DNA from: an uncultured Holophagales bacterium
GTDB taxonomy: Bacteria > Acidobacteriota > Thermoanaerobaculia > Multivoradales > UBA5704
Assembly: GCA_963842525.1 (NCBI GenBank)
Contig: CAWJGT010000003.1
Span: forward strand, 896,001-960,000
Length of the DNA stretch: 64,000 nt
Direction: 5' to 3'
This document shows, one piece after another, positions 1 to 64,000 of this stretch. How positions within the stretch are numbered: position 1 is the first letter of the stretch; each line of letters starts with the position of its first letter. The position numbers were made by a program, and so were the translations under genes. Under the pieces are notes generated by a model, which was given only the letters and a program-made list of their open reading frames with translations, did no database searches and was not told the origin of the DNA.

Positions 1-1502
1 GGTGCGCGGGCTCGCGATCGACCGCTTCGGCGCGGCGGGCATCGTCTCCTACGCCCAGAACCAGGTGACCGGCTGGTGGAAGGAGGACGAAAACCTCGTC
101 CGCTGGGGCCATTTCGGCACCTTCCCGCCGCCGCAGACGTTCGCCTTCATGGTCTCCCTGAAGCAGGCGCGGCCCTGGCAGGAGCGCCTCGGCCGCGGCG
201 AGCCGGTCCGCTCTGCGGGCGAGCGTCCGGGCGGGGCAGCACCCCGGCAGCTACGACATTGCCACGGCGCTGATTCCCGGCGCCGATCCCGCGCTGCGCG
301 ACCAGGAGATCGTCCTCTCCTGCCATCTCGACCATCTGCGGCCCGGTGCCAACGACAACGCGAGCGGCTGCGCCACGATCCTGGAGGTGGCCCGCACCCT
401 CGCCAAGCTGATCCGGGAGGGCAAGCTCGCGCCGCCGCGGCGGACGATCCGCTTCGTCTGGCCGCCCGAGATCGAAGGGACGATCGCGCTCCTCAACGCC
501 CGTCCGGAGATCGCCCGCCGCGCCAAGGCCGTGATCCACATGGACATGGTCGGGGGCGATCCCGAGATCACCAAGGCGATCTTCCATGTGACCCGTTCGC
601 CGAAGAGCCTCCCGACCTTCGTCAACGACGTGGCCGAGGCCTTTGGCCGTTTCGTGAACGAGCAGTCCGACGGCTTCGCGAGCACCAACGCCGCCGCGTA
701 TCCGCTGGTCGACGCCGAAGGGAGCAAGCGGGCGCTTCAGGCCGCCTTCGTCGACTTCACCGAAGGGAGCGATCACCAGGTCTGGACCGAGGGCTCCTGG
801 CGCATCCCCGCCATCTATCTGAACGACTGGCCGGACCGCTATATCCACACGAGCGGCGACGAGGTCGCCAACATCGACGCGACGAAGCTCCTGCGCGCCG
901 CGTTTCTGGGGAGTGCCAGCGCCTACTACCTTGCTAACCTCGACGCCTCCCAGGTGCCCGCGCTCTGGGAGGAGGTCCGTGGCCACGCTCTGGAGCGGAC
1001 CGCCGAGGCGCTGGCTCGCCGCGCTCAGCTCCGCGACAAGGCTGAGGCGGACAACCTGCTGCGCTTCCACTTCACCTACGAGCAGGGAGTGATCGATTCT
1101 CTGGCCGCCTTCGCCGAGGTGCCGGTGGAGGTCCGGCGCTCCTCCTCAACCTTCCTCGCGGGCCTCCGCGGGCTGGTGGGGGAGACCGCCGCGCCCGCGG
1201 CCTCCGGCGAGGCGGTCATCTATCGCCGTGCTCCGCAACCGAAAGGCCCCATGGGCGGCTTCGGCTACGACTACTTCGCGGACAAGACCGCCCAGCAGAA
1301 GATTCCCGCGCCCGCTCTGCTCCGCCATCAGGGGCTCTGGGGTGATGGATACGCCTATGAGGCCCTGAACCTGGTGGACGGCAAGAGGACCGTCCACCAG
1401 ATCCGCGACGACCTCGCGGCCATCTACGGCCCGGTGCCGCTCGCGGCCGTGGCCGAATACCTCCAGGCGCTGGCGAAGATCGGGGTGCTGGTCACGCCCT
1501 GA
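1..1502 (+). CDS. M28-family metallopeptidase (DUF4910-like), 5'-truncated by window edge, apparent +1 frameshift near 212
   Basis: Joined frames give CHLDH, GANDNASG, PPEIEG, HMDMVG and IHTS zinc-peptidase motifs. The N-terminal part lies in ORF 2..937 and the remainder in the frame of 387..1502. Confidence 0.8.
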
Positions 1503-1508
1503 GCCTCG

Positions 1509-4046
1509 TCAGTGGTTGAAGCGGTAGTTGAGCCGGGCGAAGTAGTAGCCTCCGTTGATGCCGAACGGCAGCGTCTCCCAGCCGTAGACGAACCCGAGCT
1601 GGGGGAACGGGAAGGCCTGCACCGTATCCCAATTGTCCGGATATTCGTCGAAGATGTTGAGGCCGCCGACGGTCAGCTTCAGCTTGTCCGTCAGGTTGTA
1701 GCCGATCGAGAGGTCGGTGAGCCACTTGCCGCCCCACGTCTGCTTGAAGCCGGGCGTGAAGCCCTCTCCCGCGACCTCGCCGAAGTAGTTGAAGCGGAGA
1801 TTGGTCGTCAAGGGACCGCGGTAGTACGTGCCGCTCAGCACGTAGTGCTGTCTCGGCTGGCCTTCCTCGATCAGGGTCACCTGCGCCTGGTCGAACAACA
1901 CTGCCGGCGGCAGGATGTCGGAGGACGACCGGCGGTCGGTGACCTCCGTCTTGTTGAAGTGGAAGGCGCCTTCCAACAGCAGGACCGATTCGCTGCCGAG
2001 CTTCAAGTCGTACAGCGCGACGACGTCCAGGCCGGTGGTCTCGGTGTCGATGGCGTTGGTGAAGAAGAGGACCTGGCCCACACCCAGCGGATCGAGGATC
2101 GCCCGGATCGGGCAGCGGCTGGGGTTGAACGGGGTGCCGCAGCCGGACGCGTCCTCCGGCTGGATGTTGCTCGAGAAAACGATGCGGTCGTCGATGTTGA
2201 TCCGGTAGAGGTCAGCGGTGACACGGAAGGCCTCAGAAGGCTTGGCGACCATTCCGATCGAATAGTTGAGGGAGGTCTCTTCCTTGAGCGCCGGGATGCC
2301 GAAGGCGCGGGTCACGGCGCTGTCCTGGCGCGCCGTGAGCGTGTCGGTGAGCACGCCGGCGGCGTTCAGGTTGGTCGAGCGCTGGCTGTAGAAGGTCTGC
2401 TGGACGCCCGGCGCCCGGAAGCCCGTGGAGACCGTGCCGCGCAGCGAAAAGGCCTCGGTGAAATCGAAACGGCCCGACAGCTTGCCGGTGACGGTGCTGC
2501 CGAAATCCGAGTAGTCCTCGAAGCGCACGGCCGCTCCGGCCAGGAAGCGCGACGTCAGGTTGGATTCGAGGTCGACGTACACCGCGGCGTTCCGGCGGCC
2601 GTCGTCCACCGCCTCGAGGGGCGACCATCCCGGAAAGCCCTGGGCGCCCGGCTGCGCGATGGCGCCGGTCTGATCGAGGATGCGGATGTTGCGGTTGTTG
2701 GTGCGGCCATACTCGTAGGAGACCTCGTCCCCGGCCTCGATCTTGTAATTCTCGTCGCGCCACTCCGCGCCGGTGGCGACGAAGACCGATCCGATCTTGC
2801 CAGTGAAGTCCAGGGTGAAGCTGAGCTGGTCGAGGCTCAGGGTCCCGGTGTCCGCCGAGGTCGGCGACTCCTCGAACCGCGGACCTGAGGGGTTGTTGGG
2901 ATCGCGCGGCTCGTACCAGTAGCTGACGTTGACGGTGTTCTCCTCGCGGAACTTGAATTCGTTCCGGCCATAGTTGACCGCGACGTCGTAGTTCCAGCCG
3001 TTGCCGAAGCCGGCGCGGTAGCCCGCGACGAGGGAGGTGTCGGTCGGCTCGGTGATGATCGTCGGCAGGAAGCCGTTCGGATAGATGGCCGGCACGGTCC
3101 TGCCGTCGCCGCTCGTGCGGAAGAAGCCCGAGGAGTTGCCCTCGCGATTGGACCAGCCGCCGAAGGCGTAGAGCCTGCCGTTGCCGGCGGGGACCTCGGC
3201 ATTGAGCCAGACCGAGGCGTCTTTGGCGTCGGGGTCTCCGATGCGCTGCGTGACCTGGGGAGGGCTGACGCGCAGCGAATCCGGCCCGGCGCGGTTCGTC
3301 TCGCCGCGGTCCCTGTATTCGGCGGTGAGGTTGACAAAGCCGTCCGTGCCGAGGGCATAGCCGGTGTTGAGCCCGGTCATGAAGCTCGTGCCGTCTCCCT
3401 CGTAGGTCTGGCCTCCGTCGAGGGTGAGATCGGTGGCCGTCGTCTGCTTCTTGAGGATGATGTTGATCACGCCGGCAATGGCGTCGGAGCCATATTGGGC
3501 GGCGGCGCCGTCCCGTAGGACCTCGATGCGCTCGATGGACGAGACGGGAATGGAATTGATGTCGTAGCCCGCGGAGCCGCGGGCAATGGTCTGCTGGACG
3601 TTGAGCAGCGACTGCTGGTGCCGGCGCTTGCCGTTGACGAGGACCAGGACCTGGTCGGGGCCGAGGGCGCGCAGCGTGGCCGGCCGGATGATGTCGGTGC
3701 CGTCGCTGATGGTGGTGGAGGAGAAATTGAAGGAGGGCGCCAGCAGTTGGAGGACCCTGCCGGTCTCCGTGGCCCCGGTGCTCTCGATGGCCGCGGAGTC
3801 GATGATGTCCACGGGCGCCGGCGTGTCGGTCGCGCTCCGCCCTTCGACGCGCGTGCCGGTGACGGTGATCTCCTCCTCGAACTCCCTCTCCTCCGGCTGC
3901 GGCTCCTCGGCCGGCTGCTGCTCTTCCTCCTGGTCCGGCGGCGGCTGCGGCTCCTGCGCCCGCACCCCGGGCGGCTGAACCCACAGAGCTCCCGCCACGA
4001 CGGCGATGACGACCCACTTCCGGTGCAGAGAGTGATCGCTGATCAT
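1509..4046 (-). CDS. TonB-dependent outer-membrane receptor
   Basis: Signal peptide, EEITVTG TonB box, plug motifs (LVLVNGKR, IERIEVLRDGAAAQYGSDAIAGVINIILK), C-terminal aromatic beta strand. ATG at 4046 follows GGAGG. Confidence 0.93.
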   Translation of the reverse strand: MISDHSLHRKWVVIAVVAGALWVQPPGVRAQEPQPPPDQEEEQQPAEEPQPEEREFEEEITVTGTRVEGRSATDTPAPVDIIDSAAIESTGATETGRVLQLLAPSFNFSSTTISDGTDIIRPATLRALGPDQVLVLVNGKRRHQQSLLNVQQTIARGSAGYDINSIPVSSIERIEVLRDGAAAQYGSDAIAGVINIILKKQTTATDLTLDGGQTYEGDGTSFMTGLNTGYALGTDGFVNLTAEYRDRGETNRAGPDSLRVSPPQVTQRIGDPDAKDASVWLNAEVPAGNGRLYAFGGWSNREGNSSGFFRTSGDGRTVPAIYPNGFLPTIITEPTDTSLVAGYRAGFGNGWNYDVAVNYGRNEFKFREENTVNVSYWYEPRDPNNPSGPRFEESPTSADTGTLSLDQLSFTLDFTGKIGSVFVATGAEWRDENYKIEAGDEVSYEYGRTNNRNIRILDQTGAIAQPGAQGFPGWSPLEAVDDGRRNAAVYVDLESNLTSRFLAGAAVRFEDYSDFGSTVTGKLSGRFDFTEAFSLRGTVSTGFRAPGVQQTFYSQRSTNLNAAGVLTDTLTARQDSAVTRAFGIPALKEETSLNYSIGMVAKPSEAFRVTADLYRINIDDRIVFSSNIQPEDASGCGTPFNPSRCPIRAILDPLGVGQVLFFTNAIDTETTGLDVVALYDLKLGSESVLLLEGAFHFNKTEVTDRRSSSDILPPAVLFDQAQVTLIEEGQPRQHYVLSGTYYRGPLTTNLRFNYFGEVAGEGFTPGFKQTWGGKWLTDLSIGYNLTDKLKLTVGGLNIFDEYPDNWDTVQAFPFPQLGFVYGWETLPFGINGGYYFARLNYRFNH

Positions 4047-4119
4047 CGTCCTTGGTCCTCCAAGTGATTCAGCTAATGGCGCATCCCTTCTACACCCTCC
4101 GGGCGCTTCCGTCAACCGC

Positions 4120-4707
4120 TCACCACCGGTAGTGGCCGATGATTTTGAAGGAGAGGAGGATGTCTTCGTTCTGGGCGCCGGCGCCGATGTTGTGGATCAT
4201 CGAGTGGCGGTTGGTGCGGGGAACGCGGTCTTCGGCCACGATCCCGATGTGGTAGAGGTTGTTGGGCAGTTGCCAGGCGACCACGTCCCCGGGCTCGTAG
4301 GGGGCATCCAGAGGCAGATGCTTCCCCTTGCGCTGCAAGAAGCGCATGAGGTTGGGCACCCGGCGGTGGTCGATGTTGCGGTCCGGGCTCCGCAGCCCCC
4401 AATTGCGCGGGTAGGCCGAGAAATTCCTCTTCATGTCCTGGTGCAGCTCGACCTGCAGATCGACGCCGATCGTGCGGAAGGCCCGGACGACCACGTCCGC
4501 GCAGACGCCCGTGTCGAGGGGGACGTCGCCGTTCGGATAGCCAAGCCGCACGTAGGAGGGGTCGTACCGGGTCGTCACCCCCACCTGCCGGGCCGCGGCG
4601 GCGGCGAGAGCCCTCCCGGTCGGGGCACGTTCGCCTGCAGTCGGGCTCGCCAGCGCCGCGAGGAGCAGCAGCGCTCCGGCCGTCCTGGTCTTGTCCATGA
4701 CCTTCAT
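4120..4707 (-). CDS. DUF1287 (YijF-like) exported protein
   Basis: YDPSY..L.YPNGDVP...GVCADVVVRA and NIDHRRVPNL motifs typical of DUF1287. Confidence 0.88.
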   Translation of the reverse strand: MKVMDKTRTAGALLLLAALASPTAGERAPTGRALAAAAARQVGVTTRYDPSYVRLGYPNGDVPLDTGVCADVVVRAFRTIGVDLQVELHQDMKRNFSAYPRNWGLRSPDRNIDHRRVPNLMRFLQRKGKHLPLDAPYEPGDVVAWQLPNNLYHIGIVAEDRVPRTNRHSMIHNIGAGAQNEDILLSFKIIGHYRW

Positions 4708-4805
4708 TCTATCTGCTTGGTACGTTCCTTGCTATAGACAGATGTGATGGGCCGGCGCTGGAGCCGGCTTCTGAAGATCTCGTGATTTCGAGAGAGGAAC
4801 ACAAC

Positions 4806-5327
4806 ATGAAACTGTCCAAGCTCATGGCTGTTCTGTTGATGACGATGCTTCCGCTCGCCTTCGCCTGCAAGACCCAGGAAGAGGCGGCGGTCGACGATGT
4901 GGACGATACCGCGTCGACGACGAGTGAGCAGGAGGTGGCAGGGGTGGACCAGCCGGGCGACCTGAACCCGGTCGAGGCCCAGGCGATGGTCGACGACGTG
5001 ACGATCGGCAAGAAGGTCGGCGCCGACGGCATGATCGCGACCGAGGACCAGGGCGACGACTTCGCTCCGGGCGATACCGTCTACGTCACCATGAACGTCG
5101 CGGATACGTCTGCGGGCTCGGCGGTGAAGGTGGCCTGGTATGGCCCCGGCGAGACCAAGATCAACGACGAGGAGAAGTCGGTTGCAACCGGCGACAAGTA
5201 CCTGACCTTCCAGGCTGATACGGCGAGCTGGGCGAAGGGCGACTACCGCGCCGAGGTCTGGATCGGAGACGAGAAGGTCAACACCCAGCAGTTCCAGATC
5301 GTGGACGCGGAAAACGCCGGCAAGTAA
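4806..5327 (+). CDS. Putative lipoprotein with C-terminal beta-sandwich-like domain
   Basis: RBS GAGGA, lipobox LAFA-C, acidic linker, GC-rich codon usage. Confidence 0.75.
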   Translation: MKLSKLMAVLLMTMLPLAFACKTQEEAAVDDVDDTASTTSEQEVAGVDQPGDLNPVEAQAMVDDVTIGKKVGADGMIATEDQGDDFAPGDTVYVTMNVADTSAGSAVKVAWYGPGETKINDEEKSVATGDKYLTFQADTASWAKGDYRAEVWIGDEKVNTQQFQIVDAENAGK

Positions 5328-5362
5328 CAGCCTGGAGCCCTTCCCTTTTCTCCCTGGACCAC

Positions 5363-5393
5363 GGCGGCGGATTGCGCCGCCTTTTTTATTTTT
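5363..5393 (+). terminator. Intrinsic terminator
   Basis: GGCGGCG-gattg-CGCCGCC hairpin followed by TTTTTTATTTTT, between convergent genes. Confidence 0.8.
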
Positions 5394-8300
5394 GGACCAC
5401 GGAGCCGTACTCCCTGGCGAGGAGAGGGTTTGCCGCCAGGGCTTTTCTCAGCGAGGCAGCCGCCTCGTCGAGGCGGACACGGCGGCGGGAGGGGTCGGCC
5501 TCCAGTCCTGCGGCGAGGCGCTGGAGGAGCCCTTGGAGGGCCAGGGCGTTCGATTCGTCGGGATTGATGGCGAGGGCCTTGCCGGTGCGGGCGATGCCCT
5601 CCCGGAGATCGGCCTCGGGCCGGCCGCCCCGGGCGAGCGTCCCTTCGGCCCGATAGCGGCACACCTGCGCCTGGGCGAGGTAGATGTCTGGAGAGCCCGG
5701 GTTCAGGGCCGCTGCCTTCCGCAGGTCCTCTTCTGCCTCCTGGAACGCGCGGTCGGGGTCTCTCTTCTGCCCGAGGGCCCAGCGGGCGGCGACGAGATGG
5801 ATCCTGGCGCGCTCCAGAAATCCGTCGGCATCGTCGGGATTGAGCCCGATGTATCGGTCAACATGAGATTCGGCGGTGCGGACCTCCGCGCTCGGGTCCT
5901 CCCCCCGCGCGCGGAGCGCCTCTGCCAGAGACCGGTGGGTGTAGGCCAGGTTGTAGATTCCGACACCGTAGTCGGGAAAACGGTTGACGGCCTCCTGAAA
6001 GCTGTCCGCCGCCTTGCGGAGATCCGGCCGCGGATCGCCTCCTCTCGGTGTCAGGTACTCGGCCAGGATCAGATGGCTGTTCCCCAGGTTGTTGTAGGCC
6101 GAGGGGCGCTCGGGGTTGACCTGGAGGGCGTGCCCCAGGACCGAGACGGCGTTCCGGGTCGCCTCGGAAGGATCCAGGCCGTGGGCACTATGGTATTCGG
6201 CGATGTCGCTCCAGGCTGCTCCCTGGTTGCTGAGAGCCTGGAAATATCCAGGGCTCACCGCGAGGCTACGGTCCCAGGCTGCGATGGCCTGGCGGGTGAC
6301 AGGCCGGGGATCGAGGCCTCGCCGGTCCTGGTCGCGGGCAAGCCGGAGCCGTGTGAGGCCGAGCTCGTTGTAGTTCGGGGCAACCTCGGGCTCCAGCTCG
6401 ATGGTCTGCTGGGCCGCCGCGATAGAACGTTGGTAGGCGGGGACCGGATCGGCCCCATGGTCCGCCTCCCACTGCCCCTGGAGACGCCAGCAGGCGGCGA
6501 TCGTCTTGTGGGCTCGGGCGAGCCTCGGCTGGACCGCGAGAGCCCGCTCCGCCCGCCGCATGGCGTCCACCAGACCGGGCCGGGGGTCGGTCCCCGTCCG
6601 CTGCTTGCGGTCCGCACGCCCATACAGCAGCCAGGCCTGATAGCTGAGGGCGTCGGCCAGCTCGGGGTCGACCTCAAGCGCCTGGTCGCAGGCCGCCAGG
6701 GCGGAGTCCTCCTCGTCCAGTGAGAATCTGCCGAGATTGCTCAGCACCCCGATCCGCCGGATCTGGCGCCAGCATTCGCCGGCGTGCAGAGGCGCGTTGC
6801 TCGGGACAATCGAAAGGAGCTTGCCATAGATGCCTCCCGCGCGATCGAAGGAGAGGAGGGCCTCTTCGCTACGGCCCTCTGCGGCCAGATCGTCGGCGCG
6901 GGATGCCCAGGCCTCAGCCTCCAGTTGCACGGCTTCGTACAGCAGCGGGTCCCGGTGCGCCGCCTGGCTCGCCTTCCGGACAGCTTCCTCGTAGCGCCCT
7001 TTGTAAAAAGCGATCAGGGCCGCAATGTAGGGGGTCTGCTGGGATCTGTCCCGATAGGCCTCTTCCAGGCGAGCGAGGGCTGGCTGGCGATAGGTCCGCC
7101 CCATCTCCTGCCGCGCGTCCTTGCGGGCATCTCCCCGGCTGCTGCTGGCGTCGACCAGGGCCTTCTCGTAAACGAGGCCGAGGGCCCGGCCCAGGGCGGC
7201 GGCCACCTCGGGGTTGCGTTCGCCTGCGTTCCACGCCTTCTCCAGGTGAGACCGCGCGGGCTCGGGCTGGCCGAGGGCGAGGTACGCCTGGCCGAGCGCC
7301 CAATGGCCCGGTCCTACGGCGATCGGCCCCAGGTGCTCCATCTCGCGGCGGATCTCGTCGAGCTCGCTGCGGAGCGCCCGTTTCGAAGCGGTCACGTCGT
7401 GCTTGGGGAGGAGCGATTCGGCGCGCACCCGCCAGCCGATCTCGGTCACCCGTTGGCCGAAGCGTTGCGCGAGGGCGGCCCGCTCGCGGGCCTGCCAGCG
7501 GGTGCGGACGATGGCGGCGCCGAGGACGAGGAGGGCCACGATGGCGGTCGCCGTCACGACGGCCAGCGCGCGGTTCTTGCGCAGCCGCTTGCCGGCCCGG
7601 TACGACCAGCTCGCGGGCCGTGCCTCGATCGGCTCGCCGTCCAGCCAGCGGTCGAGGTCGTCGGCCAGGGCGCGCGCCGATTCGTAGCGCCGGTCCGGAT
7701 TCTTCTCGATGCACTTGTGGATGATGGTCCCGAGGTCGGCGGCGACCGCCGGGGCGAGCTTGCGCAGCGGGACCGGGTCCTCCTGGATCACCCGAACCAG
7801 GGTGCTGGCCGGGTTGGGTCCTGCGAAAGGAGGCGATCCGGCGAGGAGCTCGTAGAGGACGATGCCGAGGCTGTAGACGTCGGTCCGCCGGTCGAGGGAG
7901 AGGCCTTGCGCCTGCTCCGGCGAGAGGTAGGCCGGGGTGCCGGTGATCACCCCGGTGCGGGTCAGGGCCGCGTCCCCCTGGTCCTGCGCCAGGCCGAAGT
8001 CGACGACGTAGGGGTGGTGCTCCCCGGCCTCGCCGGTCGCCACCAGGATGTTGGCCGGCTTCAAGTCGCGGTGGATCAGGCCGGTCCTGTGGGCCGCATG
8101 GACCGCCCGCGCCACGTCGCGCACGAGGCGGACCGCGAGCTCGGGCGCGATCCTGCCGCGCAGCTCCGAGAGGCTCCGCCCCTCGATGTACTGCATGGCG
8201 ATGTACGGACGGCCCTCGACCTCGCCGACCTCGTGGACCTGGCACAGATGGGGGTGCTCGACGCGCGCCTGCGCCTGGGCCTCGCGCAGGAAGCGCTCGA

Positions 8301-8532
8301 CCTGGACCTCGTCGTTGCGGTGAAGGAATTTGAGCGCGACCCGGCGGTTGAGGGAGGGATCGAAGGCCCGGAACACGGTGCCCATGCCCCCGGTGCCGAG
8401 GAGGCGCTCGATCCGGTAGCGCGGCCAATTGGCGAGGAAACGGTAATCCGCGGGGAACAGAGGCCCGAGACGGCCCTCGGTGGGTGGCTCCATGTGTAAA
8501 GGCTCAGGGGGAAAGGCTGCTCTGAGGAGCAT
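5386..8532 (-). CDS. Hanks-type Ser/Thr protein kinase with TM helix and TPR repeats
   Basis: LGTGGMGTV, VALK, HRDLKPANI, DFGLA, GTPAYLSPEQ motifs, then a hydrophobic helix and TPR-like repeats (e.g. SAYNNLGNSH). Confidence 0.93.
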   Translation of the reverse strand: MLLRAAFPPEPLHMEPPTEGRLGPLFPADYRFLANWPRYRIERLLGTGGMGTVFRAFDPSLNRRVALKFLHRNDEVQVERFLREAQAQARVEHPHLCQVHEVGEVEGRPYIAMQYIEGRSLSELRGRIAPELAVRLVRDVARAVHAAHRTGLIHRDLKPANILVATGEAGEHHPYVVDFGLAQDQGDAALTRTGVITGTPAYLSPEQAQGLSLDRRTDVYSLGIVLYELLAGSPPFAGPNPASTLVRVIQEDPVPLRKLAPAVAADLGTIIHKCIEKNPDRRYESARALADDLDRWLDGEPIEARPASWSYRAGKRLRKNRALAVVTATAIVALLVLGAAIVRTRWQARERAALAQRFGQRVTEIGWRVRAESLLPKHDVTASKRALRSELDEIRREMEHLGPIAVGPGHWALGQAYLALGQPEPARSHLEKAWNAGERNPEVAAALGRALGLVYEKALVDASSSRGDARKDARQEMGRTYRQPALARLEEAYRDRSQQTPYIAALIAFYKGRYEEAVRKASQAAHRDPLLYEAVQLEAEAWASRADDLAAEGRSEEALLSFDRAGGIYGKLLSIVPSNAPLHAGECWRQIRRIGVLSNLGRFSLDEEDSALAACDQALEVDPELADALSYQAWLLYGRADRKQRTGTDPRPGLVDAMRRAERALAVQPRLARAHKTIAACWRLQGQWEADHGADPVPAYQRSIAAAQQTIELEPEVAPNYNELGLTRLRLARDQDRRGLDPRPVTRQAIAAWDRSLAVSPGYFQALSNQGAAWSDIAEYHSAHGLDPSEATRNAVSVLGHALQVNPERPSAYNNLGNSHLILAEYLTPRGGDPRPDLRKAADSFQEAVNRFPDYGVGIYNLAYTHRSLAEALRARGEDPSAEVRTAESHVDRYIGLNPDDADGFLERARIHLVAARWALGQKRDPDRAFQEAEEDLRKAAALNPGSPDIYLAQAQVCRYRAEGTLARGGRPEADLREGIARTGKALAINPDESNALALQGLLQRLAAGLEADPSRRRVRLDEAAASLRKALAANPLLAREYGSVVQK

Positions 8533-8536
8533 AGCA

Positions 8537-8744
8537 GAACCTCACCCCCTGTCCCCCTCTCCCATCGCCCCCCCTTCCTCCGGGAGAGGGGGAACGTTGT
8601 TGGTGCTCTGAAGGGATAGCTGGCAGTTCCTTCTCAGAGGCTCTTTTTCTCAAGGCCTCGACCTTGCCTCCAAGCTCCCAGCTACGTCCCCCCTCTCCCG
8701 GTCGGTGGGGGGGCGATGGGAGAGGGGGACAGGGGGTGAGGTTC
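8537..8744. repeat. REP/MITE-like palindromic element (family A: CCTCACCCCC..CCCCTCTCCC..GGGAGAGGGG)
   Basis: About 38-bp terminal inverted repeats (GAACCTCACCCCCTGTCCCCCTCTCCCATCGCCCCCCC and its complement) with internal hairpins, intergenic. Confidence 0.8.
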
Positions 8745-8809
8745 CCGCCCGTGCACCCCCTGACTTTGACCGGCTCCTGCCTTTCTGACTGCGATACCAT
8801 CGTCCCGCC

Positions 8810-10432
8810 TTGAACCCCCCATCCCCCGACCTCCGGCTTCGCTGGACGGCCCTGGCCGTCGCGGTCACCACCGCCCTGATTCGCCTGCCGTTCGCGGCCC
8901 GCCGGATGTGGGACCACGACTCGGTCCAGTTCGCGCTCGGGGTGGAGCGCTTCGATCTCGCCGCCCACCATCCGCACCCACCCGGCTACCCGCTCTACAT
9001 CGGCATCCTGAAGCTGCTGGCCGCCGTAGGCGTCGACCCCCTGCATGGCATGGTCGCGCTCGCCATTCTGGGAGGGGGGCTCGGAGCCGGCTGCATCGTC
9101 CTGCTCACTGCCCGTCTCCTCCGCCCGATCGACGTTTCCCCTCTCCCGGCCGCTCTCTTCGCCGGCGCCCTCTACGCCACCAACCCGCTGCTCTGGTTCT
9201 ATGGCGAGCTGCCGCTGATCTACGCTCTCGAAGGAGGCATCACCGTCCTCCTCGCCTGGCTGGCTGTGCGCATGGAAGACGGGCGCCTCTCCTTCCTCCT
9301 CGCCTGCGCCGCCTTTGCTTTGGCCGGAGGGCTGCGGCAGTCGACGATGGTCCTGCTCGCGCCGCTCTTCCTCTTCGGACTGTGGCGGACCTGGCGGCGG
9401 GGGAGGCTGCCCCCGGGGCTCTTTTTCGGCGGAGCCGGTCTCGGAGCGGTGCTCGTGCTCGCCTGGCTGGTGCCGCTCTGCCGCGCCGCGGGCGGGTACG
9501 GAGCTTACCGCCGCATCGGCGCGGAGCACTTCGGGACCCTCCTGCCGGAGACCTCGATCCTCTACGGCGCCGGCTGGGGCGCGCTCGCGCACAATGTGGA
9601 GGTCCTGGTGAAGTGGGCGCTTCAGGGGGTCTTCCCCGGGGCGGTGGCGCTCGTCCTGCTCTGGATGACGGTTCCCGGCCGGATCGTTCCTGGGCTGAAG
9701 CTCCTCGCCTCCCGGCTCCCCTGGCTCCTCGCCTGGGCGCTTCCGCCGATCCTGTTCTTCGCCCTCTTCCACGTCACCAAGGCCGGGTACACCCTGATCC
9801 ATCTACCCGCCCTGCTGACGGCCCTGGCCCTGGCTGCGGCGCCGGCCTTGTCCGCGAGCCGGACCCGGACGGTGGCCGGGACGATCCTCGCCGCGGCGGT
9901 CGGCGCCGGGCTCTTCCTTTTCGGAGCCGACCGCCGTCCCGACCAGCCCCGGTGGTGGGCGGTGGTCCGCCACGAGCATAACCGCGGCGCGATCGCAGAC
10001 TTCGAGAGCGGCCTCGACCGGCTGCTGGCGGCGGTTCGGCGCTACCCGTCCGGCGAGACCGTTCTGGCGGCGGTCGAGCTGTCGGGGACCGGACCGTCCG
10101 GCGCAGACGGGTTCCTCTATCCCTGGCACCGGCATCTGCAGTGGTACCTCCCCGAGTATCCGGTCCTGCTGCTCGTCCCGGAAGAGCGCTTCGCTCTGAT
10201 GGGGGAGGGGCACCGGCCGCTCCAGCGCGAGGAGGGCCGGATCGAGGTGCCGCCGGCCACACGGCGCATCCTGTTCGTCCTCTCCGCTCCGACCGGCGCA
10301 CGGCTGCCTCTGCCACCCGGCTCCCTCGAACGCATGGGGGACGGCCTCTATCTACTCGCGGTACCTTTCCGCGGCAGCCTGCGGGCCGGGCCGCTCGTGC
10401 TCGTCCCTGCGCGGGCGCGTGACGCGGCATGA
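8810..10432 (+). CDS. Multi-pass membrane protein, GT-C fold (DUF2723/ArnT/PMT-like) glycosyltransferase
   Basis: WDHDSVQF...HPHPPGYPLY first periplasmic loop, TNPLLWFY, many TM helices. Confidence 0.65.
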   Translation: MNPPSPDLRLRWTALAVAVTTALIRLPFAARRMWDHDSVQFALGVERFDLAAHHPHPPGYPLYIGILKLLAAVGVDPLHGMVALAILGGGLGAGCIVLLTARLLRPIDVSPLPAALFAGALYATNPLLWFYGELPLIYALEGGITVLLAWLAVRMEDGRLSFLLACAAFALAGGLRQSTMVLLAPLFLFGLWRTWRRGRLPPGLFFGGAGLGAVLVLAWLVPLCRAAGGYGAYRRIGAEHFGTLLPETSILYGAGWGALAHNVEVLVKWALQGVFPGAVALVLLWMTVPGRIVPGLKLLASRLPWLLAWALPPILFFALFHVTKAGYTLIHLPALLTALALAAAPALSASRTRTVAGTILAAAVGAGLFLFGADRRPDQPRWWAVVRHEHNRGAIADFESGLDRLLAAVRRYPSGETVLAAVELSGTGPSGADGFLYPWHRHLQWYLPEYPVLLLVPEERFALMGEGHRPLQREEGRIEVPPATRRILFVLSAPTGARLPLPPGSLERMGDGLYLLAVPFRGSLRAGPLVLVPARARDAA

Positions 10433-10473
10433 GACAATCGGCTCCAGACAAGCAAGGAGGTGGAGGTCGTGCG

Positions 10474-11025
10474 ATGAGAAACCGGCTCCGTCTGGGTCTC
10501 GGCCGGACTCTCCTGGCTCTTCTCTCGGGGCTCTGCCTCGTGCCGGCGGCGGCCGACGAGCCAAGCCGTTGGCGCGACCGGATCACCGAGGAGCAGGGGA
10601 TCGACTACCGGGGTGGCGATTACCATTCGTTCCGCGCTCGCAATGTGAGCGCCTGCAGGTCCGCGTGCCGGCGGGACGACCGCTGCCGGGCCTACACGCA
10701 CAACCTGGAGACCGACACCTGCTACCTCAAGGACCGGCTCGGCAGCCCAGAGGGTCGGCGGAGCACGGTCAGCGGGGTCAAGGAGGAGCGGGGATGGTCC
10801 GGCGTCGGGCCTCACCGAGAAGACGGGGCGTCGATTACAGGGGCGGCGACTACGACTCCTTCCGCACGCGCAGCCTCTCTGCCTGCAATCGGCCTGTGGG
10901 CGGGACGGCCGGTGCCGGGCCTATACCCATAACGAAAAGACCGATACCTGCTACCTGAAAGGCCGGATCGGCGATTCCCAGAAACCGGCGTGAAACCACG
11001 AGCGGTGTCAAGACGCGGCGGTTGA
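10474..11025 (+). CDS. Secreted protein with two tandem PAN/Apple domains (frameshifted in second copy)
   Basis: Signal peptide, then DYRGGDY.SFR.R.(V/L)SAC.SAC.RD.RCRAYTHN..TDTCYLK..G....(S/T)(T/V)SGVK twice. The second copy is split across frames. Confidence 0.7.
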
Positions 11026-12641
11026 GCCGGCCGGTCCCGCGGCTCCGGTTCGACGAGGCGAGCCGGCCGGGGACGCTCTCCGCGAGCTTTTCACGCGCGG
11101 TGTGGCGCGGTTTGCCCGCGGCATTGCTCGCCACGGTGGTCCTGGCCGTCTATGCACCCACCGTGCGCAACGGCTTCGTGTCGGACGACTACCTGTTCCT
11201 GCAGATGGCCGCCACCGGCCCGGGGAGCGTGCTGGCCTACCACGGCGGCTATCACTACTACCCGCTCGGCATGGGCCTGTTCTTCCTCCAGTACGAGCTC
11301 TGGGGGTTCGATCCGTCGTGGTTCCACGGGGTGGCGATCGCCCTCCATTTCGCGGCCTCGCTGCTGGTCGTCCGGCTCGGGCGCGCCCTCGGGCTGCCGG
11401 CCGCGGTGTCCTGGGCGGCCGCCTTCCTCTTCGCCACCAACGGCCTGATCCACGAAGTCCCCTTGTGGGCCATCGGGGTCCTGTATTCGCTGTCGACCTG
11501 CCTCTGCCTCGCCGCTCTCCTGGCCTGGCTCGATCACGTGCGGACCTCCCGGTGGCGGTCCCAGGCCGTCTTTCTGATGCTTTTCGCCGCGGCCCTGCTC
11601 GCGCACGAGCAGTCCATCACCCTCCTCGCGGTGTGCGGGCTCGCCGCGGCCCTGGTGGCGGGGCGGCCGGAGCCCCTCGCTCGGCGCGCCAGGGAGCTGC
11701 TCCCGGCAGCCGTCCTCGTCGCCGGCTACCTGGGGCTCAAGCTGGCGCTCAGCGACGGCACCGACCTCACGCCGGGCCTCGCGGAGGGCCTCGCGAGCCG
11801 GGCCGGCCCCTTTGCGCTGCACCTGCTGCGGGTCACGGTGCCGAACCTCCCCAAGGCGTGGGCCTGGCAGATCCTCAGCCCGCCGCTGCCGGCCTTGGCG
11901 GCAAACCTCTGCCGCGCGGCGCTGGTCGCCGCGGCCGTGCTGGCCTTCCTGCGCCTGGCGCCGCGCCTCCAGCTCCTGGCGCTGTGGACAGCCCTCCACG
12001 TGGGTGTGATGGTCCTCGCGATCGGCATGGCCTCCCGCCATTACTACCTGCCCCTGGCCCCGGCCTCTCTGCTCGTGGCGAGCCTCCTCGCCCTCCTGGC
12101 CGGGAAGCTCGCCGGGCGCCGCAGCGAGGGGCCCCGCCGGTGGATGCTGCCCCTGCTGGTTGCTCCTCTGGTGGTCGCCGGCCTGGCGACCCTGAGCTTC
12201 CGCAAGGAGGTCTGGGCCGAAGCCGCGGCCCTGGGCCAGGACCTCCTCCGCCAGGTGGCCGCGGCGCAACAGGAAGCCCCGGCGGCCAGGGCCCTCTACG
12301 TCGTCGACCTGCCGGACGGCCTGCCCCTGGGCGAATCGGATCCTGCCTATGTCTTCCGGATCGGGTTCGAAGCTGCGCTGCACCTGCGGCAGATCGGGCC
12401 TTTCCAGGCGATTACGCGCCTGCACGGAGATCCCCTGGCGCCCTGGACGGAGCCGTTCGGCAGGCCGGCCACGGACGGCGAGATCCAGGCGCTCGCGGCG
12501 GATCCGGCGAACCTCGTCCTGCGCTACGATGCCGCGATGCAGCGTTTCCGGCGCGTGACGGAGACCGGCTCGCTCGCACCCGGCTCGCCGCACTCATCTG
12601 ATAGGAGCCCCTTTGCTCCGAGGAGGAAGACGAATGCGTAG
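11022..12641 (+). CDS. Multi-pass membrane protein, GT-C-like (PMT/TMTC-type) glycosyltransferase
   Basis: GFVSDDY acidic loop motif, YYPLG, FH...I.LH, HEVPLW, AHEQS, RHYYLP, many TM helices. Start codon uncertain. Confidence 0.65.
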   Translation: MSRPVPRLRFDEASRPGTLSASFSRAVWRGLPAALLATVVLAVYAPTVRNGFVSDDYLFLQMAATGPGSVLAYHGGYHYYPLGMGLFFLQYELWGFDPSWFHGVAIALHFAASLLVVRLGRALGLPAAVSWAAAFLFATNGLIHEVPLWAIGVLYSLSTCLCLAALLAWLDHVRTSRWRSQAVFLMLFAAALLAHEQSITLLAVCGLAAALVAGRPEPLARRARELLPAAVLVAGYLGLKLALSDGTDLTPGLAEGLASRAGPFALHLLRVTVPNLPKAWAWQILSPPLPALAANLCRAALVAAAVLAFLRLAPRLQLLALWTALHVGVMVLAIGMASRHYYLPLAPASLLVASLLALLAGKLAGRRSEGPRRWMLPLLVAPLVVAGLATLSFRKEVWAEAAALGQDLLRQVAAAQQEAPAARALYVVDLPDGLPLGESDPAYVFRIGFEAALHLRQIGPFQAITRLHGDPLAPWTEPFGRPATDGEIQALAADPANLVLRYDAAMQRFRRVTETGSLAPGSPHSSDRSPFAPRRKTNA

Positions 12642-13614
12642 ATCTCTTGTGTCCCTGGCGCTGTTGGCAGTCCTCGGAGTCCTTCCCGCGGAGGCCAAGG
12701 TTACGCGCTACCTGACGGGCAATGCGGCGGACGTGGCGGTCTCGCTGGCCGGTCCGGCCCACGATTTCGGCGGCGGCAGCACGGACGTCGACGCGGCGCT
12801 CCAGTGGATCATCGACCAGGTGCGGGGCTGCACGAGCTGCTCGACCAAGATCGACGTCGTGATCCTGCGGTCGTCGGGGTCCAACGGATACAACGACTAC
12901 ATCTATGCCATGAACGGCGTGGACTCCGTCGAGACGCTGGTCATCACGAAAGCCAGCGACTCGAACACGGCCGCGGTCGAGACCACGGTCAAGAACGCCG
13001 AGGTGGTTTTCTTCGCCGGCGGCGACCAATGCGACTATGTAAAGTTCTTCAAGGGGACCAAGGTGGAGACCGCCGTCGAATCCGTCTATGCCAGAGGCGG
13101 CGGGGTCGGCGGCACCAGTGCTGGGACAGCGATCCTGGGCGACTTCAACTACGACGGCTGCAGCGGGAGCGCGGTCTCCAGCAACGCGCTGGCCAACCCC
13201 TACCACCGCACCGTCACCTTCACCTACGACTTCTTCCACTGGGCCAACCTGGAGCGGACCATCACCGACAGCCACTTTGCACAGCGCGACCGGATGGGCC
13301 GCACCCTCGCCTTCCTCGCCCGCCAGATCCAGGACGGCAAGGCGCCGACCGCGCTCTCGATCGCCGTCAACGAGGTGACCTCGGTGGTGGTGGACCGCAA
13401 CGGCCTTGCCACCGTGATGGGCGACGGCCCGGCCTATTTCATCCTGGCCGACCACGCGCCCGAGGTCTGCCAGTCCGGCGTGCCGCTGACCTATTCGAAC
13501 TACAAGATCTGGAGGGTCAACACCGGTGGCACCTTCGACCTGCGCAACCGGCCGACGACCGGCTATTACCTGCGCAGCGTCAACAACGGGGTGATCGACC
13601 AGAATCCGTATTGA
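12634..13614 (+). CDS. Secreted cyanophycinase-like S51 serine peptidase
   Basis: Signal peptide, FFAGGDQ, GGTSAG nucleophile, ITDSHFAQRDRMGR. RBS AGGAGG. Confidence 0.85.
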   Translation: MRRSLVSLALLAVLGVLPAEAKVTRYLTGNAADVAVSLAGPAHDFGGGSTDVDAALQWIIDQVRGCTSCSTKIDVVILRSSGSNGYNDYIYAMNGVDSVETLVITKASDSNTAAVETTVKNAEVVFFAGGDQCDYVKFFKGTKVETAVESVYARGGGVGGTSAGTAILGDFNYDGCSGSAVSSNALANPYHRTVTFTYDFFHWANLERTITDSHFAQRDRMGRTLAFLARQIQDGKAPTALSIAVNEVTSVVVDRNGLATVMGDGPAYFILADHAPEVCQSGVPLTYSNYKIWRVNTGGTFDLRNRPTTGYYLRSVNNGVIDQNPY

Positions 13615-13651
13615 AGCCGGAGGATTTCATATTGGGCGCGGGCGGGGGGCG

Positions 13652-13764
13652 CCTGGGACCGCGGGCGTCCCGCCCGCGCAGACTCTCATCGACCGCGGCA
13701 TTGCCGCCATTCCAACGTAGGCCCGAGCGTGGGGAGGGCGGGCGGGACGCCCGCGGTCCCAGGG
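13652..13764. repeat. REP doublet (family B: CCTGGGACCGCGGGCGTCCCGCCCGC), inverted pair around a 60-bp core
   Basis: 26-bp perfect inverted repeats at 13652-13677 and 13738-13763, between convergent genes. Confidence 0.8.
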
Positions 13765-13798
13765 AGAACTGAGAGGCGGCCGGCGGCGTTCCGGCGGG

Positions 13799-14833
13799 TC
13801 ATCGCGGCTCCTGCCTCCGTAGCGCTGCGATCAGACTGGCCGCGGCCTCGGCGAGAGGTTGCTTTCCATCGACGTACGGGCGCCAGTTTTTCTCGAGCGC
13901 TTCGCGATAGCTCGCCCAGGTGTTGTTGCGGTCAAAAATCTCGTACACCATGGGTGTGTATCCCGGCTGACCGCGTTCGTCCAGGAGACGGCGCACGGCC
14001 TCGCCGGTGGTGTAGAACTGGACCACGTGCCACAGATCGTTCGGGAGCTGGAAATCGACGGCTTTCGCCGCGCTCTCGAGAGCCTCCCGTACAGGGTCTC
14101 CGCGATCCATGAGGATATGGGACGCCTCGTGAAAAATGAGCTCGAAGGCGGCAGCGCCTTGTGGCGAGCTTGAGATCAGGACGTCTCCCTGACCGGAATT
14201 CGACCAGGACGTGTTGGCTCCGCTCCAGTCCACGGTCTCCACGACGTCCACCAGGACCGGCAAGGTTTTCCATCGCTTCTGATAGAGCTCCTCGAGACGG
14301 AGAGCGATCCTCTCCTCATCCGCGGCCAATCTCGGTTGCAGCTCCGCGATCCAGCGCCGGTTCTTTTCGTCCTGCTCTGTCCAACGGCAGGCTTTGTACG
14401 CCGGCGTCGCCACTGCCCTGAAGCTCCGGGCCATTTCGACGAACTCCGTACCTCCAGCGGCTTGCCATTCGGCGTCGAAGCCGACGAGCTGCATCCGGAG
14501 CAGATACTGTTGGCGGTCATTCCATTCGACCGGTGAGATGATCTTCGCGTAGTAGTCGACCGCACCATCCCACGCGGCGCGCTTTGACGGAGCCAGTTTG
14601 TCGAAGCAGGACGCTTCGGCACCGGAGTGGAACAGCTCCGGCTTGCTGTTCTTGCGCGCCAGGCCTGCAGCGACCAACGCGTCATTCAGGTTGGTGTCGA
14701 AGTCACTGTACATGGCGAAATGAGGCGTCGTGACGACCGGCGTCCGCTGCTCCGTCTGGCCGGGGCCTGCATTGAGCAGTGAGAGCAGGATCCAGCACCC
14801 GAGGGTGACATGCGCGTTCAGGGGGCTTTTCAT
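13799..14833 (-). CDS. Secreted hypothetical protein with HEXXH motif (putative zincin)
   Basis: Signal peptide from ATG 14833, FHEASH...LWHVVQFYTTGE. Lower GC than neighbours. Confidence 0.65.
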   Translation of the reverse strand: MKSPLNAHVTLGCWILLSLLNAGPGQTEQRTPVVTTPHFAMYSDFDTNLNDALVAAGLARKNSKPELFHSGAEASCFDKLAPSKRAAWDGAVDYYAKIISPVEWNDRQQYLLRMQLVGFDAEWQAAGGTEFVEMARSFRAVATPAYKACRWTEQDEKNRRWIAELQPRLAADEERIALRLEELYQKRWKTLPVLVDVVETVDWSGANTSWSNSGQGDVLISSSPQGAAAFELIFHEASHILMDRGDPVREALESAAKAVDFQLPNDLWHVVQFYTTGEAVRRLLDERGQPGYTPMVYEIFDRNNTWASYREALEKNWRPYVDGKQPLAEAAASLIAALRRQEPR

Positions 14834-15089
14834 TCTCGCATTCTCCGAAGTTGCTCGTTCCAGTCGGTCATGATAGCCGTTTGCAGGCGGCTGGAAAAAA
14901 CGGGCGTGGCTTGGGCGACCACGCCCGGAAAACACGCGGGGTGCCTCCTTGTCTTTGCTTCAATTTTCAAAGAACACGCCTCTCCCCCTGCTGTTTCCTC
15001 GAGAGGACGATGGATCATGGCATGCCTGGAACGCTGCGTCAATACCACGATGACTACATCGTGTCCTCCAGGGTGTCGAAAAGGCCGAC

Positions 15090-15434
15090 CTGTACGCGTA
15101 TCGAGTGAGTTGGATGCTTATCGGGTGACCCGGGATCGATCCAGGTCCTTCCGGATGCGTCCGGTGGAACCGCGATCGTCCCAGACCGGTCCGAATGACG
15201 ATCGGGTGAGGCTGGATCGATCCAGGGAGCCCGGAGTGCCTGTCGGGTGAGCGCCGATCCATCCCGGCGGACCTGGATGCGTAGCAGACGGCCTGGATGC
15301 TTTTCGGAGACTGTGGGGCGATCCGGGACCTTCCGGATCGATCCACGGCGGCCTGAGGTCGATCGCGGCGGGGCTGAATGCCTATCGGGTATCTCTGTCT
15401 CGCTGCGGATGACTCTGGATCGATCCAGGTGTCA
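15090..15434. repeat. Degenerate tandem array of about 17 units of 20-21 bp
   Basis: Recurrent CTGGATGCCTATCGGGTGA- and CTGGATCGATCCAGG-type units with 20-21 bp spacing. Confidence 0.65.
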
Positions 15435-17010
15435 CCCAACGCAACGTAAACGGCCCGAGCTCGCGCGTCGTGCTCTCGACCGGGAACCTGCCTACCGTGG
15501 CCTGGACGCGCGAACGCTCGTAGCCCAGGCGGCGGAGGAACTTCCAGGGGTTCTTGTCGGGCGGCGTGTCATAGAGGTCGACAAGGGCGACCGGCCGGCC
15601 GGCGGTGAGGCAGGCCTCGATCTCCGTGGACAGGGCCTTCATCCCGTCATCGACCGGCAGGTCGACGGACAGGCTGGTGAGCGCGAGCCGCCGGACGCCC
15701 CGCTCTTCGAGAGCGGAGAGGGTCAGCAGCGACTGGAGGTCTTCGTAGCCGGGGTAGACCACCAGGCAGGCGCTGCCGAGCTCGCGGCGCAGAAGCGCGA
15801 CCCGTTCTTCGCGGGGATAGAAGATGCGGCGTGCGCCGAGGTCGTAGAGGTTCCAGAGCAGGGCGAGGCCGCTCAGCACGAGCATGGCCCGGGCTCTGCG
15901 TCCTTGGAGGGGGATGCGGGCGGCCAGGACTCCGAAGACCACCGCGAGCTGGATGTAGAACTGGTCATCTGAGTTATCCCACCAGAAGCCGAAGGCGAGG
16001 ACCGCGGTGAGCCAGGCGCCGGAGAGGATCGCTATGGTCCGGTCGCGCCGGCAGGTCCAGGCCGCCCAGAGCATGACCGTACTGGCGGCGGCAAAGGCGA
16101 GGAGACGTGGGATGACGGTCCACAGAGGCTGCCCGTCCCGGATCGCCGCCACCGCGGGAGACAGGTCCACCAGCGCGCTTGCGGCACCGTAGAGAGCTCG
16201 GGCCGCGGCCCATGCGATCCCGGTCAGGGTGGGCTCCAGGCCGTAGGCGATCGTGACGCGTGGAGATGGATCGCCGCCGCCGTAGCGGGTCATCCACTCC
16301 AGGAATCCCTGGGACGGCCGGGCGAGGAGCCAGGCGGCTGAGAAGAGGAGGCTTGCCGTCCCCGCCGCTCCGACCAGGAAGCCGGCGGCGGTCCGCGCCC
16401 GCTCCTGACTGCGCGGCAGGCCAAGGCCGCCCAAGGCCAACGCAAGGGCCGGGGCGAGGAGGAGGTTCGAGACGAAAAACGCGGACGCGAGAGCCACCGC
16501 GGCGCCCGCCGCCAGGGCGCGGGGGAACGTCGGGCGCTCCAGGCACCGCAGGGCGAGGAGGGCGGCCAGGATCACGGCGGGCATCTGGATGATGTGGATC
16601 TCGTCGGAGACCCAGAGCCGGGAGAATGCCGAGCTGAAGGCCAGCCAGGCGGTCGCATGGTTGGCGGCGAGGCGGCTCCGCGCCAGCCGGGGAGCCACGC
16701 CGCCGCGGAAGAGCGCTACGGCGAGGGCTCCCGCCAGGACGCTCAGCCGCTTGAGCTGGTCGACGGCCTGCTCCCGCGATGCGGGCCCCAGGGGCCCCTG
16801 CCACCAGGTGCCGAGCGGCTCGAAGACGAGATGGTTGGGGTTGAGGCGCCAGCTCCCGGCGGCGAACCGGGCGCTCTGCCCGATGCCGTCCGCCGAGACG
16901 TAGCCGATCGGCACCGCCGACAGGACGAGGATCGGGATGGCGAGCCAGAGCACGGCGTCCCGCAGGTCCGCGGTGAGGAGGTTCCGCAAGGGCCGCAGGG
17001 GCATGGTCAC
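15382..17010 (-). CDS. Multi-pass membrane protein (GT-C-like hypothetical)
   Basis: SADG...NPNHLVFEPL first loop, many TM helices. ATGA overlap with rex stop. Confidence 0.6.
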   Translation of the reverse strand: MTMPLRPLRNLLTADLRDAVLWLAIPILVLSAVPIGYVSADGIGQSARFAAGSWRLNPNHLVFEPLGTWWQGPLGPASREQAVDQLKRLSVLAGALAVALFRGGVAPRLARSRLAANHATAWLAFSSAFSRLWVSDEIHIIQMPAVILAALLALRCLERPTFPRALAAGAAVALASAFFVSNLLLAPALALALGGLGLPRSQERARTAAGFLVGAAGTASLLFSAAWLLARPSQGFLEWMTRYGGGDPSPRVTIAYGLEPTLTGIAWAAARALYGAASALVDLSPAVAAIRDGQPLWTVIPRLLAFAAASTVMLWAAWTCRRDRTIAILSGAWLTAVLAFGFWWDNSDDQFYIQLAVVFGVLAARIPLQGRRARAMLVLSGLALLWNLYDLGARRIFYPREERVALLRRELGSACLVVYPGYEDLQSLLTLSALEERGVRRLALTSLSVDLPVDDGMKALSTEIEACLTAGRPVALVDLYDTPPDKNPWKFLRRLGYERSRVQATVGRFPVESTTRELGPFTLRWVTPGSIQSHPQRDRDTR

Positions 17011-17633
17011 CCCCGCAGGAAGAACGCCAGCTCCTCGAGATCGATGCGCAGGTCGACGTTCTTCAAGGGAACGCCAGCGCGGCGCTTGACGCGGACCGGG
17101 GCGAAGTTGAGAACCGCCCGGACGCCCGCCTGGGCCAGGGCGTCATAGTTCTCCTGGGCCGCTTCGGCGGGGATGGCGAGCACGCCGATCTCGACGCCGG
17201 ACTCGCGCACGATCGCCGGGAGGTCACCAGGCGGACGGATGGTGAGCTGGCCGACCTTGCGGCCGATCTTCGCGGGGTCGTTGTCCACGCCGGCCACGAC
17301 ATGGAAGGCCCCATAGTTGAAGCCGAGATACTGTGCGAGGGCGCTGCCCAGGTTGCCCATGCCGACGATGACCAGGGCGTGCGCCCGGTCGAGGCCGAGC
17401 AGCGCGTTCAGGTGGGCGGCCAGCTCTTCGACCTCGTAGCCGACCCCGCGGATGCCGAACTCGCCGAACTGCGCCAGGTCCTTGCGGATCTGTGTGGCCG
17501 AGAGGTGATACCGGTGTGCCATCTCCTGCGAGGAGACGCGCCGCACCCCCAGCTCCTGCAGGTGGCGCAGGCAGCGCAGGTAGAAGGAGAGCCGGTTCAG
17601 GGTGAGAGGAGAGACCTCCTCCGTGTCGGTCAC
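17007..17633 (-). CDS. rex: Redox-sensing transcriptional repressor Rex
   Basis: TLNRLSFYLRCL, QIRKDLAQFGEFGIRGVGY, IVGMGNLGSAL, VLNFAP. GTG start overlaps the nuoN stop. Confidence 0.95.
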   Translation of the reverse strand: MTDTEEVSPLTLNRLSFYLRCLRHLQELGVRRVSSQEMAHRYHLSATQIRKDLAQFGEFGIRGVGYEVEELAAHLNALLGLDRAHALVIVGMGNLGSALAQYLGFNYGAFHVVAGVDNDPAKIGRKVGQLTIRPPGDLPAIVRESGVEIGVLAIPAEAAQENYDALAQAGVRAVLNFAPVRVKRRAGVPLKNVDLRIDLEELAFFLRG

Positions 17634-19102
17634 CGGGCTTTGGTCGTATCGAGAAGCCACTGCAGGATCCCGCTGGGCCAGATGCCGAGCACCAGGGTGC
17701 CCAGAGCCGCCAGCACGACGGCGGCACGGCCCCAGAAATCGATCAGCAAGCCTTCCGGCGTCCGCTCCTCCGGCTGCATGTACAGCACATAGACGATGCG
17801 CAGGTAGTAGAAGACACCGATCAGGCTGGCCAGCACGCCCAGCACGGCGAGGCCGATCAGCCCGTCGCCGACCGCGTCCAGGAAGACCACGTACTTGCCG
17901 ATGAACCCCATGGTCGGCGGGATGCCGCCGAGCGAGAGCATGCAGACCGCCAGGCCTGCGCTCAGCAGCGGGAAGCGATATCCCCATCCCGAGAGGTCGG
18001 AGATCAGGTGCTGCTCCCCGGGCCGGTTGTAGAGCATCGCCACCACCGCGAAGGCGCCGGCATTCATCAGCGTGTAGGCGATCAGATAGACGATGACCGG
18101 CGCCAGCGACTCCCGTTTGAGGACCACCAGGGCCAGCAGCAGGTAGCCCATGTGCGCGATGCCGGAGTAGGCGAGCATCCGCTTGATGTCCCGCTGCACC
18201 AGCGCCAGCAGGTTGCCGACCAGCATGGAGAGGACCGCGAGGAAGGCCACCACGCCCGACCACTTGACCGCGGCCCCGCTTGCCGGCGGCGCGCCGGAGA
18301 CCACGGCGTCGAGCACACGGTAGAGCACCAGCGCGCTCGCCACCTTGGGCGCCACCGAAAGGAAGGCGACAAACGGCGAGGGCGCCCCCTGGTAGGTGTC
18401 CGGCGACCAGGCGTGGAACGGCACCACGCTCATCTTGAAGCCGAAGCCGGCGACCAGCAGCAGGACCCCCAGGCTGAACGTCACCGGCACCTGCGACATC
18501 CCGGACAGCGCCTGGCCGATCTCCGCGAGCCGGGTGCTCCCGGTGGCGCCGAAGACCAGGGCGATGCCGTAGAGCACGAAGGCGCTCACGAACGCGCCCA
18601 TCAGGAAGTACTTGATCGCAGCCTCGGCCGCCACCGCGACCCGGCGGTGGAAGACGGCGAGCGAATAGAGGCAGAGCGACAGCAGCTCCAGCGACAGGAA
18701 GACCGTCAGCAGCTCGGTCGCCCGCAGCATCAGCAGGAGCCCGGTGGCGCACCAGAGGAGGAGCGCGTGGTATTCGCCGGCGAGGATCCCCTCGCGCCGC
18801 AGGTACCCTTGGGAGGCGAGCAGGCAGAGGCCGGTCGCCAGCAGGATCACGAGCGACAGCGCATAGGTGACGCCGCTCGTCTCGAGCAGGCCGTTGCAGG
18901 TCAAGGCGGTACCGGCGAGACCGCCGGGCACGACGCTCCAGGCGTACCAGGCCCCCCAGGCGGCGGCAGCGGTCACCAGGAGCCCGATCGCCGTGAACGC
19001 CCGCCGCAGGCCCGGCGCGACGGCCTCCGCCAGGAGCAGCAGGATGCCCCCGCCGGTGAGGATCATTTCCGGGAGGAGGCTGATGAGGTCCGCGCGGCTC
19101 AT
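17630..19102 (-). CDS. nuoN: NADH-quinone oxidoreductase subunit N
   Basis: EAAIKYFLMG, FKMSVVPFHAWSPDTYQGAP, KRMLAYSGIAHMG. Confidence 0.95.
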   Translation of the reverse strand: MSRADLISLLPEMILTGGGILLLLAEAVAPGLRRAFTAIGLLVTAAAAWGAWYAWSVVPGGLAGTALTCNGLLETSGVTYALSLVILLATGLCLLASQGYLRREGILAGEYHALLLWCATGLLLMLRATELLTVFLSLELLSLCLYSLAVFHRRVAVAAEAAIKYFLMGAFVSAFVLYGIALVFGATGSTRLAEIGQALSGMSQVPVTFSLGVLLLVAGFGFKMSVVPFHAWSPDTYQGAPSPFVAFLSVAPKVASALVLYRVLDAVVSGAPPASGAAVKWSGVVAFLAVLSMLVGNLLALVQRDIKRMLAYSGIAHMGYLLLALVVLKRESLAPVIVYLIAYTLMNAGAFAVVAMLYNRPGEQHLISDLSGWGYRFPLLSAGLAVCMLSLGGIPPTMGFIGKYVVFLDAVGDGLIGLAVLGVLASLIGVFYYLRIVYVLYMQPEERTPEGLLIDFWGRAAVVLAALGTLVLGIWPSGILQWLLDTTKAR

Positions 19103-20760
19103 CGTCCCACCTCCGCCATCGCCAACTCAGGTTTTTCTCCCCCTCTCCCGGGGGAAGGGGGGGCGATGGGAGAGGGGGCCGGGGGGTGAGGGGCCGGCCG
19201 CAACGTCGCCTCGGCGACCGCCGTCCGCTTCAGCCCCTGCTGGAATTGCTGGAGCGTCGCCTCCAACGCCGGCAGGCTCGGCCGCAGGAAATGGTTCGGC
19301 GCGACGCCGATCCACAGCATGAAGACGCAGAGCGGGACGAGCGATGCCCACTCGCGCAGGTCGAGGTCGCGCAGGCCCCGGTTCTCCTCCTTGGTGAGCG
19401 GCCCCCACACGGTGAGCTCGATCATCTTGAGCAGGTAGACCGCGGCGAAGATGACGCCCACCGTCGCCAGGGCCGCCGGCCAGCCGAGCGCGCGATAGCT
19501 GCCGGCGAGGATCAGGAACTCGCCGACGAAGCCATTGAGCGCCGGCAGGCCCACCGAGGCCAGCGACGAGAAGATCAGGAAGAAGGCAAAAACGGGGATC
19601 ACCTTGGCCAAGCCGCCGAAGTCCTCGAACTTCTTCGTGTGCCGCCGGTCGTAGAGCATGCCGACGAGGAGGAACAGCGCGCCGGTCGACAGGCCGTGAT
19701 TGACCATCTGGAGGAGCGCTCCCTGCCAGGCGATGAGATCGAAGGCGAGGAGGCCGAGCATCACGAAGCCCAGGTGGGCGATCGAGGAGTAGGCGACCAG
19801 CTTCTTCATGTCCGTCTGGACCCAGGCCACGAACGCGCCGTAGAGAATGCCCACGATCGCGAGGCCGACGAGCAGCGGCTGGGCCGCCTCGCTCGCATGC
19901 GGGAAGAACGGCAGCGCGAACCGCAGGAAGCCGTAGGTGCCGAGCTTGAGCAGGATGCCGGCCAGGATCACCGAGCCGCCGGTGGGCGCCTCGACGTGCG
20001 CATCCGGCAGCCAGGTATGGACCGGGAACATGGGGACCTTGACCGCGAAGGCGAGGGCGAATGCCGCGAAGAGCCAGATCTGCTGCTGGATGGGGAAGTC
20101 GAGCCGCAGCATGTCGTCGTACGCGAAGCTCCAGATGTCATTGTTCAGGTTGTGGAACGTCCAGCCCATCCAGAGGATGGCGATCAGCATCAGCAGGCTG
20201 CCGCCCATGGTGAAGAGGAAGAACTTGACCGCCGCGTAGACCCGCCGTTCGCCGCCCCAGATCCCGATGATCAGATACATCGGGATCAGCATGACCTCCC
20301 AGAAAATGTAGAAGAGGAACAGATCCCAGGCGAGGAGCGTCCCCAGCACGCCGGTGGTCAGGACCAGGAACGCCGCGCCGAAGCCCGGCCAGTGGCGGTC
20401 GATGCCGCGCCAGGAGCCGAGGATCACGATCGGCAGCAGAAAGATGCCGAGCAGTGCCAGCGGCATGGAGATGCCGTCCATCGCCAGGTCGTAGCCGATG
20501 CCGAAGCGGGAGATCCACTCGATGCGTCCGCCGCCCGCTCCCAAATCATGGACCAGCGGGAAGGTGCCGTCCGGGCTCATGTGCGCGGCCGCGTACATCA
20601 CGCCCAGGGCGAGCTCGACGAGCGATACGAGCAGGACATAGACCTTGGTCGCCCGCTCGGCGCTGCGCGGGAAGAAGATCAGGGGCAGGGCCGCCAGCGT
20701 GGGAAAGAAAACCAGCCGGGTCAGCGTGTTGCCGAGGAGCAGGTTGAGGAGCGTGTCCAT
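19099..20760 (-). CDS. nuoM: NADH-quinone oxidoreductase subunit M
   Basis: FWEVMLIPMY, KVPMFPVHTWLPDAHVEAPT, KKLVAYSSIAH. Confidence 0.95.
   Translation of the reverse strand: MDTLLNLLLGNTLTRLVFFPTLAALPLIFFPRSAERATKVYVLLVSLVELALGVMYAAAHMSPDGTFPLVHDLGAGGGRIEWISRFGIGYDLAMDGISMPLALLGIFLLPIVILGSWRGIDRHWPGFGAAFLVLTTGVLGTLLAWDLFLFYIFWEVMLIPMYLIIGIWGGERRVYAAVKFFLFTMGGSLLMLIAILWMGWTFHNLNNDIWSFAYDDMLRLDFPIQQQIWLFAAFALAFAVKVPMFPVHTWLPDAHVEAPTGGSVILAGILLKLGTYGFLRFALPFFPHASEAAQPLLVGLAIVGILYGAFVAWVQTDMKKLVAYSSIAHLGFVMLGLLAFDLIAWQGALLQMVNHGLSTGALFLLVGMLYDRRHTKKFEDFGGLAKVIPVFAFFLIFSSLASVGLPALNGFVGEFLILAGSYRALGWPAALATVGVIFAAVYLLKMIELTVWGPLTKEENRGLRDLDLREWASLVPLCVFMLWIGVAPNHFLRPSLPALEATLQQFQQGLKRTAVAEATLRPAPHPPAPSPIAPPSPGRGGEKPELAMAEVGR
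19137..19191. repeat. Family A REP half-element inside the 3' end of nuoM
   Basis: CCCCCTCTCCCGG..GGGGGGCGATGGGAGAGGGGG..GGGGGTGAGG matches 8687-8741. Confidence 0.75.
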
Positions 20761-20779
20761 GGGTCGGTTCTCGGTCGCC

Positions 20780-22750
20780 TCAGTAGAGCAGCCACAGGGA
20801 GAGCAGGACCACGCCGGCGAAGAAGTAGAGCGCGTAGTTGCGGACGTTGCCGGTCGTGCTGAAGCGGCCCACCTCGCCGGCCATCTGGGTCATCCAGGCC
20901 GCGGTATGGATCGCGCCGTCGATCAGGAAGGTGTCGACTCCCTTCCAGAAGAACCGTGACAGGGCCGCGAGCGGCCGGACAATCAGCCGGTCGTAGACCT
21001 CGTCCACGTAATACTTGTTGACCAGCAGGCGGTGGACGCCGGGGAAGCGCGCGGCCAGCGTGCGCTCGGTCTCCAGGCTGCGATCGTCGCCGTAGAGCTT
21101 GCGGGCGACGAACAGGCCGCCGACGGCGGCGGCAATGGCAAGGACGAGCAGGACGAGTTGCAGCAGGATGCTCATCTCGTGCTCTTCCGGCTTGAGAAGG
21201 ACGATCGGCTCCAGCCAGTGGTGGAGCCAGTTGATGTCGCGGCCGGCCGAGAGGAGCTTGGGAATCCCGACGAAACCGGCGAGGACCGCGCCCGCCGCCA
21301 GGATCCAGAGCGGCAATGTCATGACCGGCGGCGACTCGTGCAGGTGATGCTCTTGATCACCATGCCCCGAGGCATGTTCCGATAGACCGCCGCGGAACTT
21401 GCCCGAGAACGTCATGTAGTGGGCGCGGAACATGTAAAAGGACGTCATCACCGCCGTGATCAGTCCGACGAGATAGAGCACCCACTGGTGCTCGGCCGCG
21501 GCGGCGTGGAGGATCTCGTCCTTGCTGAAGAAGCCGGCGAGCGGCGGGATGCCGGCGATCGCCAGGCAGCCGATCCAGAACTGTCTGCTCGTCTGCGGCA
21601 GGTGCTTGCCGAGCCCGCCCATCTTCTGCATGTCCTGCTCGCCGCCCATGGCATGGATCACCGAGCCGGAGCCGAGGAAGAGCAGGGCCTTGAAGAAGGC
21701 GTGCGTGCCGAGATGGAAGATCGCCGCCGTGTAGGCCCCCAGCCCCGCGGCCATGAACATGTAACCGAGCTGCGAGACGGTCGAATAGGCCAGCACCTTT
21801 TTGATATCGGTCTGCGTGAGCGCGATCGAGGCCGCGAAGATCGCCGTGGCCGCGCCGATCACCGCCACGAATTGCGAGACCCCGGGCGCGAGCTGATAGA
21901 TCACGTTGGTGCGGGCGATCATGTAGACGCCCGCGGTCACCATGGTCGCGGCATGGATCAGCGCCGACACCGGCGTCGGGCCGGCCATGGCGTCCGGCAG
22001 CCAGACATAGAGCGGGATCTGCGCGCTCTTGCCCATCGCGCCGATGAAGAAGCAGAGCGCGATGAAGCCGGCGAGCGACAGGCCCGCGAAGTATTCGCCC
22101 TGCACCAACGCCGGATTGCTCGCGATCCTTGGGAAGACCTCGCTGTATTTGAGCGATCCGAAGTGCGCGATCAGCGTGAACATGCCGATGAGGAATGCGG
22201 CGTCCCCGATGCGGTTGACGATGAACGCTTTCTTGCCGGCGAACGGCGGGAACGGCTGGTCGTAATAGAAACCGATCAGGAGGTACGAGCAGAGGCCGAC
22301 GCCCTCCCAGCCGACGAACATCACCAGGTAGTTGTCGCCCAGCACCAGCAGCAGCATCATCGCCATGAACAGGTTCAGATAGGCGAAGTAGCGCCGGTAT
22401 CCGGGGTCGTGCCCCATGTAGCCCACCGAATAGACGTGGATCAGAAAGCCCACGAAGGTGACGACGAAGAGCATCACCGCCGACAGCGCGTCGAGCTGGA
22501 ACGCGATGTCGATCTGCAGCGGGCCGGCGACCCAGGTGTAGAGGGTCTGCACGAAAGCCTGGGACGTGTCGCCTCCCGCATACTCGAAGAGACACCCGAG
22601 GGCGAGGAGCAGCGCCAGCAACGGCGCGCCGACGTTGATCACGGTGACCAGCGCCTTGGGCGGCTTGCGGCCGAGCAGGGCGTTGATCGTGGCGCCGGCG
22701 AACGGCAGGAGCGGGATCAGCCAGAGCAGGTCGAGCATGGCAACGTTCAC
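20780..22750 (-). CDS. nuoL: NADH-quinone oxidoreductase subunit L
   Basis: GWEGVGLCSYLLIGF, GKSAQIPLYVWLPDAMAGPTPVSALIHAATMVTAGV. Confidence 0.96.
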   Translation of the reverse strand: MNVAMLDLLWLIPLLPFAGATINALLGRKPPKALVTVINVGAPLLALLLALGCLFEYAGGDTSQAFVQTLYTWVAGPLQIDIAFQLDALSAVMLFVVTFVGFLIHVYSVGYMGHDPGYRRYFAYLNLFMAMMLLLVLGDNYLVMFVGWEGVGLCSYLLIGFYYDQPFPPFAGKKAFIVNRIGDAAFLIGMFTLIAHFGSLKYSEVFPRIASNPALVQGEYFAGLSLAGFIALCFFIGAMGKSAQIPLYVWLPDAMAGPTPVSALIHAATMVTAGVYMIARTNVIYQLAPGVSQFVAVIGAATAIFAASIALTQTDIKKVLAYSTVSQLGYMFMAAGLGAYTAAIFHLGTHAFFKALLFLGSGSVIHAMGGEQDMQKMGGLGKHLPQTSRQFWIGCLAIAGIPPLAGFFSKDEILHAAAAEHQWVLYLVGLITAVMTSFYMFRAHYMTFSGKFRGGLSEHASGHGDQEHHLHESPPVMTLPLWILAAGAVLAGFVGIPKLLSAGRDINWLHHWLEPIVLLKPEEHEMSILLQLVLLVLAIAAAVGGLFVARKLYGDDRSLETERTLAARFPGVHRLLVNKYYVDEVYDRLIVRPLAALSRFFWKGVDTFLIDGAIHTAAWMTQMAGEVGRFSTTGNVRNYALYFFAGVVLLSLWLLY

Positions 22751-23052
22751 CAGCGCATCAGGTTGATGCGGTTCAGGTCGATCGTGTGCCGCTGGCGGAA
22801 CACGGCGATGAAGAGGGCGAGCCCCACCGCGGCCTCTGCCGCGGCGACCGCCATCACGAACAGGACGACGATCTGCCCGGTGCGCACGTCGAGCTGGCGC
22901 GAATAGGCAATGAGAGTGAGATTGGCCGCGTTGAGCATCAGCTCGATCGACAGAAAGATGCTGATGCCGTTGCGCCGGGTGAGAGCGCCGACGGTGCCGA
23001 TGGCGAACAGCGCGGCGGCGAGCAGCAGATACCAGGAGACGGGGACGCTCAT
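22747..23052 (-). CDS. nuoK: NADH-quinone oxidoreductase subunit K
   Basis: SIELMLNAANL, AAAEAAVGLA. Confidence 0.95.
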   Translation of the reverse strand: MSVPVSWYLLLAAALFAIGTVGALTRRNGISIFLSIELMLNAANLTLIAYSRQLDVRTGQIVVLFVMAVAAAEAAVGLALFIAVFRQRHTIDLNRINLMRW

Positions 23053-23582
23053 GTCCGGGGTTCCCTCTCGGTCGCGTCAGACTGCGGCGGACGCCGGGCC
23101 GCTACCGTGGCGCCGATCACGGCGACCAGGAGCAGGAGCCCGACGATCTCGAACGGGAGCAGGTATTGATCGAAGAGCTCCCGGGCCAGGCCCTTGAGCG
23201 AGACCATCTGCGGATCGAGCGGCGTTGCTGGCGGCATTGTGGCCTGATAGGCGCCCAGGGCGAGGATCAGCAGGCCGCCGAAGACCATGGCGGCGAGCAC
23301 GGCCGCGACGATCTGCGGCCGCTGGCCGGCCATCTGCGACTCTTCCTTACCAATATTGAGCAGCATGATGACGAACAGGAAGAGCACCAGGATCGCGCCG
23401 GTGTAGACCAGGACCTGGAGGACGCCGATGAACGGCGCGCCCAGCATCACGAACAGCACCGCCAGCGAGAACAGCGTCAGCACCAGGCTCATCGTGGAGT
23501 AGACCGGATTCTTGTGGATCACCACCACGAGCGCCGATCCCAGCGCCAGCACGGCGAAGATGACGAAGGTCAAGAGCTCCAT
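23049..23582 (-). CDS. nuoJ: NADH-quinone oxidoreductase subunit J
   Basis: NPVYS, QVLVYTGAILVLFLFVIMLL, LLPFEIV. Confidence 0.95.
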   Translation of the reverse strand: MELLTFVIFAVLALGSALVVVIHKNPVYSTMSLVLTLFSLAVLFVMLGAPFIGVLQVLVYTGAILVLFLFVIMLLNIGKEESQMAGQRPQIVAAVLAAMVFGGLLILALGAYQATMPPATPLDPQMVSLKGLARELFDQYLLPFEIVGLLLLVAVIGATVAARRPPQSDATEREPRT

Positions 23583-23595
23583 GGCAACGCTCCCG

Positions 23596-24618
23596 TCACA
23601 GCCAGCCCGCCAGGGTCATCACGGCGACCAGGATCAGGTTGAAGATCGCGAGCGGCAGCAGGACCTTCCAGCCGAGCCGCATGAGCTGATCGTAGCGGAA
23701 GCGCGGGAAGGTCCAGCGCACCCAGACGAAGATCATCAGGCAGACCGCCACCTTGGCCATCAGGATCATCAGGCCCAGGGCCACGCCGAGCAGCCCGAGG
23801 CCTTCCAGCTCGATCCCCGGCAGGCTCCAGCCGCCGAAATAGAGCGTCACGCCGAGCGCCGAAAGAACGGCCATGTTCGTGTACTCGCCCATCATGAAGG
23901 CGGCGAAGCGCATGGCGCTGTATTCGGTGTGGAAGCCGGCGATCAGCTCCGACTCCGCCTCCGGCAGGTCGAAGGGGAGCCGGTTGGTCTCCGCGAACGC
24001 GGCGACCAGGAAGATCAGGAAACCGAGGATCTGGGGGATGAACATCCAGATGTGATCGCGCTGGTACTGCACCACGTCGCCGAGGTGGAACGAGCCCACC
24101 GGGATCACCGCGGCCAGCACAGCGAGCGCCATCGCCAACTCGTAGCTGATGAGCTGCGCCGAGGCGCGGATCGAGCCCATCAGCGAGAACTTGTTGTTCG
24201 ACGCGTACCCGGCGATCACCAGCGAATAGACGCTCAAGCTGGCGATGGCGAGGTAGAGGAGCACCCCGCTGTCGACGTTCGCGATCACCATCCGGTGGGT
24301 CTGGCCATTCGCTACGAGATCCGGGCCGAAAGGGATCACCACCAGGGTGGTGAAGGCCGGCAGCAGGGCGAGCACCGGCGCCATCAGGAAGAGCGGCTTG
24401 TCCGCCGCCGCCGGCATGACGTCCTCTTTGAAAAGGAATTTCAGGCCGTCCGCCAGCGTCTGGAACAGCCCCAGCGGCCCCACGCGGTTCGGGCCGAGGC
24501 GGTCCTGGATGAGGGCGCTGCCGCGCCGCTCCACCCAGTTCATGATGGGCGCCACGTTGAAGAAGACCAGGATGACCACCGCCATCTTGAGGACGGTCGC
24601 GGTGAGGTCGGCCGGCAT
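23596..24618 (-). CDS. nuoH: NADH-quinone oxidoreductase subunit H
   Basis: ERR...IQDRLGPNRVG, AETNRLPFDLPEAESEL, PRFRYDQLM. ATG at 24618. Confidence 0.96.
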   Translation of the reverse strand: MPADLTATVLKMAVVILVFFNVAPIMNWVERRGSALIQDRLGPNRVGPLGLFQTLADGLKFLFKEDVMPAAADKPLFLMAPVLALLPAFTTLVVIPFGPDLVANGQTHRMVIANVDSGVLLYLAIASLSVYSLVIAGYASNNKFSLMGSIRASAQLISYELAMALAVLAAVIPVGSFHLGDVVQYQRDHIWMFIPQILGFLIFLVAAFAETNRLPFDLPEAESELIAGFHTEYSAMRFAAFMMGEYTNMAVLSALGVTLYFGGWSLPGIELEGLGLLGVALGLMILMAKVAVCLMIFVWVRWTFPRFRYDQLMRLGWKVLLPLAIFNLILVAVMTLAGWL

Positions 24619-24620
24619 CG

Positions 24621-26309
24621 TCAGACCTCCAGCGTCGTTGCCGCGGTCGTGGCGTCGACGGCAGCCCGGGCCTCGGGGACGTTCAGGGTGACGCCGACCG
24701 CCGGCAGTTCCTTCCAGCTCAGCCCGGCGAAGGCCGGGTGCCCGGCGGCGAGACGGTCGAAGACCTGGCCGGCCGTGAGCTTCGCCCACGACGGATCGAA
24801 GCGCGCCAGCAGCTCCACCAGCGGCTCGATGAGCGGCCGGCTCTGACCCGGGGCGGGGTAGGCCGCCACGAAGCGCTGCAGCCGCCATTCAACGTTGACG
24901 AATGTGCCGTCCTTCTCGGCGTGGTTGGCCACCGGCAGGGCGATGTCCGCGGCCTTGGCGAGCGGCGAGTCGGCCCAGCCGAAGACCACCAGGAGCTTCG
25001 CCCGGCGGAGGCGCTCGACCGTGTCCGGATCGTAGGCCGCGCGGCCACTATTGCCGCCAAGATCGCTGTCGAGCACGATCAGCACGGAGCAGCGGGACGC
25101 GCCGTCTCCGAGCAGCAGCTCGTCGGCATCGAGGATCCCGGTCGGCGAGGTGCCCGGCGTCAGGCCGGCCAGCTCGGAGCCGCGGCGGTTGGGCGCGGCC
25201 TCCGTGCCTGCGATACCGCCCTTCGTGTTCGGGATCGTCCAGGTCGGTCCGAGCTCGACCGGCACCGAACGGTGCGGCGAGCCCGCGGCGTCGGCCAGCT
25301 TCGCGGCAACATGGGCCTCCTCGACGGTGAGGAAGCCGGAGCCGAGGAAGGCAACCGGCCCGTCTGCCAACTGGATCCGCCGGTGGACCAGATCGAGGGC
25401 CTCCTTCCAGCCGCCGAGGAAGCCTCCGTTTCCGGTGGCCTCGGGCTTGACGCGGACCGCGGCCAGGCGCGGGGTCGAGACGTAGCGTTCGAACGTCGAG
25501 CGCCCGTAGTCGCACATCCAGTAGTCGTTGACCTCGGGATTGAAGCGCGGCTTGTAGCGCTTGATCTTGCCGCGCCGGTGCTCGATCGTGATGTTGCACC
25601 CCACCTCGCAGCCGGTGCAGAGCGACGGCTTCTTGTCGAGGTAGAAGACGCGCTCGGCGAAACGGAAGCGGGTCGAGGTCAGGGCTCCCACCGGGCAGAT
25701 GTCCACCACGCAGGTGGAGAGGTGGGTCTCCAGCGGCTTGCCCGGGAAGGTGCCGATCTCGGCCCGGGCGCCGCGGTTGAAGAAGCCGAGCTCGCCCGTC
25801 TGCGAGACCTCCTGCGTGAACCGCACGCAGCGGGTGCACTGGATGCACCGGTTCATGTTGAGGATCACATTCGAGCCCAGCGGGATGCGCTCGCGGCCCG
25901 GATAGGTCCGCTTGTCCTCGAAACGAAAGCGCGAGAAGGCGACCCCGTGCTTGAACGAGTAGTCCTGGAGACCGCACTCGCCGGCCTGGTCGCAGATCGG
26001 GCAGTCGAGCGGATGATTGATCAGGAAAAACTCCATCATCCCCTTCTGCGCCTCTTCGACCTCGGGCACGTCCGTGCGCACCACCATGCCGTCCTTCATC
26101 ACCTGGGTGGAGCAGCCGGCCTGGAGCTTGGGCATCTTCCGGCCGTTGTCCGTGATCTCCACGAGGCACATGCGGCACTGGCCGACGACCGACAGGCGCG
26201 GGTGATAGCAATAGTGGGGGATCATCACGCCGGCCTTGAGGCCGGCCTCGACGAGGTTCGTGCCGGCCTCCACCTCCACCGTGCGGTCGTTGATCGTGAC
26301 TTTAGGCAT
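24621..26309 (-). CDS. nuoG: NADH-quinone oxidoreductase subunit G (562 aa, short form)
   Basis: CYHP..S..GQCRMC, HPLDCPICDQAGEC, CIQCTRC, CTGCEVGC Fe-S motifs. Confidence 0.92.
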   Translation of the reverse strand: MPKVTINDRTVEVEAGTNLVEAGLKAGVMIPHYCYHPRLSVVGQCRMCLVEITDNGRKMPKLQAGCSTQVMKDGMVVRTDVPEVEEAQKGMMEFFLINHPLDCPICDQAGECGLQDYSFKHGVAFSRFRFEDKRTYPGRERIPLGSNVILNMNRCIQCTRCVRFTQEVSQTGELGFFNRGARAEIGTFPGKPLETHLSTCVVDICPVGALTSTRFRFAERVFYLDKKPSLCTGCEVGCNITIEHRRGKIKRYKPRFNPEVNDYWMCDYGRSTFERYVSTPRLAAVRVKPEATGNGGFLGGWKEALDLVHRRIQLADGPVAFLGSGFLTVEEAHVAAKLADAAGSPHRSVPVELGPTWTIPNTKGGIAGTEAAPNRRGSELAGLTPGTSPTGILDADELLLGDGASRCSVLIVLDSDLGGNSGRAAYDPDTVERLRRAKLLVVFGWADSPLAKAADIALPVANHAEKDGTFVNVEWRLQRFVAAYPAPGQSRPLIEPLVELLARFDPSWAKLTAGQVFDRLAAGHPAFAGLSWKELPAVGVTLNVPEARAAVDATTAATTLEV

Positions 26310-27596
26310 TCAGGCTCCGTTCTGAAAGACCCGGCGCTTGGGGAACGGGCAGCGCCGCTCGCGCACGTGCTGCTCGATCTCGGGGAAAAAGCGATCGACC
26401 AGCGACTTGACCGGCCCGATGGCCGCGTCGCCGAGGGCGCAGAGCGAATTGCCGCCGATGTGGCCGCAGATCGAGAGGAGGAGCTGGCCGTCCGCCTCGC
26501 TCCCTTCGCCGTGCTCCAGCCGCTTGAGGAGCAGCTCCATCCAGTTCGTCCCCTCGCGGCACGGCGTGCACTGCCCGCACGATTCGTGATTGAAGAACTT
26601 GGCCAGGCGCGCCACCGAGCGGACCATGCAGGTCGTGTCGTCCATCACGATCACCGCCGCCGAGCCGAGCATCGAGCCGGCCTTGGCGACCGTGTCGAAA
26701 TCCATCTTGATGTCGATCAGCGACGCCGGCAGGATCGGCGCCGAGGCGCCGCCGGGAATGAACGCCTTGAGCGTGCCGCCCCGCCACATGCCGCCCGCGG
26801 CTTCGAGCATCTCGCGGAACGTGATGCCGATCGGGTGCTCGTACGTGCCGGGGCGCTCCACGTGGCCCGAAATGGCATAGAGCTTGGGGCCGGTGTTCTT
26901 CTCGTCCGTACCGATCGCCTTGAACCAGTCGGCGCCGCGCGTGAGGATGTGCGGCACGTTGCACAACGTCTCGACGTTGTTGATGACCGTCGGCTTGCCG
27001 AAGGCGCCTACCACGGCGGGGAAGGGCGGCTTGACGCGCGGCTGGCCGCGTTTGCCTTCGAGCGATTCGAGCATCCCCGTCTCTTCGCCGCAGATGTACG
27101 CTCCGGCGCCGCGGTGGACGTACATGTCCAGCTTGAAGCCCGAGCCCATGGCGTTGTCGCCGAGGATGCCCTCGTCATAGGCCTCGCGGATCGCCCGCTC
27201 CAGCATCACGGCCGACTTGGTGTACTCGCCGCGGATGTAGATGTAGCAGGTGTTGGCCTGGACCGCCCAGCAGCAGATGGCGCACCCCTCGATGAGCTGG
27301 TGCGGGTCGTTTTCCATCAGGAAGCGGTCCTTGAACGTGCCCGGCTCGGACTCGTCGGCGTTGCAGACGAGGTACTTGGGCGTGATGTTCTTGGGGATGA
27401 AGCTCCACTTGAGGCCGGCGGAGAAGCCGGCGCCGCCGCGCCCGCGGAGGCCGGACTTCTTGACCTCCTCGATGACCGCGTCGGGCTCCATCTTGACCGC
27501 CTTGGCCAGCCCCTCGTAGCCGCCGCCCTTGCGATACCCCTTGAGGGTGATGGCCTCGCGGCGGCCGGCGTTCCGGGTGAGCACCGGTTCGAACAT
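26310..27596 (-). CDS. nuoF: NADH-quinone oxidoreductase subunit F
   Basis: GLRGRGGAGF, NADESEPGTFKDR, GAGAYICGEET, ESCGQCTPCREG. Confidence 0.97.
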   Translation of the reverse strand: MFEPVLTRNAGRREAITLKGYRKGGGYEGLAKAVKMEPDAVIEEVKKSGLRGRGGAGFSAGLKWSFIPKNITPKYLVCNADESEPGTFKDRFLMENDPHQLIEGCAICCWAVQANTCYIYIRGEYTKSAVMLERAIREAYDEGILGDNAMGSGFKLDMYVHRGAGAYICGEETGMLESLEGKRGQPRVKPPFPAVVGAFGKPTVINNVETLCNVPHILTRGADWFKAIGTDEKNTGPKLYAISGHVERPGTYEHPIGITFREMLEAAGGMWRGGTLKAFIPGGASAPILPASLIDIKMDFDTVAKAGSMLGSAAVIVMDDTTCMVRSVARLAKFFNHESCGQCTPCREGTNWMELLLKRLEHGEGSEADGQLLLSICGHIGGNSLCALGDAAIGPVKSLVDRFFPEIEQHVRERRCPFPKRRVFQNGA

Positions 27597-28095
27597 TTAC
27601 TTCAGCCCTCGCACGATGTCGCGCGCCCGGCGCGGGGTGAGGTTCTCGTGATAGTCGTTGTCGACCATCATCATCGGCGCCGTGTCGCAGGAGCCGAGGC
27701 ATTCGAAATGGACATAGGTGCAGCGGCCGTCGGGCGTGATCTCGTCCTCTCCGACGCCGAGCTCCTCGTGCAGCGCCTCCATGATCTCCTCGGAGCCGCG
27801 GAGCTGGCACGACAGGTTCGTGCAGACGCGGATGCGGTGGCGTCCGACCGGTTTCTGGTGATAGAGGTCGTAGAAGGTGACGACGCCATACACCTTGGCC
27901 GGCGCGAGATCGAGCTCGGCGGCCACGGCCTGGATGGCCTCGTCGGGGAGCCAGCCGCCCCACAGGCGCTGAGCGATGTGGAGGGCCGGGAGCAGCGCCG
28001 CCTCGGTCGTGGGGTAGCGCGTGCGGATCTCGTCGAGCTCCCCTGCGCGCCTCGGGAGTGAACCCGGGAGCAACCTTCGGCTCGCTCACGCTCAT
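27597..28095 (-). CDS. nuoE: NADH-quinone oxidoreductase subunit E (apparent +1 frameshift in a G run near 28042)
   Basis: VCTNLSC and ECLGSCDTAP 2Fe-2S motifs. The likely start MSVSEPKVAPGFTPEARR overlaps the nuoA stop (ATGA) but lies in another frame. Confidence 0.9.
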
Positions 28096-28499
28096 GACAG
28101 CTCTCCAAAGCCCCTCGCGGTGTTCGCGGTGTTCCCGCGGCGGGGTCCGAGGTCGAGGCCGCCCTTGAGCCAGGCATAGGCGTACCCGACCAGGATGAGG
28201 AAGATGAACACCATCACCGCCCAGAACAGATCCCATCCCCCTTCGCGAAGGATGAGGGCCCACGGATAGAGGAAGGCGGCCTCGAGGTCGAAGACGATGA
28301 AGTCGATGGCGATCAGGAAGAAGGCGATCGACATGCGCTTGTGCGACCGATCGAGGAGCGGCATGCCCGACTCGATCGTCGACGTCTTGACGCGGCCGCC
28401 GCGCTGGTCGCCGAGCAGCCACGACAGGCTGAGGATCGCGATCCCGAGCAGGATGGCGAATCCCATCGTCAGCAGAACGGGGTAGTACTGCTCCGGCAA
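28092..28499 (-). CDS. nuoA: NADH-quinone oxidoreductase subunit A
   Basis: ESGM, FIVFDLEAAFLYPWA, YAWLKGGLD. TTG start with GGAGG. Confidence 0.93.
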   Translation of the reverse strand: MPEQYYPVLLTMGFAILLGIAILSLSWLLGDQRGGRVKTSTIESGMPLLDRSHKRMSIAFFLIAIDFIVFDLEAAFLYPWALILREGGWDLFWAVMVFIFLILVGYAYAWLKGGLDLGPRRGNTANTARGFGELS

Positions 28500-28539
28500 C
28501 GGTCAATCCTCCAGCAGCAGGTGACGCCCACTCCAGGGC

Positions 28540-28557
28540 ATGTGAAGGATGTCACAA
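28540..28557. promoter_or_regulatory. Rex operator upstream of nuoA
   Basis: ATGTGAA-GGAT-GTCACAA matches 12 of 14 specified positions of the Rex consensus TTGTGAA-N4-TTCACAA. It lies 41 bp upstream of the nuoA start in an operon ending in rex. Confidence 0.8.
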
Positions 28558-28634
28558 GCTCGGGGGCGGGGGCAAGGGTCCTCAGGGTCCGTTGAATGAG
28601 CGGGTGGGGGGCCCTGGGAGCGCCATCGCCAGCC

Positions 28635-28740
28635 CCGCCCGGCGATGAATCGCCGGGCTAGGAACGGCGCCCCATGAATGGGGCTTTGAAGCCGGGTTTA
28701 CCCGGCGCTGTTCCTAGCCCGGGCATTGATGCCCGGGCGG
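28635..28740. repeat. REP-like composite palindrome (family C)
   Basis: Nested hairpins CCCGGCGAT-gaa-TCGCCGGG, GCCCCAT-gaa-TGGGGC and CCCGGGCAT-tg-ATGCCCGGG, with inverted flanks GGGCTAGGAAC/GTTCCTAGCCC. Confidence 0.7.
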
Positions 28741-28801
28741 CAAGACGTGCCAAAGTTAGAGCCTGTGCGCCGGCCCAGCCCAATTCAGGGAGAATAGGGG
28801 G

Positions 28802-31711
28802 ATGCCCGAGCCAGGCAAGCCCGACTTCTTCGTCAGCTACAACAAGGCCGACCGCGCCTGGGCGGAGTGGATCGCCTGGGACTTGGAGGAGACCGGCTAT
28901 TCGGCGGTCCTCCAGGCCTGGGATATCCAGCCGGGGCAGAACTTCGTCCTCCAGATGCAGCGCGCGACGACGGAGGCGGAGCGCACCCTGGCGGTCCTGT
29001 CGCCCGACTACCTGACCTCACTGTTCACCCAGCCCGAATGGGCCGCCGCCTTCGCTATAGACCCGACAGGTCAGGACGGCAAGCTGGTGCCGGTCCGGGT
29101 CCGGGAGTGCGCCCCTCGGGGCCTGCTGTCGCAGATTGTCTACATCGATCTGGTCGGCCTCGCCGAGGAGACAGCCAGGGAGACCCTCCGGGCCGGAGTG
29201 CAGAAGGGGAGGGCCAAGCCGCCGGTGCGTCCGTCGTTCCCGGAACGGGCTCGGGAAGCCCAAGCGCGCCCCAGCTTCCCCGACGAACCGTCGCCGGACA
29301 AGCCGCCCCTTTCTTATTTCTATAGGTCCATGGCCCCGCCCCGGGAGACCTTCGTCCACCGCAGTGAATACGACCGGGTCGTCGAGGCGCTCCTCGCTGG
29401 CCCCAAGGGCGAGCGGGCCGGAACGGTCGGCATCACTACGGCCCTGCGCGGCGCGGGCGGCTTCGGCAAGACGGCCCTGGCCATGGAGGTCTGCTGGGAC
29501 GAGCGGATCCAGCTCGCCTATCCCAACGGCATTCTATGGGCGACGATGGGCGAGACCATCGAAGCCTCCGGGCGGCTCATCCAGATCCGGGAGATTCTCC
29601 GCTGGTGGACCGGCAAGGAGCCACCCTCCTTTGAGACTGCGACCGCCGCCGGCGCCCGTCTCCGCGAGGTGCTGGCCGGCAAGCGGGTACTTCTGGTCGT
29701 CGACGACGTCTGGAAGCCCCAGGACGTCGAGCCCTTCCGCGGACTCGGCCCCGGCTCCGCCCTGCTCGTGACCATTCGCGACAGCCGCACCCTGCCGCCG
29801 GAGCGGACCGCCATTATTGAAGTGGACGCCATGGCCTCCCCCGAGGCCGTGGCCCTCCTCGGCGCGCGCCTGCCAGAGGACGACACGGCCCGGCTCGGTG
29901 CCTTGGCGGCCCGCCTCGGCAAGTGGCCCCTGCTCCTCAAGCTCGTCAACCGGCAGCTCCGGGAGTTGGTGGAGGAGGATGAGCTGCCGCTGCAACAGGC
30001 TCTCCGAGAGGTCGAAGAGGCCCTGGAGGCGGAGGGGGTGACGACATTCGATCAGGAAGATGCCGAGAGCTGCCGGTTGGCTGTGGCGCGGACCTTGGAG
30101 GTCAGCCTGAAGCGCTTGGCCGAGGCGGACCGCGAGCGTTACGGTACGCTCGCCATCTTCCCGAAGGACGAGAACATCCCGCAACCGATCCTCCAGCGGC
30201 TCTGGGGCTTGCCGCCGCGCGAGGTCCACAAGCTCTGCGGCCGGCTCCACCACCTCTCGCTCCTCCTGCGCTTCGATCATACGGCCAACACGGTCCGCCT
30301 CCACGACGTGTTCCGAGCCTGCCTGCTTAAGAGGCACGAGACCGAGATCCCGGCCTTCCATTGCCGCCTGCTCGACGGCAGCCGCCCCGCCTCAGGCCGG
30401 TGGGCGGACCTGCCGAAGACCGAGAGCTATCTGTGGTGGTCCCTGGCCTACCACCTGATCGGGAGCGGACAATCCGGAGTCTGCCGGGACCTCCTGCTGG
30501 ACTTTGATTTCCTCCAGGCGAAGCTCGCGGCGAGCACAATGGTCAAGTTGCTCGGCGACTACTCCTGGTTTCTGGAGCAAAGGGACGAAGAGCTACGGCT
30601 GGTTGAAGGCGCCTTGCGGCTCTCGGCCCAAGTGCTCGCGAAGGATCGGGATCAGCTCGCGCCTCAGCTCCTCGGCCGGCTGCTGGACCGGGAAGAGCCT
30701 GGGATCCAACGCTTGCTCCAGAGGGCTCGGGAAAGACATCCTGGAGCCTGGCTCCGGCCGACACGGGCGACCTTCGTACGTCCAGGGGGCGCCCCCTTGA
30801 TCCGTACCCTGGAAGAGCGCGCCAATGGAGTCACAGCGGTAGCCGTGGTAGACGGCCGCCGCGCGGTGTCCGGCTCAAATGACGGGACGCTGCGGGTCTG
30901 GGACCTGGAAAGTGGCGAGACCTTGCGCACCTTGGAAGGGCACGCCGCTGGGGTCACAGTGGTAGCCGTGGTAGACGGCCGCCGCGCGGTGTCCGGCTCA
31001 AATGACGGGACGTTGCGGGTCTGGGACCTGAAAAGCGGCGAGACCCTGCGCACCCTGCAAGGGCACGCCAATGAGGTCACAGCGGTAGCCGTGGTAGACA
31101 GCCGTCGCGCGGTGTCCGGCTCAAACGATGGGACGCTGCGGGTCTGGGACCTAGAAAGCGGCGAGACTCTGCGCACCCTGCAAGGGCACACCCATTGGGT
31201 TACGGCGGTGGTGATGGTAGACGGTCGACACGCGGTGTCCGGCTCGATCGATAGGACGCTTCGGTTGTGGAATCTCGACAGCGGTGAGACCCTCCGCATC
31301 CTGGAAGGGCACAGCGCTGGGGTCAAGGCGTTGGCCGTGGTGGACGGCCGTCGAGCGGTGTCCGCCTCGAACGACCGAACGCTGCGGTTGTGGGACCTCG
31401 CCAGCGGCGAGACCCTGCTTACCCTGGAAGGGCACACCTATTGGGTCACAGCAGTGGTGGTGGACGGCCGTCGCGCGGTGTCCGGCTCGGCCGACGGAAC
31501 GCTGCGGTTGTGGGACTTGGACAGCGGCAACGGGACGCTGCGGTTGTGGGGAAAAACCAAAAAAAATCTCGCTGTGTTGATCCTGGATACGCCTCCAACC
31601 GCTCTTGCCTTCTCCCCAGCGAGCAGTACGCTGGTTGTGGGAGATCAGGCGGGCCGGGTACACTTCTTTGCCATCGAATCCGAGTCCGAGGAACCGCCAC
31701 GCCTTTCCTGA
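28802..31711 (+). CDS. NLR-like STAND protein: TIR + NB-ARC + helical + WD40 (Apaf-1-like architecture)
   Basis: TIR (DFFVSYN..DRAWAEWI...PEW), Walker A GAGGFGKT, Walker B LLVVDDVW, VRLHD (MHD-like), six GH..WD repeats plus a terminal blade. Confidence 0.9.
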   Translation: MPEPGKPDFFVSYNKADRAWAEWIAWDLEETGYSAVLQAWDIQPGQNFVLQMQRATTEAERTLAVLSPDYLTSLFTQPEWAAAFAIDPTGQDGKLVPVRVRECAPRGLLSQIVYIDLVGLAEETARETLRAGVQKGRAKPPVRPSFPERAREAQARPSFPDEPSPDKPPLSYFYRSMAPPRETFVHRSEYDRVVEALLAGPKGERAGTVGITTALRGAGGFGKTALAMEVCWDERIQLAYPNGILWATMGETIEASGRLIQIREILRWWTGKEPPSFETATAAGARLREVLAGKRVLLVVDDVWKPQDVEPFRGLGPGSALLVTIRDSRTLPPERTAIIEVDAMASPEAVALLGARLPEDDTARLGALAARLGKWPLLLKLVNRQLRELVEEDELPLQQALREVEEALEAEGVTTFDQEDAESCRLAVARTLEVSLKRLAEADRERYGTLAIFPKDENIPQPILQRLWGLPPREVHKLCGRLHHLSLLLRFDHTANTVRLHDVFRACLLKRHETEIPAFHCRLLDGSRPASGRWADLPKTESYLWWSLAYHLIGSGQSGVCRDLLLDFDFLQAKLAASTMVKLLGDYSWFLEQRDEELRLVEGALRLSAQVLAKDRDQLAPQLLGRLLDREEPGIQRLLQRARERHPGAWLRPTRATFVRPGGAPLIRTLEERANGVTAVAVVDGRRAVSGSNDGTLRVWDLESGETLRTLEGHAAGVTVVAVVDGRRAVSGSNDGTLRVWDLKSGETLRTLQGHANEVTAVAVVDSRRAVSGSNDGTLRVWDLESGETLRTLQGHTHWVTAVVMVDGRHAVSGSIDRTLRLWNLDSGETLRILEGHSAGVKALAVVDGRRAVSASNDRTLRLWDLASGETLLTLEGHTYWVTAVVVDGRRAVSGSADGTLRLWDLDSGNGTLRLWGKTKKNLAVLILDTPPTALAFSPASSTLVVGDQAGRVHFFAIESESEEPPRLS
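30797..31552 (+). repeat. Near-identical 123-bp WD40-coding tandem repeats
   Basis: GACCT..AAAG.GGCGAGAC recurs at 30902, 31025 and 31148 (123-bp period). Confidence 0.9.
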
Positions 31712-31761
31712 GACCCGGAGCGACTGCGCCCTGCTGAGAGGCTCCGCTTACACTACCCTGC

Positions 31762-32013
31762 ATGGCCAAGATTTTCCTGGACATCCCGGAAGACTCGTTT
31801 CTGGCCCTCAAGGTCTCAGCTGACGAGATGGGCGAGATGCTTAGAATGGCAGCGGCGGTCAAGCTCTATGAGTTGGAGAAGCTTTCGTCAGGAGCCGCCG
31901 CGCGACTTGCCGGCATCCCGAAGCCGCTCTTCCTGGTCCGTCTCGGTGACTACGGCGTCCCGACGTTCTGCCAGACCGAAGAGGAATTGCGGAGGGACCT
32001 TGAGAATGCTTGA
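31762..32013 (+). CDS. UPF0175-family protein (antitoxin-like), no intact PIN partner downstream
   Basis: LRMAAAVKLYELEKLSSGAAARLAGI...FL..LGDYGVPTF...EEL..D. Confidence 0.85.
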   Translation: MAKIFLDIPEDSFLALKVSADEMGEMLRMAAAVKLYELEKLSSGAAARLAGIPKPLFLVRLGDYGVPTFCQTEEELRRDLENA

Positions 32014-32022
32014 CCGGTTTCT

Positions 32023-32237
32023 GGAAAACCAGCCCCTTGGGGCGGCCGGGATTAGCCCGGGTCTTCAGACCCGGGAAGGGAAGCCACCCTCACCATCCAG
32101 CCCCGCCAGGGGCGGCAGGGGCTCGCCGGGCGGATTCCTGTCGCCCCTGGCGGGGCTCCGGGGGTTTTGGGGTGCGCCTGGTTCCCGGGATTGAAATCCC
32201 GGGCTAATTCCGGCCGCCCCTGGCGGGGCTGATTTTC
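32023..32237. repeat. Family C composite palindromic element (about 215 bp)
   Basis: Long imperfect terminal inverted repeats (GGAAAACCAGCCCC..GGGGCGGCCGG.ATTAGCCCGGG and complement) with internal GCCCCGCCAGGGGC and CCCGGG-x-CCCGGG hairpins. Confidence 0.75.
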
Positions 32238-32244
32238 CGTATTC

Positions 32245-32397
32245 TCAGCGACCGAGGCGTGCGAGCAGACGTTCGCGCAGGCCGTGCTGGGGGAATTGGG
32301 CCTCGATCTCCCGGCGGATCTCTGCGGCGGCGGCCCGGCGGCTCTCGAGATATTCCTCGACCTCCTGCCGGTGCCGGAGGTAGTAGGTGATCACCGC
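32245..32397 (-). pseudogene. 3' remnant of a DUF433-type antitoxin gene
   Basis: AVITYYLRHRQEVEEYLESRRAAAAEIRREIEAQFPQHGLRERLLARLGR* with no start codon or N-terminal part. Confidence 0.6.
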
Positions 32398-32454
32398 AGG
32401 GCTCTTCAGCCCGGATTGGCCCCGGGAGCGCTGCCCGGCAGATCAGTGAGCGCC

Positions 32455-32540
32455 GGACTCCGATCGACCGCCGTATTGCCGTCAACCCAACGTCGACCCG
32501 AACGCCGTGGGGGGCGGGCGGGACGCCCGCGTTCCCAGGG
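32455..32540. repeat. Partial copy of the family B REP doublet (core plus right REP)
   Basis: GACTC..ATCGACCGC.G.ATTGCCG.CA..CCAACGT.G.CCCGA.CG..GTGGGG.GGGCGGGCGGGACGCCCGCG.TCCCAGGG aligns with 13681-13764. Confidence 0.7.
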
Positions 32541-32546
32541 AAGGCC

Positions 32547-32731
32547 GGGCACCCGCTGCCCTTCCTTGAAGGCGAGCCCGTTAAGGTTGGGCAGTCACTG
32601 CCCTTCGTTACGGGGTGACCCGTTAAGGTTGGGCAACCGCTGCCCTTCACTAAGAGGGCACCCGTTAAGGTTGGGCAGTCGCTGCCCTTCGTTAAGAGGT
32701 GACCTGTTAAGGTTGGGCAGTCACTGCCCTT
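32547..32731. repeat. 42-bp tandem repeat, about 4.4 copies, each with a GGGCAG-NNN-CTGCCC-type hairpin
   Basis: Units start at 32547, 32589, 32631, 32673 and 32715. Confidence 0.9.
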
Positions 32732-32833
32732 GGTCAGGAATCGGACGGGATTTCGGGGCGCAGAGCTGGATTTCTGGCGGTGGCGCGGCGTTAGCCGGTT
32801 CGGATCGCGCCACGAGTTGATCGCCCGGCGTCG

Positions 32834-32954
32834 CTACCGAGCTCCGCCCTTCCGCTCCCAGGGAAAGAACGCCTCGACCGGAATCGAGATCTCCGGCCCA
32901 GACGCTCGTACTCCTCACGCGTCCAGCGGTAGAGATCGACATCCGCGATGCCAT
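32834..32954 (-). pseudogene. Internally deleted Uma2-family endonuclease remnant
   Basis: N-terminal LYRWTREEYERL joined out of frame to C-terminal PEISIPVEAFFP. RBS GGAGGT upstream. Confidence 0.55.
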
Positions 32955-33098
32955 GGTGCTGAATCACCTCCAAAGGCTACCACGATCCCGGAACCGGCGT
33001 CCGTGGCCATCCAACCACCGCTATGATGGTACCGCATCGGGAGAGGCGAAAAAGGATCTCGGGCGAACGGACTATATAGAATGCGAGAGGAGGCTCTG

Positions 33099-34187
33099 AT
33101 GCGACGGACAGCATGGATGGGGCTGATGTTCCTGTTTCTGGTCGTCTCCGCGTTCGCGCGGCAGGCGGAGGTCTCTCTGGCCTTGCGGGGGTTGGACCCG
33201 GTGGAGCTGGTTGCGGGACGGGAGGTTGCGGGCCGCGAGGAGCTCGCCGTCGTCCGCGGGCACTACCGGTATCTCTTCGCCAGCACGGAGAGCCGGGCCG
33301 CATTCAACGCGAGCCCCGAGCGGTACTCGATCCAGTTCGGCGGCGCGTGCCAGAGGATGGGTCCCCTGGGCGGCCTGGGGAGCCCGGACCGGTTCCATCT
33401 CCATGACGGGCGGATCTACATCTTCGCCTCGGATTCCTGCCGCAACAGCTTCAAGAAAGACCCGGTGCGGCATGTCGACCGCGACGATCCGCTGCCCGAG
33501 GGGACGGCCGAGGAAGTGCAGCGGGGCGAGGCGCTCGTCCAGCGCATGCTCGCGGGCCTCGGCGGCGCCGACAAGGTCGACTCCGTGGCGAGCTATCGCG
33601 CGACGGTCAAGAGGGTCGTCCAGGGCAAAGACGGGTCCGTGGAAGGGACCCTCGGGCTGACGGCGGCGTTCCCGGACCGCTTCCGGCGCGACGAGACGTG
33701 GGCACCCTGGACGGGTACGCACGTGGCAGCGCCCGGCGGTGGCTTCATCACCTCCGGCGAGGAGTGGTGGCCGAGCGACGAGTCGGTGCAGGCCTACCTG
33801 GTCCGCGAGCTCCACCGGATGCCCCTCGCCCTGCTGAAGGCGCGCCGCGAGCCCGGGTTCCGGGCCGTGGCTGCCGGGCGTGGCAGGGTGGGGGAGACCG
33901 AGGTGGAGGTCCTGCGCGCCGGCGTGCGGGGCGCGACCACGACCTTGTCGGTGGACCCGGCGACCGGCCGCGTCCTGGAGGTCACCTATCCGGGTCGCAC
34001 CGACGACGGCATCGGGCAGGTGACGAAGAGGTTCTCCGACTTCCGCACCGTGGACGGCGGCCTCGTCCTGCCCTTCCGTGAGGAGATTCTTTACAACGGC
34101 AAGCCGGCTTCGACACCTGTTGACCGGTACGACTCGATTGCGGTCAATTCCCGCATCGATCCGTCGCTCTTCCAGCCGCCCGGGTAG
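33099..34187 (+). CDS. Exported YHS-domain protein with C-terminal beta-rich domain
   Basis: Signal peptide, GLDPVELV...YLFAS.E.RAAF.ASPERY...FGGAC, and a second YHS-like YIFASDSCR motif. Confidence 0.7.
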   Translation: MRRTAWMGLMFLFLVVSAFARQAEVSLALRGLDPVELVAGREVAGREELAVVRGHYRYLFASTESRAAFNASPERYSIQFGGACQRMGPLGGLGSPDRFHLHDGRIYIFASDSCRNSFKKDPVRHVDRDDPLPEGTAEEVQRGEALVQRMLAGLGGADKVDSVASYRATVKRVVQGKDGSVEGTLGLTAAFPDRFRRDETWAPWTGTHVAAPGGGFITSGEEWWPSDESVQAYLVRELHRMPLALLKARREPGFRAVAAGRGRVGETEVEVLRAGVRGATTTLSVDPATGRVLEVTYPGRTDDGIGQVTKRFSDFRTVDGGLVLPFREEILYNGKPASTPVDRYDSIAVNSRIDPSLFQPPG

Positions 34188-34388
34188 GACGCGCTTGATG
34201 CGGGCGCACGTACCTCCCGAACGATACCCTGGCGCACGGGCCGACGACAGGGGCACCCTGCTCTATCGCCATCCATGGTACCCTAGCGCTCTCGGACGCA
34301 GACTCCTGTAGGATAGTGATGAAGTCTCACGTACGGGCAGGTCCGTATCGTCCGACGGCCGCGCCACAGCGGCGTAAAAGGAGGGTTA

Positions 34389-34628
34389 GTGCCGAACTCA
34401 GATGCATTCGCCCGTCGCCAGCGAGAGCGGGCGCGTAAACAGCAGTCCGAAGAGAAGCGAGTGAAACGGCAGGAGCGGCGGGATCAGAAGAAGCAGACCG
34501 GGGGTGGCTTGCCGGTCGACCCGATGAACGATCCCACGATCGACTGGGCCAACGCGGTGCGCCAGATCCCGATTCCCGACGTTCCCGACGAAGACGCCGG
34601 GGAGGCCGGGGAGAAGACCGAGGGCTGA
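34389..34628 (+). CDS. Small basic/acidic hypothetical protein (79 aa)
   Basis: Strong RBS AAAGGAGGG before GTG, charged helical N-terminus. Confidence 0.6.
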   Translation: MPNSDAFARRQRERARKQQSEEKRVKRQERRDQKKQTGGGLPVDPMNDPTIDWANAVRQIPIPDVPDEDAGEAGEKTEG

Positions 34629-34838
34629 CGCGAGGCGACTCCCGGGCCGAGGTGTAGAGCCCCATCCGTCGCTCCCCAACCTCGCGGGTCCAACCCCCGG
34701 CGGGGCATCTCCAGTGGTGAAGGAACGTCTACGGCCCGTCGATCTTTTCGTAGTTCTCCTCTCTAGCGGATAGCCTGCGCGGTTTGTCCCGACCCGGTCC
34801 GGGCGATTCCGCGCACCTGGATGTATAGAGGAGGCTCT

Positions 34839-35441
34839 ATGCGCCCAATCGCGGATCTCCAGACCGGAGAGGTCACCGCGCTCCTCGCGGCTTGGCGGGA
34901 CGGCGATCCCCAGGCTCCCGGACGGCTGATGCCTCTCGTCTATGACGAGCTGCGCCGGCTGGCCGCGCGGTCCATGCAGCGCGAGCGGCCCGACCATACG
35001 CTCCAACCCACGGCCCTGGTCCACGAGGCCTATCTGCGCCTCACGGGCGCGTCCGCCCCGCGCTGGCAGGACCGGGTCCACTTCTTCGCCGTCGCGTCGC
35101 AGGTCATGCGGCGCCTGCTGGTCGACCATGCACGGGCCCGCTGTACGGGCAAGCGGGGGAGCGGCGTGCGCGCCCTGCCTCTGGAGACGGTGCTGGAGGT
35201 CGGCGGTCCCTATGGCGGCGGCCCCGAAGGGCTCCTGGCCCTCGACGAGGCGCTGCGGGAGCTCGCGGCGCACGACCCCCGCAAGGCGCGGATCGTCGAG
35301 CTGCGCTTCTTCGGCGGCCTGACGCTCGACGAGACGTCCGAGGCTCTCGGTCTCTCCACGTCGACGGTCACCCTCGAAGCACGGCTCGCCCGCGCGTGGC
35401 TCTATCGCCGCATGCGGGAGGAGATGCCACGCGATTCGTGA
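34839..35441 (+). CDS. ECF sigma factor (TIGR02999-type)
   Basis: EVTALLAAW, LMPLVYDELRRLA, HTLQPTALVHEAYLRL, ELRFFGGL, ARAWL. Confidence 0.9.
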   Translation: MRPIADLQTGEVTALLAAWRDGDPQAPGRLMPLVYDELRRLAARSMQRERPDHTLQPTALVHEAYLRLTGASAPRWQDRVHFFAVASQVMRRLLVDHARARCTGKRGSGVRALPLETVLEVGGPYGGGPEGLLALDEALRELAAHDPRKARIVELRFFGGLTLDETSEALGLSTSTVTLEARLARAWLYRRMREEMPRDS

Positions 35442-35487
35442 GCGGAGGTCTCAGGTTCCAGGCGGGCCTGGTGCTACCATTTCCCCC

Positions 35488-37044
35488 GTGCTGCCGTACC
35501 CGCCTCGAACCGTCCGTATCCCCCAGCCCTTCCGCACTGCGACAAGCCTCCTCTTCCTTCTCGCTCTGAGTCTTGCTTCAGGTCTGGCCTCGGCAGCGGC
35601 CGAGCCTCTTCCCAAGCTGGCGGTGGAGGCGTTCGAGCTGGAGAACGGGATGCGGTTCCTGCTGGTACGCCGGCCGGGGGCTCCGATGGTGGCCACGGGG
35701 TGGGGAGTGCGGGTGGGATCGGGCGACGAGCGGCCCGGGGTGACCGGGATCAGCCACCTGCTCGAGCACCTCATGTTCCAGGGAACCACCCGGATCGGGA
35801 CCCGCAACGCCGGCCGTGAGGGCGACCTGATGGCCCGCCAGGACGAGGTCTGGGACCGCCTGCTTGCCCTCAAGGGACAGCCGCCGTCCACCAACCGGGA
35901 TTCCGAGATGGCCGGGCTTCGGAGCCAGCTCGACAAGCTGCTCGCCGACCAGCGGCCGCTGATCCTGCGGGGAGACCTCTACCGCATCTATCACGAGGCC
36001 GGAGCAGTCGGCATCAACGCGCTCACGGACCGGGATTTCACCGCCTTTTACGGCCAGATCCCGGCCAACAAGCTGGAGCTGTGGTTCTGGATGGAGTCGG
36101 ACCGGCTGCTCGCGCCCGTGTTCCGTGACCTCTACAACGAAGGGCAGGTCGTGGAGGAGGAGCGCCGGCAGCGCCTGGAGTCCACGCCCCTGGGGCCGGC
36201 CCTGGAGCGGCTCGACGCGGCCATCTGGGAAGGGCATCCCTACGCCTGGCCGACCCTGGGGCGGACCGCGGACCTCGCCGCGATGACGCGCGCCAAGGCC
36301 GAGGCGCATTTCGCAGCCTACTACCGGCCCGAGCGCATCACCGCCGCCCTGGTGGGAGACTTCGATCCCGAGCAGGTGAAGGCCCTGGCGCGTGCCTACT
36401 TCGGACGGTTGCCCCGCCGCGGCGAGCGGAGCCGGGAGGCCGCGCCGGCCACCGTCCCGGCCACCGTGCCGGCCCGGGCCGCGGAGCAGAGGATCGCCGA
36501 GTCCTGCGAATGCGCACCCCAGGCCCGGGTGCTCTATCGCACGCCCGCCTTCGGTCACCCGGACACCTATGCCCTGGACGTCCTCGCGGGGCTCCTCTCC
36601 GGCCGGCCGGGCCGGCTCCACCGCGGGCTCGTGCTGGGCCGGGGGACCGCCTTCGCAGCCTTCGCGCTGCACAACGCCTGGCGGCATGGGGGGCTCTTCA
36701 CGGTGCAGCTTGAGGCCAAGGGGAGCACGGCGCCGGACGATCTGGTCGCCGCCTGGGACGAGGAGCTGCGCAAGCTGCGAGCCGGTCCGATCGCCGAGCG
36801 CGAGCTGAAGAAGGTCAAGAACCAGATCCTCACCGACTCCTGGCGCCGGCTCGCCGATCCGCTCGCCCTGGCGCTCAGCCTCGCCACTCTCGACGCCCAG
36901 GGGGACTGGAGCCAGATCAATCGCTGGCCCGAGGCCACCCAGGCCGTGACGGCCGAGGACGTGCGGCGGGTGATCGATGCGTATCTCCGGCCGCAGGGGC
37001 GGACGGTGGCGGTGTTCGCGAGGGCTTCCGGGGGGCGGCCATGA
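35488..37044 (+). CDS. M16 (pitrilysin) peptidase, catalytic subunit
   Basis: GISHLLEHLMFQG (HxxEH), signal peptide. Confidence 0.9.
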   Translation: MLPYPPRTVRIPQPFRTATSLLFLLALSLASGLASAAAEPLPKLAVEAFELENGMRFLLVRRPGAPMVATGWGVRVGSGDERPGVTGISHLLEHLMFQGTTRIGTRNAGREGDLMARQDEVWDRLLALKGQPPSTNRDSEMAGLRSQLDKLLADQRPLILRGDLYRIYHEAGAVGINALTDRDFTAFYGQIPANKLELWFWMESDRLLAPVFRDLYNEGQVVEEERRQRLESTPLGPALERLDAAIWEGHPYAWPTLGRTADLAAMTRAKAEAHFAAYYRPERITAALVGDFDPEQVKALARAYFGRLPRRGERSREAAPATVPATVPARAAEQRIAESCECAPQARVLYRTPAFGHPDTYALDVLAGLLSGRPGRLHRGLVLGRGTAFAAFALHNAWRHGGLFTVQLEAKGSTAPDDLVAAWDEELRKLRAGPIAERELKKVKNQILTDSWRRLADPLALALSLATLDAQGDWSQINRWPEATQAVTAEDVRRVIDAYLRPQGRTVAVFARASGGRP

Positions 37045-38534
37045 AGGCGCTCCTCCCTCTCCTTGCCTTCCTGGCCGCCACGGCGCCGCAGCCGATCGCG
37101 ATCCCCTACCGCCCCGAGGCTCTGCGTTTCGAGACACTGCGGTTCGAGGTCCCCCGCGCCGAGGCGCACCGGCATCAGCTCTCGAACGGCGTGCCGGTCT
37201 ACGTGGTCGAGGACCACGGCCTGCCGCTCGTGGATGTCGCCCTGGCGGTTCGGGCTGGCGACTGGCTCGATCCCTCGGGCCACGTGGGGCGGGCGTCCTT
37301 CGCCGGGGCCCTGCTGCGGCGGGGCGGCGCGGCTTCGCGGACGTCCGACGAATTCGACGAGCAGGCCGATTTCCTCGGGGCGGAGATCAACAGCGTCGGC
37401 GGCTCGACGCGGAGCGGGGCCACGCTCAACGTGTCCAGCCAGGGCTTCGGGGAGGCGCTCGACCTCTTCTGCGAAATGGTCAAGGCGCCACGCTACGAAG
37501 CGGCACGGGTCGAGACCGCGCGGAGCAATCTCCGCGAGAGCCTGGGACGGCGGGCCGACGATCCCCTGGAGGTGCTCGACCGCGAGTGGCGGCGACTGCT
37601 CTACGGGCCGGACCACTACACGGTCCGCGAGGTCCTGCCGCGGCACGTCGACGCGCTGACGTCCCAGGATCTGGGCGCCTTCCAGCGCGCGGCCTGGCGG
37701 CCGGAGTCGATGGTCGTGGCCGTGTCCGGCGACGTGGCGACCGCGGACGTCCTGGCCCGGCTGGAAAAGTGTTTCGCCGGGTGGCCTGCGGCGTCCGGCC
37801 CCGCTCTGTCCTGGCCGCCCCCGGCCTCGACGCAGGTGCCACGGCCCGGCCTCTATGTCGTCGAGCGCGACATCCCGCAGGCCAAGATGGCGCTTGGACA
37901 CTTCGGGGCGAAGCGGCGGGGCTGGAACGATCCCGACGAATTCCCCCTGCTGCTCTTGAACGAGATCCTCGGCGGCCACGGGAACCGGCTGCTGCGAAAG
38001 CTGCGCGGGGAGATGGGCATCGCCTACGGGGGCCAATCGGCGTTCGAGCTCGGGCTCCATGAGCCGGGGAATTTCCAGATCTTTCTGGAGACCGCGAATG
38101 CCTCGGCGGCGCAGGCCCTCCAGGTCGCCCTGGCCGAGGTGCGGCGCCTGCGCGAGCAGCCCGTTCCCCAGGGCGAGCTCGCCTTTGTCAAGAAGACCCT
38201 GGTCGACAACTTCCCGCTCCTCTTCGACACCGCCTCCAAGGTCGCCGGCCGCTTCGCCGAGGACGAATACCTCGGCCGTCCCCATGACTACTGGCAGGCC
38301 TACCGCGACCGGGTGCAGCGGGTGACCGCGGAGCAGGTCCAGCAGGCGGCCCAGCGCTATCTCCAGCCCGACCGAATGGTGATCGTGGTCGCGGGGCGGT
38401 GGGCCGAGATCCAGCAGGGCGCGGCGGCGGCGGGGGTGAAGCTCGATGCGCTCGCCAAAGGGCCGGTCAACCGGTTGCCGCCGCGCGATCCGGTCACGCT
38501 GGAGCCGGCCTCCGGGGCACGAGACGTGCATTAG
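37041..38534 (+). CDS. M16 peptidase, non-catalytic partner subunit
   Basis: LSNGVPVYVVEDH.LP, LLNEILGG, no HxxEH. ATGA-coupled to the previous gene. Confidence 0.85.
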   Translation: MKALLPLLAFLAATAPQPIAIPYRPEALRFETLRFEVPRAEAHRHQLSNGVPVYVVEDHGLPLVDVALAVRAGDWLDPSGHVGRASFAGALLRRGGAASRTSDEFDEQADFLGAEINSVGGSTRSGATLNVSSQGFGEALDLFCEMVKAPRYEAARVETARSNLRESLGRRADDPLEVLDREWRRLLYGPDHYTVREVLPRHVDALTSQDLGAFQRAAWRPESMVVAVSGDVATADVLARLEKCFAGWPAASGPALSWPPPASTQVPRPGLYVVERDIPQAKMALGHFGAKRRGWNDPDEFPLLLLNEILGGHGNRLLRKLRGEMGIAYGGQSAFELGLHEPGNFQIFLETANASAAQALQVALAEVRRLREQPVPQGELAFVKKTLVDNFPLLFDTASKVAGRFAEDEYLGRPHDYWQAYRDRVQRVTAEQVQQAAQRYLQPDRMVIVVAGRWAEIQQGAAAAGVKLDALAKGPVNRLPPRDPVTLEPASGARDVH

Positions 38535-38596
38535 GTTCAAGCACCGCAAGACCCGGGCCGTATGCCGGGCGCAGAGATCGCCTCGGAGGGGTCCCG

Positions 38597-39514
38597 ATGA
38601 CGCAGGAACGACCGCGAGCCGTCCGCCTGGGGGGAGCCCCGGGCTATGCCCTCACAGTGGACCTGGAGGAGTGGTATCACACCTGTCTGGTCCCGAGCTA
38701 TGTGCACCCCGAGGACCGTCCGGACCTGCCGCAGGAGCTGGACCGGCTCCTGCCCGAGCTGCTGGAGGTCCTGGCCGCACACGGCTGTACGGCCACGTTC
38801 TTCGTGCTGGGCGAGGTGGCGAAGCGGCTGCCGCACCGCGTCCGCGAGATCGCCGCGGCGGGGCACGAAGTGGCGAGCCACGGGTATCTCCATCTGCGCG
38901 CCTGTGAGCGCTCGCTGCGCGATTTTGCTGGCGACCTCCGGAGGTCGAAGGCGCTGCTGGAGGACGTCGTGGGCGAGCAGGTCCTCGGTTTCCGCGCCCC
39001 GGAATGGTCGCTGCGCAGTCTGGACAGCGCCCGTCTCCCGCTGGTGGCCGAGGCCGGCTTCCTCTACGACAGCTCCCTCGCGCCATATCCCTTGTCCGGA
39101 CGGCTGAGCAATCCCCGTTTCGCCTCGCGCCTGGTCTGGGAGGGCACCGTCCGCCGGGACCTGCTGGAGTTTCCACCCCTCACCTTCGGCGGTGTGCTGC
39201 GGCTGCCCGCCGGGAGCTGGACCGGACGGATGGTCCAGCCGTCGACGCTGGCCGATGCGGCCCGGTCGCACCGCGCCGCGGGCGGGCTTCCCGTGGCGGT
39301 GGTGCATCCCTGGGAAATCTCGGGCCGGCCCACGCCAGGCCGGCTGACCGGCGTCGCGCGCTTCGTCCACGAGACCGGCCGGCTCCGCTTTGCCGCGCGC
39401 TTCCACGAGCTGTTGCAAGCGCTTCCCTGGACGACGGTGCAGGCCGCTTCCACCGGCCTGGCGGCCGCGGTCGAGACAGCGCTTCCGCTGCGGGCCGCGC
39501 GCCGGGCAGGCTGA
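38597..39514 (+). CDS. Polysaccharide deacetylase (DUF3473-type)
   Basis: LTVDLEEWYH, ATFFVLG, HEVASHG, GFRAPEWS, YDSS, HPWE. Confidence 0.88.
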   Translation: MTQERPRAVRLGGAPGYALTVDLEEWYHTCLVPSYVHPEDRPDLPQELDRLLPELLEVLAAHGCTATFFVLGEVAKRLPHRVREIAAAGHEVASHGYLHLRACERSLRDFAGDLRRSKALLEDVVGEQVLGFRAPEWSLRSLDSARLPLVAEAGFLYDSSLAPYPLSGRLSNPRFASRLVWEGTVRRDLLEFPPLTFGGVLRLPAGSWTGRMVQPSTLADAARSHRAAGGLPVAVVHPWEISGRPTPGRLTGVARFVHETGRLRFAARFHELLQALPWTTVQAASTGLAAAVETALPLRAARRAG

Positions 39515-39619
39515 CCGATCCGTTCACCCACAGTCCTGGCTGCTAGGAGACCAGCAGCAGACTTTTCAGGTGCCGTCTTATAGGCTCTGGATTGTGGGGG
39601 AGCGCGGGAGAGAGAGGGT

Positions 39620-39709
<90 letters not shown>

Positions 39710-39738
39710 GCCGGAGATTGTAGGGAGGAGGAGGAGGG

Positions 39739-41985
39739 ATGTCAATCACACTGCCAGGAGCCGAGGCGCCGCTACGGGAGCGCGCTTTTGCCCTGCTCGA
39801 CAAGGCGGGTCGGGCAGGGCTGGACTACGAGGATCTGCTTCGCGAGCTGGGCGGCGAGCCGGACGGGCTGAAGGCGGCCCTCCAGGGGCTCGAGGCCCGG
39901 AGCCGCGCCGTCGAGGTCGAGGGACGGTGGTACGCGGTCGAGCACACGCCGTGGGAGGTGGGGATCGTCGACCAGCTCGAAACGGGGGATGTCCTGCTGC
40001 GGCCGGGGTTTCGCCAGGAGCCGGGGGTCTTCATCCGCCGCCGGCAGCTCAAGGGGGCGCTCCACGGCGACACGGTACTGGTCCGCCTCCTGGGGAGGAA
40101 GGCCAAGGACGACAATTGGAAGCTCCCCGAAGGGGCCGTGCTCAAGATCCTTGCCCGCCGCTTCGAGACCCTGGTCGGCACGCTCGCGGCCGACGGCGAG
40201 GGGCGGCGCTGGCTCGAGCCATACGATGCCAAGCTGCCCGTCGAGTTGGAGGTTCTGGAGGCCGAGCAGGTCCCCGAGAGCCACTACGTCGTTGTGCGGG
40301 TCGAGCGCGGGCCGCAGCCGCTGGGCCACGTCGTCGAAGACCTGGGGAGCCTCGAGACTTCGGGGACGGACGTCAAGGTCGTCCTGCGCCATTACGGCAT
40401 CCCGGAAGACTTCCCGGCCGCCGTGATCGAGGCGGCGGCCTCCCATCCGCCCGATCCGCGGCCCGAGGACTGGGCCGGCCGCGAGGATCTTCGCGACCGC
40501 ACGGTCTTTACGATCGACGGTGTGACCGCCCGGGACTTCGACGACGCGGTCTCGATCGAGCGCCTGCCGAACCGGACCTTCCGCCTGGGAGTCCATATCG
40601 CCGACGTGGCCCACTACGTGCGCGAAGGGGCGCCCATCGACCTGGAGGCCTACCACCGGGGGACCAGCGTCTACTACCCCGAGCGCGCGATCCCCATGCT
40701 GCCGGAGGGGCTCTCGAACGGCCTCTGCTCGCTGCGCCCCGATGTGCCGCGCCTGACCCTCTCGGTCTTCCTGGACCTCGACCGCGACGGCCGCGTCCTC
40801 CACCGCCGTTTCGCCGAGACGGTGATCAAGAGCAGCCGCCGCATGACCTACGACGAGGTGCGCCGCCTCCTGGAGGAGCCGCAGCAGGGTGATTTGAACG
40901 CCTACGGTCCGATCCTCCTGGCCCTGCGGGAGATGGGCTTCCTGATGGATGTCCTCCACAACCAGAGGTTGCGGCGCGGCTCGATCGACTTCGACCTGCC
41001 GGAGGGGAGCGTCGAGCTCGGCACCGATGGGACCGTGGTGGGGATCATCCCGAGCCAGCGGCACGTGGCGCACCGGATCATCGAGGAATTCATGATCGCC
41101 GCCAACGAAGCGGTGGCGCATGAGCTCGAGATGCAGGGCATTCCGGCCCTCTACCGGGTGCACGACCAGCCCGATCCGGACCGGCTGGCCGACCTGCGCG
41201 ACGCGCTGCAACCGCTGGGGATCGATCTGCGGGGCAACTTCGACGCCCTGCACCCCGCGGCGCTCCAGGATGTGCTGAGCCAGATCCAGGGCAAGCCGGT
41301 GGAGGGGTTCGTCTCGTCGCTCGTCCTGCGCACGATGCAGCGCGCCCTCTACAGCCCGGAGTGCCGGGGCCACTATGCCCTCGCCTCGCGCTACTACACC
41401 CACTTCACCTCGCCGATCCGGCGCTACCCGGACCTGGTCGTGCATCGCGCCTTCAAGGCCTTGCTCCACGGCCGGATGGCCGAGCACGCGGCCTCGATGG
41501 CCGACCGGCTGGTGGACATGGGGGAGCACACGAGCCGCACGGAGCGGCGGGCCGAGCAGTCGGAGCGGGACCTCCTGCAATGGAAGAAGGTCCGCTTCCT
41601 GGCGGACCGGGTGGGGGAGACCTTCCGCGGCCGGATCACCGGGGTCCAGCCCTTCGGCCTCTTCGTCCAGCTCGACGAGCTGTACGTCGACGGCCTGGTG
41701 CCGATCCGGACCCTGGGGGACGACTACTACATCTATCACGCCGATTCCCATCATTTGGTGGGGGAGCGGACCCGGCGGGTCTTCCGCCTCGCCGACGCCG
41801 TCGAGGTCGAGCTGACCAGTGTCAACCTGCGCCGCCGGGGCCTGGACTTCAAGATCGTCGGCATGCCCGAGGCAAACGCCCGGCCCGAGTTGCCCCGTCC
41901 CAAGGAACGCACCGCGGACGGGCGGCGGGGGAGGAAGGGGACCGGCGAGGACCGCAGGGAGAAGCGGGAGCGAAAGCGGCGGTAG
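39739..41985 (+). CDS. rnr: Ribonuclease R
   Basis: TIDG.TARDFDDA, VHIADV, IEEFMIAAN, YTHFTSPIRRYPDL, S1 domain. Confidence 0.93.
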   Translation: MSITLPGAEAPLRERAFALLDKAGRAGLDYEDLLRELGGEPDGLKAALQGLEARSRAVEVEGRWYAVEHTPWEVGIVDQLETGDVLLRPGFRQEPGVFIRRRQLKGALHGDTVLVRLLGRKAKDDNWKLPEGAVLKILARRFETLVGTLAADGEGRRWLEPYDAKLPVELEVLEAEQVPESHYVVVRVERGPQPLGHVVEDLGSLETSGTDVKVVLRHYGIPEDFPAAVIEAAASHPPDPRPEDWAGREDLRDRTVFTIDGVTARDFDDAVSIERLPNRTFRLGVHIADVAHYVREGAPIDLEAYHRGTSVYYPERAIPMLPEGLSNGLCSLRPDVPRLTLSVFLDLDRDGRVLHRRFAETVIKSSRRMTYDEVRRLLEEPQQGDLNAYGPILLALREMGFLMDVLHNQRLRRGSIDFDLPEGSVELGTDGTVVGIIPSQRHVAHRIIEEFMIAANEAVAHELEMQGIPALYRVHDQPDPDRLADLRDALQPLGIDLRGNFDALHPAALQDVLSQIQGKPVEGFVSSLVLRTMQRALYSPECRGHYALASRYYTHFTSPIRRYPDLVVHRAFKALLHGRMAEHAASMADRLVDMGEHTSRTERRAEQSERDLLQWKKVRFLADRVGETFRGRITGVQPFGLFVQLDELYVDGLVPIRTLGDDYYIYHADSHHLVGERTRRVFRLADAVEVELTSVNLRRRGLDFKIVGMPEANARPELPRPKERTADGRRGRKGTGEDRREKRERKRR

Positions 41986-42012
41986 GACCGCTCGGATAGA
42001 ATCCCCGGCGTC

Positions 42013-43317
42013 ATGGCCCTGACCCCCACCGTCGCAATCGTCGGCCGGCCCAATGTGGGCAAGTCGACCCTCTTCAACCGCCTGGTGGGGCGGCGCAAGG
42101 CGATCGTCCATGACATGCCGGGGGTGACGCGCGACCGCATCACCGGCATTGCCGAGATCGCGGGGGACCGGCACATCCAGGTGGTCGACACCGGTGGGCT
42201 GATGCTCGGCGAGGACCCCCTGGGCCTCAGCCGGCAGGTCTTCCTCGCGGTGGAGGAGAGCGATCTCCTGCTCTTCCTGGTGGACGGCAGGCAGGGGCTG
42301 GTGTCCGCCGACGAGACGATCTGGGAGCGGCTGCGGCGGTACAACAAGCCGGTGATCCTGGTGGTCAACAAGGGGGACACGCGCGAGGCCCGCGAGCGGT
42401 TCCCGGAGTTCTACAGCCTGGGCATCGACCAGCAGCTCCTGGTCTCGGCCGAGCACGGTAGCGGCATCGAGGACCTGCGCGAAGCGCTCGCGCTGGCCCT
42501 GCCGGAGCTGCCCGAGACCCCCGCGCCGGACGCTCCGGCCATCGCCATCGTCGGCCGGCCCAACGTCGGCAAATCGTCGCTCCTCAACCGGATCTCGGGC
42601 TTGCCGCGCGCCCTGGTCTCGCCCATGGCGGGCACCACCCGCGATCCGGTCGACACCCTGATCGAGCGCGCTGGCAAGAGCTATCTGCTGATCGACACCG
42701 CCGGCATCCGGCGCCGCAGCCAGACCTCCGGCCAGCCCGAGGAGCTGGCGGTGATGATGGCGCGGCGGCAGATCGAGCGGGCGCAGGTCGCCGTGCTGGT
42801 GCTCGACGCCTCCCAGGGGATGACCAGCGGCGACATGGCCATCGCCGGCACCATCTGGGAGCTGGGCCGCGCCGCCGTGGTGGCGGTCAACAAGTGGGAC
42901 CTGCTGGACGACGAGGGACGGGAGCGGCTGGAGAAGTCCTACGAGAAGCTGCACGAGATGCTCGCCCAACCCGGCCGGGTCAACGTCTCGGCGCTGTCGG
43001 GCCGCGCAGTGGAGAAGCTGTGGGGCCCCATCGACCGCGCGCTCGGCGCCTACAACGTGCGGCTGGGGACCGGCCAGCTCAACCGCATCTTCGAGGCGGC
43101 CATCAAGAAGGTCGGTCCTCCCTCGCTCGACGGAGCGCACTGGAAGGTCTACTACACGACCCAGGTCTCGACCGCGCCGCCGACCTTCATGCTGTTCGCC
43201 AACCGGCTCCTGCCCCGGAACCACCACTACCGCCGCTACCTCGAGAACCGTATGCGTGAGGAGCTCGACCTGCCGGGCGTCCCCGTGCGGCTGGTGATCC
43301 GGAAGCGGACCGAATGA
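42013..43317 (+). CDS. der: Ribosome biogenesis GTPase Der
   Basis: Two GRPNVGKS G-domains plus a KH-like C-terminus. Confidence 0.96.
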   Translation: MALTPTVAIVGRPNVGKSTLFNRLVGRRKAIVHDMPGVTRDRITGIAEIAGDRHIQVVDTGGLMLGEDPLGLSRQVFLAVEESDLLLFLVDGRQGLVSADETIWERLRRYNKPVILVVNKGDTREARERFPEFYSLGIDQQLLVSAEHGSGIEDLREALALALPELPETPAPDAPAIAIVGRPNVGKSSLLNRISGLPRALVSPMAGTTRDPVDTLIERAGKSYLLIDTAGIRRRSQTSGQPEELAVMMARRQIERAQVAVLVLDASQGMTSGDMAIAGTIWELGRAAVVAVNKWDLLDDEGRERLEKSYEKLHEMLAQPGRVNVSALSGRAVEKLWGPIDRALGAYNVRLGTGQLNRIFEAAIKKVGPPSLDGAHWKVYYTTQVSTAPPTFMLFANRLLPRNHHYRRYLENRMREELDLPGVPVRLVIRKRTE

Positions 43318-43321
43318 CCAG

Positions 43322-43951
43322 ATGACCAAACCATTGCGGTGGGGCTCCGGCCCCCTCCTCCCGCTGCTCGCCGCGGCGCTGCTCGCCGGCGCCTGCAAGC
43401 TCCGGCCGGGAGACGGCGCCTCCCTCCGCGGCGGAGCGCAGGAGAAAGGGACGTCCGCCCTGATGGAGGAAGCTGCCCGGGCCCAGTACCGGCCGCCTGC
43501 GGACGGGCGCCTCGACGGCCGGCAGGTCGAGAGCTTCCTGGCGGTGCGGGAGCGTGCGCTGAAGATCCGTGAAGAGCGGCGGGAAGACCTCGCGACCGCC
43601 GACCTGCGCGCCGCCCGGGACTTGGGCTACAACCCGAAGGAGCTGCGGTGGATTGAGGAGCGGGTCCTCGAAGCCCGGGTCTCCCGCCTGGGTGAAGACC
43701 TCGACCAGCGGATCGATGCGAGCCGGCGGCAGTTCGTCGAAGATCTGCAAGAGGAGAGGAAGACGGTTACCGATCCGGTCCGAAGAGCGGAGGTCGATCG
43801 GCTCATTCGGCAGTTCAGCCCGAGATCGTCCAACCTCCCGCAACGGACGCGCCGGGGCTCAGTCGGTGAGGCCGTGCGTCACAATGCGGAGCTGCTGGCG
43901 CGGTACGAAGAGAAGCTCGAACGTCTGGAAGGGGCTCGAGCTGAGTTGTGA
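43322..43951 (+). CDS. Putative helical lipoprotein
   Basis: Lipobox LAGA-C, immediately downstream of der. Confidence 0.6.
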   Translation: MTKPLRWGSGPLLPLLAAALLAGACKLRPGDGASLRGGAQEKGTSALMEEAARAQYRPPADGRLDGRQVESFLAVRERALKIREERREDLATADLRAARDLGYNPKELRWIEERVLEARVSRLGEDLDQRIDASRRQFVEDLQEERKTVTDPVRRAEVDRLIRQFSPRSSNLPQRTRRGSVGEAVRHNAELLARYEEKLERLEGARAEL

Positions 43952-44473
43952 GAAGGAAGCTCACCCTCAGGTTGCGTCGCAGGCTCAAGGGATTCGGGTG
44001 CCTGTGTGGCTTCCTGATGCTCCGTCGGCGAAACCGATAAGACCGTGATCAGGTCAGCGAACCTTGTGAAGTCCTGTGCATTGAAAGTGAGAAGAGAACG
44101 AACACCGTGAATCAGCATGCAGGCGACGATGTTTGCATCATGGACCTGCTTCCCCGCGACTTCATAGCGCTCGACCAGCTCGATGAGTCGCGCCGAGACC
44201 GCAGAATCCTCTTGAATCACGTGAAGCTCCGACTGAAATGTGCGAACGTTGTCGAGCGCATCACGGAGCGTGGATTTATCGACCCTGCCCGCGTCGGGGC
44301 GAGTTGCCACAGCGAGATATTCTCTGACGATCTGTGTGCTGATGACGAGCTGCAATTCCTCGCCGGCGGGCGAAGCTCAGCAACGCCTCTGCGTCACGCT
44401 GCCACGGCGAACGAGCGTTCGTCGCATACACCAGAACGTTGGTATCGACGAACCACTTTTCAGCGGCCGTCAT
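43879..44473 (-). CDS. vapC: PIN-domain (VapC-like) toxin, frameshifted near 44360
   Basis: WFVDTNVLVYA in one frame. ISTQIVREY and GKQVHDANIVACM...LLTFNAQDF in the next. Confidence 0.75.
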
Positions 44474-44702
44474 CGCTGTAGATGTCTTCGCGGCGAAAGG
44501 CTGCGTCCGCGGGCCAGCCATTCAGATCGAGGAGCTTCAGCCGGAGGGGTTCCTTCGAGGTTTCCTTGCGAGGCAGGCGTATTACATCCTCGATGACCAG
44601 AATGGCCCGGTGCGTTCCAGGCACGACATTAGGCGGGGCTTGAGCCACGACACGTAGCTCCCCATCCTTGGCAACGACAGCCTGCGTCTCCAAGACCATC
44701 AT
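44460..44702 (-). CDS. Putative cognate antitoxin
   Basis: Small gene overlapping the PIN start, with the C-terminal FRREDIYSDDGR motif common in such antitoxins. Confidence 0.65.
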   Translation of the reverse strand: MMVLETQAVVAKDGELRVVAQAPPNVVPGTHRAILVIEDVIRLPRKETSKEPLRLKLLDLNGWPADAAFRREDIYSDDGR

Positions 44703-44793
44703 GGGTACCAAGTGTACGTCAGGCTTGGGCGACCAGCAAGCCACGACTCTACATATACTCTCCCGCGACATGAACACCTATGAGACACCTGGG

Positions 44794-45930
44794 ATGAGAC
44801 AACGCTGGGCGACCCGCCTGGTCTGCTCGCGGACGGGAGAGGCCGGCGAGCTCGACGCGCCGGCGTTTCTCTCCCCGGCTGGAGCGCCCTGGCTGGTCGA
44901 GTACGATCTGGATGCCGAGAAGGGAGAGCGGCTGCGGCGGGCCCTGCCGGACCGGCCGTGGACCCTCTGGCGGTACCGCGAGCTGCTCCCCCTTGCGCAT
45001 TTCGACGAGCGGGTGGACCTGGGAGAGGGGGGAACGCCCCTCGTCCGCCTGCGCCGCCTGGCTCCTCCGGGTGTCGAGGTGCTGGTCAAGGACGAGGCGC
45101 TCAATCCGACCGGCTCGTTCAAGGCGCGCGGGCTCTCCCTGGCGGTCAACCGTGCGCGGGAGCTGGGAGCGCCGGGGGTCCAGCTCGCCAGCGCCGGCAA
45201 TGCGGCCCTGGCCCTCACGGCCTATGCCGCGGCGGCCGGCATCCCGGCGCGGGTGGCGTTGCCGGCCGACACGCCGCGGACGGTCTTCGAGCGGTGCCGC
45301 GAGCATGGCGCCGAGGTGCTCTCTTCGCCAGGGACCCTGGTCGATGCCGCGAAGCTGTTGGGCGAGGGTTATTGGAACGTCTCGACCCTGCGCGAGCCCT
45401 ACCGCGCCGAAGGGAAGAAGACCATGGGGCTCGAGCTGGCCGAGCAGCTCGGCTGGGAGCTGCCGGACTGGATCGTCTACCCGCTCGGCGGAGGCACGGG
45501 GATCGTGGGCATGCACAAGGCCTTCGGCGAGCTGCGGCGGCTGGGTCTGATCGGCCCGAAGCGGCCTCGTTTCGTCGTGGTCCAGATGACCGGCTGCGCG
45601 CCGATCGTGCGCGCCTTCGCCCAGGGGCTGGATGCGGCGCCGGCCTGGGAGGACCCGCAGACGCAGGTCTGGGGCTTGCGGGTGCCGCGGGCGATCGGCG
45701 ATTTCCTGGTGCTCCGGGCGGTGCGCGAATCCGGCGGACGGGCGATCGCCGTGGACGAAGATCGCCTCCCCGAGGTGACCGGCCGCCTGGCCCGGCAGGA
45801 AGGGCTCCGTTTTGGACCCGAGGGAGCCGCCGCCTTTGCCGCGCTGGAGGACCTCGCCGCCGCCGGGGACCTCCAGGAAGGGGAGCGGGTTGTGGTCTTC
45901 CAGACCGGCGATCCGGCGAACTACGTGTGA
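44794..45930 (+). CDS. thrC: Threonine synthase (PLP fold II)
   Basis: LWRYRELLP, LGEGGTPL, NPTGSFKARG, SAGNA, EGKKTMG. Confidence 0.85.
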   Translation: MRQRWATRLVCSRTGEAGELDAPAFLSPAGAPWLVEYDLDAEKGERLRRALPDRPWTLWRYRELLPLAHFDERVDLGEGGTPLVRLRRLAPPGVEVLVKDEALNPTGSFKARGLSLAVNRARELGAPGVQLASAGNAALALTAYAAAAGIPARVALPADTPRTVFERCREHGAEVLSSPGTLVDAAKLLGEGYWNVSTLREPYRAEGKKTMGLELAEQLGWELPDWIVYPLGGGTGIVGMHKAFGELRRLGLIGPKRPRFVVVQMTGCAPIVRAFAQGLDAAPAWEDPQTQVWGLRVPRAIGDFLVLRAVRESGGRAIAVDEDRLPEVTGRLARQEGLRFGPEGAAAFAALEDLAAAGDLQEGERVVVFQTGDPANYV

Positions 45931-46967
45931 AGACCTTTCTCGACTCGCTCGTCTCCTCGGGGACCGCCACCGCCGTCGTGGGCCTGGTGGGCACCGCCGA
46001 TCGCATCCTCTGGGAAGCCGCGGCCGGCGAGGCGAGGCCTTCGGTTCCGGCGGAGGTGACGACCCGCTTCGACTACGCCTCCATCACGAAGCCGTTCGCG
46101 GCCACGTTGGCCCTGGTCCTGGATGCCGAGGGTATCCTGCCGCTCGCCGCCCGCCTCGGGGACATCTGGCCCGAGGCGCACCGGGATCTGGCCCGTACAC
46201 CGCTCTCCGACCTTCTCCGTCACCGCTCCGGCCTGGCCGCATGGGCTCCCCTGTACCACCTCTGCCGGTCCCGCGAGGAGGCCCAGAGGCTCCTGCTGGG
46301 CGGCGAGCTGCCGGGTGCCCGGGCCGAGACGTACAGCGACCTCGGCTTCCTCCTCTGGGGATGGACGGCCGAACGGCACACCGGCGAGCCTCTGGCTGCT
46401 CTCCTCCGCTCGCGCGTCCTCGATCCCCTGGGCCTCTCTGCGGTCGAGCCGGCCCCCGGCGATCAGCCGGACATGGCGGCGAGCCGGATGGACACGGGCA
46501 AGGAGGTGGACCTCGCGGCGAGCCAGGGGCTTGCGATCGAGACGCTCCCGCCGCCGCCCTTGGGCCACCCCCAGGACGGCAACGCCCGTTTCCTCCTGAG
46601 CCTCCCCGGCCGCTCCGGCCTTCTTTCGGGTCACGCCGGCCTTTTCGGCCGGGCTCGCGATCTCTGGGCTCTGGGCGCGGAATGGCTCGCGCCCCGGCGC
46701 TTGTTGGAACCCGGGGGCGTCGCTGGAGCTCTGGCCGGGGGAAGGCGCTTCACCCTGGGCTGGTTTCGCAGGAGCCTGCGCTACGGCGCCGGCCGGGCGC
46801 TCTCGCCCTCTACTTTCGGTCACACCGGTTTCGCAGGCGGCAGCGTCTGGATCGATCCTGAGAAGGGGCGGATCTTCGTCCTGCTCTCGTCGCGGATCGA
46901 TCCGCGCGCCGACGTGCACCGCTGGCGGCGGCAGTTCCACTCCCTGGCCGTCCGTACGGCGGGCTGA
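45927..46967 (+). CDS. Serine hydrolase, beta-lactamase family
   Basis: ASITK (SxxK), LLRHRSGL, YSD, GHTGFAG. GTG overlaps the thrC stop. Confidence 0.85.
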   Translation: MKTFLDSLVSSGTATAVVGLVGTADRILWEAAAGEARPSVPAEVTTRFDYASITKPFAATLALVLDAEGILPLAARLGDIWPEAHRDLARTPLSDLLRHRSGLAAWAPLYHLCRSREEAQRLLLGGELPGARAETYSDLGFLLWGWTAERHTGEPLAALLRSRVLDPLGLSAVEPAPGDQPDMAASRMDTGKEVDLAASQGLAIETLPPPPLGHPQDGNARFLLSLPGRSGLLSGHAGLFGRARDLWALGAEWLAPRRLLEPGGVAGALAGGRRFTLGWFRRSLRYGAGRALSPSTFGHTGFAGGSVWIDPEKGRIFVLLSSRIDPRADVHRWRRQFHSLAVRTAG

Positions 46968-47004
46968 ACATCGATAGAATGTTCTTTTGGAGGTACAGCG
47001 CAAG

Positions 47005-48188
<1,184 letters not shown>

Positions 48189-48192
<4 letters not shown>

Positions 48193-48944
48193 TCGACCTC
48201 GGCGGGGTCAAGGTGCTCGTGACGGGCGGCAGCCGCGGCATCGGAGCCGCGTGCTGCCGTCTCTTCGCCCAGGCCGGCGCGGCGGTCATGATCCAGTACA
48301 TGGCGAGCAGCGCCCGGGCTCGGCAGGTCCTGAACGACCTGGAGCAGATCTCCCAACAGCCGCACCGGAAGGTCCGCTGCGACGTCACCGAGCCGGAGCA
48401 GATCCGGCAGCTCTTCGACTCCGTCCGCAAGGAGTGGGGCGGGCTCGACTGCCTGGTCAATAACGCGGGCGTCTGGATCCATGACCCCTTGGTCGAGCTC
48501 GACGAGACGAAGCTGGGAGCCACCCTGGCGGTCAACGTCGTGGGCCCCTTCCTCTGTGCCCGCGAAGCCGTGCCGTTCCTCCAAAAGTCCCAGGACGGCA
48601 ACATCATCAACATCAGCTCGACCGCCGGGCAGCGGGGCGAGGCCTATTACAGTCCCTATGCGGCGAGCAAGGGGGCCATCATCTCGGCCACCAAGTCGTG
48701 GTCGTCGGAGCTGGCCCCGAAGATCCGCGTCAACGCCGTGGCCCCCGGCTGGGTCGACACCGACATGACGGCCGAGGCTCTTTCCGGCATACGGCGGGAG
48801 CAGGCTCTCGCCAGTATCCCCCTCCGCCGCGTCGCCACCCCCGAGGACATCGCCGGCCCTGTCATCTTTCTGGCCTCCCCCCTCGCCCATCACATCACCG
48901 GCGAGATCCTGAACGTCAACGGGGGGAGCGTGTTGGTGGGGTGA
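48189..48944 (+). CDS. SDR-family oxidoreductase (FabG-like)
   Basis: TGGSRGIG, NNAG, YAASK, VNAVAPG. Confidence 0.9.
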
Positions 48945-49715
48945 CGTTCCCCGTGGGCAGGCGGCTTTCGGTGGTCCTCGCGCTGGTCGCGACCTTCGGC
49001 CTGTCGGTCCTGCTCTTCGTCTATGCGAGCCGCCGGGAGGAGGAGGCCGTGCACCGGGTCTTCGAGGACCGGGCGCAGACCCTGGCCTCGGCTGTCCGTG
49101 TGAGCTGCGAAAGCCACCTGGAGGTCCTGATCTCGGTGCAAGCCCTGTTTTCGAGCGTCCCGGCGGTCGGCGGGCAGGAGTTCGGCTCGTTCGCGGCTCC
49201 GACCCTGCGCCGCCATGGACAGCGGCCGGATTCAGTTGCAGATGGCGGAAGTGGACCTCCAACTGTTGTTCGAGCAATCTCTGGAAGCGGTCCATCCCAT
49301 GGCCGACGAGAGGCGGACCGCGCTCGTCTCCTCGCCGGCCGGGGTCCGGTTGCTGGCGGATGCGGACCGCATCGTCCAGGTCCTGATCAACCTCCTTTCC
49401 AATGCCGTCAAGTTCTCGCCCCCGGACCGGGAGGTCCGTCTCTGGGCCGAAGAGAAGGAGGGAGGCTGGATGCGGGTCTTCGTCAAGGACCAGGGGCCGG
49501 GCATCCCGGATGGCTACCGGCAGAGGATCTTCGAAAGGTTCGCCAGGGTGGAGACCGCGGACAGCCAGGACAAGGGAGGGACCGGTCTCGGCCTCGCCAT
49601 CTGCAAGGTGATCGTGGAGCACCACGGCGGGAGCATCGGCGTCGACAGCGAGCCCGGAGTGGGAAGCACCTTCTGGTTCGATCTGCCGGGGGCCGAGAGC
49701 AATCAGACCAAATGA
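48941..49715 (+). pseudogene. Internally deleted CHASE-type sensor histidine kinase
   Basis: TM and the start of a CHASE-like domain (to about 49214) joined out of frame to HATPase_c (NLLSNAVKF, DQGPGI, GTGLGL). The HisKA H-box is absent. Confidence 0.65.
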
Positions 49716-49728
49716 CGCAGGATCTCCC

Positions 49729-49755
49729 CCCTGGGAGCGCCGGCGTCCCGCCGGC
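49729..49755. repeat. Single family B REP copy
   Basis: CCCTGGGAGCGCCGGCGTCCCGCCGGC is similar to 13652-13677. Confidence 0.65.
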
Positions 49756-49787
49756 CAGGCGTCATCAGCAACAAGACAGCCTGGGCT

Positions 49788-50024
49788 TCATCGATGCGCC
49801 AGTTGACGTCTTGCTTCGGCTCGGACTTCTTCCCAGGGGACGCCGGGCTCGCCGGCCAAGGCGGCTCGCGCCCGCCGCTCGATCTCGGCGATCCACTCGT
49901 CTTCCGTTCTCTTCTCGGCTGGGCGGGAAGCGAGACTGTGGAGAATGCCGTAGGCGAGCTCCTCCCTCTGATCTTCGGCCAGTTGGAGGGCTTCTTCCAG
50001 GAGCTGCGCAGCGGTCCTCGGCAT
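49788..50024 (-). CDS. Addiction-module antitoxin component (TIGR02574-like), orphan
   Basis: LLEEALQL....REELA..IL.SL, W.AEIERR, VPWEEV. Confidence 0.8.
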   Translation of the reverse strand: MPRTAAQLLEEALQLAEDQREELAYGILHSLASRPAEKRTEDEWIAEIERRARAALAGEPGVPWEEVRAEARRQLAHR

Positions 50025-50056
50025 AAGCGTAGCTTACCTGAGGACAGGCGCCGCAG

Positions 50057-50938
50057 CTACCTGCCGGCCTCAGCCTCCTGCAGATATCCCAGGCACTTGT
50101 AGATCAGCTTGGCGGTGAGGAAGTCGCTCGCCGGCTGATTGCCGATGGGGGCCAGCTCGACGATGTCCATGGCCACGACGGTTTTGGTCTGGAAGAGGTG
50201 GCGCAGCAGGCCCAGGGTCGGCGTCCAGAGGCCGCCTCCCGGCTCGGGGGTGCCGGTGGCGGGGACGAGGGACGGGTCGAAGTAGTCGACGTCGAAGGTG
50301 AGATAGACCTTCTCCGGCAGGCCGGCCAGCATCTTCGGGAACAGCTCGGCGGCGCGGTCGAGCTGGTGGCCCCAGATCACCGGCAGGCTCCGCTCGCGGA
50401 CGAGCGCGGCCTCGGGGGACGAGAGCGAGCGGATGCCCACGGCCAGGGTCGGGATGCCGGCATCGACCACCCGCTTCATGATGCTGGCGTGGCTGTAGCA
50501 GGTGCCCTCGAACTCCTCCCGCAGGTCGGCATGGGCGTCGAACTGGACGACGCCGATCCCCGGCCAGACCTCCTGAGCGGCTTTGATGGGTGCCTGGCTG
50601 AGGCTGTGCTCGCCTCCCAGGGTCACCAGGAATTTGCCGTGCTCGAGATGGAGGCGTGCTTCGGCCTGGAGCTCGGCGAGCCCTTCGCCCATGTCGAAGC
50701 TCTCGGGCAGGAACGGCGGGAGGGTGGCGATGCCCTGGGTGTAGGGCTCGCTCCCCAGCTCCTCGTCGTAGAGCTCCATGGCCTGCGAGGCGCGCAGGAT
50801 CGCCGAGGGGCCGTACGAGGTCCCCTTGCCGTACGATGTCGTGCGCTCGAAGGGGACGGGCAGGACGGCGACGCGGGCCGTCTCGTAGTCGCTCGCCTCC
50901 GGCTCCAGCAGGCCGAAGTTGGTGGGCAGGAAGGGCAT
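50057..50938 (-). CDS. speB: Agmatinase
   Basis: GGEHS, DAHAD, DVDYFDP, GTPEPGG ureohydrolase motifs. Confidence 0.9.
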   Translation of the reverse strand: MPFLPTNFGLLEPEASDYETARVAVLPVPFERTTSYGKGTSYGPSAILRASQAMELYDEELGSEPYTQGIATLPPFLPESFDMGEGLAELQAEARLHLEHGKFLVTLGGEHSLSQAPIKAAQEVWPGIGVVQFDAHADLREEFEGTCYSHASIMKRVVDAGIPTLAVGIRSLSSPEAALVRERSLPVIWGHQLDRAAELFPKMLAGLPEKVYLTFDVDYFDPSLVPATGTPEPGGGLWTPTLGLLRHLFQTKTVVAMDIVELAPIGNQPASDFLTAKLIYKCLGYLQEAEAGR

Positions 50939-51086
50939 GGCCCGCGTTTCTAGCAGGCCGTCCCGCAGGTGTCAAACCTCCTTCCGCCCCCCTGCCGAAA
51001 AAACTTTGGCGAGTTATGCAAGATCGGCGGCCCGTTTTCCGTCTTTATAGGGGTGAGGCCCACTCTCGGGCCGAAGGAGGAGCGCG

Positions 51087-51845
51087 ATGGAGCTTCAGTT
51101 GTCCGACGAGATCCGCGACCGCATCCGCACGGCCCGGCGGGCCTTGGTCTTTTCCGGAGCGGGCGTATCGCGGGAGAGTGGGCTCGACACCTTCCGCGGA
51201 GCCGGCGGGCTCTGGGAGCGGATGCGGCCCGAAGAGCTGGCCACCCCCGAGGCGTTCCGGGCCGATCCGGGCAAGGTCTGGCGCTGGTATGCATGGCGCT
51301 GGCAGACCGCCGCCGCGGCCCGGCCGAACCCCGCCCACCTCGCCCTGGTGCGCTGGGAGTCCCTCTTCCCGTCCTTCCTCCTGGCGACCCAGAACGTCGA
51401 CGGCCTGCACACCCGGGCCGGGAGCCGCAACCTCCTGGAGCTGCACGGGACCCTGCTCCAGGCGAAATGCAACCGCTGCGGCAAGCGGCGGGACATGGGC
51501 GAGGCGATCGCCGAGTCGCCGGACGAGCCTCCGCTCTGCGCGTGCGGCGGCCCGTTCCGCCCGGCCGTCGTCTGGTTCGGCGAGATGCTCGATCCCTCCG
51601 TGCTCGGGCGGGCCCAGGAGGAGGCGGCGAGCTGCGATCTCCTGCTGTCCGTCGGGACCTCGTCGACCGTCTATCCCGCGGCTGGTCTGATCGACCTGGC
51701 GCGGGGAGCCGGCGCCTGTGTGATCGAGGTCAACCCCGAGCCCACCCCGTACTCGCGGCGGATCGACCTGCAGATCGCGGCCCCAGCGGGCGAGGCCGTG
51801 CCACGGCTCACCGAGGAGATCGAGCGATGCCGGTCACTTGGATGA
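51087..51845 (+). CDS. cobB: NAD-dependent protein deacylase (sirtuin)
   Basis: GAGVSRESG..TFRG, TQNVDGLH, HG, Zn CxxC, VVWFGE. Confidence 0.92.
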   Translation: MELQLSDEIRDRIRTARRALVFSGAGVSRESGLDTFRGAGGLWERMRPEELATPEAFRADPGKVWRWYAWRWQTAAAARPNPAHLALVRWESLFPSFLLATQNVDGLHTRAGSRNLLELHGTLLQAKCNRCGKRRDMGEAIAESPDEPPLCACGGPFRPAVVWFGEMLDPSVLGRAQEEAASCDLLLSVGTSSTVYPAAGLIDLARGAGACVIEVNPEPTPYSRRIDLQIAAPAGEAVPRLTEEIERCRSLG

Positions 51846-52519
51846 TCCGCGAGCTGCCCAAAGGAGAACGGCCGCGCGAGCGGCTGCTGAAGCAGGGGAG
51901 CGGCTCGCTGGCGGACACCGAGCTGCTCGCGGTGCTCCTGCGCACGGGCCGGGTCGGCGCCTCTTCCCTGCAGATGGCCATGGAGCTCCTGCACGAGAAC
52001 GGCGGCAACCTCGCAGGCTTGCTGGCGGCCACGCCGCAGTCGCTCAAGCGGCCGGGCCTGGGGCCGGCCAAGGCCGCGGCGCTCCTGGCGGCCCTGGAGA
52101 TCGCCCGCCGCCTGGCCCGCGACGAGATGATGCAGGACCGCGAGCCCTTGCGCCGGCCGTCCGAGATGGTCCGCTACCTGAACATGCGGTACCAGTCCCG
52201 GGACCAGGAGATCCTGGGAGCCCTCTTCCTGGACATCCGCCAGCGCCTCCTCGGCGAGCAGGAGATCTACCGTGGCACCCTCGATCAGTCAGCCGTCGAG
52301 CCCCGGGAGGTCCTCAAGGAGTGCCTGCTGCGGGGCGCGGCCGGCGTCGTCATCTTCCATACCCACCCGAGCGGCGACCCGTCTCCCAGCCAGGAGGACC
52401 TGGACTTCACCCGGCACATGGCCGCCGCGGCCGACGTGATCGGCATCCGGCTCGTCGACCACCTGATCCTCGGCCGGCCGGGCCGCTGGGTTTCCTTGCA
52501 GGACAGAGCGCCGTGGTAG
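51827..52519 (+). CDS. radC: RadC (JAB domain) protein
   Basis: ERPRERL, ELLAVLLRTG, HTHPSGDPSPSQED, DHLI. Confidence 0.92.
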   Translation: MPVTWMIRELPKGERPRERLLKQGSGSLADTELLAVLLRTGRVGASSLQMAMELLHENGGNLAGLLAATPQSLKRPGLGPAKAAALLAALEIARRLARDEMMQDREPLRRPSEMVRYLNMRYQSRDQEILGALFLDIRQRLLGEQEIYRGTLDQSAVEPREVLKECLLRGAAGVVIFHTHPSGDPSPSQEDLDFTRHMAAAADVIGIRLVDHLILGRPGRWVSLQDRAPW

Positions 52520-52533
52520 CCTTCCGGCCCATC

Positions 52534-53823
52534 ATGAGCCCGTTGCACTACCACCTCGATTGCGCCAGCGGCATCGCCGGAGACATGTTCCTCGGAGCCT
52601 GTCTGGACCTCGGCATGCCGCTCGACGTGCTGGCCGAAACTGTCGCCCGGCTCGGCCTTCTCGGCGTGTCGGTCGAGAGCCGGAAGGCCTTGCGCGGAGG
52701 GCTCACCGGGACCCGCTTCCGCGTCCTGGTCGACGGCCGGCCGCTCGAAGGGCCGGACCCGGAGGAGGCGGGGCATTCTCATTCCCATGACCACGAGCAT
52801 CCCCACACCCACGAGCACAGCGGCGGGTACCATCACCATGATCATCACCACCATGACCATGGCCACGGGCGGGACCTCGAATCGATCAGCCGGTTGATCG
52901 GGGAGAGCGGTCTCTCGGCTCCGGTCAAGGAGCGCGCCCTCCGTCTCTTCTGGCGTCTGGGCGAGGCGGAGGCCAAGGCCCACGGCGTGCCGATCGAGCG
53001 GGTCCATTTCCACGAGGTAGGCGCGGTGGACTCGATCGTGGACCTCGTCGGTGCGGCGGCGGCCGTCGAGCTGCTCGCCCCCGAGCGCCTGACCTGCAGT
53101 CCGGTCAACGTCGGCAGCGGGCGGGTGAAGACGGCGCACGGGGAGCTGCCGGTGCCGGCGCCGGCGACCGCGGAGCTGCTCCGCGGTGTCCCCATCTACG
53201 GCGGTCCGGGCGGCGAGCTGACCACTCCGACCGGAGCGGTCCTCCTGGCCGAGCTGGTCGACGAGTACACCGAGCTACCCGCCCTCGTGCTGGAAGGGGC
53301 AGGGTACGGCCTCGGCCGCAAGGATCTCGCCCACCAGCCGAACGCCGTGCGACTCCTGCGTGGCCGCGGCGCCGAGGTTGCGCCGCAGGTCGCGGTGATC
53401 GAATGTGAGGTCGATGACCTGCCGGCCGAGGGGTTCGGGTTCCTGATGGAGCGCCTGCTCGACGCCGGGGCTCTCGACGTCTTCTTCACCCCCGTCCAGA
53501 TGAAGAAGAACCGTCCCGGCATCCTGATCACCGTCCTCTGCCGTCGCCCGCAGCTCGACGAGCTGGCCGGGACCCTGCTCATGGAATCCGGCTCGCTCGG
53601 CTGCCGTTATACCTTGGCGAACCGCTTCGAGGCGGAGCGCGAGACGGCCCAGGTCGAGACCGCGTTCGGTCCGGTGCGGATCAAGCGGGCCCGCTTCCAG
53701 GGCCGCCCTCTGGCCGCCGCACCCGAATTCGAGGACTGCAGGCGGCTCGCCCTCGCCGCCGGAGTTCCCTGGCGGGAGGTCTACCGCGCAGCCCTGACAT
53801 CCGCGGCGGCGCTCGACCGGTAG
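52534..53823 (+). CDS. larC: Nickel pincer cofactor biosynthesis protein LarC
   Basis: SGIAGDM, His-rich insert, HFHEVGAVDSI, ELTTPTG, MKKNRPG, PEFED. Confidence 0.92.
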   Translation: MSPLHYHLDCASGIAGDMFLGACLDLGMPLDVLAETVARLGLLGVSVESRKALRGGLTGTRFRVLVDGRPLEGPDPEEAGHSHSHDHEHPHTHEHSGGYHHHDHHHHDHGHGRDLESISRLIGESGLSAPVKERALRLFWRLGEAEAKAHGVPIERVHFHEVGAVDSIVDLVGAAAAVELLAPERLTCSPVNVGSGRVKTAHGELPVPAPATAELLRGVPIYGGPGGELTTPTGAVLLAELVDEYTELPALVLEGAGYGLGRKDLAHQPNAVRLLRGRGAEVAPQVAVIECEVDDLPAEGFGFLMERLLDAGALDVFFTPVQMKKNRPGILITVLCRRPQLDELAGTLLMESGSLGCRYTLANRFEAERETAQVETAFGPVRIKRARFQGRPLAAAPEFEDCRRLALAAGVPWREVYRAALTSAAALDR

Positions 53824-53841
53824 CGCCGGTCCCGAAAAGAC

Positions 53842-54744
53842 ATGATGGCAGTGACAGAAGTCGACAAGGCCGCCGAGCCGGCGAGCCGGCTCGAGCTGGG
53901 CCTGGCCGGCGGCGGCTATCTCCGCTGGGCAGTGGCCGATCTCACGGATGTAGTTCAGGAGGCGCGCGACCGGCACGATATGGGGCCGGTCGCCACGGCG
54001 GCGCTCGGCCGCTGCATGGCGGGTGCGGCGCTGCTGCTGCGCCTCGCCGCCAAGGCCCCGACCCGCCTCTCGATCGAGGTGCGCGGCGACGGCCCCATCC
54101 TCCGCGTCCTGGCAGAGGCCGACCAGGAAGGCAACCTGCGCGGGCTGGTCGGGCATCCCCAGGTGGACGTCCCCCACTGGTCGAGCCACAAGCTGGCCGT
54201 CGGCCGTGCAGTGGGAAACGGCCACCTCTGGGTGCGCCGCGAATTCGCGCGAGGCGGCGGCTACCAGAGCCAGGTCGAGCTGGTCAACGGCGAGATCGGG
54301 GAGGACCTGGCCCACTATCTCCAGCAGAGCGAGCAGACGAGCTCGGCCGTGCTCCTGGGCGTCCTCGGCAAGCCGAGCGGCGTGGCCGCGGCGGGCGGCA
54401 TGATCGTCGAGGTCCTGCCCGGCGCCCCGGAGACGGCGATCGACCAGCTCGAGCAGAACATCTTCCGCATCCGGGGGATCAGCGAGCTGCTCGAAGCCGG
54501 CGGCCTCCCCCATGTCAAAGAGATGGTCCTCTCCGGCATGGACCACGAGGTCAAGGAGGTCAGCCCGCTCCGCTACCGGTGCCGCTGCAGCCGCGAGCGC
54601 CTGCTCCAGCACCTCGTGCTCCTCCCGGCCGACGACCGCGATTACCTGCGGCGCGAGGACGGCACGATCGACGCCGACTGCGTCTTCTGCGGGACGCACT
54701 ACGTTTTCACGCCGGAAGAGTTGCTAGAATCCCCCCCTTCATGA
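53842..54744 (+). CDS. hslO: Hsp33 redox-regulated chaperone
   Basis: GEIGEDLAHYLQQSEQ, CRC...CVFC zinc motif. Confidence 0.92.
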   Translation: MMAVTEVDKAAEPASRLELGLAGGGYLRWAVADLTDVVQEARDRHDMGPVATAALGRCMAGAALLLRLAAKAPTRLSIEVRGDGPILRVLAEADQEGNLRGLVGHPQVDVPHWSSHKLAVGRAVGNGHLWVRREFARGGGYQSQVELVNGEIGEDLAHYLQQSEQTSSAVLLGVLGKPSGVAAAGGMIVEVLPGAPETAIDQLEQNIFRIRGISELLEAGGLPHVKEMVLSGMDHEVKEVSPLRYRCRCSRERLLQHLVLLPADDRDYLRREDGTIDADCVFCGTHYVFTPEELLESPPS

Positions 54745-56657
54745 GCACCTTCTATCTCACCACCCCGATCTACTACGTGAACGATCTGCCCCACATCGGG
54801 CACATCTACACGACCACCGTGGCCGACACCCTGGCGCGCTACCGGCGCATGGCCGGCGATGACGTCTATTTCCTGACCGGCACGGACGAGCACGGCCAGA
54901 ACATCGAGCGGGCGGCGCGCAAGGAGGGGGTCACCCCCATCGAGCTCGCCGACCGGGTCGTGTCCCAGTACTTCGTTCTCCGCGACCGGCTCGGGTTCTC
55001 GTACGACGACTTCGTCCGCACGACCCAGGAGCGGCACCAGCGTGGCGTGTACGAGATGATCCGCCGCCTCGAAGAGGCCGGGGACCTCTACGCGGCCACG
55101 CACGAGGGGTGGTACTGCTCCCCGTGCGAGACCTTCTATACCGAGAAGGAGCTGGGGCCGGAGAAGACCTGCCCGGTCCACGGCAGCCCGGTCGAGTGGA
55201 AGTCCGAGGAGAACGTCTTCTTCCGCCTGTCGAAATACCAGCAGCCCCTGCTCGACTGGTACGAGCAGCATCCGGAATCCGTCCGCCCGGCCAGCCGTCT
55301 CAACGAGGTGCGCTCGTTCGTCGAATCCGGGCTGCGCGATCTGTCGGTCTCGCGCGCCAACCTGGAGTGGGGCATCCCGTTTCCCGGCTACCCGGGTCAG
55401 ACCGTCTACGTCTGGCTCGACGCGCTGACCAACTACATCAGCGCCTTGGGGTTCGGCAACGAGGACGGTTCTCTCTTCCGCCGCTTCTGGGAGAACGGCA
55501 AGGTCCGCCTCCACCTCATCGGCAAGGACATCCTGCGCTTCCACGCCGTCTACTGGCCGGCCTTCCTGATGTCCGCCGGGCTGCCCCTGCCGACCACGGT
55601 CTGGGCCCACGGCTGGTGGTACCGCGACGGCCGCAAGATCTCCAAGTCCGTGGGCAACATCGTGCGGCCGGACGACCTCATCGACCGTTTCGGCAGTGAC
55701 AGCGTCCGCTATTTCCTGCTGCGCGACATGGTCTTCGGCCAGGACGCGAGCTTTTCGGACGAGGCCTTCGTCAACCGCTACAACAGCGACCTGGCGAACG
55801 ACCTAGGCAACACGGTCAGCCGGCTGGTGACGCTCTCGCGCCGCGCCTTCGACGGCAAGACGCCGCCCGAGCCCTGCACCGACAACCCGCTGGTCGAGGC
55901 CGCCCGCCGGATTGTGCCCGAATACCGGGCGGCCATGGAGGACTTCGCCTTCAGCCGGGCCCTGGAGGCGCTCTGGCGGCTGCTGGCCGAGACCAACCAG
56001 TACATCGTGACGCGCGAGCCGTGGAAGCTCATCAAGGAAGAGGGGCCGACGCAAAAGCTGTCGCGCATCCTGTGGAACGGCCTCGAAGCCGTGCGCATCG
56101 TGGCGGCCGGCCTGCTGCCCTTCATGCCGAAAGTGGCGCCGCAGGTCCTCGCCGCGATCGGCGTAACGGATGTGCCTGCGAGCCTCGCGGCGCTGGAATG
56201 GGGCGGCACGCCGAACAACGCCGAGCTGCCCGAGCCGAAGCCGCTGTTCCCGCGGATCGACAAGGAGGCCTATCTGGGCGAGAAGAAAGCGCCGGCCGCT
56301 CCGGACAAGCCCAAGAAAGAGGAGGGGAAGAGTTTGCTCTCGATCGACAAGTTTTTCGAAACCGAGCTGAAAGTGGGCACGGTGGCCGCGGCGGAAAGGG
56401 TCCCCAAGTCCGAAAAACTGATCAAGCTGTCCATCGACCTGGGGGAGGAGGGCCCGCGCACCCTGGTGGCCGGCATCGGCCTCGCCTACCAGCCGGAAGA
56501 CCTTCTCGGCAAGCAGGTCGTGGTGGTTGCCAACCTCCAGCCCGCCAAGCTGATGGGGGTCGAATCCCAGGGCATGGTGCTTGCCGCCTCGATCGACGGC
56601 AAACCGGTCCTGCTCCACCCGGGCGCCCAGGTCCCCAACGGGACGCGAGTGAAGTGA
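54741..56657 (+). CDS. metG: Methionine--tRNA ligase
   Basis: YYVNDLPHIGH, KISKS, C-terminal tRNA-binding OB domain. Confidence 0.96.
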   Translation: MSTFYLTTPIYYVNDLPHIGHIYTTTVADTLARYRRMAGDDVYFLTGTDEHGQNIERAARKEGVTPIELADRVVSQYFVLRDRLGFSYDDFVRTTQERHQRGVYEMIRRLEEAGDLYAATHEGWYCSPCETFYTEKELGPEKTCPVHGSPVEWKSEENVFFRLSKYQQPLLDWYEQHPESVRPASRLNEVRSFVESGLRDLSVSRANLEWGIPFPGYPGQTVYVWLDALTNYISALGFGNEDGSLFRRFWENGKVRLHLIGKDILRFHAVYWPAFLMSAGLPLPTTVWAHGWWYRDGRKISKSVGNIVRPDDLIDRFGSDSVRYFLLRDMVFGQDASFSDEAFVNRYNSDLANDLGNTVSRLVTLSRRAFDGKTPPEPCTDNPLVEAARRIVPEYRAAMEDFAFSRALEALWRLLAETNQYIVTREPWKLIKEEGPTQKLSRILWNGLEAVRIVAAGLLPFMPKVAPQVLAAIGVTDVPASLAALEWGGTPNNAELPEPKPLFPRIDKEAYLGEKKAPAAPDKPKKEEGKSLLSIDKFFETELKVGTVAAAERVPKSEKLIKLSIDLGEEGPRTLVAGIGLAYQPEDLLGKQVVVVANLQPAKLMGVESQGMVLAASIDGKPVLLHPGAQVPNGTRVK

Positions 56658-57514
56658 CGGGTATCGATCTTTCCGGCCCGATCGACTCCCACTGCCATCT
56701 CCAGAGCCTGCCGCCCGACGAACGCGAGCGGGCCCTCGACCAGGCGCGGGAGCGCGGGGTCCAGGGCTTCCTCGTCCCGGCCATCAAGCTCGCCGAGGCC
56801 GAAGACATCCTCGCCTTCTGCCACCGCCATCCGGACGTCTGGTGCGCCCTGGGAGTCCATCCCCACGACGCCTCCAGTTGGCAGGAGGGTGACCGGGAAA
56901 GGCTGCGCGCCCTCCTCGCCGATCCCAAAGCCGTGGCGGTGGGGGAGTGTGGCCTCGACTTCTTTTACGACCACTCGCCAAGGGACGTCCAGTTCCATGC
57001 TCTCCGCGAGCAGTGGGAGCTCGCGATCGACCTCGGCCTCCCGGTCGTGGTCCACAACCGGGACAGCAATGACGAGATGTTAGGGGTCGTCCGCGAAGAC
57101 GCCTTCCAAGACCTCCAGGCCGACTTCCATTCCTTCGCCGGCGGCCTCGACATGGCAAAAGAGCTGATCGCCCGGGGCTTCTATCTGGGCCTCTCTGGCA
57201 TGATCACCTTCCCCAAGGCCGATAACGTCCGCGAGGTGATCCCCATCCTGCCGCCTGACCGCTGCCTGGTCGAGACGGACACCCCCTATCTGGCCCCAGT
57301 GCCCTACCGGGGCAAACCCAACCGCCCCGCCTATGTCGTCGAAATCGCCGCCCGCCTCGCCCAGGAGACCGGCGAGACCCCCGAGCAGGTGGCGCGGCGG
57401 ACGGGGGAGAATTTCTTCCGGCTGTTCGCGAAGGCGGCATATCTTCCATCCACACCTCACCTTATAATCCAGGGAGGGCGGACCTTGGCGAACTCGAAAG
57501 GAGGAAAGACATGA
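56654..57514 (+). CDS. tatD: TatD-family DNase
   Basis: IDSHCHL, GVHPH, GECGLD, VHNR, ETDTPYL. GTG overlaps the metG stop. Confidence 0.92.
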   Translation: MTGIDLSGPIDSHCHLQSLPPDERERALDQARERGVQGFLVPAIKLAEAEDILAFCHRHPDVWCALGVHPHDASSWQEGDRERLRALLADPKAVAVGECGLDFFYDHSPRDVQFHALREQWELAIDLGLPVVVHNRDSNDEMLGVVREDAFQDLQADFHSFAGGLDMAKELIARGFYLGLSGMITFPKADNVREVIPILPPDRCLVETDTPYLAPVPYRGKPNRPAYVVEIAARLAQETGETPEQVARRTGENFFRLFAKAAYLPSTPHLIIQGGRTLANSKGGKT

Positions 57515-57702
57515 GACACCATTTGGGACGACTCAGTCTGGTGCTGTTGGCCCTGGCGTTGACGGCGATCTGTTCACTGTCCCCGGCATCGGCAAGCGTC
57601 AACTGCTCTCAGTTCAATAAGCCGGGCTGTTACTACACCTGGGATGCTGCAGCGGGTTGTTGCCGTCCCAATTTCGGCACCTGTGTCTGGTACTGCTTCT
57701 GA
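57511..57702 (+). CDS. Secreted cysteine-rich peptide (63 aa precursor)
   Basis: RBS AAAGGAGG, signal peptide ending ASA, mature SVNCSQFNKPGCYYTWDAAAGCCRPNFGTCVWYCF. Confidence 0.75.
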   Translation: MRHHLGRLSLVLLALALTAICSLSPASASVNCSQFNKPGCYYTWDAAAGCCRPNFGTCVWYCF

Positions 57703-57890
57703 GTGCAGGGACGCGTAGCCGGGCCTGTCACGGATGAGCTTCGCGCCGATGACGTTCTCTTCACCGGATGCTGTTATCTGGCGTGGATAAGCGTATCTGT
57801 GGCAGATAGTGTTCGACAGGCGAGTTGGTGGAGATCGAAGCCGTGTAGTCCCCGTTCAAAGCAGCCGCCGGAGCAGGTAGCGGGCAGCCC

Positions 57891-58655
57891 CTACACCGGG
57901 TTCGGCACGTCGATGAACTCCGCCTCGATCCTGAACTTCTCGGCGAGGTGCTCGCCCAGGGCCCGGATGCCCAGCCTTTCGGTCGCGTAGTGGCCGCAGG
58001 CGAGGTAGTGGATCTTCGCCTCGCGGGCCACGTTCATCACCCATTCGCTCACCTCGCCGGTGATGTAGGCGTCGAGGCTTTCGGCGATGGCGCCGTAGAG
58101 CTCTCGCTGCGCGCCGCCGCTGATGATGCCGAGGGTGCGGACGGGGTCTGGGCCTTCCAGGAAGGTCATCGGCTCCTGGCTGTAGACGCGGCGGCAGCGG
58201 GCGATCAGCTCGGCGACCGCGATGCGCTCGGGGAAACGGCCCTTGAAGCCGATCGGCATCCCTTCGTGCAGGCCGAACGCCTCCAGGTCGACCAGGCCCA
58301 GGTCCCGGCAGGCGATGGCGTTGTTGCCGAGCTCGGGGTGGCGGTCGAGAGGGAGGTGGTAGGCCAGGAGGTTGATGCCGGCCTTGATCAGCTCGGCCAG
58401 CCGGCGGTACTGGAAGCCGGTCACGACGCGCGGCATCCCCTCCCAGAAAAGGCCGTGGTGGACCAGGACGGCGTCGCCTCCGGCCTCGCGGGCGCGGACG
58501 AAGAGCTCGTGGCAGGCCGAGACGCCGGTCACCACTTTCCGGATCTCCTGCCGGCCTTCGACCTGGAGGCCGTTCGGGCCGTAGTCGCGGCCGTGGGCCG
58601 TGTCCAGGAGCTGATCGAGATAGGTGACGAGGGTCTGGCGATCGACGGTGGGCAT
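57891..58655 (-). CDS. Nif3-like dinuclear metal centre protein (YbgI family)
   Basis: [32 protein letters not shown]. Confidence 0.92.
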
Positions 58656-58808
58656 GGCGCCGAGTCTACCAGCGAAGCGGAACACGCTGAAGGATGCGGC
58701 GAGCCTGTGCCGGTGGGCTCCCAGAGGAGAGGGCTCAGCTTGCATATCGAGGAGCTCTCTTGGTATGTACCAGACGGGTCCATTTTCATGTTATATGTTT
58801 GTGTTTGT

Positions 58809-59012
58809 ATGAGACGCACATCCGTAGAGATCGACGAAGAGCGGCTCGCCCGGGCCCAACGGGCGCTGGGCACGACAGGCATCAAGGACACCATCGACCG
58901 GGCATTGGACGAGGCCCACAGGGCCGAGTTGCGTCGCCGCCTCGCCGAACGCATCCGATCCGGCGAGGGAATCGACCGCGGCGAGGAGCTGCTCAAGGCA
59001 AGCCGCCGGTAA
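58809..59012 (+). CDS. VapB-type antitoxin, orphan
   Basis: [33 protein letters not shown], a ribbon-helix-helix-type N-terminus. Confidence 0.8.
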
Positions 59013-59052
59013 GGGGCAACGGAGCCGGCGGGAGCCTCCGTAGACTCTCTAC

Positions 59053-60049
59053 ATGCACGCGACAATCCTCACCCTCCTGACCCTCCTCCCGGTCCAGGCA
59101 CCTCCCCCGAAACCCCCGGAGCCGGCGAGCCTGATCGAGATCCATGTCAATCCGCTGGTAGACCTCCACTACTGGGTCCGCAGGCTGGCGGCCGAAAGCG
59201 GCGAGCTGCCGGCGATCGACGGTCTGCCTGCCGCGGTGGCGGCCGTGCGACGGGTGGGCACCGATATCGGCGGCCCGATGGCCTGGGGTGTGATCGATGG
59301 CGGCCTGGTCGAAGCCGGGAGCGTGGACGAGCTCGCCCGCCTCGCCGCCGCTCTCCCCGAGACGTTCCAGACGAGGGGCGGGCGCGAGGTCCGGCTCCGG
59401 GAGGCGGTGGCGCGCCTTGCCGAGGCATACCGCCCTCTGGAGAAGCTTTTTCTTGAAAAGATCTGGCCTGTGCACCGGAAAGCCTCCGAAGAGGTGGCGG
59501 CCGGGCTGCGCCGCGACGTCCTGCCGAAGGCGCCGGAGGTCTTCGCCGACCTGAGCCGCCACCTGGAGGTTCCGGTCCCGAGCCGGCCGGTCCCTGTCTA
59601 CCTCGTGGGGGCCGCTCCCTTTCCGCGAGCGTTCACCCACAGGTCGCAGAGCGGCGGGGTCTGCATCGTGGCTCTGGCGGGGATGCCGGCGTCCGAGGCC
59701 CGGGAGACGATGGTCCACGAGCCGATCCATGCGCTGGACCTGGCTGGAGGGGAGGGGGACGTGCTCTCCAAATTGGACTCCCGGCTGCAGGGCTGTTCCC
59801 GGCGCGTCTCCCCAGGAGGTCCATGACTTCGTCCACACCCTGATGTTCGTGCAGGCGGCGGGGACGGTGCGGAAGGTCCTGGACCCGGGCCACAAGGACT
59901 ACGGTGACACCGCGGGCTACTATCCCAAGGTGCCCCGCGCTACTGCCGTGGTGCGCCCCGCCTGGGAGGCCTACCTCCGCGGCGAAATCTCCCGGGACGC
60001 CGCCCTGGAGCGGATCGCCGCGGGGTTCGCCCAGGCTACAATTCCATGA
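59053..60049 (+). CDS. Secreted HEXXH hypothetical protein (frameshift near 59790)
   Basis: Signal-like N-terminus and VHEPIH. Continues as VHDFVHTLMFVQAAG...WEAYLRGE in the frame of 59729..60049. Confidence 0.6.
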
Positions 60050-63000
60050 ATGCCTGAGAGCCACACGGCCTTCCTCAGCTATGCCCATCAGCATGAAGCG
60101 TGGGTGAGGACGCTGCACGCCAACCTGGAGCGGTGCCTTGCCCATCTCGGGCGGCCGGGGACGGTGTTCCTCGATCAGGTGGACCTGGGGGCCGGCCGTT
60201 CCTGGGTGGGGCAGCTTCAGGCGGGGCTCGAAAAAGCCGGCCGGCTGATCCTGGTGGCGACTCCCGAAGCGCTTGCTTCGCCGCGGGTCGCCGACGAGTG
60301 GGAGACCTTCATCGCCCGCCGCCGCGACTGGCGGCAGGGGAATCTCCAGGTCGTCCTGCTGATCGATGCGCCTCTGCCGCCCTTCCTGGATGGCGTCCAG
60401 CGGGTGGATTTCCGGCGCGGCGGCGAAGCGCAATACCGCCGGGCGCTGCAGGAGCTGCTGTCGGGCCTCCTTGGCCACGAAGACCGGCGCGACCTGCCGG
60501 CGCTCTCTCCAGAGATCGAGATCCCGGCGGCGCCCGATCCCGGTCTGCCTAAGGAGCTGCGCGGCCGGTTGGTGGCCTGGCTGGCGCCGGCCGTGCGGAG
60601 CAGGATGCGCCGCCTGGCAGTCGCTTCGGGGCTCCGCCTGGAAAGCAATGCCCTGGAGGGACACCCCTCACCCGAATGCGCTGCCTCGGCAGCCCTGGTC
60701 CTCGCCACGGGAAAGGATGACCCGGTCCAAGGGGCTTTGCGGATCGTCGACGTTCTGGCCGAGCTGGTGGAGGAGGAAGAGCCCGAGCGGGCGGCCGAGC
60801 TGACGCCGCTCCGCGCCGAGCTCGAAGAGCTGCGTGGCGCCGGCCCCGAGCGCGGCCTCCTGCGCGTCTACCTGGAGGCGGTCGACCGGGACCATGCGGA
60901 GCTGGTGCCCTACTTCCAACGCCAGGCCGAGCTGGCCCTGCTCGACCGGGTGTACGTGCAACTCGAGCTGAGGCCGGAAGAGCGCGGTTTTGCCGCGCGG
61001 GAAGGGACCGGCGGGGGAGCTCCTGCGGCCGCTGGGCCTGCGGGAGCTGTTGGAGCTCGATCCGGCGGAGCACCGCTGGGTTACCCGCCGCTGGGTGGTG
61101 CGGGGCGATCCGGGAGCGGGCAAGACGACGCTCCTGCGGCACCTCGCCGCCACCCTGGCGAAGGAAGAAAAGGAAAATCCGCGCCCGCGCCGGGTGCCGG
61201 TCTTCGAATCGCTGCCGCGCCTGGTCCGGGAGCGCGACCCGCTGCTGAACCGGCTGGCCCGCCGGCTGGAGCGCGCCGGCCATCCGGCCCAGGGGCTCCA
61301 GGCCGTGCTCGACCGGGCGGGACAGGAAGGACGGCTGGTCCTTCTCTTCGACGGCCTGGACGAGGTGCCGAAAGAGGAGCGCGACGAGGCCGAAAAGATG
61401 CTGCGCGACGTCGCCGCCCTCTGGCCGTCCTCCACGCTCGTCGTCACCACCCGTCCCATCGGTTATCACCGGCTCGGCCATGAGCTCCTCGAGCTGGACC
61501 TCCTGCCGCTCGACGCCGGCCATCGCCGGGAGTTCCTTGCCCGCTGGTTCGGCCGGCGTGCCGGCGCCCCCGATTTCGCGCGCGCCGACCGCGAGCTTCC
61601 GGTCCTCGAAGAAGATCCCGGGCTGCGGGAGCTGGCAGGCAACCCGCTCTACCTCACTCTGATGGCGCTGCTGCTGGAGAAAGGGACCGCGCCCGACCGC
61701 AACCGCACCCGGCTCTACGACCAGGTCTTCGAGCTGCTGCTCGAAGGCAAACACCGTCCCGATGGCGAGCCCATCGACTGCCAGGCCGGCGTGCGGGAGG
61801 TCCTGCGCCACCTCGGCTACGGCATGACGCTGGACAACCGGGACACCGAGCCGGTGACCGCCCTGGAGGCGCGGCTCTACCAGCCGGAAGCCGACCGCCT
61901 GCGCGAGCCCCTCGAGCGCGTCGCCCGCTGGCGGACGAGCCTGCGGCCCTTCCTCGATGACCTGTCGCGCAAGACCGGCATCCTCGGCCCGCACGACGGC
62001 CCGGACGCCGATTGGCGCTTCTGGCACCGAACTTTCCGCGAGGCCCTGGCAGCCGAGCGGCTCGAGCAGTTAGCGGCAAGCCGTGGCAACGAGGCCATCC
62101 TGGCGTTCGCCCGTGAGATTGCCGGCGACGAGAGCCGCTGGGCCGAGCCCTTCGCCCTGCTCACCGGCCGGATCGCCGACCCGGACGGCCTCGTCCGTGC
62201 CCTGGTCGAGGCCAACCGCTCCCTCGGCCTGCGCGCCCTGGCCACGGCCCCGGAGACTGCGGCCCGAGACCCTCACGGCGGTCCTCGCGCTCAGCGAGCA
62301 ATGGCAGGAGAGGGCCGAGGTCTACCGCCGCCTCCCCGAGCTCGTCGGCGACCCGGAGCGCGCCCTGGCACTCCTCGACCGGCTGCGCCGGCAGACCCGC
62401 AACGGCAACGACCTCTACTTCCTGGACCTCGCCGTGCGCTCGGCCGGCGAGCGCTGGCCGGACCACGCCCGAAAGGCCGCCGATTTCCTCAGCCGGTTCT
62501 ACAGCCACATCCCGCCACCGCCGGACGACCTCTTCCAGTGGATCGACACGCCCCTCGACGGCCGGGTCCCCCTGTGGCGTGAGATCCCGGCCGGCCGGTT
62601 CTGGATGGGAAGCCCGGAGGGAGAAGGGGACAAAGACGAGCACCCCCGCCACGAGGTGGTGCTCACCGCGCCTTTCCGGATCGGCGCGGTGCCGGTCACC
62701 AACGCACAGTACCTGGCCTTCGACCCGGAGCATCAGGCGACCCCGTGGGAAGGGGTCTCTGCGGCCGACCTACGCTTCCATCCCGCCGAGAGCGTCACCT
62801 GGTTTGAGGCCATGTCGTTCTGCCGCTGGCTTGCCGCGCGAGCCCCTTGGGCGCGCGGCGCCCGGTTGCCGCTGGAAGAGGAATGGGAGCACGCCTGCCG
62901 TGCTGGGACCGAAACTCGGTACTGGAGCGGAGACGACGACGCCGGCCTGGAACGCGTCGGGTGGTACGGAGCCAACTCCGAGGACCGGACGCACCGCGTT

Positions 63001-63321
63001 GGCGAAAAACCGGCGAACGCCTGGGGTCTTTACGACGTGCACGGCAATGTATGGGAGTGGACGGCGAGCCTTTTCACCCAGCAGTATGAAATCCCCGAAG
63101 GTGGGGTCCGCCTCGATTCCGCGGCCGTCGAGCCGCCTCTTGAGACCGAGCCCAGCGGCGCGAGGCGCGTGATGCGTGGTGGGTGCTCTTGGGATGTCGC
63201 GGTCTGGACGCGTGCGGCGGTTCGCGGCATCGGGAGCCCGGGCCTCGTGATCGGGAACCAGGGCTTTCGCGTTCTGCTCCCCGGCGCCCCGAGCTTCCAG
63301 GCTATAGATCTTGGATCATAG
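60050..63321 (+). CDS. NLR-like protein TIR + NACHT + FGE-sulfatase (C-type-lectin fold), about 1090 aa, two apparent frameshifts (near 61000 and 62250); probable DGR target
   Basis: TIR (AFLSYAH...VFLD...DEW), NACHT (GDPGAGKT, LLFDGLDE, VTTR, NPLYL, FWHRTFREAL), FGE (F.MGS...E.P.H.V, PVTNAQY, EWEHACRAG, NAWGLYDVHGNVWEW, RV.RGG...GFR). Confidence 0.85.
63160..63295 (+). other. Putative DGR variable region (VR) and 3' homing end
   Basis: RVMRGGCSWDVAVWTRAAVRGIGSPGLVIGNQGFRV. Non-scaffold codons are mostly NNY or NGG, derivable by A-to-N change from AAY/AGG template codons. Confidence 0.6.
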
Positions 63322-63651
63322 AGGGTGTGTTCTATGCGGCCGGCACGGCAGCCGGCGGCAAGAATTGACCCTTTTGCTGCCGCTGGCGGTGAAGAAAGCG
63401 GTGACGGTGACCCCCGAAAGGCAGGTTTCCGGCCGGCCGGGCAGGAGCCGATGATCCAATCGTGGAGCCCCGACCGCCCAGCATTGTCCGTATCTTGCTG
63501 GCTCTGCCACCCCAATGACCTTGGTGGCCAGCTTTGCGCCGCCAGATGGTCAAGATGCTGCCGTTTTCGGCAAAGCGTGCCGGAAAGGTGTAAGCGATGT
63601 CTGGTGTAAGAGTCTGCGGACTGCGGCGTTCTCTGAAAGGAGGACCCGAGC

Positions 63652-64000
63652 ATGGAGCTTTCCATCCGAGAGGTCGCAGTCTTGCTGGGCCGGAGCCCCC
63701 GGACGGTGCGTGCACAGGCGTCGCGGGGAGACCTGCCCGGCGTCAAGCGCAACGGGCGCTGGCGCATCGAACGCCGCAACCTGCCCCTCACCGAAGACCA
63801 GCGGCGCGCTCTGCAGGCCAAGGCCGATACGATCCGCGACACCGTGGAGGCCGCGCTGCCGTCGCGGATGGCGCGCTCGGCCGGGCAGCGAACGCGCTCC
63901 ATCGCCGATCTCGAGGCGTTCCGCCGGGGAGCGCAGCTCCTGGCGGAGATCCGGGCCGCGAGCCCGGAAACCTTCCGCAGCTCGATTCACGCGCGGGTAA
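63652..64000 (+). CDS. Excisionase-type HTH protein with possible Avd-like helical C-terminal domain (3'-truncated)
   Basis: Not in the supplied ORF track. RBS AAAGGAGG then MELSIREVAVLLGRSPRTVRAQASRGDLPGVKRNGRWRI...SIADLEAFRRGAQLLAEI. Confidence 0.75.
   Translation, partial: MELSIREVAVLLGRSPRTVRAQASRGDLPGVKRNGRWRIERRNLPLTEDQRRALQAKADTIRDTVEAALPSRMARSAGQRTRSIADLEAFRRGAQLLAEIRAASPETFRSSIHARV

Follow-up and report, generated by a model that had tools for sequence, protein, structure and literature searches.

A chromosomal DGR with one TR for two targets, probably diversifying TIR-NACHT-C-type-lectin proteins in an uncultured Holophagales bacterium

The stretch of DNA analysed here (the window, 64,000 nucleotides from the genome of an uncultured Holophagales bacterium) ends within a chromosomal DGR. 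In our interpretation, to which we assign a probability of about 0.7, this element diversifies a TIR-NACHT-CLec target, serves two targets with one TR and shows +1 frameshifts that are probably artefacts. All DGR parts are present, Avd as a probable one, the adenine-specific VR/TR pattern is found in two VRs, and both VRs are homogenised to the same TR. An earlier reading of the window, made from its letters alone, had proposed a receptor whose lectin surface is diversified by a reverse transcriptase cassette; the VR/TR adenine pattern and the RT on which such a proposal depends were found, together with a probable Avd. The genes are arranged on the plus strand as target-HTH-Avd-TR-RT, which is the common order target-avd-TR-RT with an HTH_17 gene added between target and avd. 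The positions of all features are collected in Table 1.

Table 1. Features of the DGR locus and of the second target. Positions refer to the window, to the contig (C3) or to the locus (L001), where L001 equals C3 minus 955000 and window minus 59000.
Feature	Position	Strand	Basis or remark
37-nt direct repeat, left copy	window 59998-60034	+	in 3' end of upstream ORF; encodes AALERIAAGFAQ
Target gene (copy A), three overlapping ORFs	window 60050-61483, 60990-62582, 62083-63321	+	ORF translation
Target piece 1: TIR_2 (residues 8-136, about nt 60071-60457), then linker	window 60050-61012	+	Pfam, translation
Frame switch 1 (+1)	window 61013	+	extra G (G5 versus G4 in paralogue B); paralogue comparison
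Target piece 2: NACHT NTPase (about nt 61089-61553), then helical region	window 61014-62255	+	Pfam, translation
Frame switch 2 (+1)	window 62256	+	extra A (GGAGACTG versus GGAGCTG in paralogue B); paralogue comparison
Target piece 3: FGE-sulfatase/C-type-lectin fold (about nt 62581-63276) and stop codon	window 62257-63321	+	Pfam, PDB match
VR-A, 145 nt	window 63151-63295	+	match to TR
Hairpin 3' of VR-A, long, imperfect, predicted	window 63321-63373	+	sequence prediction
HTH_17 gene, 199 aa	window 63652-64000 (cut by window end); whole gene L001 4652-5251 (C3:959652-960251)	+	Pfam HTH_17, E = 3e-10
avd	L001 5218-5667	+	NF033474, PF22296
TR, 145 nt	C3:960646-960790 (L001 5646-5790)	+	match to VR-A; starts 646 nt past window end
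DGR RT, about 335 aa	L001 5937-6945	+	motifs LPIGAYTSQ and YVDD
RT frame switch (one, +1)	between L001 6601 and about 6612	+	
37-nt direct repeat, right copy	L001 6948-6984 (C3:961948-961984)		directly after RT stop; encodes AALERIVAGFAKK and stop
Second target (copy B)	C3:1387867-1391150		paralogue of window target, 430 kb away on same contig
VR-B	C3:1390965-1391110		within copy B; match to TR

The VR suspected in the last codons of the target is real, with slightly different borders from the 63160-63295 proposed before, and both a TR copy differing almost only at adenines and a DGR-class RT were located beyond base 64,000, where they had been expected. VR-A and TR differ by 16 mismatches, 15 of which fall on TR adenines (hypergeometric P = 2.7e-12), the single exception being a T in the TR that reads G in the VR at 63220. 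The changed positions are confined to 63184-63253. Over its final 42 nt, VR-A agrees with the TR throughout; this GC-rich, IMH-like stretch is separated by 26 nt from the stop codon of the target. Nearly all of the 27 adenines of the TR (26) occupy codon position 1 or 2, five codons are of the AAY type, and in none of 22 TR codons can a stop codon be reached by adenine mutation. A search of the region from VR to RT against Rfam gave no match at threshold. The region of the predicted hairpin (63296-63380) is kept after VR-B, with 79 of 84 nt identical, and is absent after the TR. We regard this hairpin as a candidate target-recognition structure.

The second target allows the action of the TR to be followed twice. 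In the part before the VR, copies A and B are 89.9% identical (2782/3096), and a dN/dS of 0.18 over 1030 codons, together with the absence of in-frame stops, indicates that both paralogues are under purifying selection. All ten substitutions of VR-B relative to the TR are located at TR adenines (P = 1e-8); in addition, one T is inserted. Between VR-A and VR-B, 117 of 118 non-adenine positions are identical, compared to 14 of 27 adenine positions. Since the former value has to be seen against a gene background of 89.9%, one TR must have rewritten both targets. If the locus were not a DGR, the 145-nt repeat would be an ordinary duplication or a gene-conversion tract that shows an adenine bias by chance, and the one non-adenine mismatch in VR-A and the indel in VR-B could be taken in this sense. 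However, 25 of the 26 substitutions pooled over both VRs fall on TR adenines, the repeat is placed exactly between avd and RT, and unrelated contigs show this architecture as well. The adenine pattern of the two VRs effectively refutes duplication or gene conversion, which we consider extremely improbable.

The remaining parts of the DGR were identified by profile searches and motifs. The avd product matches NF033474 over profile positions 6-104 of 104 (E = 2.7e-11, 43.7 bits, cut-off 80) and PF22296 (E = 5.3e-9, 37 bits, cut-off 40). Both matches are significant by E-value and score below the curated cut-offs, and we regard the protein as a probable Avd. DGR-type RTs are characterised by the motifs IGxxxSQ and YxDD, both of which can be recognised in the RT of the cassette. 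This protein scores 27.3 bits against RVT_1, below the cut-off of 29.6, and matches the PADLOC RT model with E = 5.6e-27. Unbroken relatives with 55-59% identity are encoded at three other loci (L043, L046 and L069), and the complete target-HTH-Avd-RT module with an unbroken RT also occurs at L043, L069 and L077. By tblastn, the cassette RT was the only DGR-like RT found; the other matches, at 27-32% identity, mostly lie at multicopy loci with strong RVT_1 scores, which were taken to be group II introns.

The whole cassette is bracketed by a 37-nt direct repeat, the copies of which are identical at 35 of 37 positions. To the left lies a small ORF without a Pfam family and to the right a presumed pnp-rpsO-truB-infB housekeeping cluster, assigned by length and sequence and, for infB only, by a Pfam check. 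A search with the upstream ORF for an empty insertion site in five genomes of the same genus gave one weak partial match.

The three overlapping ORFs of the target join, as the sequence-only reading had it, into one protein of about 1090 aa with TIR, NACHT and FGE-type lectin domains; read through with an X at each break, it comprises 1091 residues including two X. Its matches to TIR_2 (PF13676, E = 3.5e-18), NACHT (PF05729, E = 1e-15) and FGE-sulfatase (PF03781, E = 3.8e-42) all exceed the curated Pfam cut-offs, and a Walker A motif (GDPGAGKT) and a Walker B motif (LLFDGLDE) can be read in the translation of the NACHT domain. Judged by these domains, the target is composed of three parts in the manner of an NLR-like STAND protein. 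The best PDB match of the lectin domain is TvpA of Treponema denticola (2y3c, E = 1.2e-18), which has the same FGE-type lectin fold and is aligned right through the VR segment (RVMRGG...GFRV). TvpA is a stand-alone variable protein of the lipoprotein type, whereas here the fold forms the sensor module of a cytoplasmic TIR-NACHT protein. Orthologues of the target without internal stops exist in six relatives at 59-65% identity; their alignments cover query residues 1-971 or start at residue 2-6.

At the N-terminus, the TIR strand FLSYAH stands right at the start, and neither a signal peptide nor a membrane segment is predicted. No solved structure in the PDB was matched by the TIR domain alone in a phmmer search with the single sequence; a profile of eight orthologues matched only the TLR-type TIR domains of TLR1, TLR6 and TLR2 (E = 2e-5 to 1e-3). 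The catalytic Glu would be the one given by the SxWxxxE pattern of TIR domains. In the motif SPRVADEW (S77-PRVAD-E83-W), the candidate is E83 at S+6, in agreement with the TLR motif SEWCHYE, and it is invariant in all eight close orthologues; HMMER, by means of a two-residue gap, instead paired the Glu of the TLRs with E85, which is variable. Against the PADLOC defence families, the target gave no membership and a sole match to mad8 (E = 6.5e-4, 17.3 bits), and it scored 36.9 bits against NCBIfam EruA, for which the cut-off is 1000.

From this architecture, an immune role of the target may be inferred. The targets of a genuine DGR might also be non-antiviral and function in kin or self/non-self discrimination, in signalling within aggregates or in environmental sensing. 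The lack of PADLOC matches to experimentally defined defence families would fit such functions, as would a neighbourhood in which only the small ORF and the presumed housekeeping genes, but no evident defence genes, adjoin the cassette. Furthermore, the Glu motif is missing from the more distant orthologues at L041, L043, L045 and L046, and signalling roles of DGR targets have been discussed in earlier cyanobacterial work, which Doré et al. (PNAS 2024, PMC10907252) cite in their main text. On the other hand, an N-terminal TIR, a central NACHT and a C-terminal variable sensor are arranged, according to the same text, as in NLR-like defence proteins characterised from bacteria, E83 is strictly kept among close orthologues, and the N-terminus is free of export or membrane signals. 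We consider a non-antiviral function unlikely and prefer a putative immune sensor.

The gene directly following the target had been described as HTH/Avd-like. The first half of this description holds, as seen from the HTH_17 match, but the second does not, the probable Avd being encoded by the next gene. The HTH_17 protein consists of a winged HTH and a five-helix C-terminal domain. This latter domain showed no significant BLASTP match to Avd (E = 0.76), and an AF2 model of modest confidence (pLDDT 65.8) reached in Foldseek a best E of 0.26 against the PDB, with 1.1 for Avd (4dwl) and 0.76 for the four-helix protein 2gsc. The bAvd Pfam domain is found in none of 66 full-length homologues (about 199 aa), and a profile of 29 homologues matched in the PDB only the HTH of phage Gp37 (4j2n, E = 0.0028). 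An identity of the HTH_17 protein with Avd was rejected on these grounds.

In all related cassettes examined, the HTH_17 gene stands between target and avd. A metagenome scan with the single HTH_17 protein confirmed no relatives; repeated with an alignment of closer homologues, it delivered ten loci. Here the gene 3' of the HTH_17 gene is avd in all five contigs with downstream DNA, and an FGE target lies 5' of it in all three contigs with upstream DNA. We tentatively suggest that the HTH_17 protein is a previously undescribed, lineage-specific third accessory factor of DGRs. One possibility is that it binds DNA and recognises the conserved hairpin region 3' of each VR, by which a single TR and RT could home into both the adjacent and the 430-kb-distant target. 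Alternatively, it could gate the expression of the mutagenic cassette. In the literature searched, partly at the level of titles and abstracts, an HTH accessory gene of such kind is not described for DGRs. The conserved gene offers a concrete new lead on target finding or regulation in such DGRs.

The frame breaks noted before in the target are present, but they need not be real, as about 450 other frame switches in this assembly are of the identical +1 type. Altogether, the DGR genes contain six frameshifts (two in copy A, three in copy B and one in the RT), every one a single-base insertion. Genome-wide, we counted 451 in-gene frame switches of the +1 type and 86 of the +2 type; infB, which is present in a single copy, is split in the same manner, and all five switch pairs tested, in NRPS genes, split Pfam domains. 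Because of this genome-wide signature and the split infB, we regard insertion errors of the assembly as the most likely source of the frameshifts in target and RT, although some of the six may be real, and in the organism these genes are probably unbroken. Near-identical copies of multi-copy introns, used as a control for indel errors, differed by a few single-base indels.

If the frameshifts were real, the DGR would have decayed recently, targets and RT would now be pseudogenes, and the VR/TR pattern would record past activity only. With six events over about 7.6 kb, the DGR genes lie well above the genome-wide rate of about one detected per 17-20 kb. A failure of polishing in repeats was considered as a cause of this excess, but a paralogous copy is present for 33 of 451 frame-switch events and for 29 of 451 controls, and without an enrichment in paralogous DNA such a failure does not explain it. 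Decay has precedents: degenerate loci with pseudogenised machinery are reported from another genome in the main text of Doré et al. (PMC10907252), and two relatives of the present cassette are degenerate, with an N-terminally truncated RT at L045 and, at L046, an HTH gene that is truncated and runs on into the TR. Against decay stands the uniform +1 type of all six events, which is shared with infB and the NRPS genes, and +1 events also cluster elsewhere in the genome (222 of 451 lie within 5 kb of another, compared to 162 expected). Moreover, copies A and B are free of nonsense codons and evolve at the low dN/dS given above, and the non-adenine positions of their VRs have stayed identical but for one. 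A decayed element seems to us rather unlikely, though less so than a non-antiviral function, and intact genes with assembly errors are the preferred explanation. The annotation of a gene as 'pseudogene' is unsafe in this assembly, given its hundreds of +1 frame switches.

Among well-known systems, the prototypic DGR of Bordetella phage BPP-1 (mtd-avd-TR-brt; PMC7159879) shares the order target-accessory-TR-RT, the adenine-specific mutagenesis, an Avd (here a probable one), and a VR that has a GC-rich 3' end and is located 3'-terminally in a target with CLec fold. In contrast, the present DGR is chromosomal and not phage-borne, possesses the additional HTH_17 gene, and acts on a second target at a distance of 430 kb besides the adjacent one, both of which encode NLR-like proteins in place of a tail fibre. 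With the antiviral STAND proteins bNACHT and Avs, as presented in the main text of PMC10907252, the target has in common an effector (TIR) at the N-terminus, a NACHT with intact Walker A and B motifs in the centre and a sensor at the C-terminus. It differs from them in a DGR-mutable lectin fold instead of TPR or other repeats, and in the lack of significant matches to PADLOC and of an EruA score near the cut-off.

The closest counterparts are the DGR-diversified NACHT/nSTAND-CLec 'putative antigen sensors' which Doré et al. (PMC10907252) described, with RTs of clade 5D, in Thiohalocapsa PB-PSB1 and other multicellular bacteria. According to the main text of that study, these sensors likewise combine a NACHT/nSTAND NTPase in the centre with a CLec at the C-terminus that contains the VR, some carry an N-terminal TIR, two targets per DGR are common, remote targets are diversified in trans, and degenerate loci occur. 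On this basis, our locus belongs to the class described there and the concept is not new. Those authors themselves state that no experiment ties any CLec-STAND protein to defence. Differences concern the host, which here belongs to the Acidobacteriota (with relatives labelled Thermoanaerobaculia/Holophagales), and the HTH_17 gene between target and avd, as an HTH gene appears in the main text solely for another locus type, DGR 8. The string 'Acidobacteri' does not occur in that main text; the supplementary figures S10 and S11 may list similar loci.

Taken as a presumably still active system, the locus would work as follows. RT and Avd would copy TR RNA and misincorporate opposite adenines, and the resulting cDNA would take the place of the VR in the 3'-terminal part of the target gene, so that up to 22 codons on the ligand-binding face of the C-terminal lectin fold are rewritten. 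The same TR would service the adjacent target and the second one on the same contig. By analogy with bacterial NACHT and Avs proteins, capture of a putative ligand by the diversified lectin domain would lead to oligomerisation of the NACHT domain. This may switch on the N-terminal TIR, presumably an NADase, and cleavage of NAD+ or production of a signal would then result in abortive infection.

The locus provides a clear example, described in all its parts, of an NLR-like receptor open to hypermutation, with a TIR output, a NACHT switch and a DGR-mutable lectin sensor, and it shows one template serving a target in cis and a distant target in trans. At about 6 kb (6.1 kb), the cassette is compact and suited to reconstitution. 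These findings support the idea that some bacteria couple innate-immune architecture with a somatic-style diversification.

The protein gene at the right end of the window is the target of a diversity-generating retroelement (DGR), the rest of which lies mostly beyond base 64000, in the order target-HTH-avd-TR-RT. A repeat search detected a 145-nt direct repeat of 89% identity, comprising the variable repeat (VR) in the last codons of the target and the template repeat (TR) downstream. In an ungapped comparison 16 mismatches were found, 15 of which fall on the 27 adenines of the TR (hypergeometric P = 2.7e-12). In the target frame, 26 of these adenines occupy codon position 1 or 2; the TR holds five AAY codons, none of its 22 adenine-bearing codons is mutable to a stop, and the theoretical repertoire amounts to about 10^15 proteins. 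The avd product matches Avd in NCBIfam NF033474 (2.7e-11, profile positions 6-104 of 104) and Pfam bAvd (5.3e-9), both below the curated cut-offs. The sequence-only reading had proposed a DGR-diversified TIR-NACHT-CLec receptor, placed the VR in the last codons and looked to the DNA past the window for a TR copy and a DGR-class reverse transcriptase (RT); both are present there, and its core inference proved right. As far as sequence allows, the DGR is demonstrated. It may be active at present, and by analogy the target may serve in immunity.

The RT is encoded in two frames; a +1 shift, located between L001 6601 and about 6612, connects them. It scores weakly with RVT_1 (27.3 bits), matches the PADLOC RT model at 5.6e-27 and is unbroken in relatives (55-59% identity). 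A tblastn search of the genome (9.95 Mb, 34 contigs) found no second RT of its type. The remaining matches are at 27-32% identity; most come from loci that are present in several copies and score strongly with RVT_1, presumably group II introns. The genome contains at least 12 full-length ORFs with RVT_1, which form four groups of nearly identical copies and are likewise read as group II introns, along with further fragments. Past the RT follows a long convergent minus-strand ORF, which we assume from its length and sequence to be pnp. The entire 5.95-kb cassette is flanked by a 37-nt direct repeat (35/37). Its right copy codes once more for the peptide at the C-terminus of the upstream ORF (AALERIVAGFAKK, with its stop), which suggests that the cassette entered this gene at its 3′ end. 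The cassette shows no integrase. A look for an unoccupied site in five genomes of the genus, made with the upstream ORF, gave a single weak partial match.

Coordinates of features in and around the cassette (W, window; L001, C3:955001-975000, window position minus 59000; G000, the genome containing the window, C3 its contig, on which the window spans 896001-960000; G024, a 4-contig MAG; L010, locus of copy B)
Feature	Position	Strand	Remark
Flanking repeat, left	W 59998-60034		37 nt
Flanking repeat, right	L001 6948-6984 (C3:961948-961984)		37 nt
Target ORF 1	W 60050-61483	+	overlapping
Target ORF 2	W 60990-62582	+	+1 relative to ORF 1
Target ORF 3	W 62083-63321	+	+1 relative to ORF 2
TIR_2	ORF 1, residues 8-136		Pfam E = 3.5e-18, above curated cut-off
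NACHT	ORF 2, residues 34-188		Pfam E = 1e-15, above curated cut-off
FGE-sulfatase	ORF 3, residues 167-398		Pfam E = 3.8e-42, above curated cut-off
VR-A	W 63151-63295 (L001 4151-4295)		145 nt
Predicted hairpin	W 63321-63373		
HTH_17 gene	W 63652 onward, off window end; complete L001 4652-5251	+	199 aa; HTH_17 3e-10
avd ORF	L001 5218-5667		149 aa; follows HTH_17 gene; matches Avd
TR	L001 5646-5790		overlaps final 22 nt of avd ORF
RT gene	start L001 5937		146 nt past TR; LPIGAYTSQ and YVDD motifs
Split infB	L001 12060-15320 (C3:967060-970320)	-	found during codon-position GC scan
Copy A insertions	W 61013; 62256		G5 vs G4; extra A
Copy B	C3:1387854-1391200		
Copy B insertions	C3 1390782, 1390892, 1391009		
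Tandem repeats 3′ of copy B	L010 8446-8709 (C3:1391446-1391709)		
Region with three +1 switches	C3:1394179-1396595	-	near copy B
RVT_1 ORFs, G000	C3:1641386, C9:828972, C23:404516, C6:149873, C9:858453, C12:17655, C19:363636		and others
Other FGE/CLec ORFs, G000	C3:1674612-1676520; C24:128769-133215; C9:1921369; C23:2238		
Split TIR-NACHT-CLec copies, G024	C4:761963-764873; C1:1601633-1604538		

The description of the target as three ORFs encoding TIR, NACHT and a C-type-lectin (CLec) domain of the FGE type holds. The translation contains the NACHT motifs GDPGAGKT (Walker A) and LLFDGLDE (Walker B), and among solved structures the lectin domain most resembles the Treponema DGR variable protein TvpA (2y3c, 1.2e-18), in an alignment that passes through the VR. 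With the TIR domain alone no match was obtained in the PDB; a profile of eight orthologues found the TIR domains of TLR1/6/2 (2e-5 to 1e-3) and, weakly, Cat1. E83 in the motif SPRVADEW, a candidate for the catalytic Glu, is unchanged across eight close orthologues, and its distance of six residues from the preceding conserved Ser equals that in the TLR motif, whereas HMMER, with a gap, aligns the TLR Glu to E85, which varies. The motif is absent in the more distant orthologues at loci L041, L043, L045 and L046. No PADLOC defence family matched the target protein. It is probably cytoplasmic, because in translation a TIR strand stands at the very start and there is no signal sequence.

A BLAST search of the genome with the cassette revealed a paralogue of the target but of no other cassette gene (copy B), 430 kb from the target in the window (copy A) on the same contig, with 89.8% identity over 3357 nt; BLAST with TR and VR detected no VR in the genome beyond those of the two copies. 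VR-B differs from the TR by ten substitutions, all at TR adenines, and by one inserted T. Before the VR the coding sequences of both copies agree at 2782 of 3096 positions (89.9%), compared with 117/118 at the non-adenine and 14/27 at the adenine positions of the VR. Such a pattern is as expected if both VRs were overwritten from the single TR since the copies diverged, and gives indirect evidence for retrohoming in cis and in trans. With frames corrected, neither copy has an in-frame stop, and dN/dS is 0.18 over 1030 codons (dS 0.29), so both copies have been under purifying selection. About 85 nt 3′ of the VR are also kept between them (79/84); they are predicted to fold into a long imperfect hairpin that has no counterpart after the TR and is a candidate target-recognition element. 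The place of the HTH-avd-TR-RT genes of copy A is occupied just 3′ of copy B by tandem repeats (period 102 nt, 2.2 copies, 97% matches) with 20/40-nt sub-repeats, which recall the MITE-like repeats at degraded DGR loci in the account of Doré et al. (PMC10907252). Further FGE/CLec-domain ORFs of the genome, some as facing pairs, share 40-51% identity with the C-terminal domain of the target; no RVT_1 match was found beside them.

In the A-B alignment every break in the copies is one extra base, and the break in the RT is likewise +1. The infB gene further downstream is split likewise, with GTP_EFTU and EF-G_D2 in one frame and IF-2, the only such domain of the genome, and GTP_EFTU_D2 in the +1 frame. 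We scanned the genome by GC3 for sites where a strong coding signal moves to another frame although the previous one remains open over more than 120 nt, and detected 537 in-gene switches, of which 451 were '+1' and 86 '+2'; the ends of ordinary genes show the opposite ratio (425 to 818). In all five large +1 pairs checked, each an NRPS gene, Pfam domains are split at the switch. About 450 broken genes including the only IF-2 are implausible in a free-living bacterium and, together with the one-sided insertion bias, point to assembly or consensus error. The assembly thus probably carries systematic single-base insertions, and with a probability of about 0.65-0.7 the frameshifts are artefacts and the broken look of the gene is technical. 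Real frameshifts marking a very recent decay of the locus are the less likely alternative: the DGR genes hold six events in about 7.6 kb, above the detected genome average of about one per 17-20 kb, and the switches show no link to repeated DNA (33/451 against 29/451 controls), but +1 events are moderately clustered genome-wide (neighbour within 5 kb in 222 cases, 162 ± 13 expected), and the same +1 signature splits infB and the NRPS genes. An example of local clustering is a coding region near copy B with three successive +1 switches in about 2.4 kb. Besides one unbroken copy, G024 has two TIR-NACHT-CLec copies in two adjacent frames each; either similar assembly errors or real decay may account for these in another long-contig genome.

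Target orthologues in open frame, without internal stops and with 59-65% identity, were found in six related genomes (G006, G024, G005, G002, G022, G040), covering query residues 1-971 or beginning at residue 2-6. Some match at 1e-10 occurs in 30 of 41 genomes searched, and public records with orthologues are MAGs labelled Thermoanaerobaculia, Holophagales or Acidobacteriota. For many orthologues no RT lies within 9-12 kb; among five such genomes searched with the RT, two have 41%-identical RTs beside other FGE genes. Full modules are found at L043, L069 and L077. The first, from a Thermoanaerobaculia MAG, comprises a second target, HTH, Avd, TR and an unbroken RT, and also a convergent NACHT-CLec target; L069 is a metagenome contig, and L077 (genome G061) represents another family of the phylum. 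L045 and L046, two contigs of G025, resemble degenerate sister cassettes: in L046 a truncated HTH ORF continues in frame into an Asn-rich TR-like segment without avd, and in L045 the RT match begins at residue 35, directly past the HTH gene.

The concept of DGR-diversified NACHT-CLec sensors is already published. In their treatment of clade 5D, Doré et al. (2024, PMC10907252) describe targets with a central NACHT or nSTAND1 and a C-terminal CLec, some with an N-terminal TIR or peptidase, and propose them as antigen sensors; often there are two targets per DGR, some remote ones are diversified in trans, and some loci are degenerate. DGR-diversified FGS domains had been tied earlier to NTPase conflict systems (Kaur et al. 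2020, PMC7159879). The present locus matches the class as described by Doré et al. in every respect tested. Its additions are a new host phylum, the HTH gene, and a clean pair of targets, one in cis and one in trans, whose VRs are homogenised to a single TR.

The gene directly after the target, which had been read as Avd-like, encodes instead an HTH_17 protein, and the match to Avd lies in the gene that comes next. Its C-terminal domain gave E = 0.76 against Avd by BLASTP. The AF2 model (pLDDT 65.8) predicts a winged HTH and five helices, for which the best Foldseek hit had E = 0.26 and Avd 4dwl E = 1.1. The family comprises 66 homologues, nearly all of about 199 aa and with PF12728 as only domain. 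Avd lies 3′ of the HTH gene in all five metagenome loci having downstream DNA, and an FGE-domain target 5′ of it in all three having upstream DNA. With 10 first-pass candidates scored per genome, the family was found in 3 of 301 sampled genomes of the phylum, this one included. In the DGR literature searched, no accessory gene of this kind is described. Among the new leads from this locus, the HTH accessory gene holds the most promise.

Follow-up and report, generated by a model that had tools for sequence, protein, structure and literature searches.

The described systems closest to the locus reported here are diversity-generating retroelements (DGRs) that diversify lectin sensors carried on STAND NTPases, some of them with TIR effectors. 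The main text of PMC10907252 proposes these proteins as antigen sensors, a proposal made there without an experimental test, and PMC7159879 also seems relevant. Like Thiohalocapsa PB-PSB1 DGR 3 and 6 and the 'clade 5D' loci, as they are described in the text of PMC10907252, the present locus has a central NACHT/STAND NTPase and a C-terminal FGE-type lectin that holds the variable repeat (VR). It also resembles the loci of that paper in having two targets per template repeat (TR) and a cellular, non-phage host; the N-terminal effectors of that paper include TIR, and it also considers trans-acting or remote targets. Unlike the loci in that account, the second target here is 430 kb away and not adjacent, and an HTH_17 gene is located between the target and Avd. 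The string 'Acidobacteri' does not occur in the main text of PMC10907252.

Three other described systems share part of this arrangement. The category 'b' targets of Wu et al. 2018 (b7-b11; PMC5758913) likewise have an FGE-sulfatase CLec1 VR joined to TIR-like and NTPase domains, and the text of that paper lists only nine DGRs with mixed Toll-like-receptor/NTPase combinations. TvpA of Treponema denticola (2y3c), which is itself a DGR target (PMC5758913), has in common with the present target an FGE-type C-type lectin fold and a C-terminal VR, and its DGR also has remote targets; the same text describes TvpA as acting at cell surfaces and without TIR and NACHT modules. The Bordetella phage BPP-1 DGR (mtd-avd-TR-brt; PMC5758913) runs in the same order, from target-VR through avd and TR to the RT, the gene in the avd position being Avd-like here. 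Its TR and VR likewise differ specifically at adenines, its target likewise has a lectin fold, and it has the counterparts of two candidate elements of the present locus, an invariant 3' segment rich in G+C (IMH-like) and an inverted repeat that follows the VR. Compared with BPP-1 as described in that paper, the present element is chromosomal with no phage genes nearby, and its target is a TIR-NACHT protein of cytoplasmic type where the phage has a tail fibre. The lectin domain here belongs to the FGE subtype, and an HTH gene and a second, remote VR are additional.

The locus therefore adds to a described class of targeted hypermutation systems, and the supplementary tables of PMC10907252 and PMC5758913 may already list it or a near-identical one. 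Its contribution is a DGR that is complete in content, with an NLR-like TIR-NACHT-lectin target and a remote second target, from an Acidobacteriota-like genome. The biological role of the class, as hypervariable intracellular sensors, is so far hypothetical.

The window, that is, the whole stretch of 64,000 nucleotides that was analysed, belongs to a genome of 9.95 Mb in 34 contigs. The cassette runs past its end, and positions beyond the end are given as window-equivalent coordinates, which are those of genome contig C3 minus 896000; all features of the element are on the + strand. When window positions 63100-63330 were searched against their own genome, two further copies were found, at C3:960646-960790 and C3:1390914-1391149. 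The first copy matches the VR part alone. The second also matches the scaffold upstream and so is part of a paralog, referred to here as target 2, which is 90% identical to target 1, lies 430 kb away and contains VR2.

The copy at C3:960646-960790 is the TR (window-equivalent 64646-64790; 145 nt with 27 adenines). It is located 1,495 nt downstream of VR1 and 646 nt past the window end, between the bAvd-like gene and the RT. VR1 (63151-63295; 145 nt) takes up 48 codons of target 1, the last but for 8, and is 89% identical to the TR. An ungapped comparison of the two over all 145 positions gives 16 mismatches, which fall on 15 of the 27 TR adenines and on 1 of the 118 non-adenines (Fisher exact p=2.7e-12). 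The sole non-adenine mismatch, T to G at TR position 70, adjoins a substituted A. VR2 differs from the TR by 10 substitutions, all 10 of them at TR adenines (p=1e-8), plus one extra T. The mutated span of VR1 (63184-63253, TR positions 34-103) contains 20 TR adenines, of which 19 are in codon position 1 or 2 when the span is read in frame; there are four AAY codons, and 18 of the 20 adenines are substituted if VR1 and VR2 are pooled. Its 16 variable codons would allow about 9e10 possible peptides.

Because the TR copy adjoins Avd and the RT, and because the differences in both VR1 and VR2 are restricted to adenines, 63151-63295 is very probably the variable repeat of a chromosomal DGR, the cassette having the order target-HTH_17-Avd-TR-RT.

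The initial annotation had inferred a DGR variable region from VR1 alone, and the partners predicted from that reading were all found, namely, a TR, a bAvd-like gene, an RT and a remote paralogous VR. The last of these, VR2, is in a second FGE-domain gene, the kind of gene in which the annotation had suggested looking. It had also proposed a search for a second copy in which the mismatches would be limited to A and not spread over all four bases; the search found two copies, and 15 of the 16 mismatches are at TR adenines. The C-terminal peptide at VR1 reads ...RRVMRGGCSWDVAVWTRAAVRGIGSPGLVIGNQGFRVLLPGAPSF... and contains the scaffold residues (RV.RGG, W, R.A.R, P and GFRV) as they had been described. 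The suspicion that GGCSW is a product of adenine mutagenesis was also borne out, with GGSSW as its origin via AGC to TGC. Other details were only partly right. The TR that had been predicted agrees with the real one at 87 of 96 bases and has A at 15 of the 16 differing sites, but it also over-calls A at 7 sites where VR1 and the TR agree. The repeat had been placed at 63160..63295, of which the 3' end stands, but the true block starts 9 nt further 5', at 63151. As for the A-rich source codons, AAC/AAT, AGG and GAG were largely correct, but several ATC, GAC, TCT and GGC codons had been mistaken for AAC or TAT. A DGR variable region is thus recognisable from its own codons alone, the blind TR reconstruction having been 91% correct.

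The component genes of a DGR, a putative Avd among them, are all present downstream of VR1. The first gene after the target encodes an excisionase-type helix-turn-helix protein (63652 to window-equivalent 64251; Pfam HTH_17, E=6.2e-10). It is followed by an Avd-like gene (window-equivalent 64218-64667), whose assignment comes from two matches that are both below the cut-off. One is to NCBIfam DivGenRetAVD (E=2.7e-11, profile 6-104 of 104, 43.7 bits versus an 80-bit cut-off), and the other is to Pfam bAvd (37 bits versus a cut-off of 40). The position and size of the gene are those fitting for Avd, and its protein has no match among the PDB sequences.

The RT (window-equivalent 64937-65945) begins after a spacer of 147 nt that follows the TR, and it has one extra base near 65609; the RT fragment is below the Pfam RVT_1 cut-off. 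It has hundreds of relatives of about 335 amino acids, with identities of up to 73% among homologs of 331-337 amino acids. The named relatives of the locus come from Thermoanaerobaculia/Acidobacteriota, Planctomycetota and Phycisphaerae MAGs. Among solved structures, the RT matches 8ub7_A best (E=3.9e-23, labelled 'Reverse transcriptase'), in an alignment that takes in the ...GIPIGS.TSQLFA... stretch, and we take this structure to be the RT of the Bordetella phage DGR.

Two segments around VR1 are candidates for recognition elements. VR and TR have 42 invariant nt in common after the last substituted adenine and diverge right after 63295. This invariant 3' part of the block holds a 13-nt run of G+C only (63279-63291) and is a candidate IMH-like segment, its arrangement being the one given for IMH/IMH* in the text of PMC5758913. 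The second segment is an imperfect inverted repeat (63323-63371), which starts 28 nt past VR1, just after the stop codon. At its core, six base pairs of GCCGGC (63339-63344 and 63351-63356) would form a stem around a 6-nt loop. The inverted repeat is present in the centroid fold of both VR flanks, and of the 64 nt that hold it the paralogs share 61, compared with 90% identity in the genes. The fold energy of the full 124 nt is no better than that of shuffles (z=-0.9), and the inverted repeat is therefore only a candidate.

If the element works like the Bordetella phage prototype, a complex of the RT and Avd would reverse transcribe a TR-containing RNA and misincorporate opposite its template adenines. 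The cDNA would then take the place of the VR, with the G+C-rich invariant 3' segment and the inverted repeat downstream as guides. Homing of this type could recode up to 16 codons at the tip of the lectin fold, which corresponds to the approximately 9e10 peptides mentioned above.

Target gene 1 (60050-63321; about 1,090 codons, in three frames in this assembly) encodes a TIR - NACHT - FGE-sulfatase/C-type-lectin protein. Read across two frame breaks, it matches Pfam TIR_2 (E=1.2e-18), NACHT (E=6.3e-16) and FGE-sulfatase (E=2.4e-42). The FGE-sulfatase part is in the last open frame (62083-63321), which ends ...RRVMRGGCSWDVAVWTRAAVRGIGSPGLVIGNQGFRVLLPGAPSFQAIDLGS, and the NACHT and TIR_2 parts are in the two frames before it. 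TIR_2, NACHT and FGE-sulfatase are also found by Pfam on the largest open frame of the paralog. The translation of target 1 contains the motifs GDPGAGKTT and LLFDGLDE, presumably Walker A and B. Among solved structures, the C-terminal domain is most similar in sequence to 2y3c (E=3.3e-18), which is labelled Treponema denticola variable protein 1.

The same domains recur in the relatives of the paralog. In a table of 120 listed relatives, read by eye, nearly all (all but one fragment) have NACHT PF05729, most have FGE-sulfatase PF03781 and most have TIR_2 PF13676; some have Mrr_cat or CHAT, either additionally or in place. The source names of the listed relatives point to Thermoanaerobaculia/Acidobacteriota MAGs. 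Alignment of the C-termini of 61 relatives gives, in qualitative terms, conserved RV.RGG...R.A.R...GFRV..P columns, and the columns between them that have high entropy are at the TR adenine codons.

With these domains, the target has the layout of an effector (TIR), an NTPase switch (NACHT) and a sensor (lectin fold), as in NLR-like STAND proteins. PADLOC matched no named defence system for the target, and the placement of its NACHT NTPase between effector and sensor domains is that of bacterial NACHT (NLR-related) anti-phage proteins. The protein is likely to be a hypervariable ligand sensor, and we infer that ligand binding would drive oligomerisation of NACHT and TIR-mediated signalling or cell death.

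As assembled, the RT and both targets contain frame breaks, six in all. Alignment of target 1 to the paralog places one extra base in a run of five G at 61013-61017 and an extra A at 62256. In target 2 there are three, at C3:1390782, 1390892 and 1391009, and one of these lies inside VR2. In the RT, alignment places one extra base before the YVDD motif, between ...HFVKRE and LKVPGYLRYVDD.... A 7-state Viterbi segmentation based on codon usage, with 1,561 long ORFs as the training set, puts the target 1 breaks at 61013 and 62255, at most 1 base from the positions given by alignment. A frameshift scan by GC3 phase missed the known breaks, as GC1 and GC3 have nearly the same value in this genome.

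Should all six extra bases be genuine, the system would be dead, with true pseudogenes for its RT and for both targets, and the VRs would be frozen records of the last homing. Several observations agree with a decayed relic of this kind. The breaks affect all three genes, and several of them, e.g., the extra A at 62256, are outside homopolymers. Six breaks in about 7.5 kb is also a higher density than the genome average (for the strict detector described below, 2 were observed versus 0.34 expected, Poisson P of about 0.05), and all six are insertions, compared with 621 versus 622 for the two directions genome-wide. In addition, neither Avd nor the C-terminus of the RT is called coding by the genome-trained codon model.

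However, frame breaks are abundant in ordinary genes of this assembly. By a loose definition, a same-strand switch after which the old frame has no stop codon for 30 nt or more, there are 1,243 frame switches genome-wide, some of them true gene junctions. A strict definition, which demands a direct switch, at least 150 codons on both sides and no stop in the old frame for 60 nt or more, gives 453. From the strict junctions, 20 were drawn at random after the 2 DGR junctions had been excluded. At four of these, one Pfam domain is split, with contiguous profile positions on either side; eight have domains from a single type of multidomain protein on both sides, three have a match on one side only and five have no match. 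The mid-domain splits, which include domains of PKS/NRPS genes, are in Acyl_transf_1 (2-123 and 127-268), in FAD_binding_2 (91-283 and 290-414) and twice in Condensation. The differences between near-identical repeat copies are also rich in indels, with 15 gap openings versus 43 mismatches in 8.7 kb; over about 1,350 nt, two of the near-identical pairs show a single gap and 0 mismatches.

The genome-wide breaks and the indel-rich repeat differences are the signature of an indel-prone consensus, and so the breaks in the RT and in both targets are probably consensus errors of the assembly. Furthermore, the coding signal of target 1 is undiminished after each of its breaks, and the agreement with the TR at non-adenine positions, which is 117/118 for VR1 and 118/118 for VR2, argues against a long neutral decay. 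A dead element is therefore, in our judgement, a rather unlikely reading of the locus, though one to be taken seriously. With hundreds of single-base frame breaks in the assembly, pseudogene calls would be unsafe for any of its genes.

Other frame breaks in the window are near 212, 49208 and 59792. The frame-broken genes include the one immediately before target 1, a histidine kinase that lacks HisKA and ones in which PKS/NRPS, FAD-binding and PLD domains are split internally. A junction at 52475 (d=42) was rejected as a frame break, as it is a normal RadC/LarC-type gene boundary.

The relationship between the two targets bears on how the element has been used. Upstream of the VR, the paralogs are 89.9% identical over 3,096 nt, but between their VRs a single one of the 118 non-adenine positions differs (P of about 5e-5). 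At the same time, VR1 and VR2 have different substitutions at the same adenines. Both VRs are homogenised to one TR. The near-identity of the non-adenines against a gene divergence of about 10%, together with the differing adenine substitutions, indicates that the TR overwrote both VRs after the paralogs had diverged. The element thus very probably works in trans, the same TR having overwritten VR2 430 kb away. According to the text of PMC5758913, non-phage DGRs can have remote targets at distances above 100 kb.

Alternatively, VR2 may never have been served in trans, and the paralog would be a duplicate of target 1 that retained a VR from before the duplication. No cassette is located beside VR2, as this proposal would have it. 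Moreover, the 64 nt downstream of both VRs are outside the TR and are also unusually alike, with the 61 of 64 identities noted above, so that a cause other than homing, such as selection or gene conversion, can preserve the likeness. A VR merely retained would nevertheless have to match the TR at every non-adenine while the gene around it diverged by 10%, and it would have to have been substituted differently from VR1 at the same adenines; remote targets are, as stated, on record for non-phage DGRs. We therefore consider a retained VR to be improbable and prefer homing in trans.

VR1 and VR2 appear to be the full set. In a scan of the whole genome on both strands, with the TR adenines ignored and up to 20 mismatches allowed at the 77 non-A positions, the TR (0 mismatches), VR1 (1 mismatch) and VR2 (11 mismatches, with a register shift) were recovered, and no further VR was found in the 9.95 Mb.

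Related loci in other genomes show the same type of repeat. Twenty-five related RT loci were found and 12 of them were examined, a repeat pair being counted as A-biased if at least 75% of its mismatches are at adenines of the RT-proximal copy. Nine of the 12, from other phyla, have A-biased TR/VR pairs, and three loci have two VRs. For example, the locus L042 (Phycisphaeraceae MAG, 3428-12361) consists of an FGE-target, an HTH_17 gene, a TR and an intact RT of 344 amino acids, followed by a convergent TIR-NACHT-FGE target; the ORF at the position of Avd has no Pfam match. This arrangement indicates that the gene order, including the HTH gene, is conserved across phyla.

Two of the other loci, L041 and L054, keep the order target-HTH_17-TR-RT as L042 does, and in all three the RT is immediately followed by a convergent second target. 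Nothing corresponds to it after the RT of the present genome, whose second target is found 430 kb away instead.

An ordinary partial gene duplication, in which the adenine-limited differences arose by chance or from a compositional bias, would account for the existence of a repeat and for nothing beyond that, and it is exceedingly improbable, given the adenine restriction in two independent VRs with the p values stated above (2.7e-12 and 1e-8), the location of the invariant copy between Avd and the RT and the same pattern at nine of the 12 related loci.

The element is flanked by a direct repeat of 34-37 nt. The left copy (59998-60034) is at the end of the upstream ORF, where it encodes ...AALERIAAGFA..., and the right copy (window-equivalent 65948-65984) comes directly after the RT stop codon and encodes ...AALERIVAGFAKK-stop. 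The two copies are 95% identical over 37 nt (E=3e-8 for one genome) and 97% identical over 34 nt. Their spacing is 5,950 nt, with exactly target 1, HTH, Avd, TR and RT between them. The right copy encodes a near-identical C-terminus of the upstream gene and is followed by a terminator-like hairpin that is shared with the convergent pnp gene.

This arrangement looks as if the whole cassette had entered a host gene at its 3' end and had duplicated the target site. One could go further and suggest that the 5.95-kb unit is a mobile 'sensor plus diversifier' island, which duplicated 34-37 bp on insertion, thereby left the host gene a near-identical C-terminus and now also diversifies an older or dispersed paralog in trans. 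We put this forward tentatively and doubt it more than we credit it. A synteny comparison of the insertion site within the genus is uninformative, with a weak (44%) partial match to the upstream gene in 1 of 5 other genomes, and no comparable flanking direct repeat was found at 9 related loci. Relatives with the same gene order do occur in Planctomycetota/Phycisphaerae MAGs. If the suggestion is true, DGR-armed NLR-like sensors would spread between phyla as self-contained cassettes.

The genome contains nine RT-like loci. A-biased repeat pairs occur at the DGR locus only, and the eight others have neither A- nor T-biased repeat pairs nearby.

A multi-copy element of about 2 kb, with an RT that is 27% identical to the DGR RT, is found at C9:858246, C12:18494, C6:149666 and C19:363429, among other places. 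It is probably a group II intron, and no A-biased repeats are near it. The genome also has G+C-rich dispersed short repeats, which look REP- or MITE-like. They comprise a 61-nt pair in the window, at 8689-8749 and 19139-19199, and families of about 110-160 nt with many copies around other RT-like loci on contigs C9 and C14.

The window encodes a second NLR-like gene (28814-31540, + strand). It has an N-terminal TIR_2 domain (E=3.4e-34) and a C-terminal WD40 part, which is made of 123-nt tandem repeats (30680-31528). About 500 central residues are without an assignment among the best 25 families, and no DGR repeat is associated with the gene. Downstream of it is a non-coding tandem array (32547-32731) with a 42-nt period, about 4.2 copies and an 84-nt super-period, and the 42-nt units each hold a short palindrome (GGGCAG.. 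..CTGCCC).
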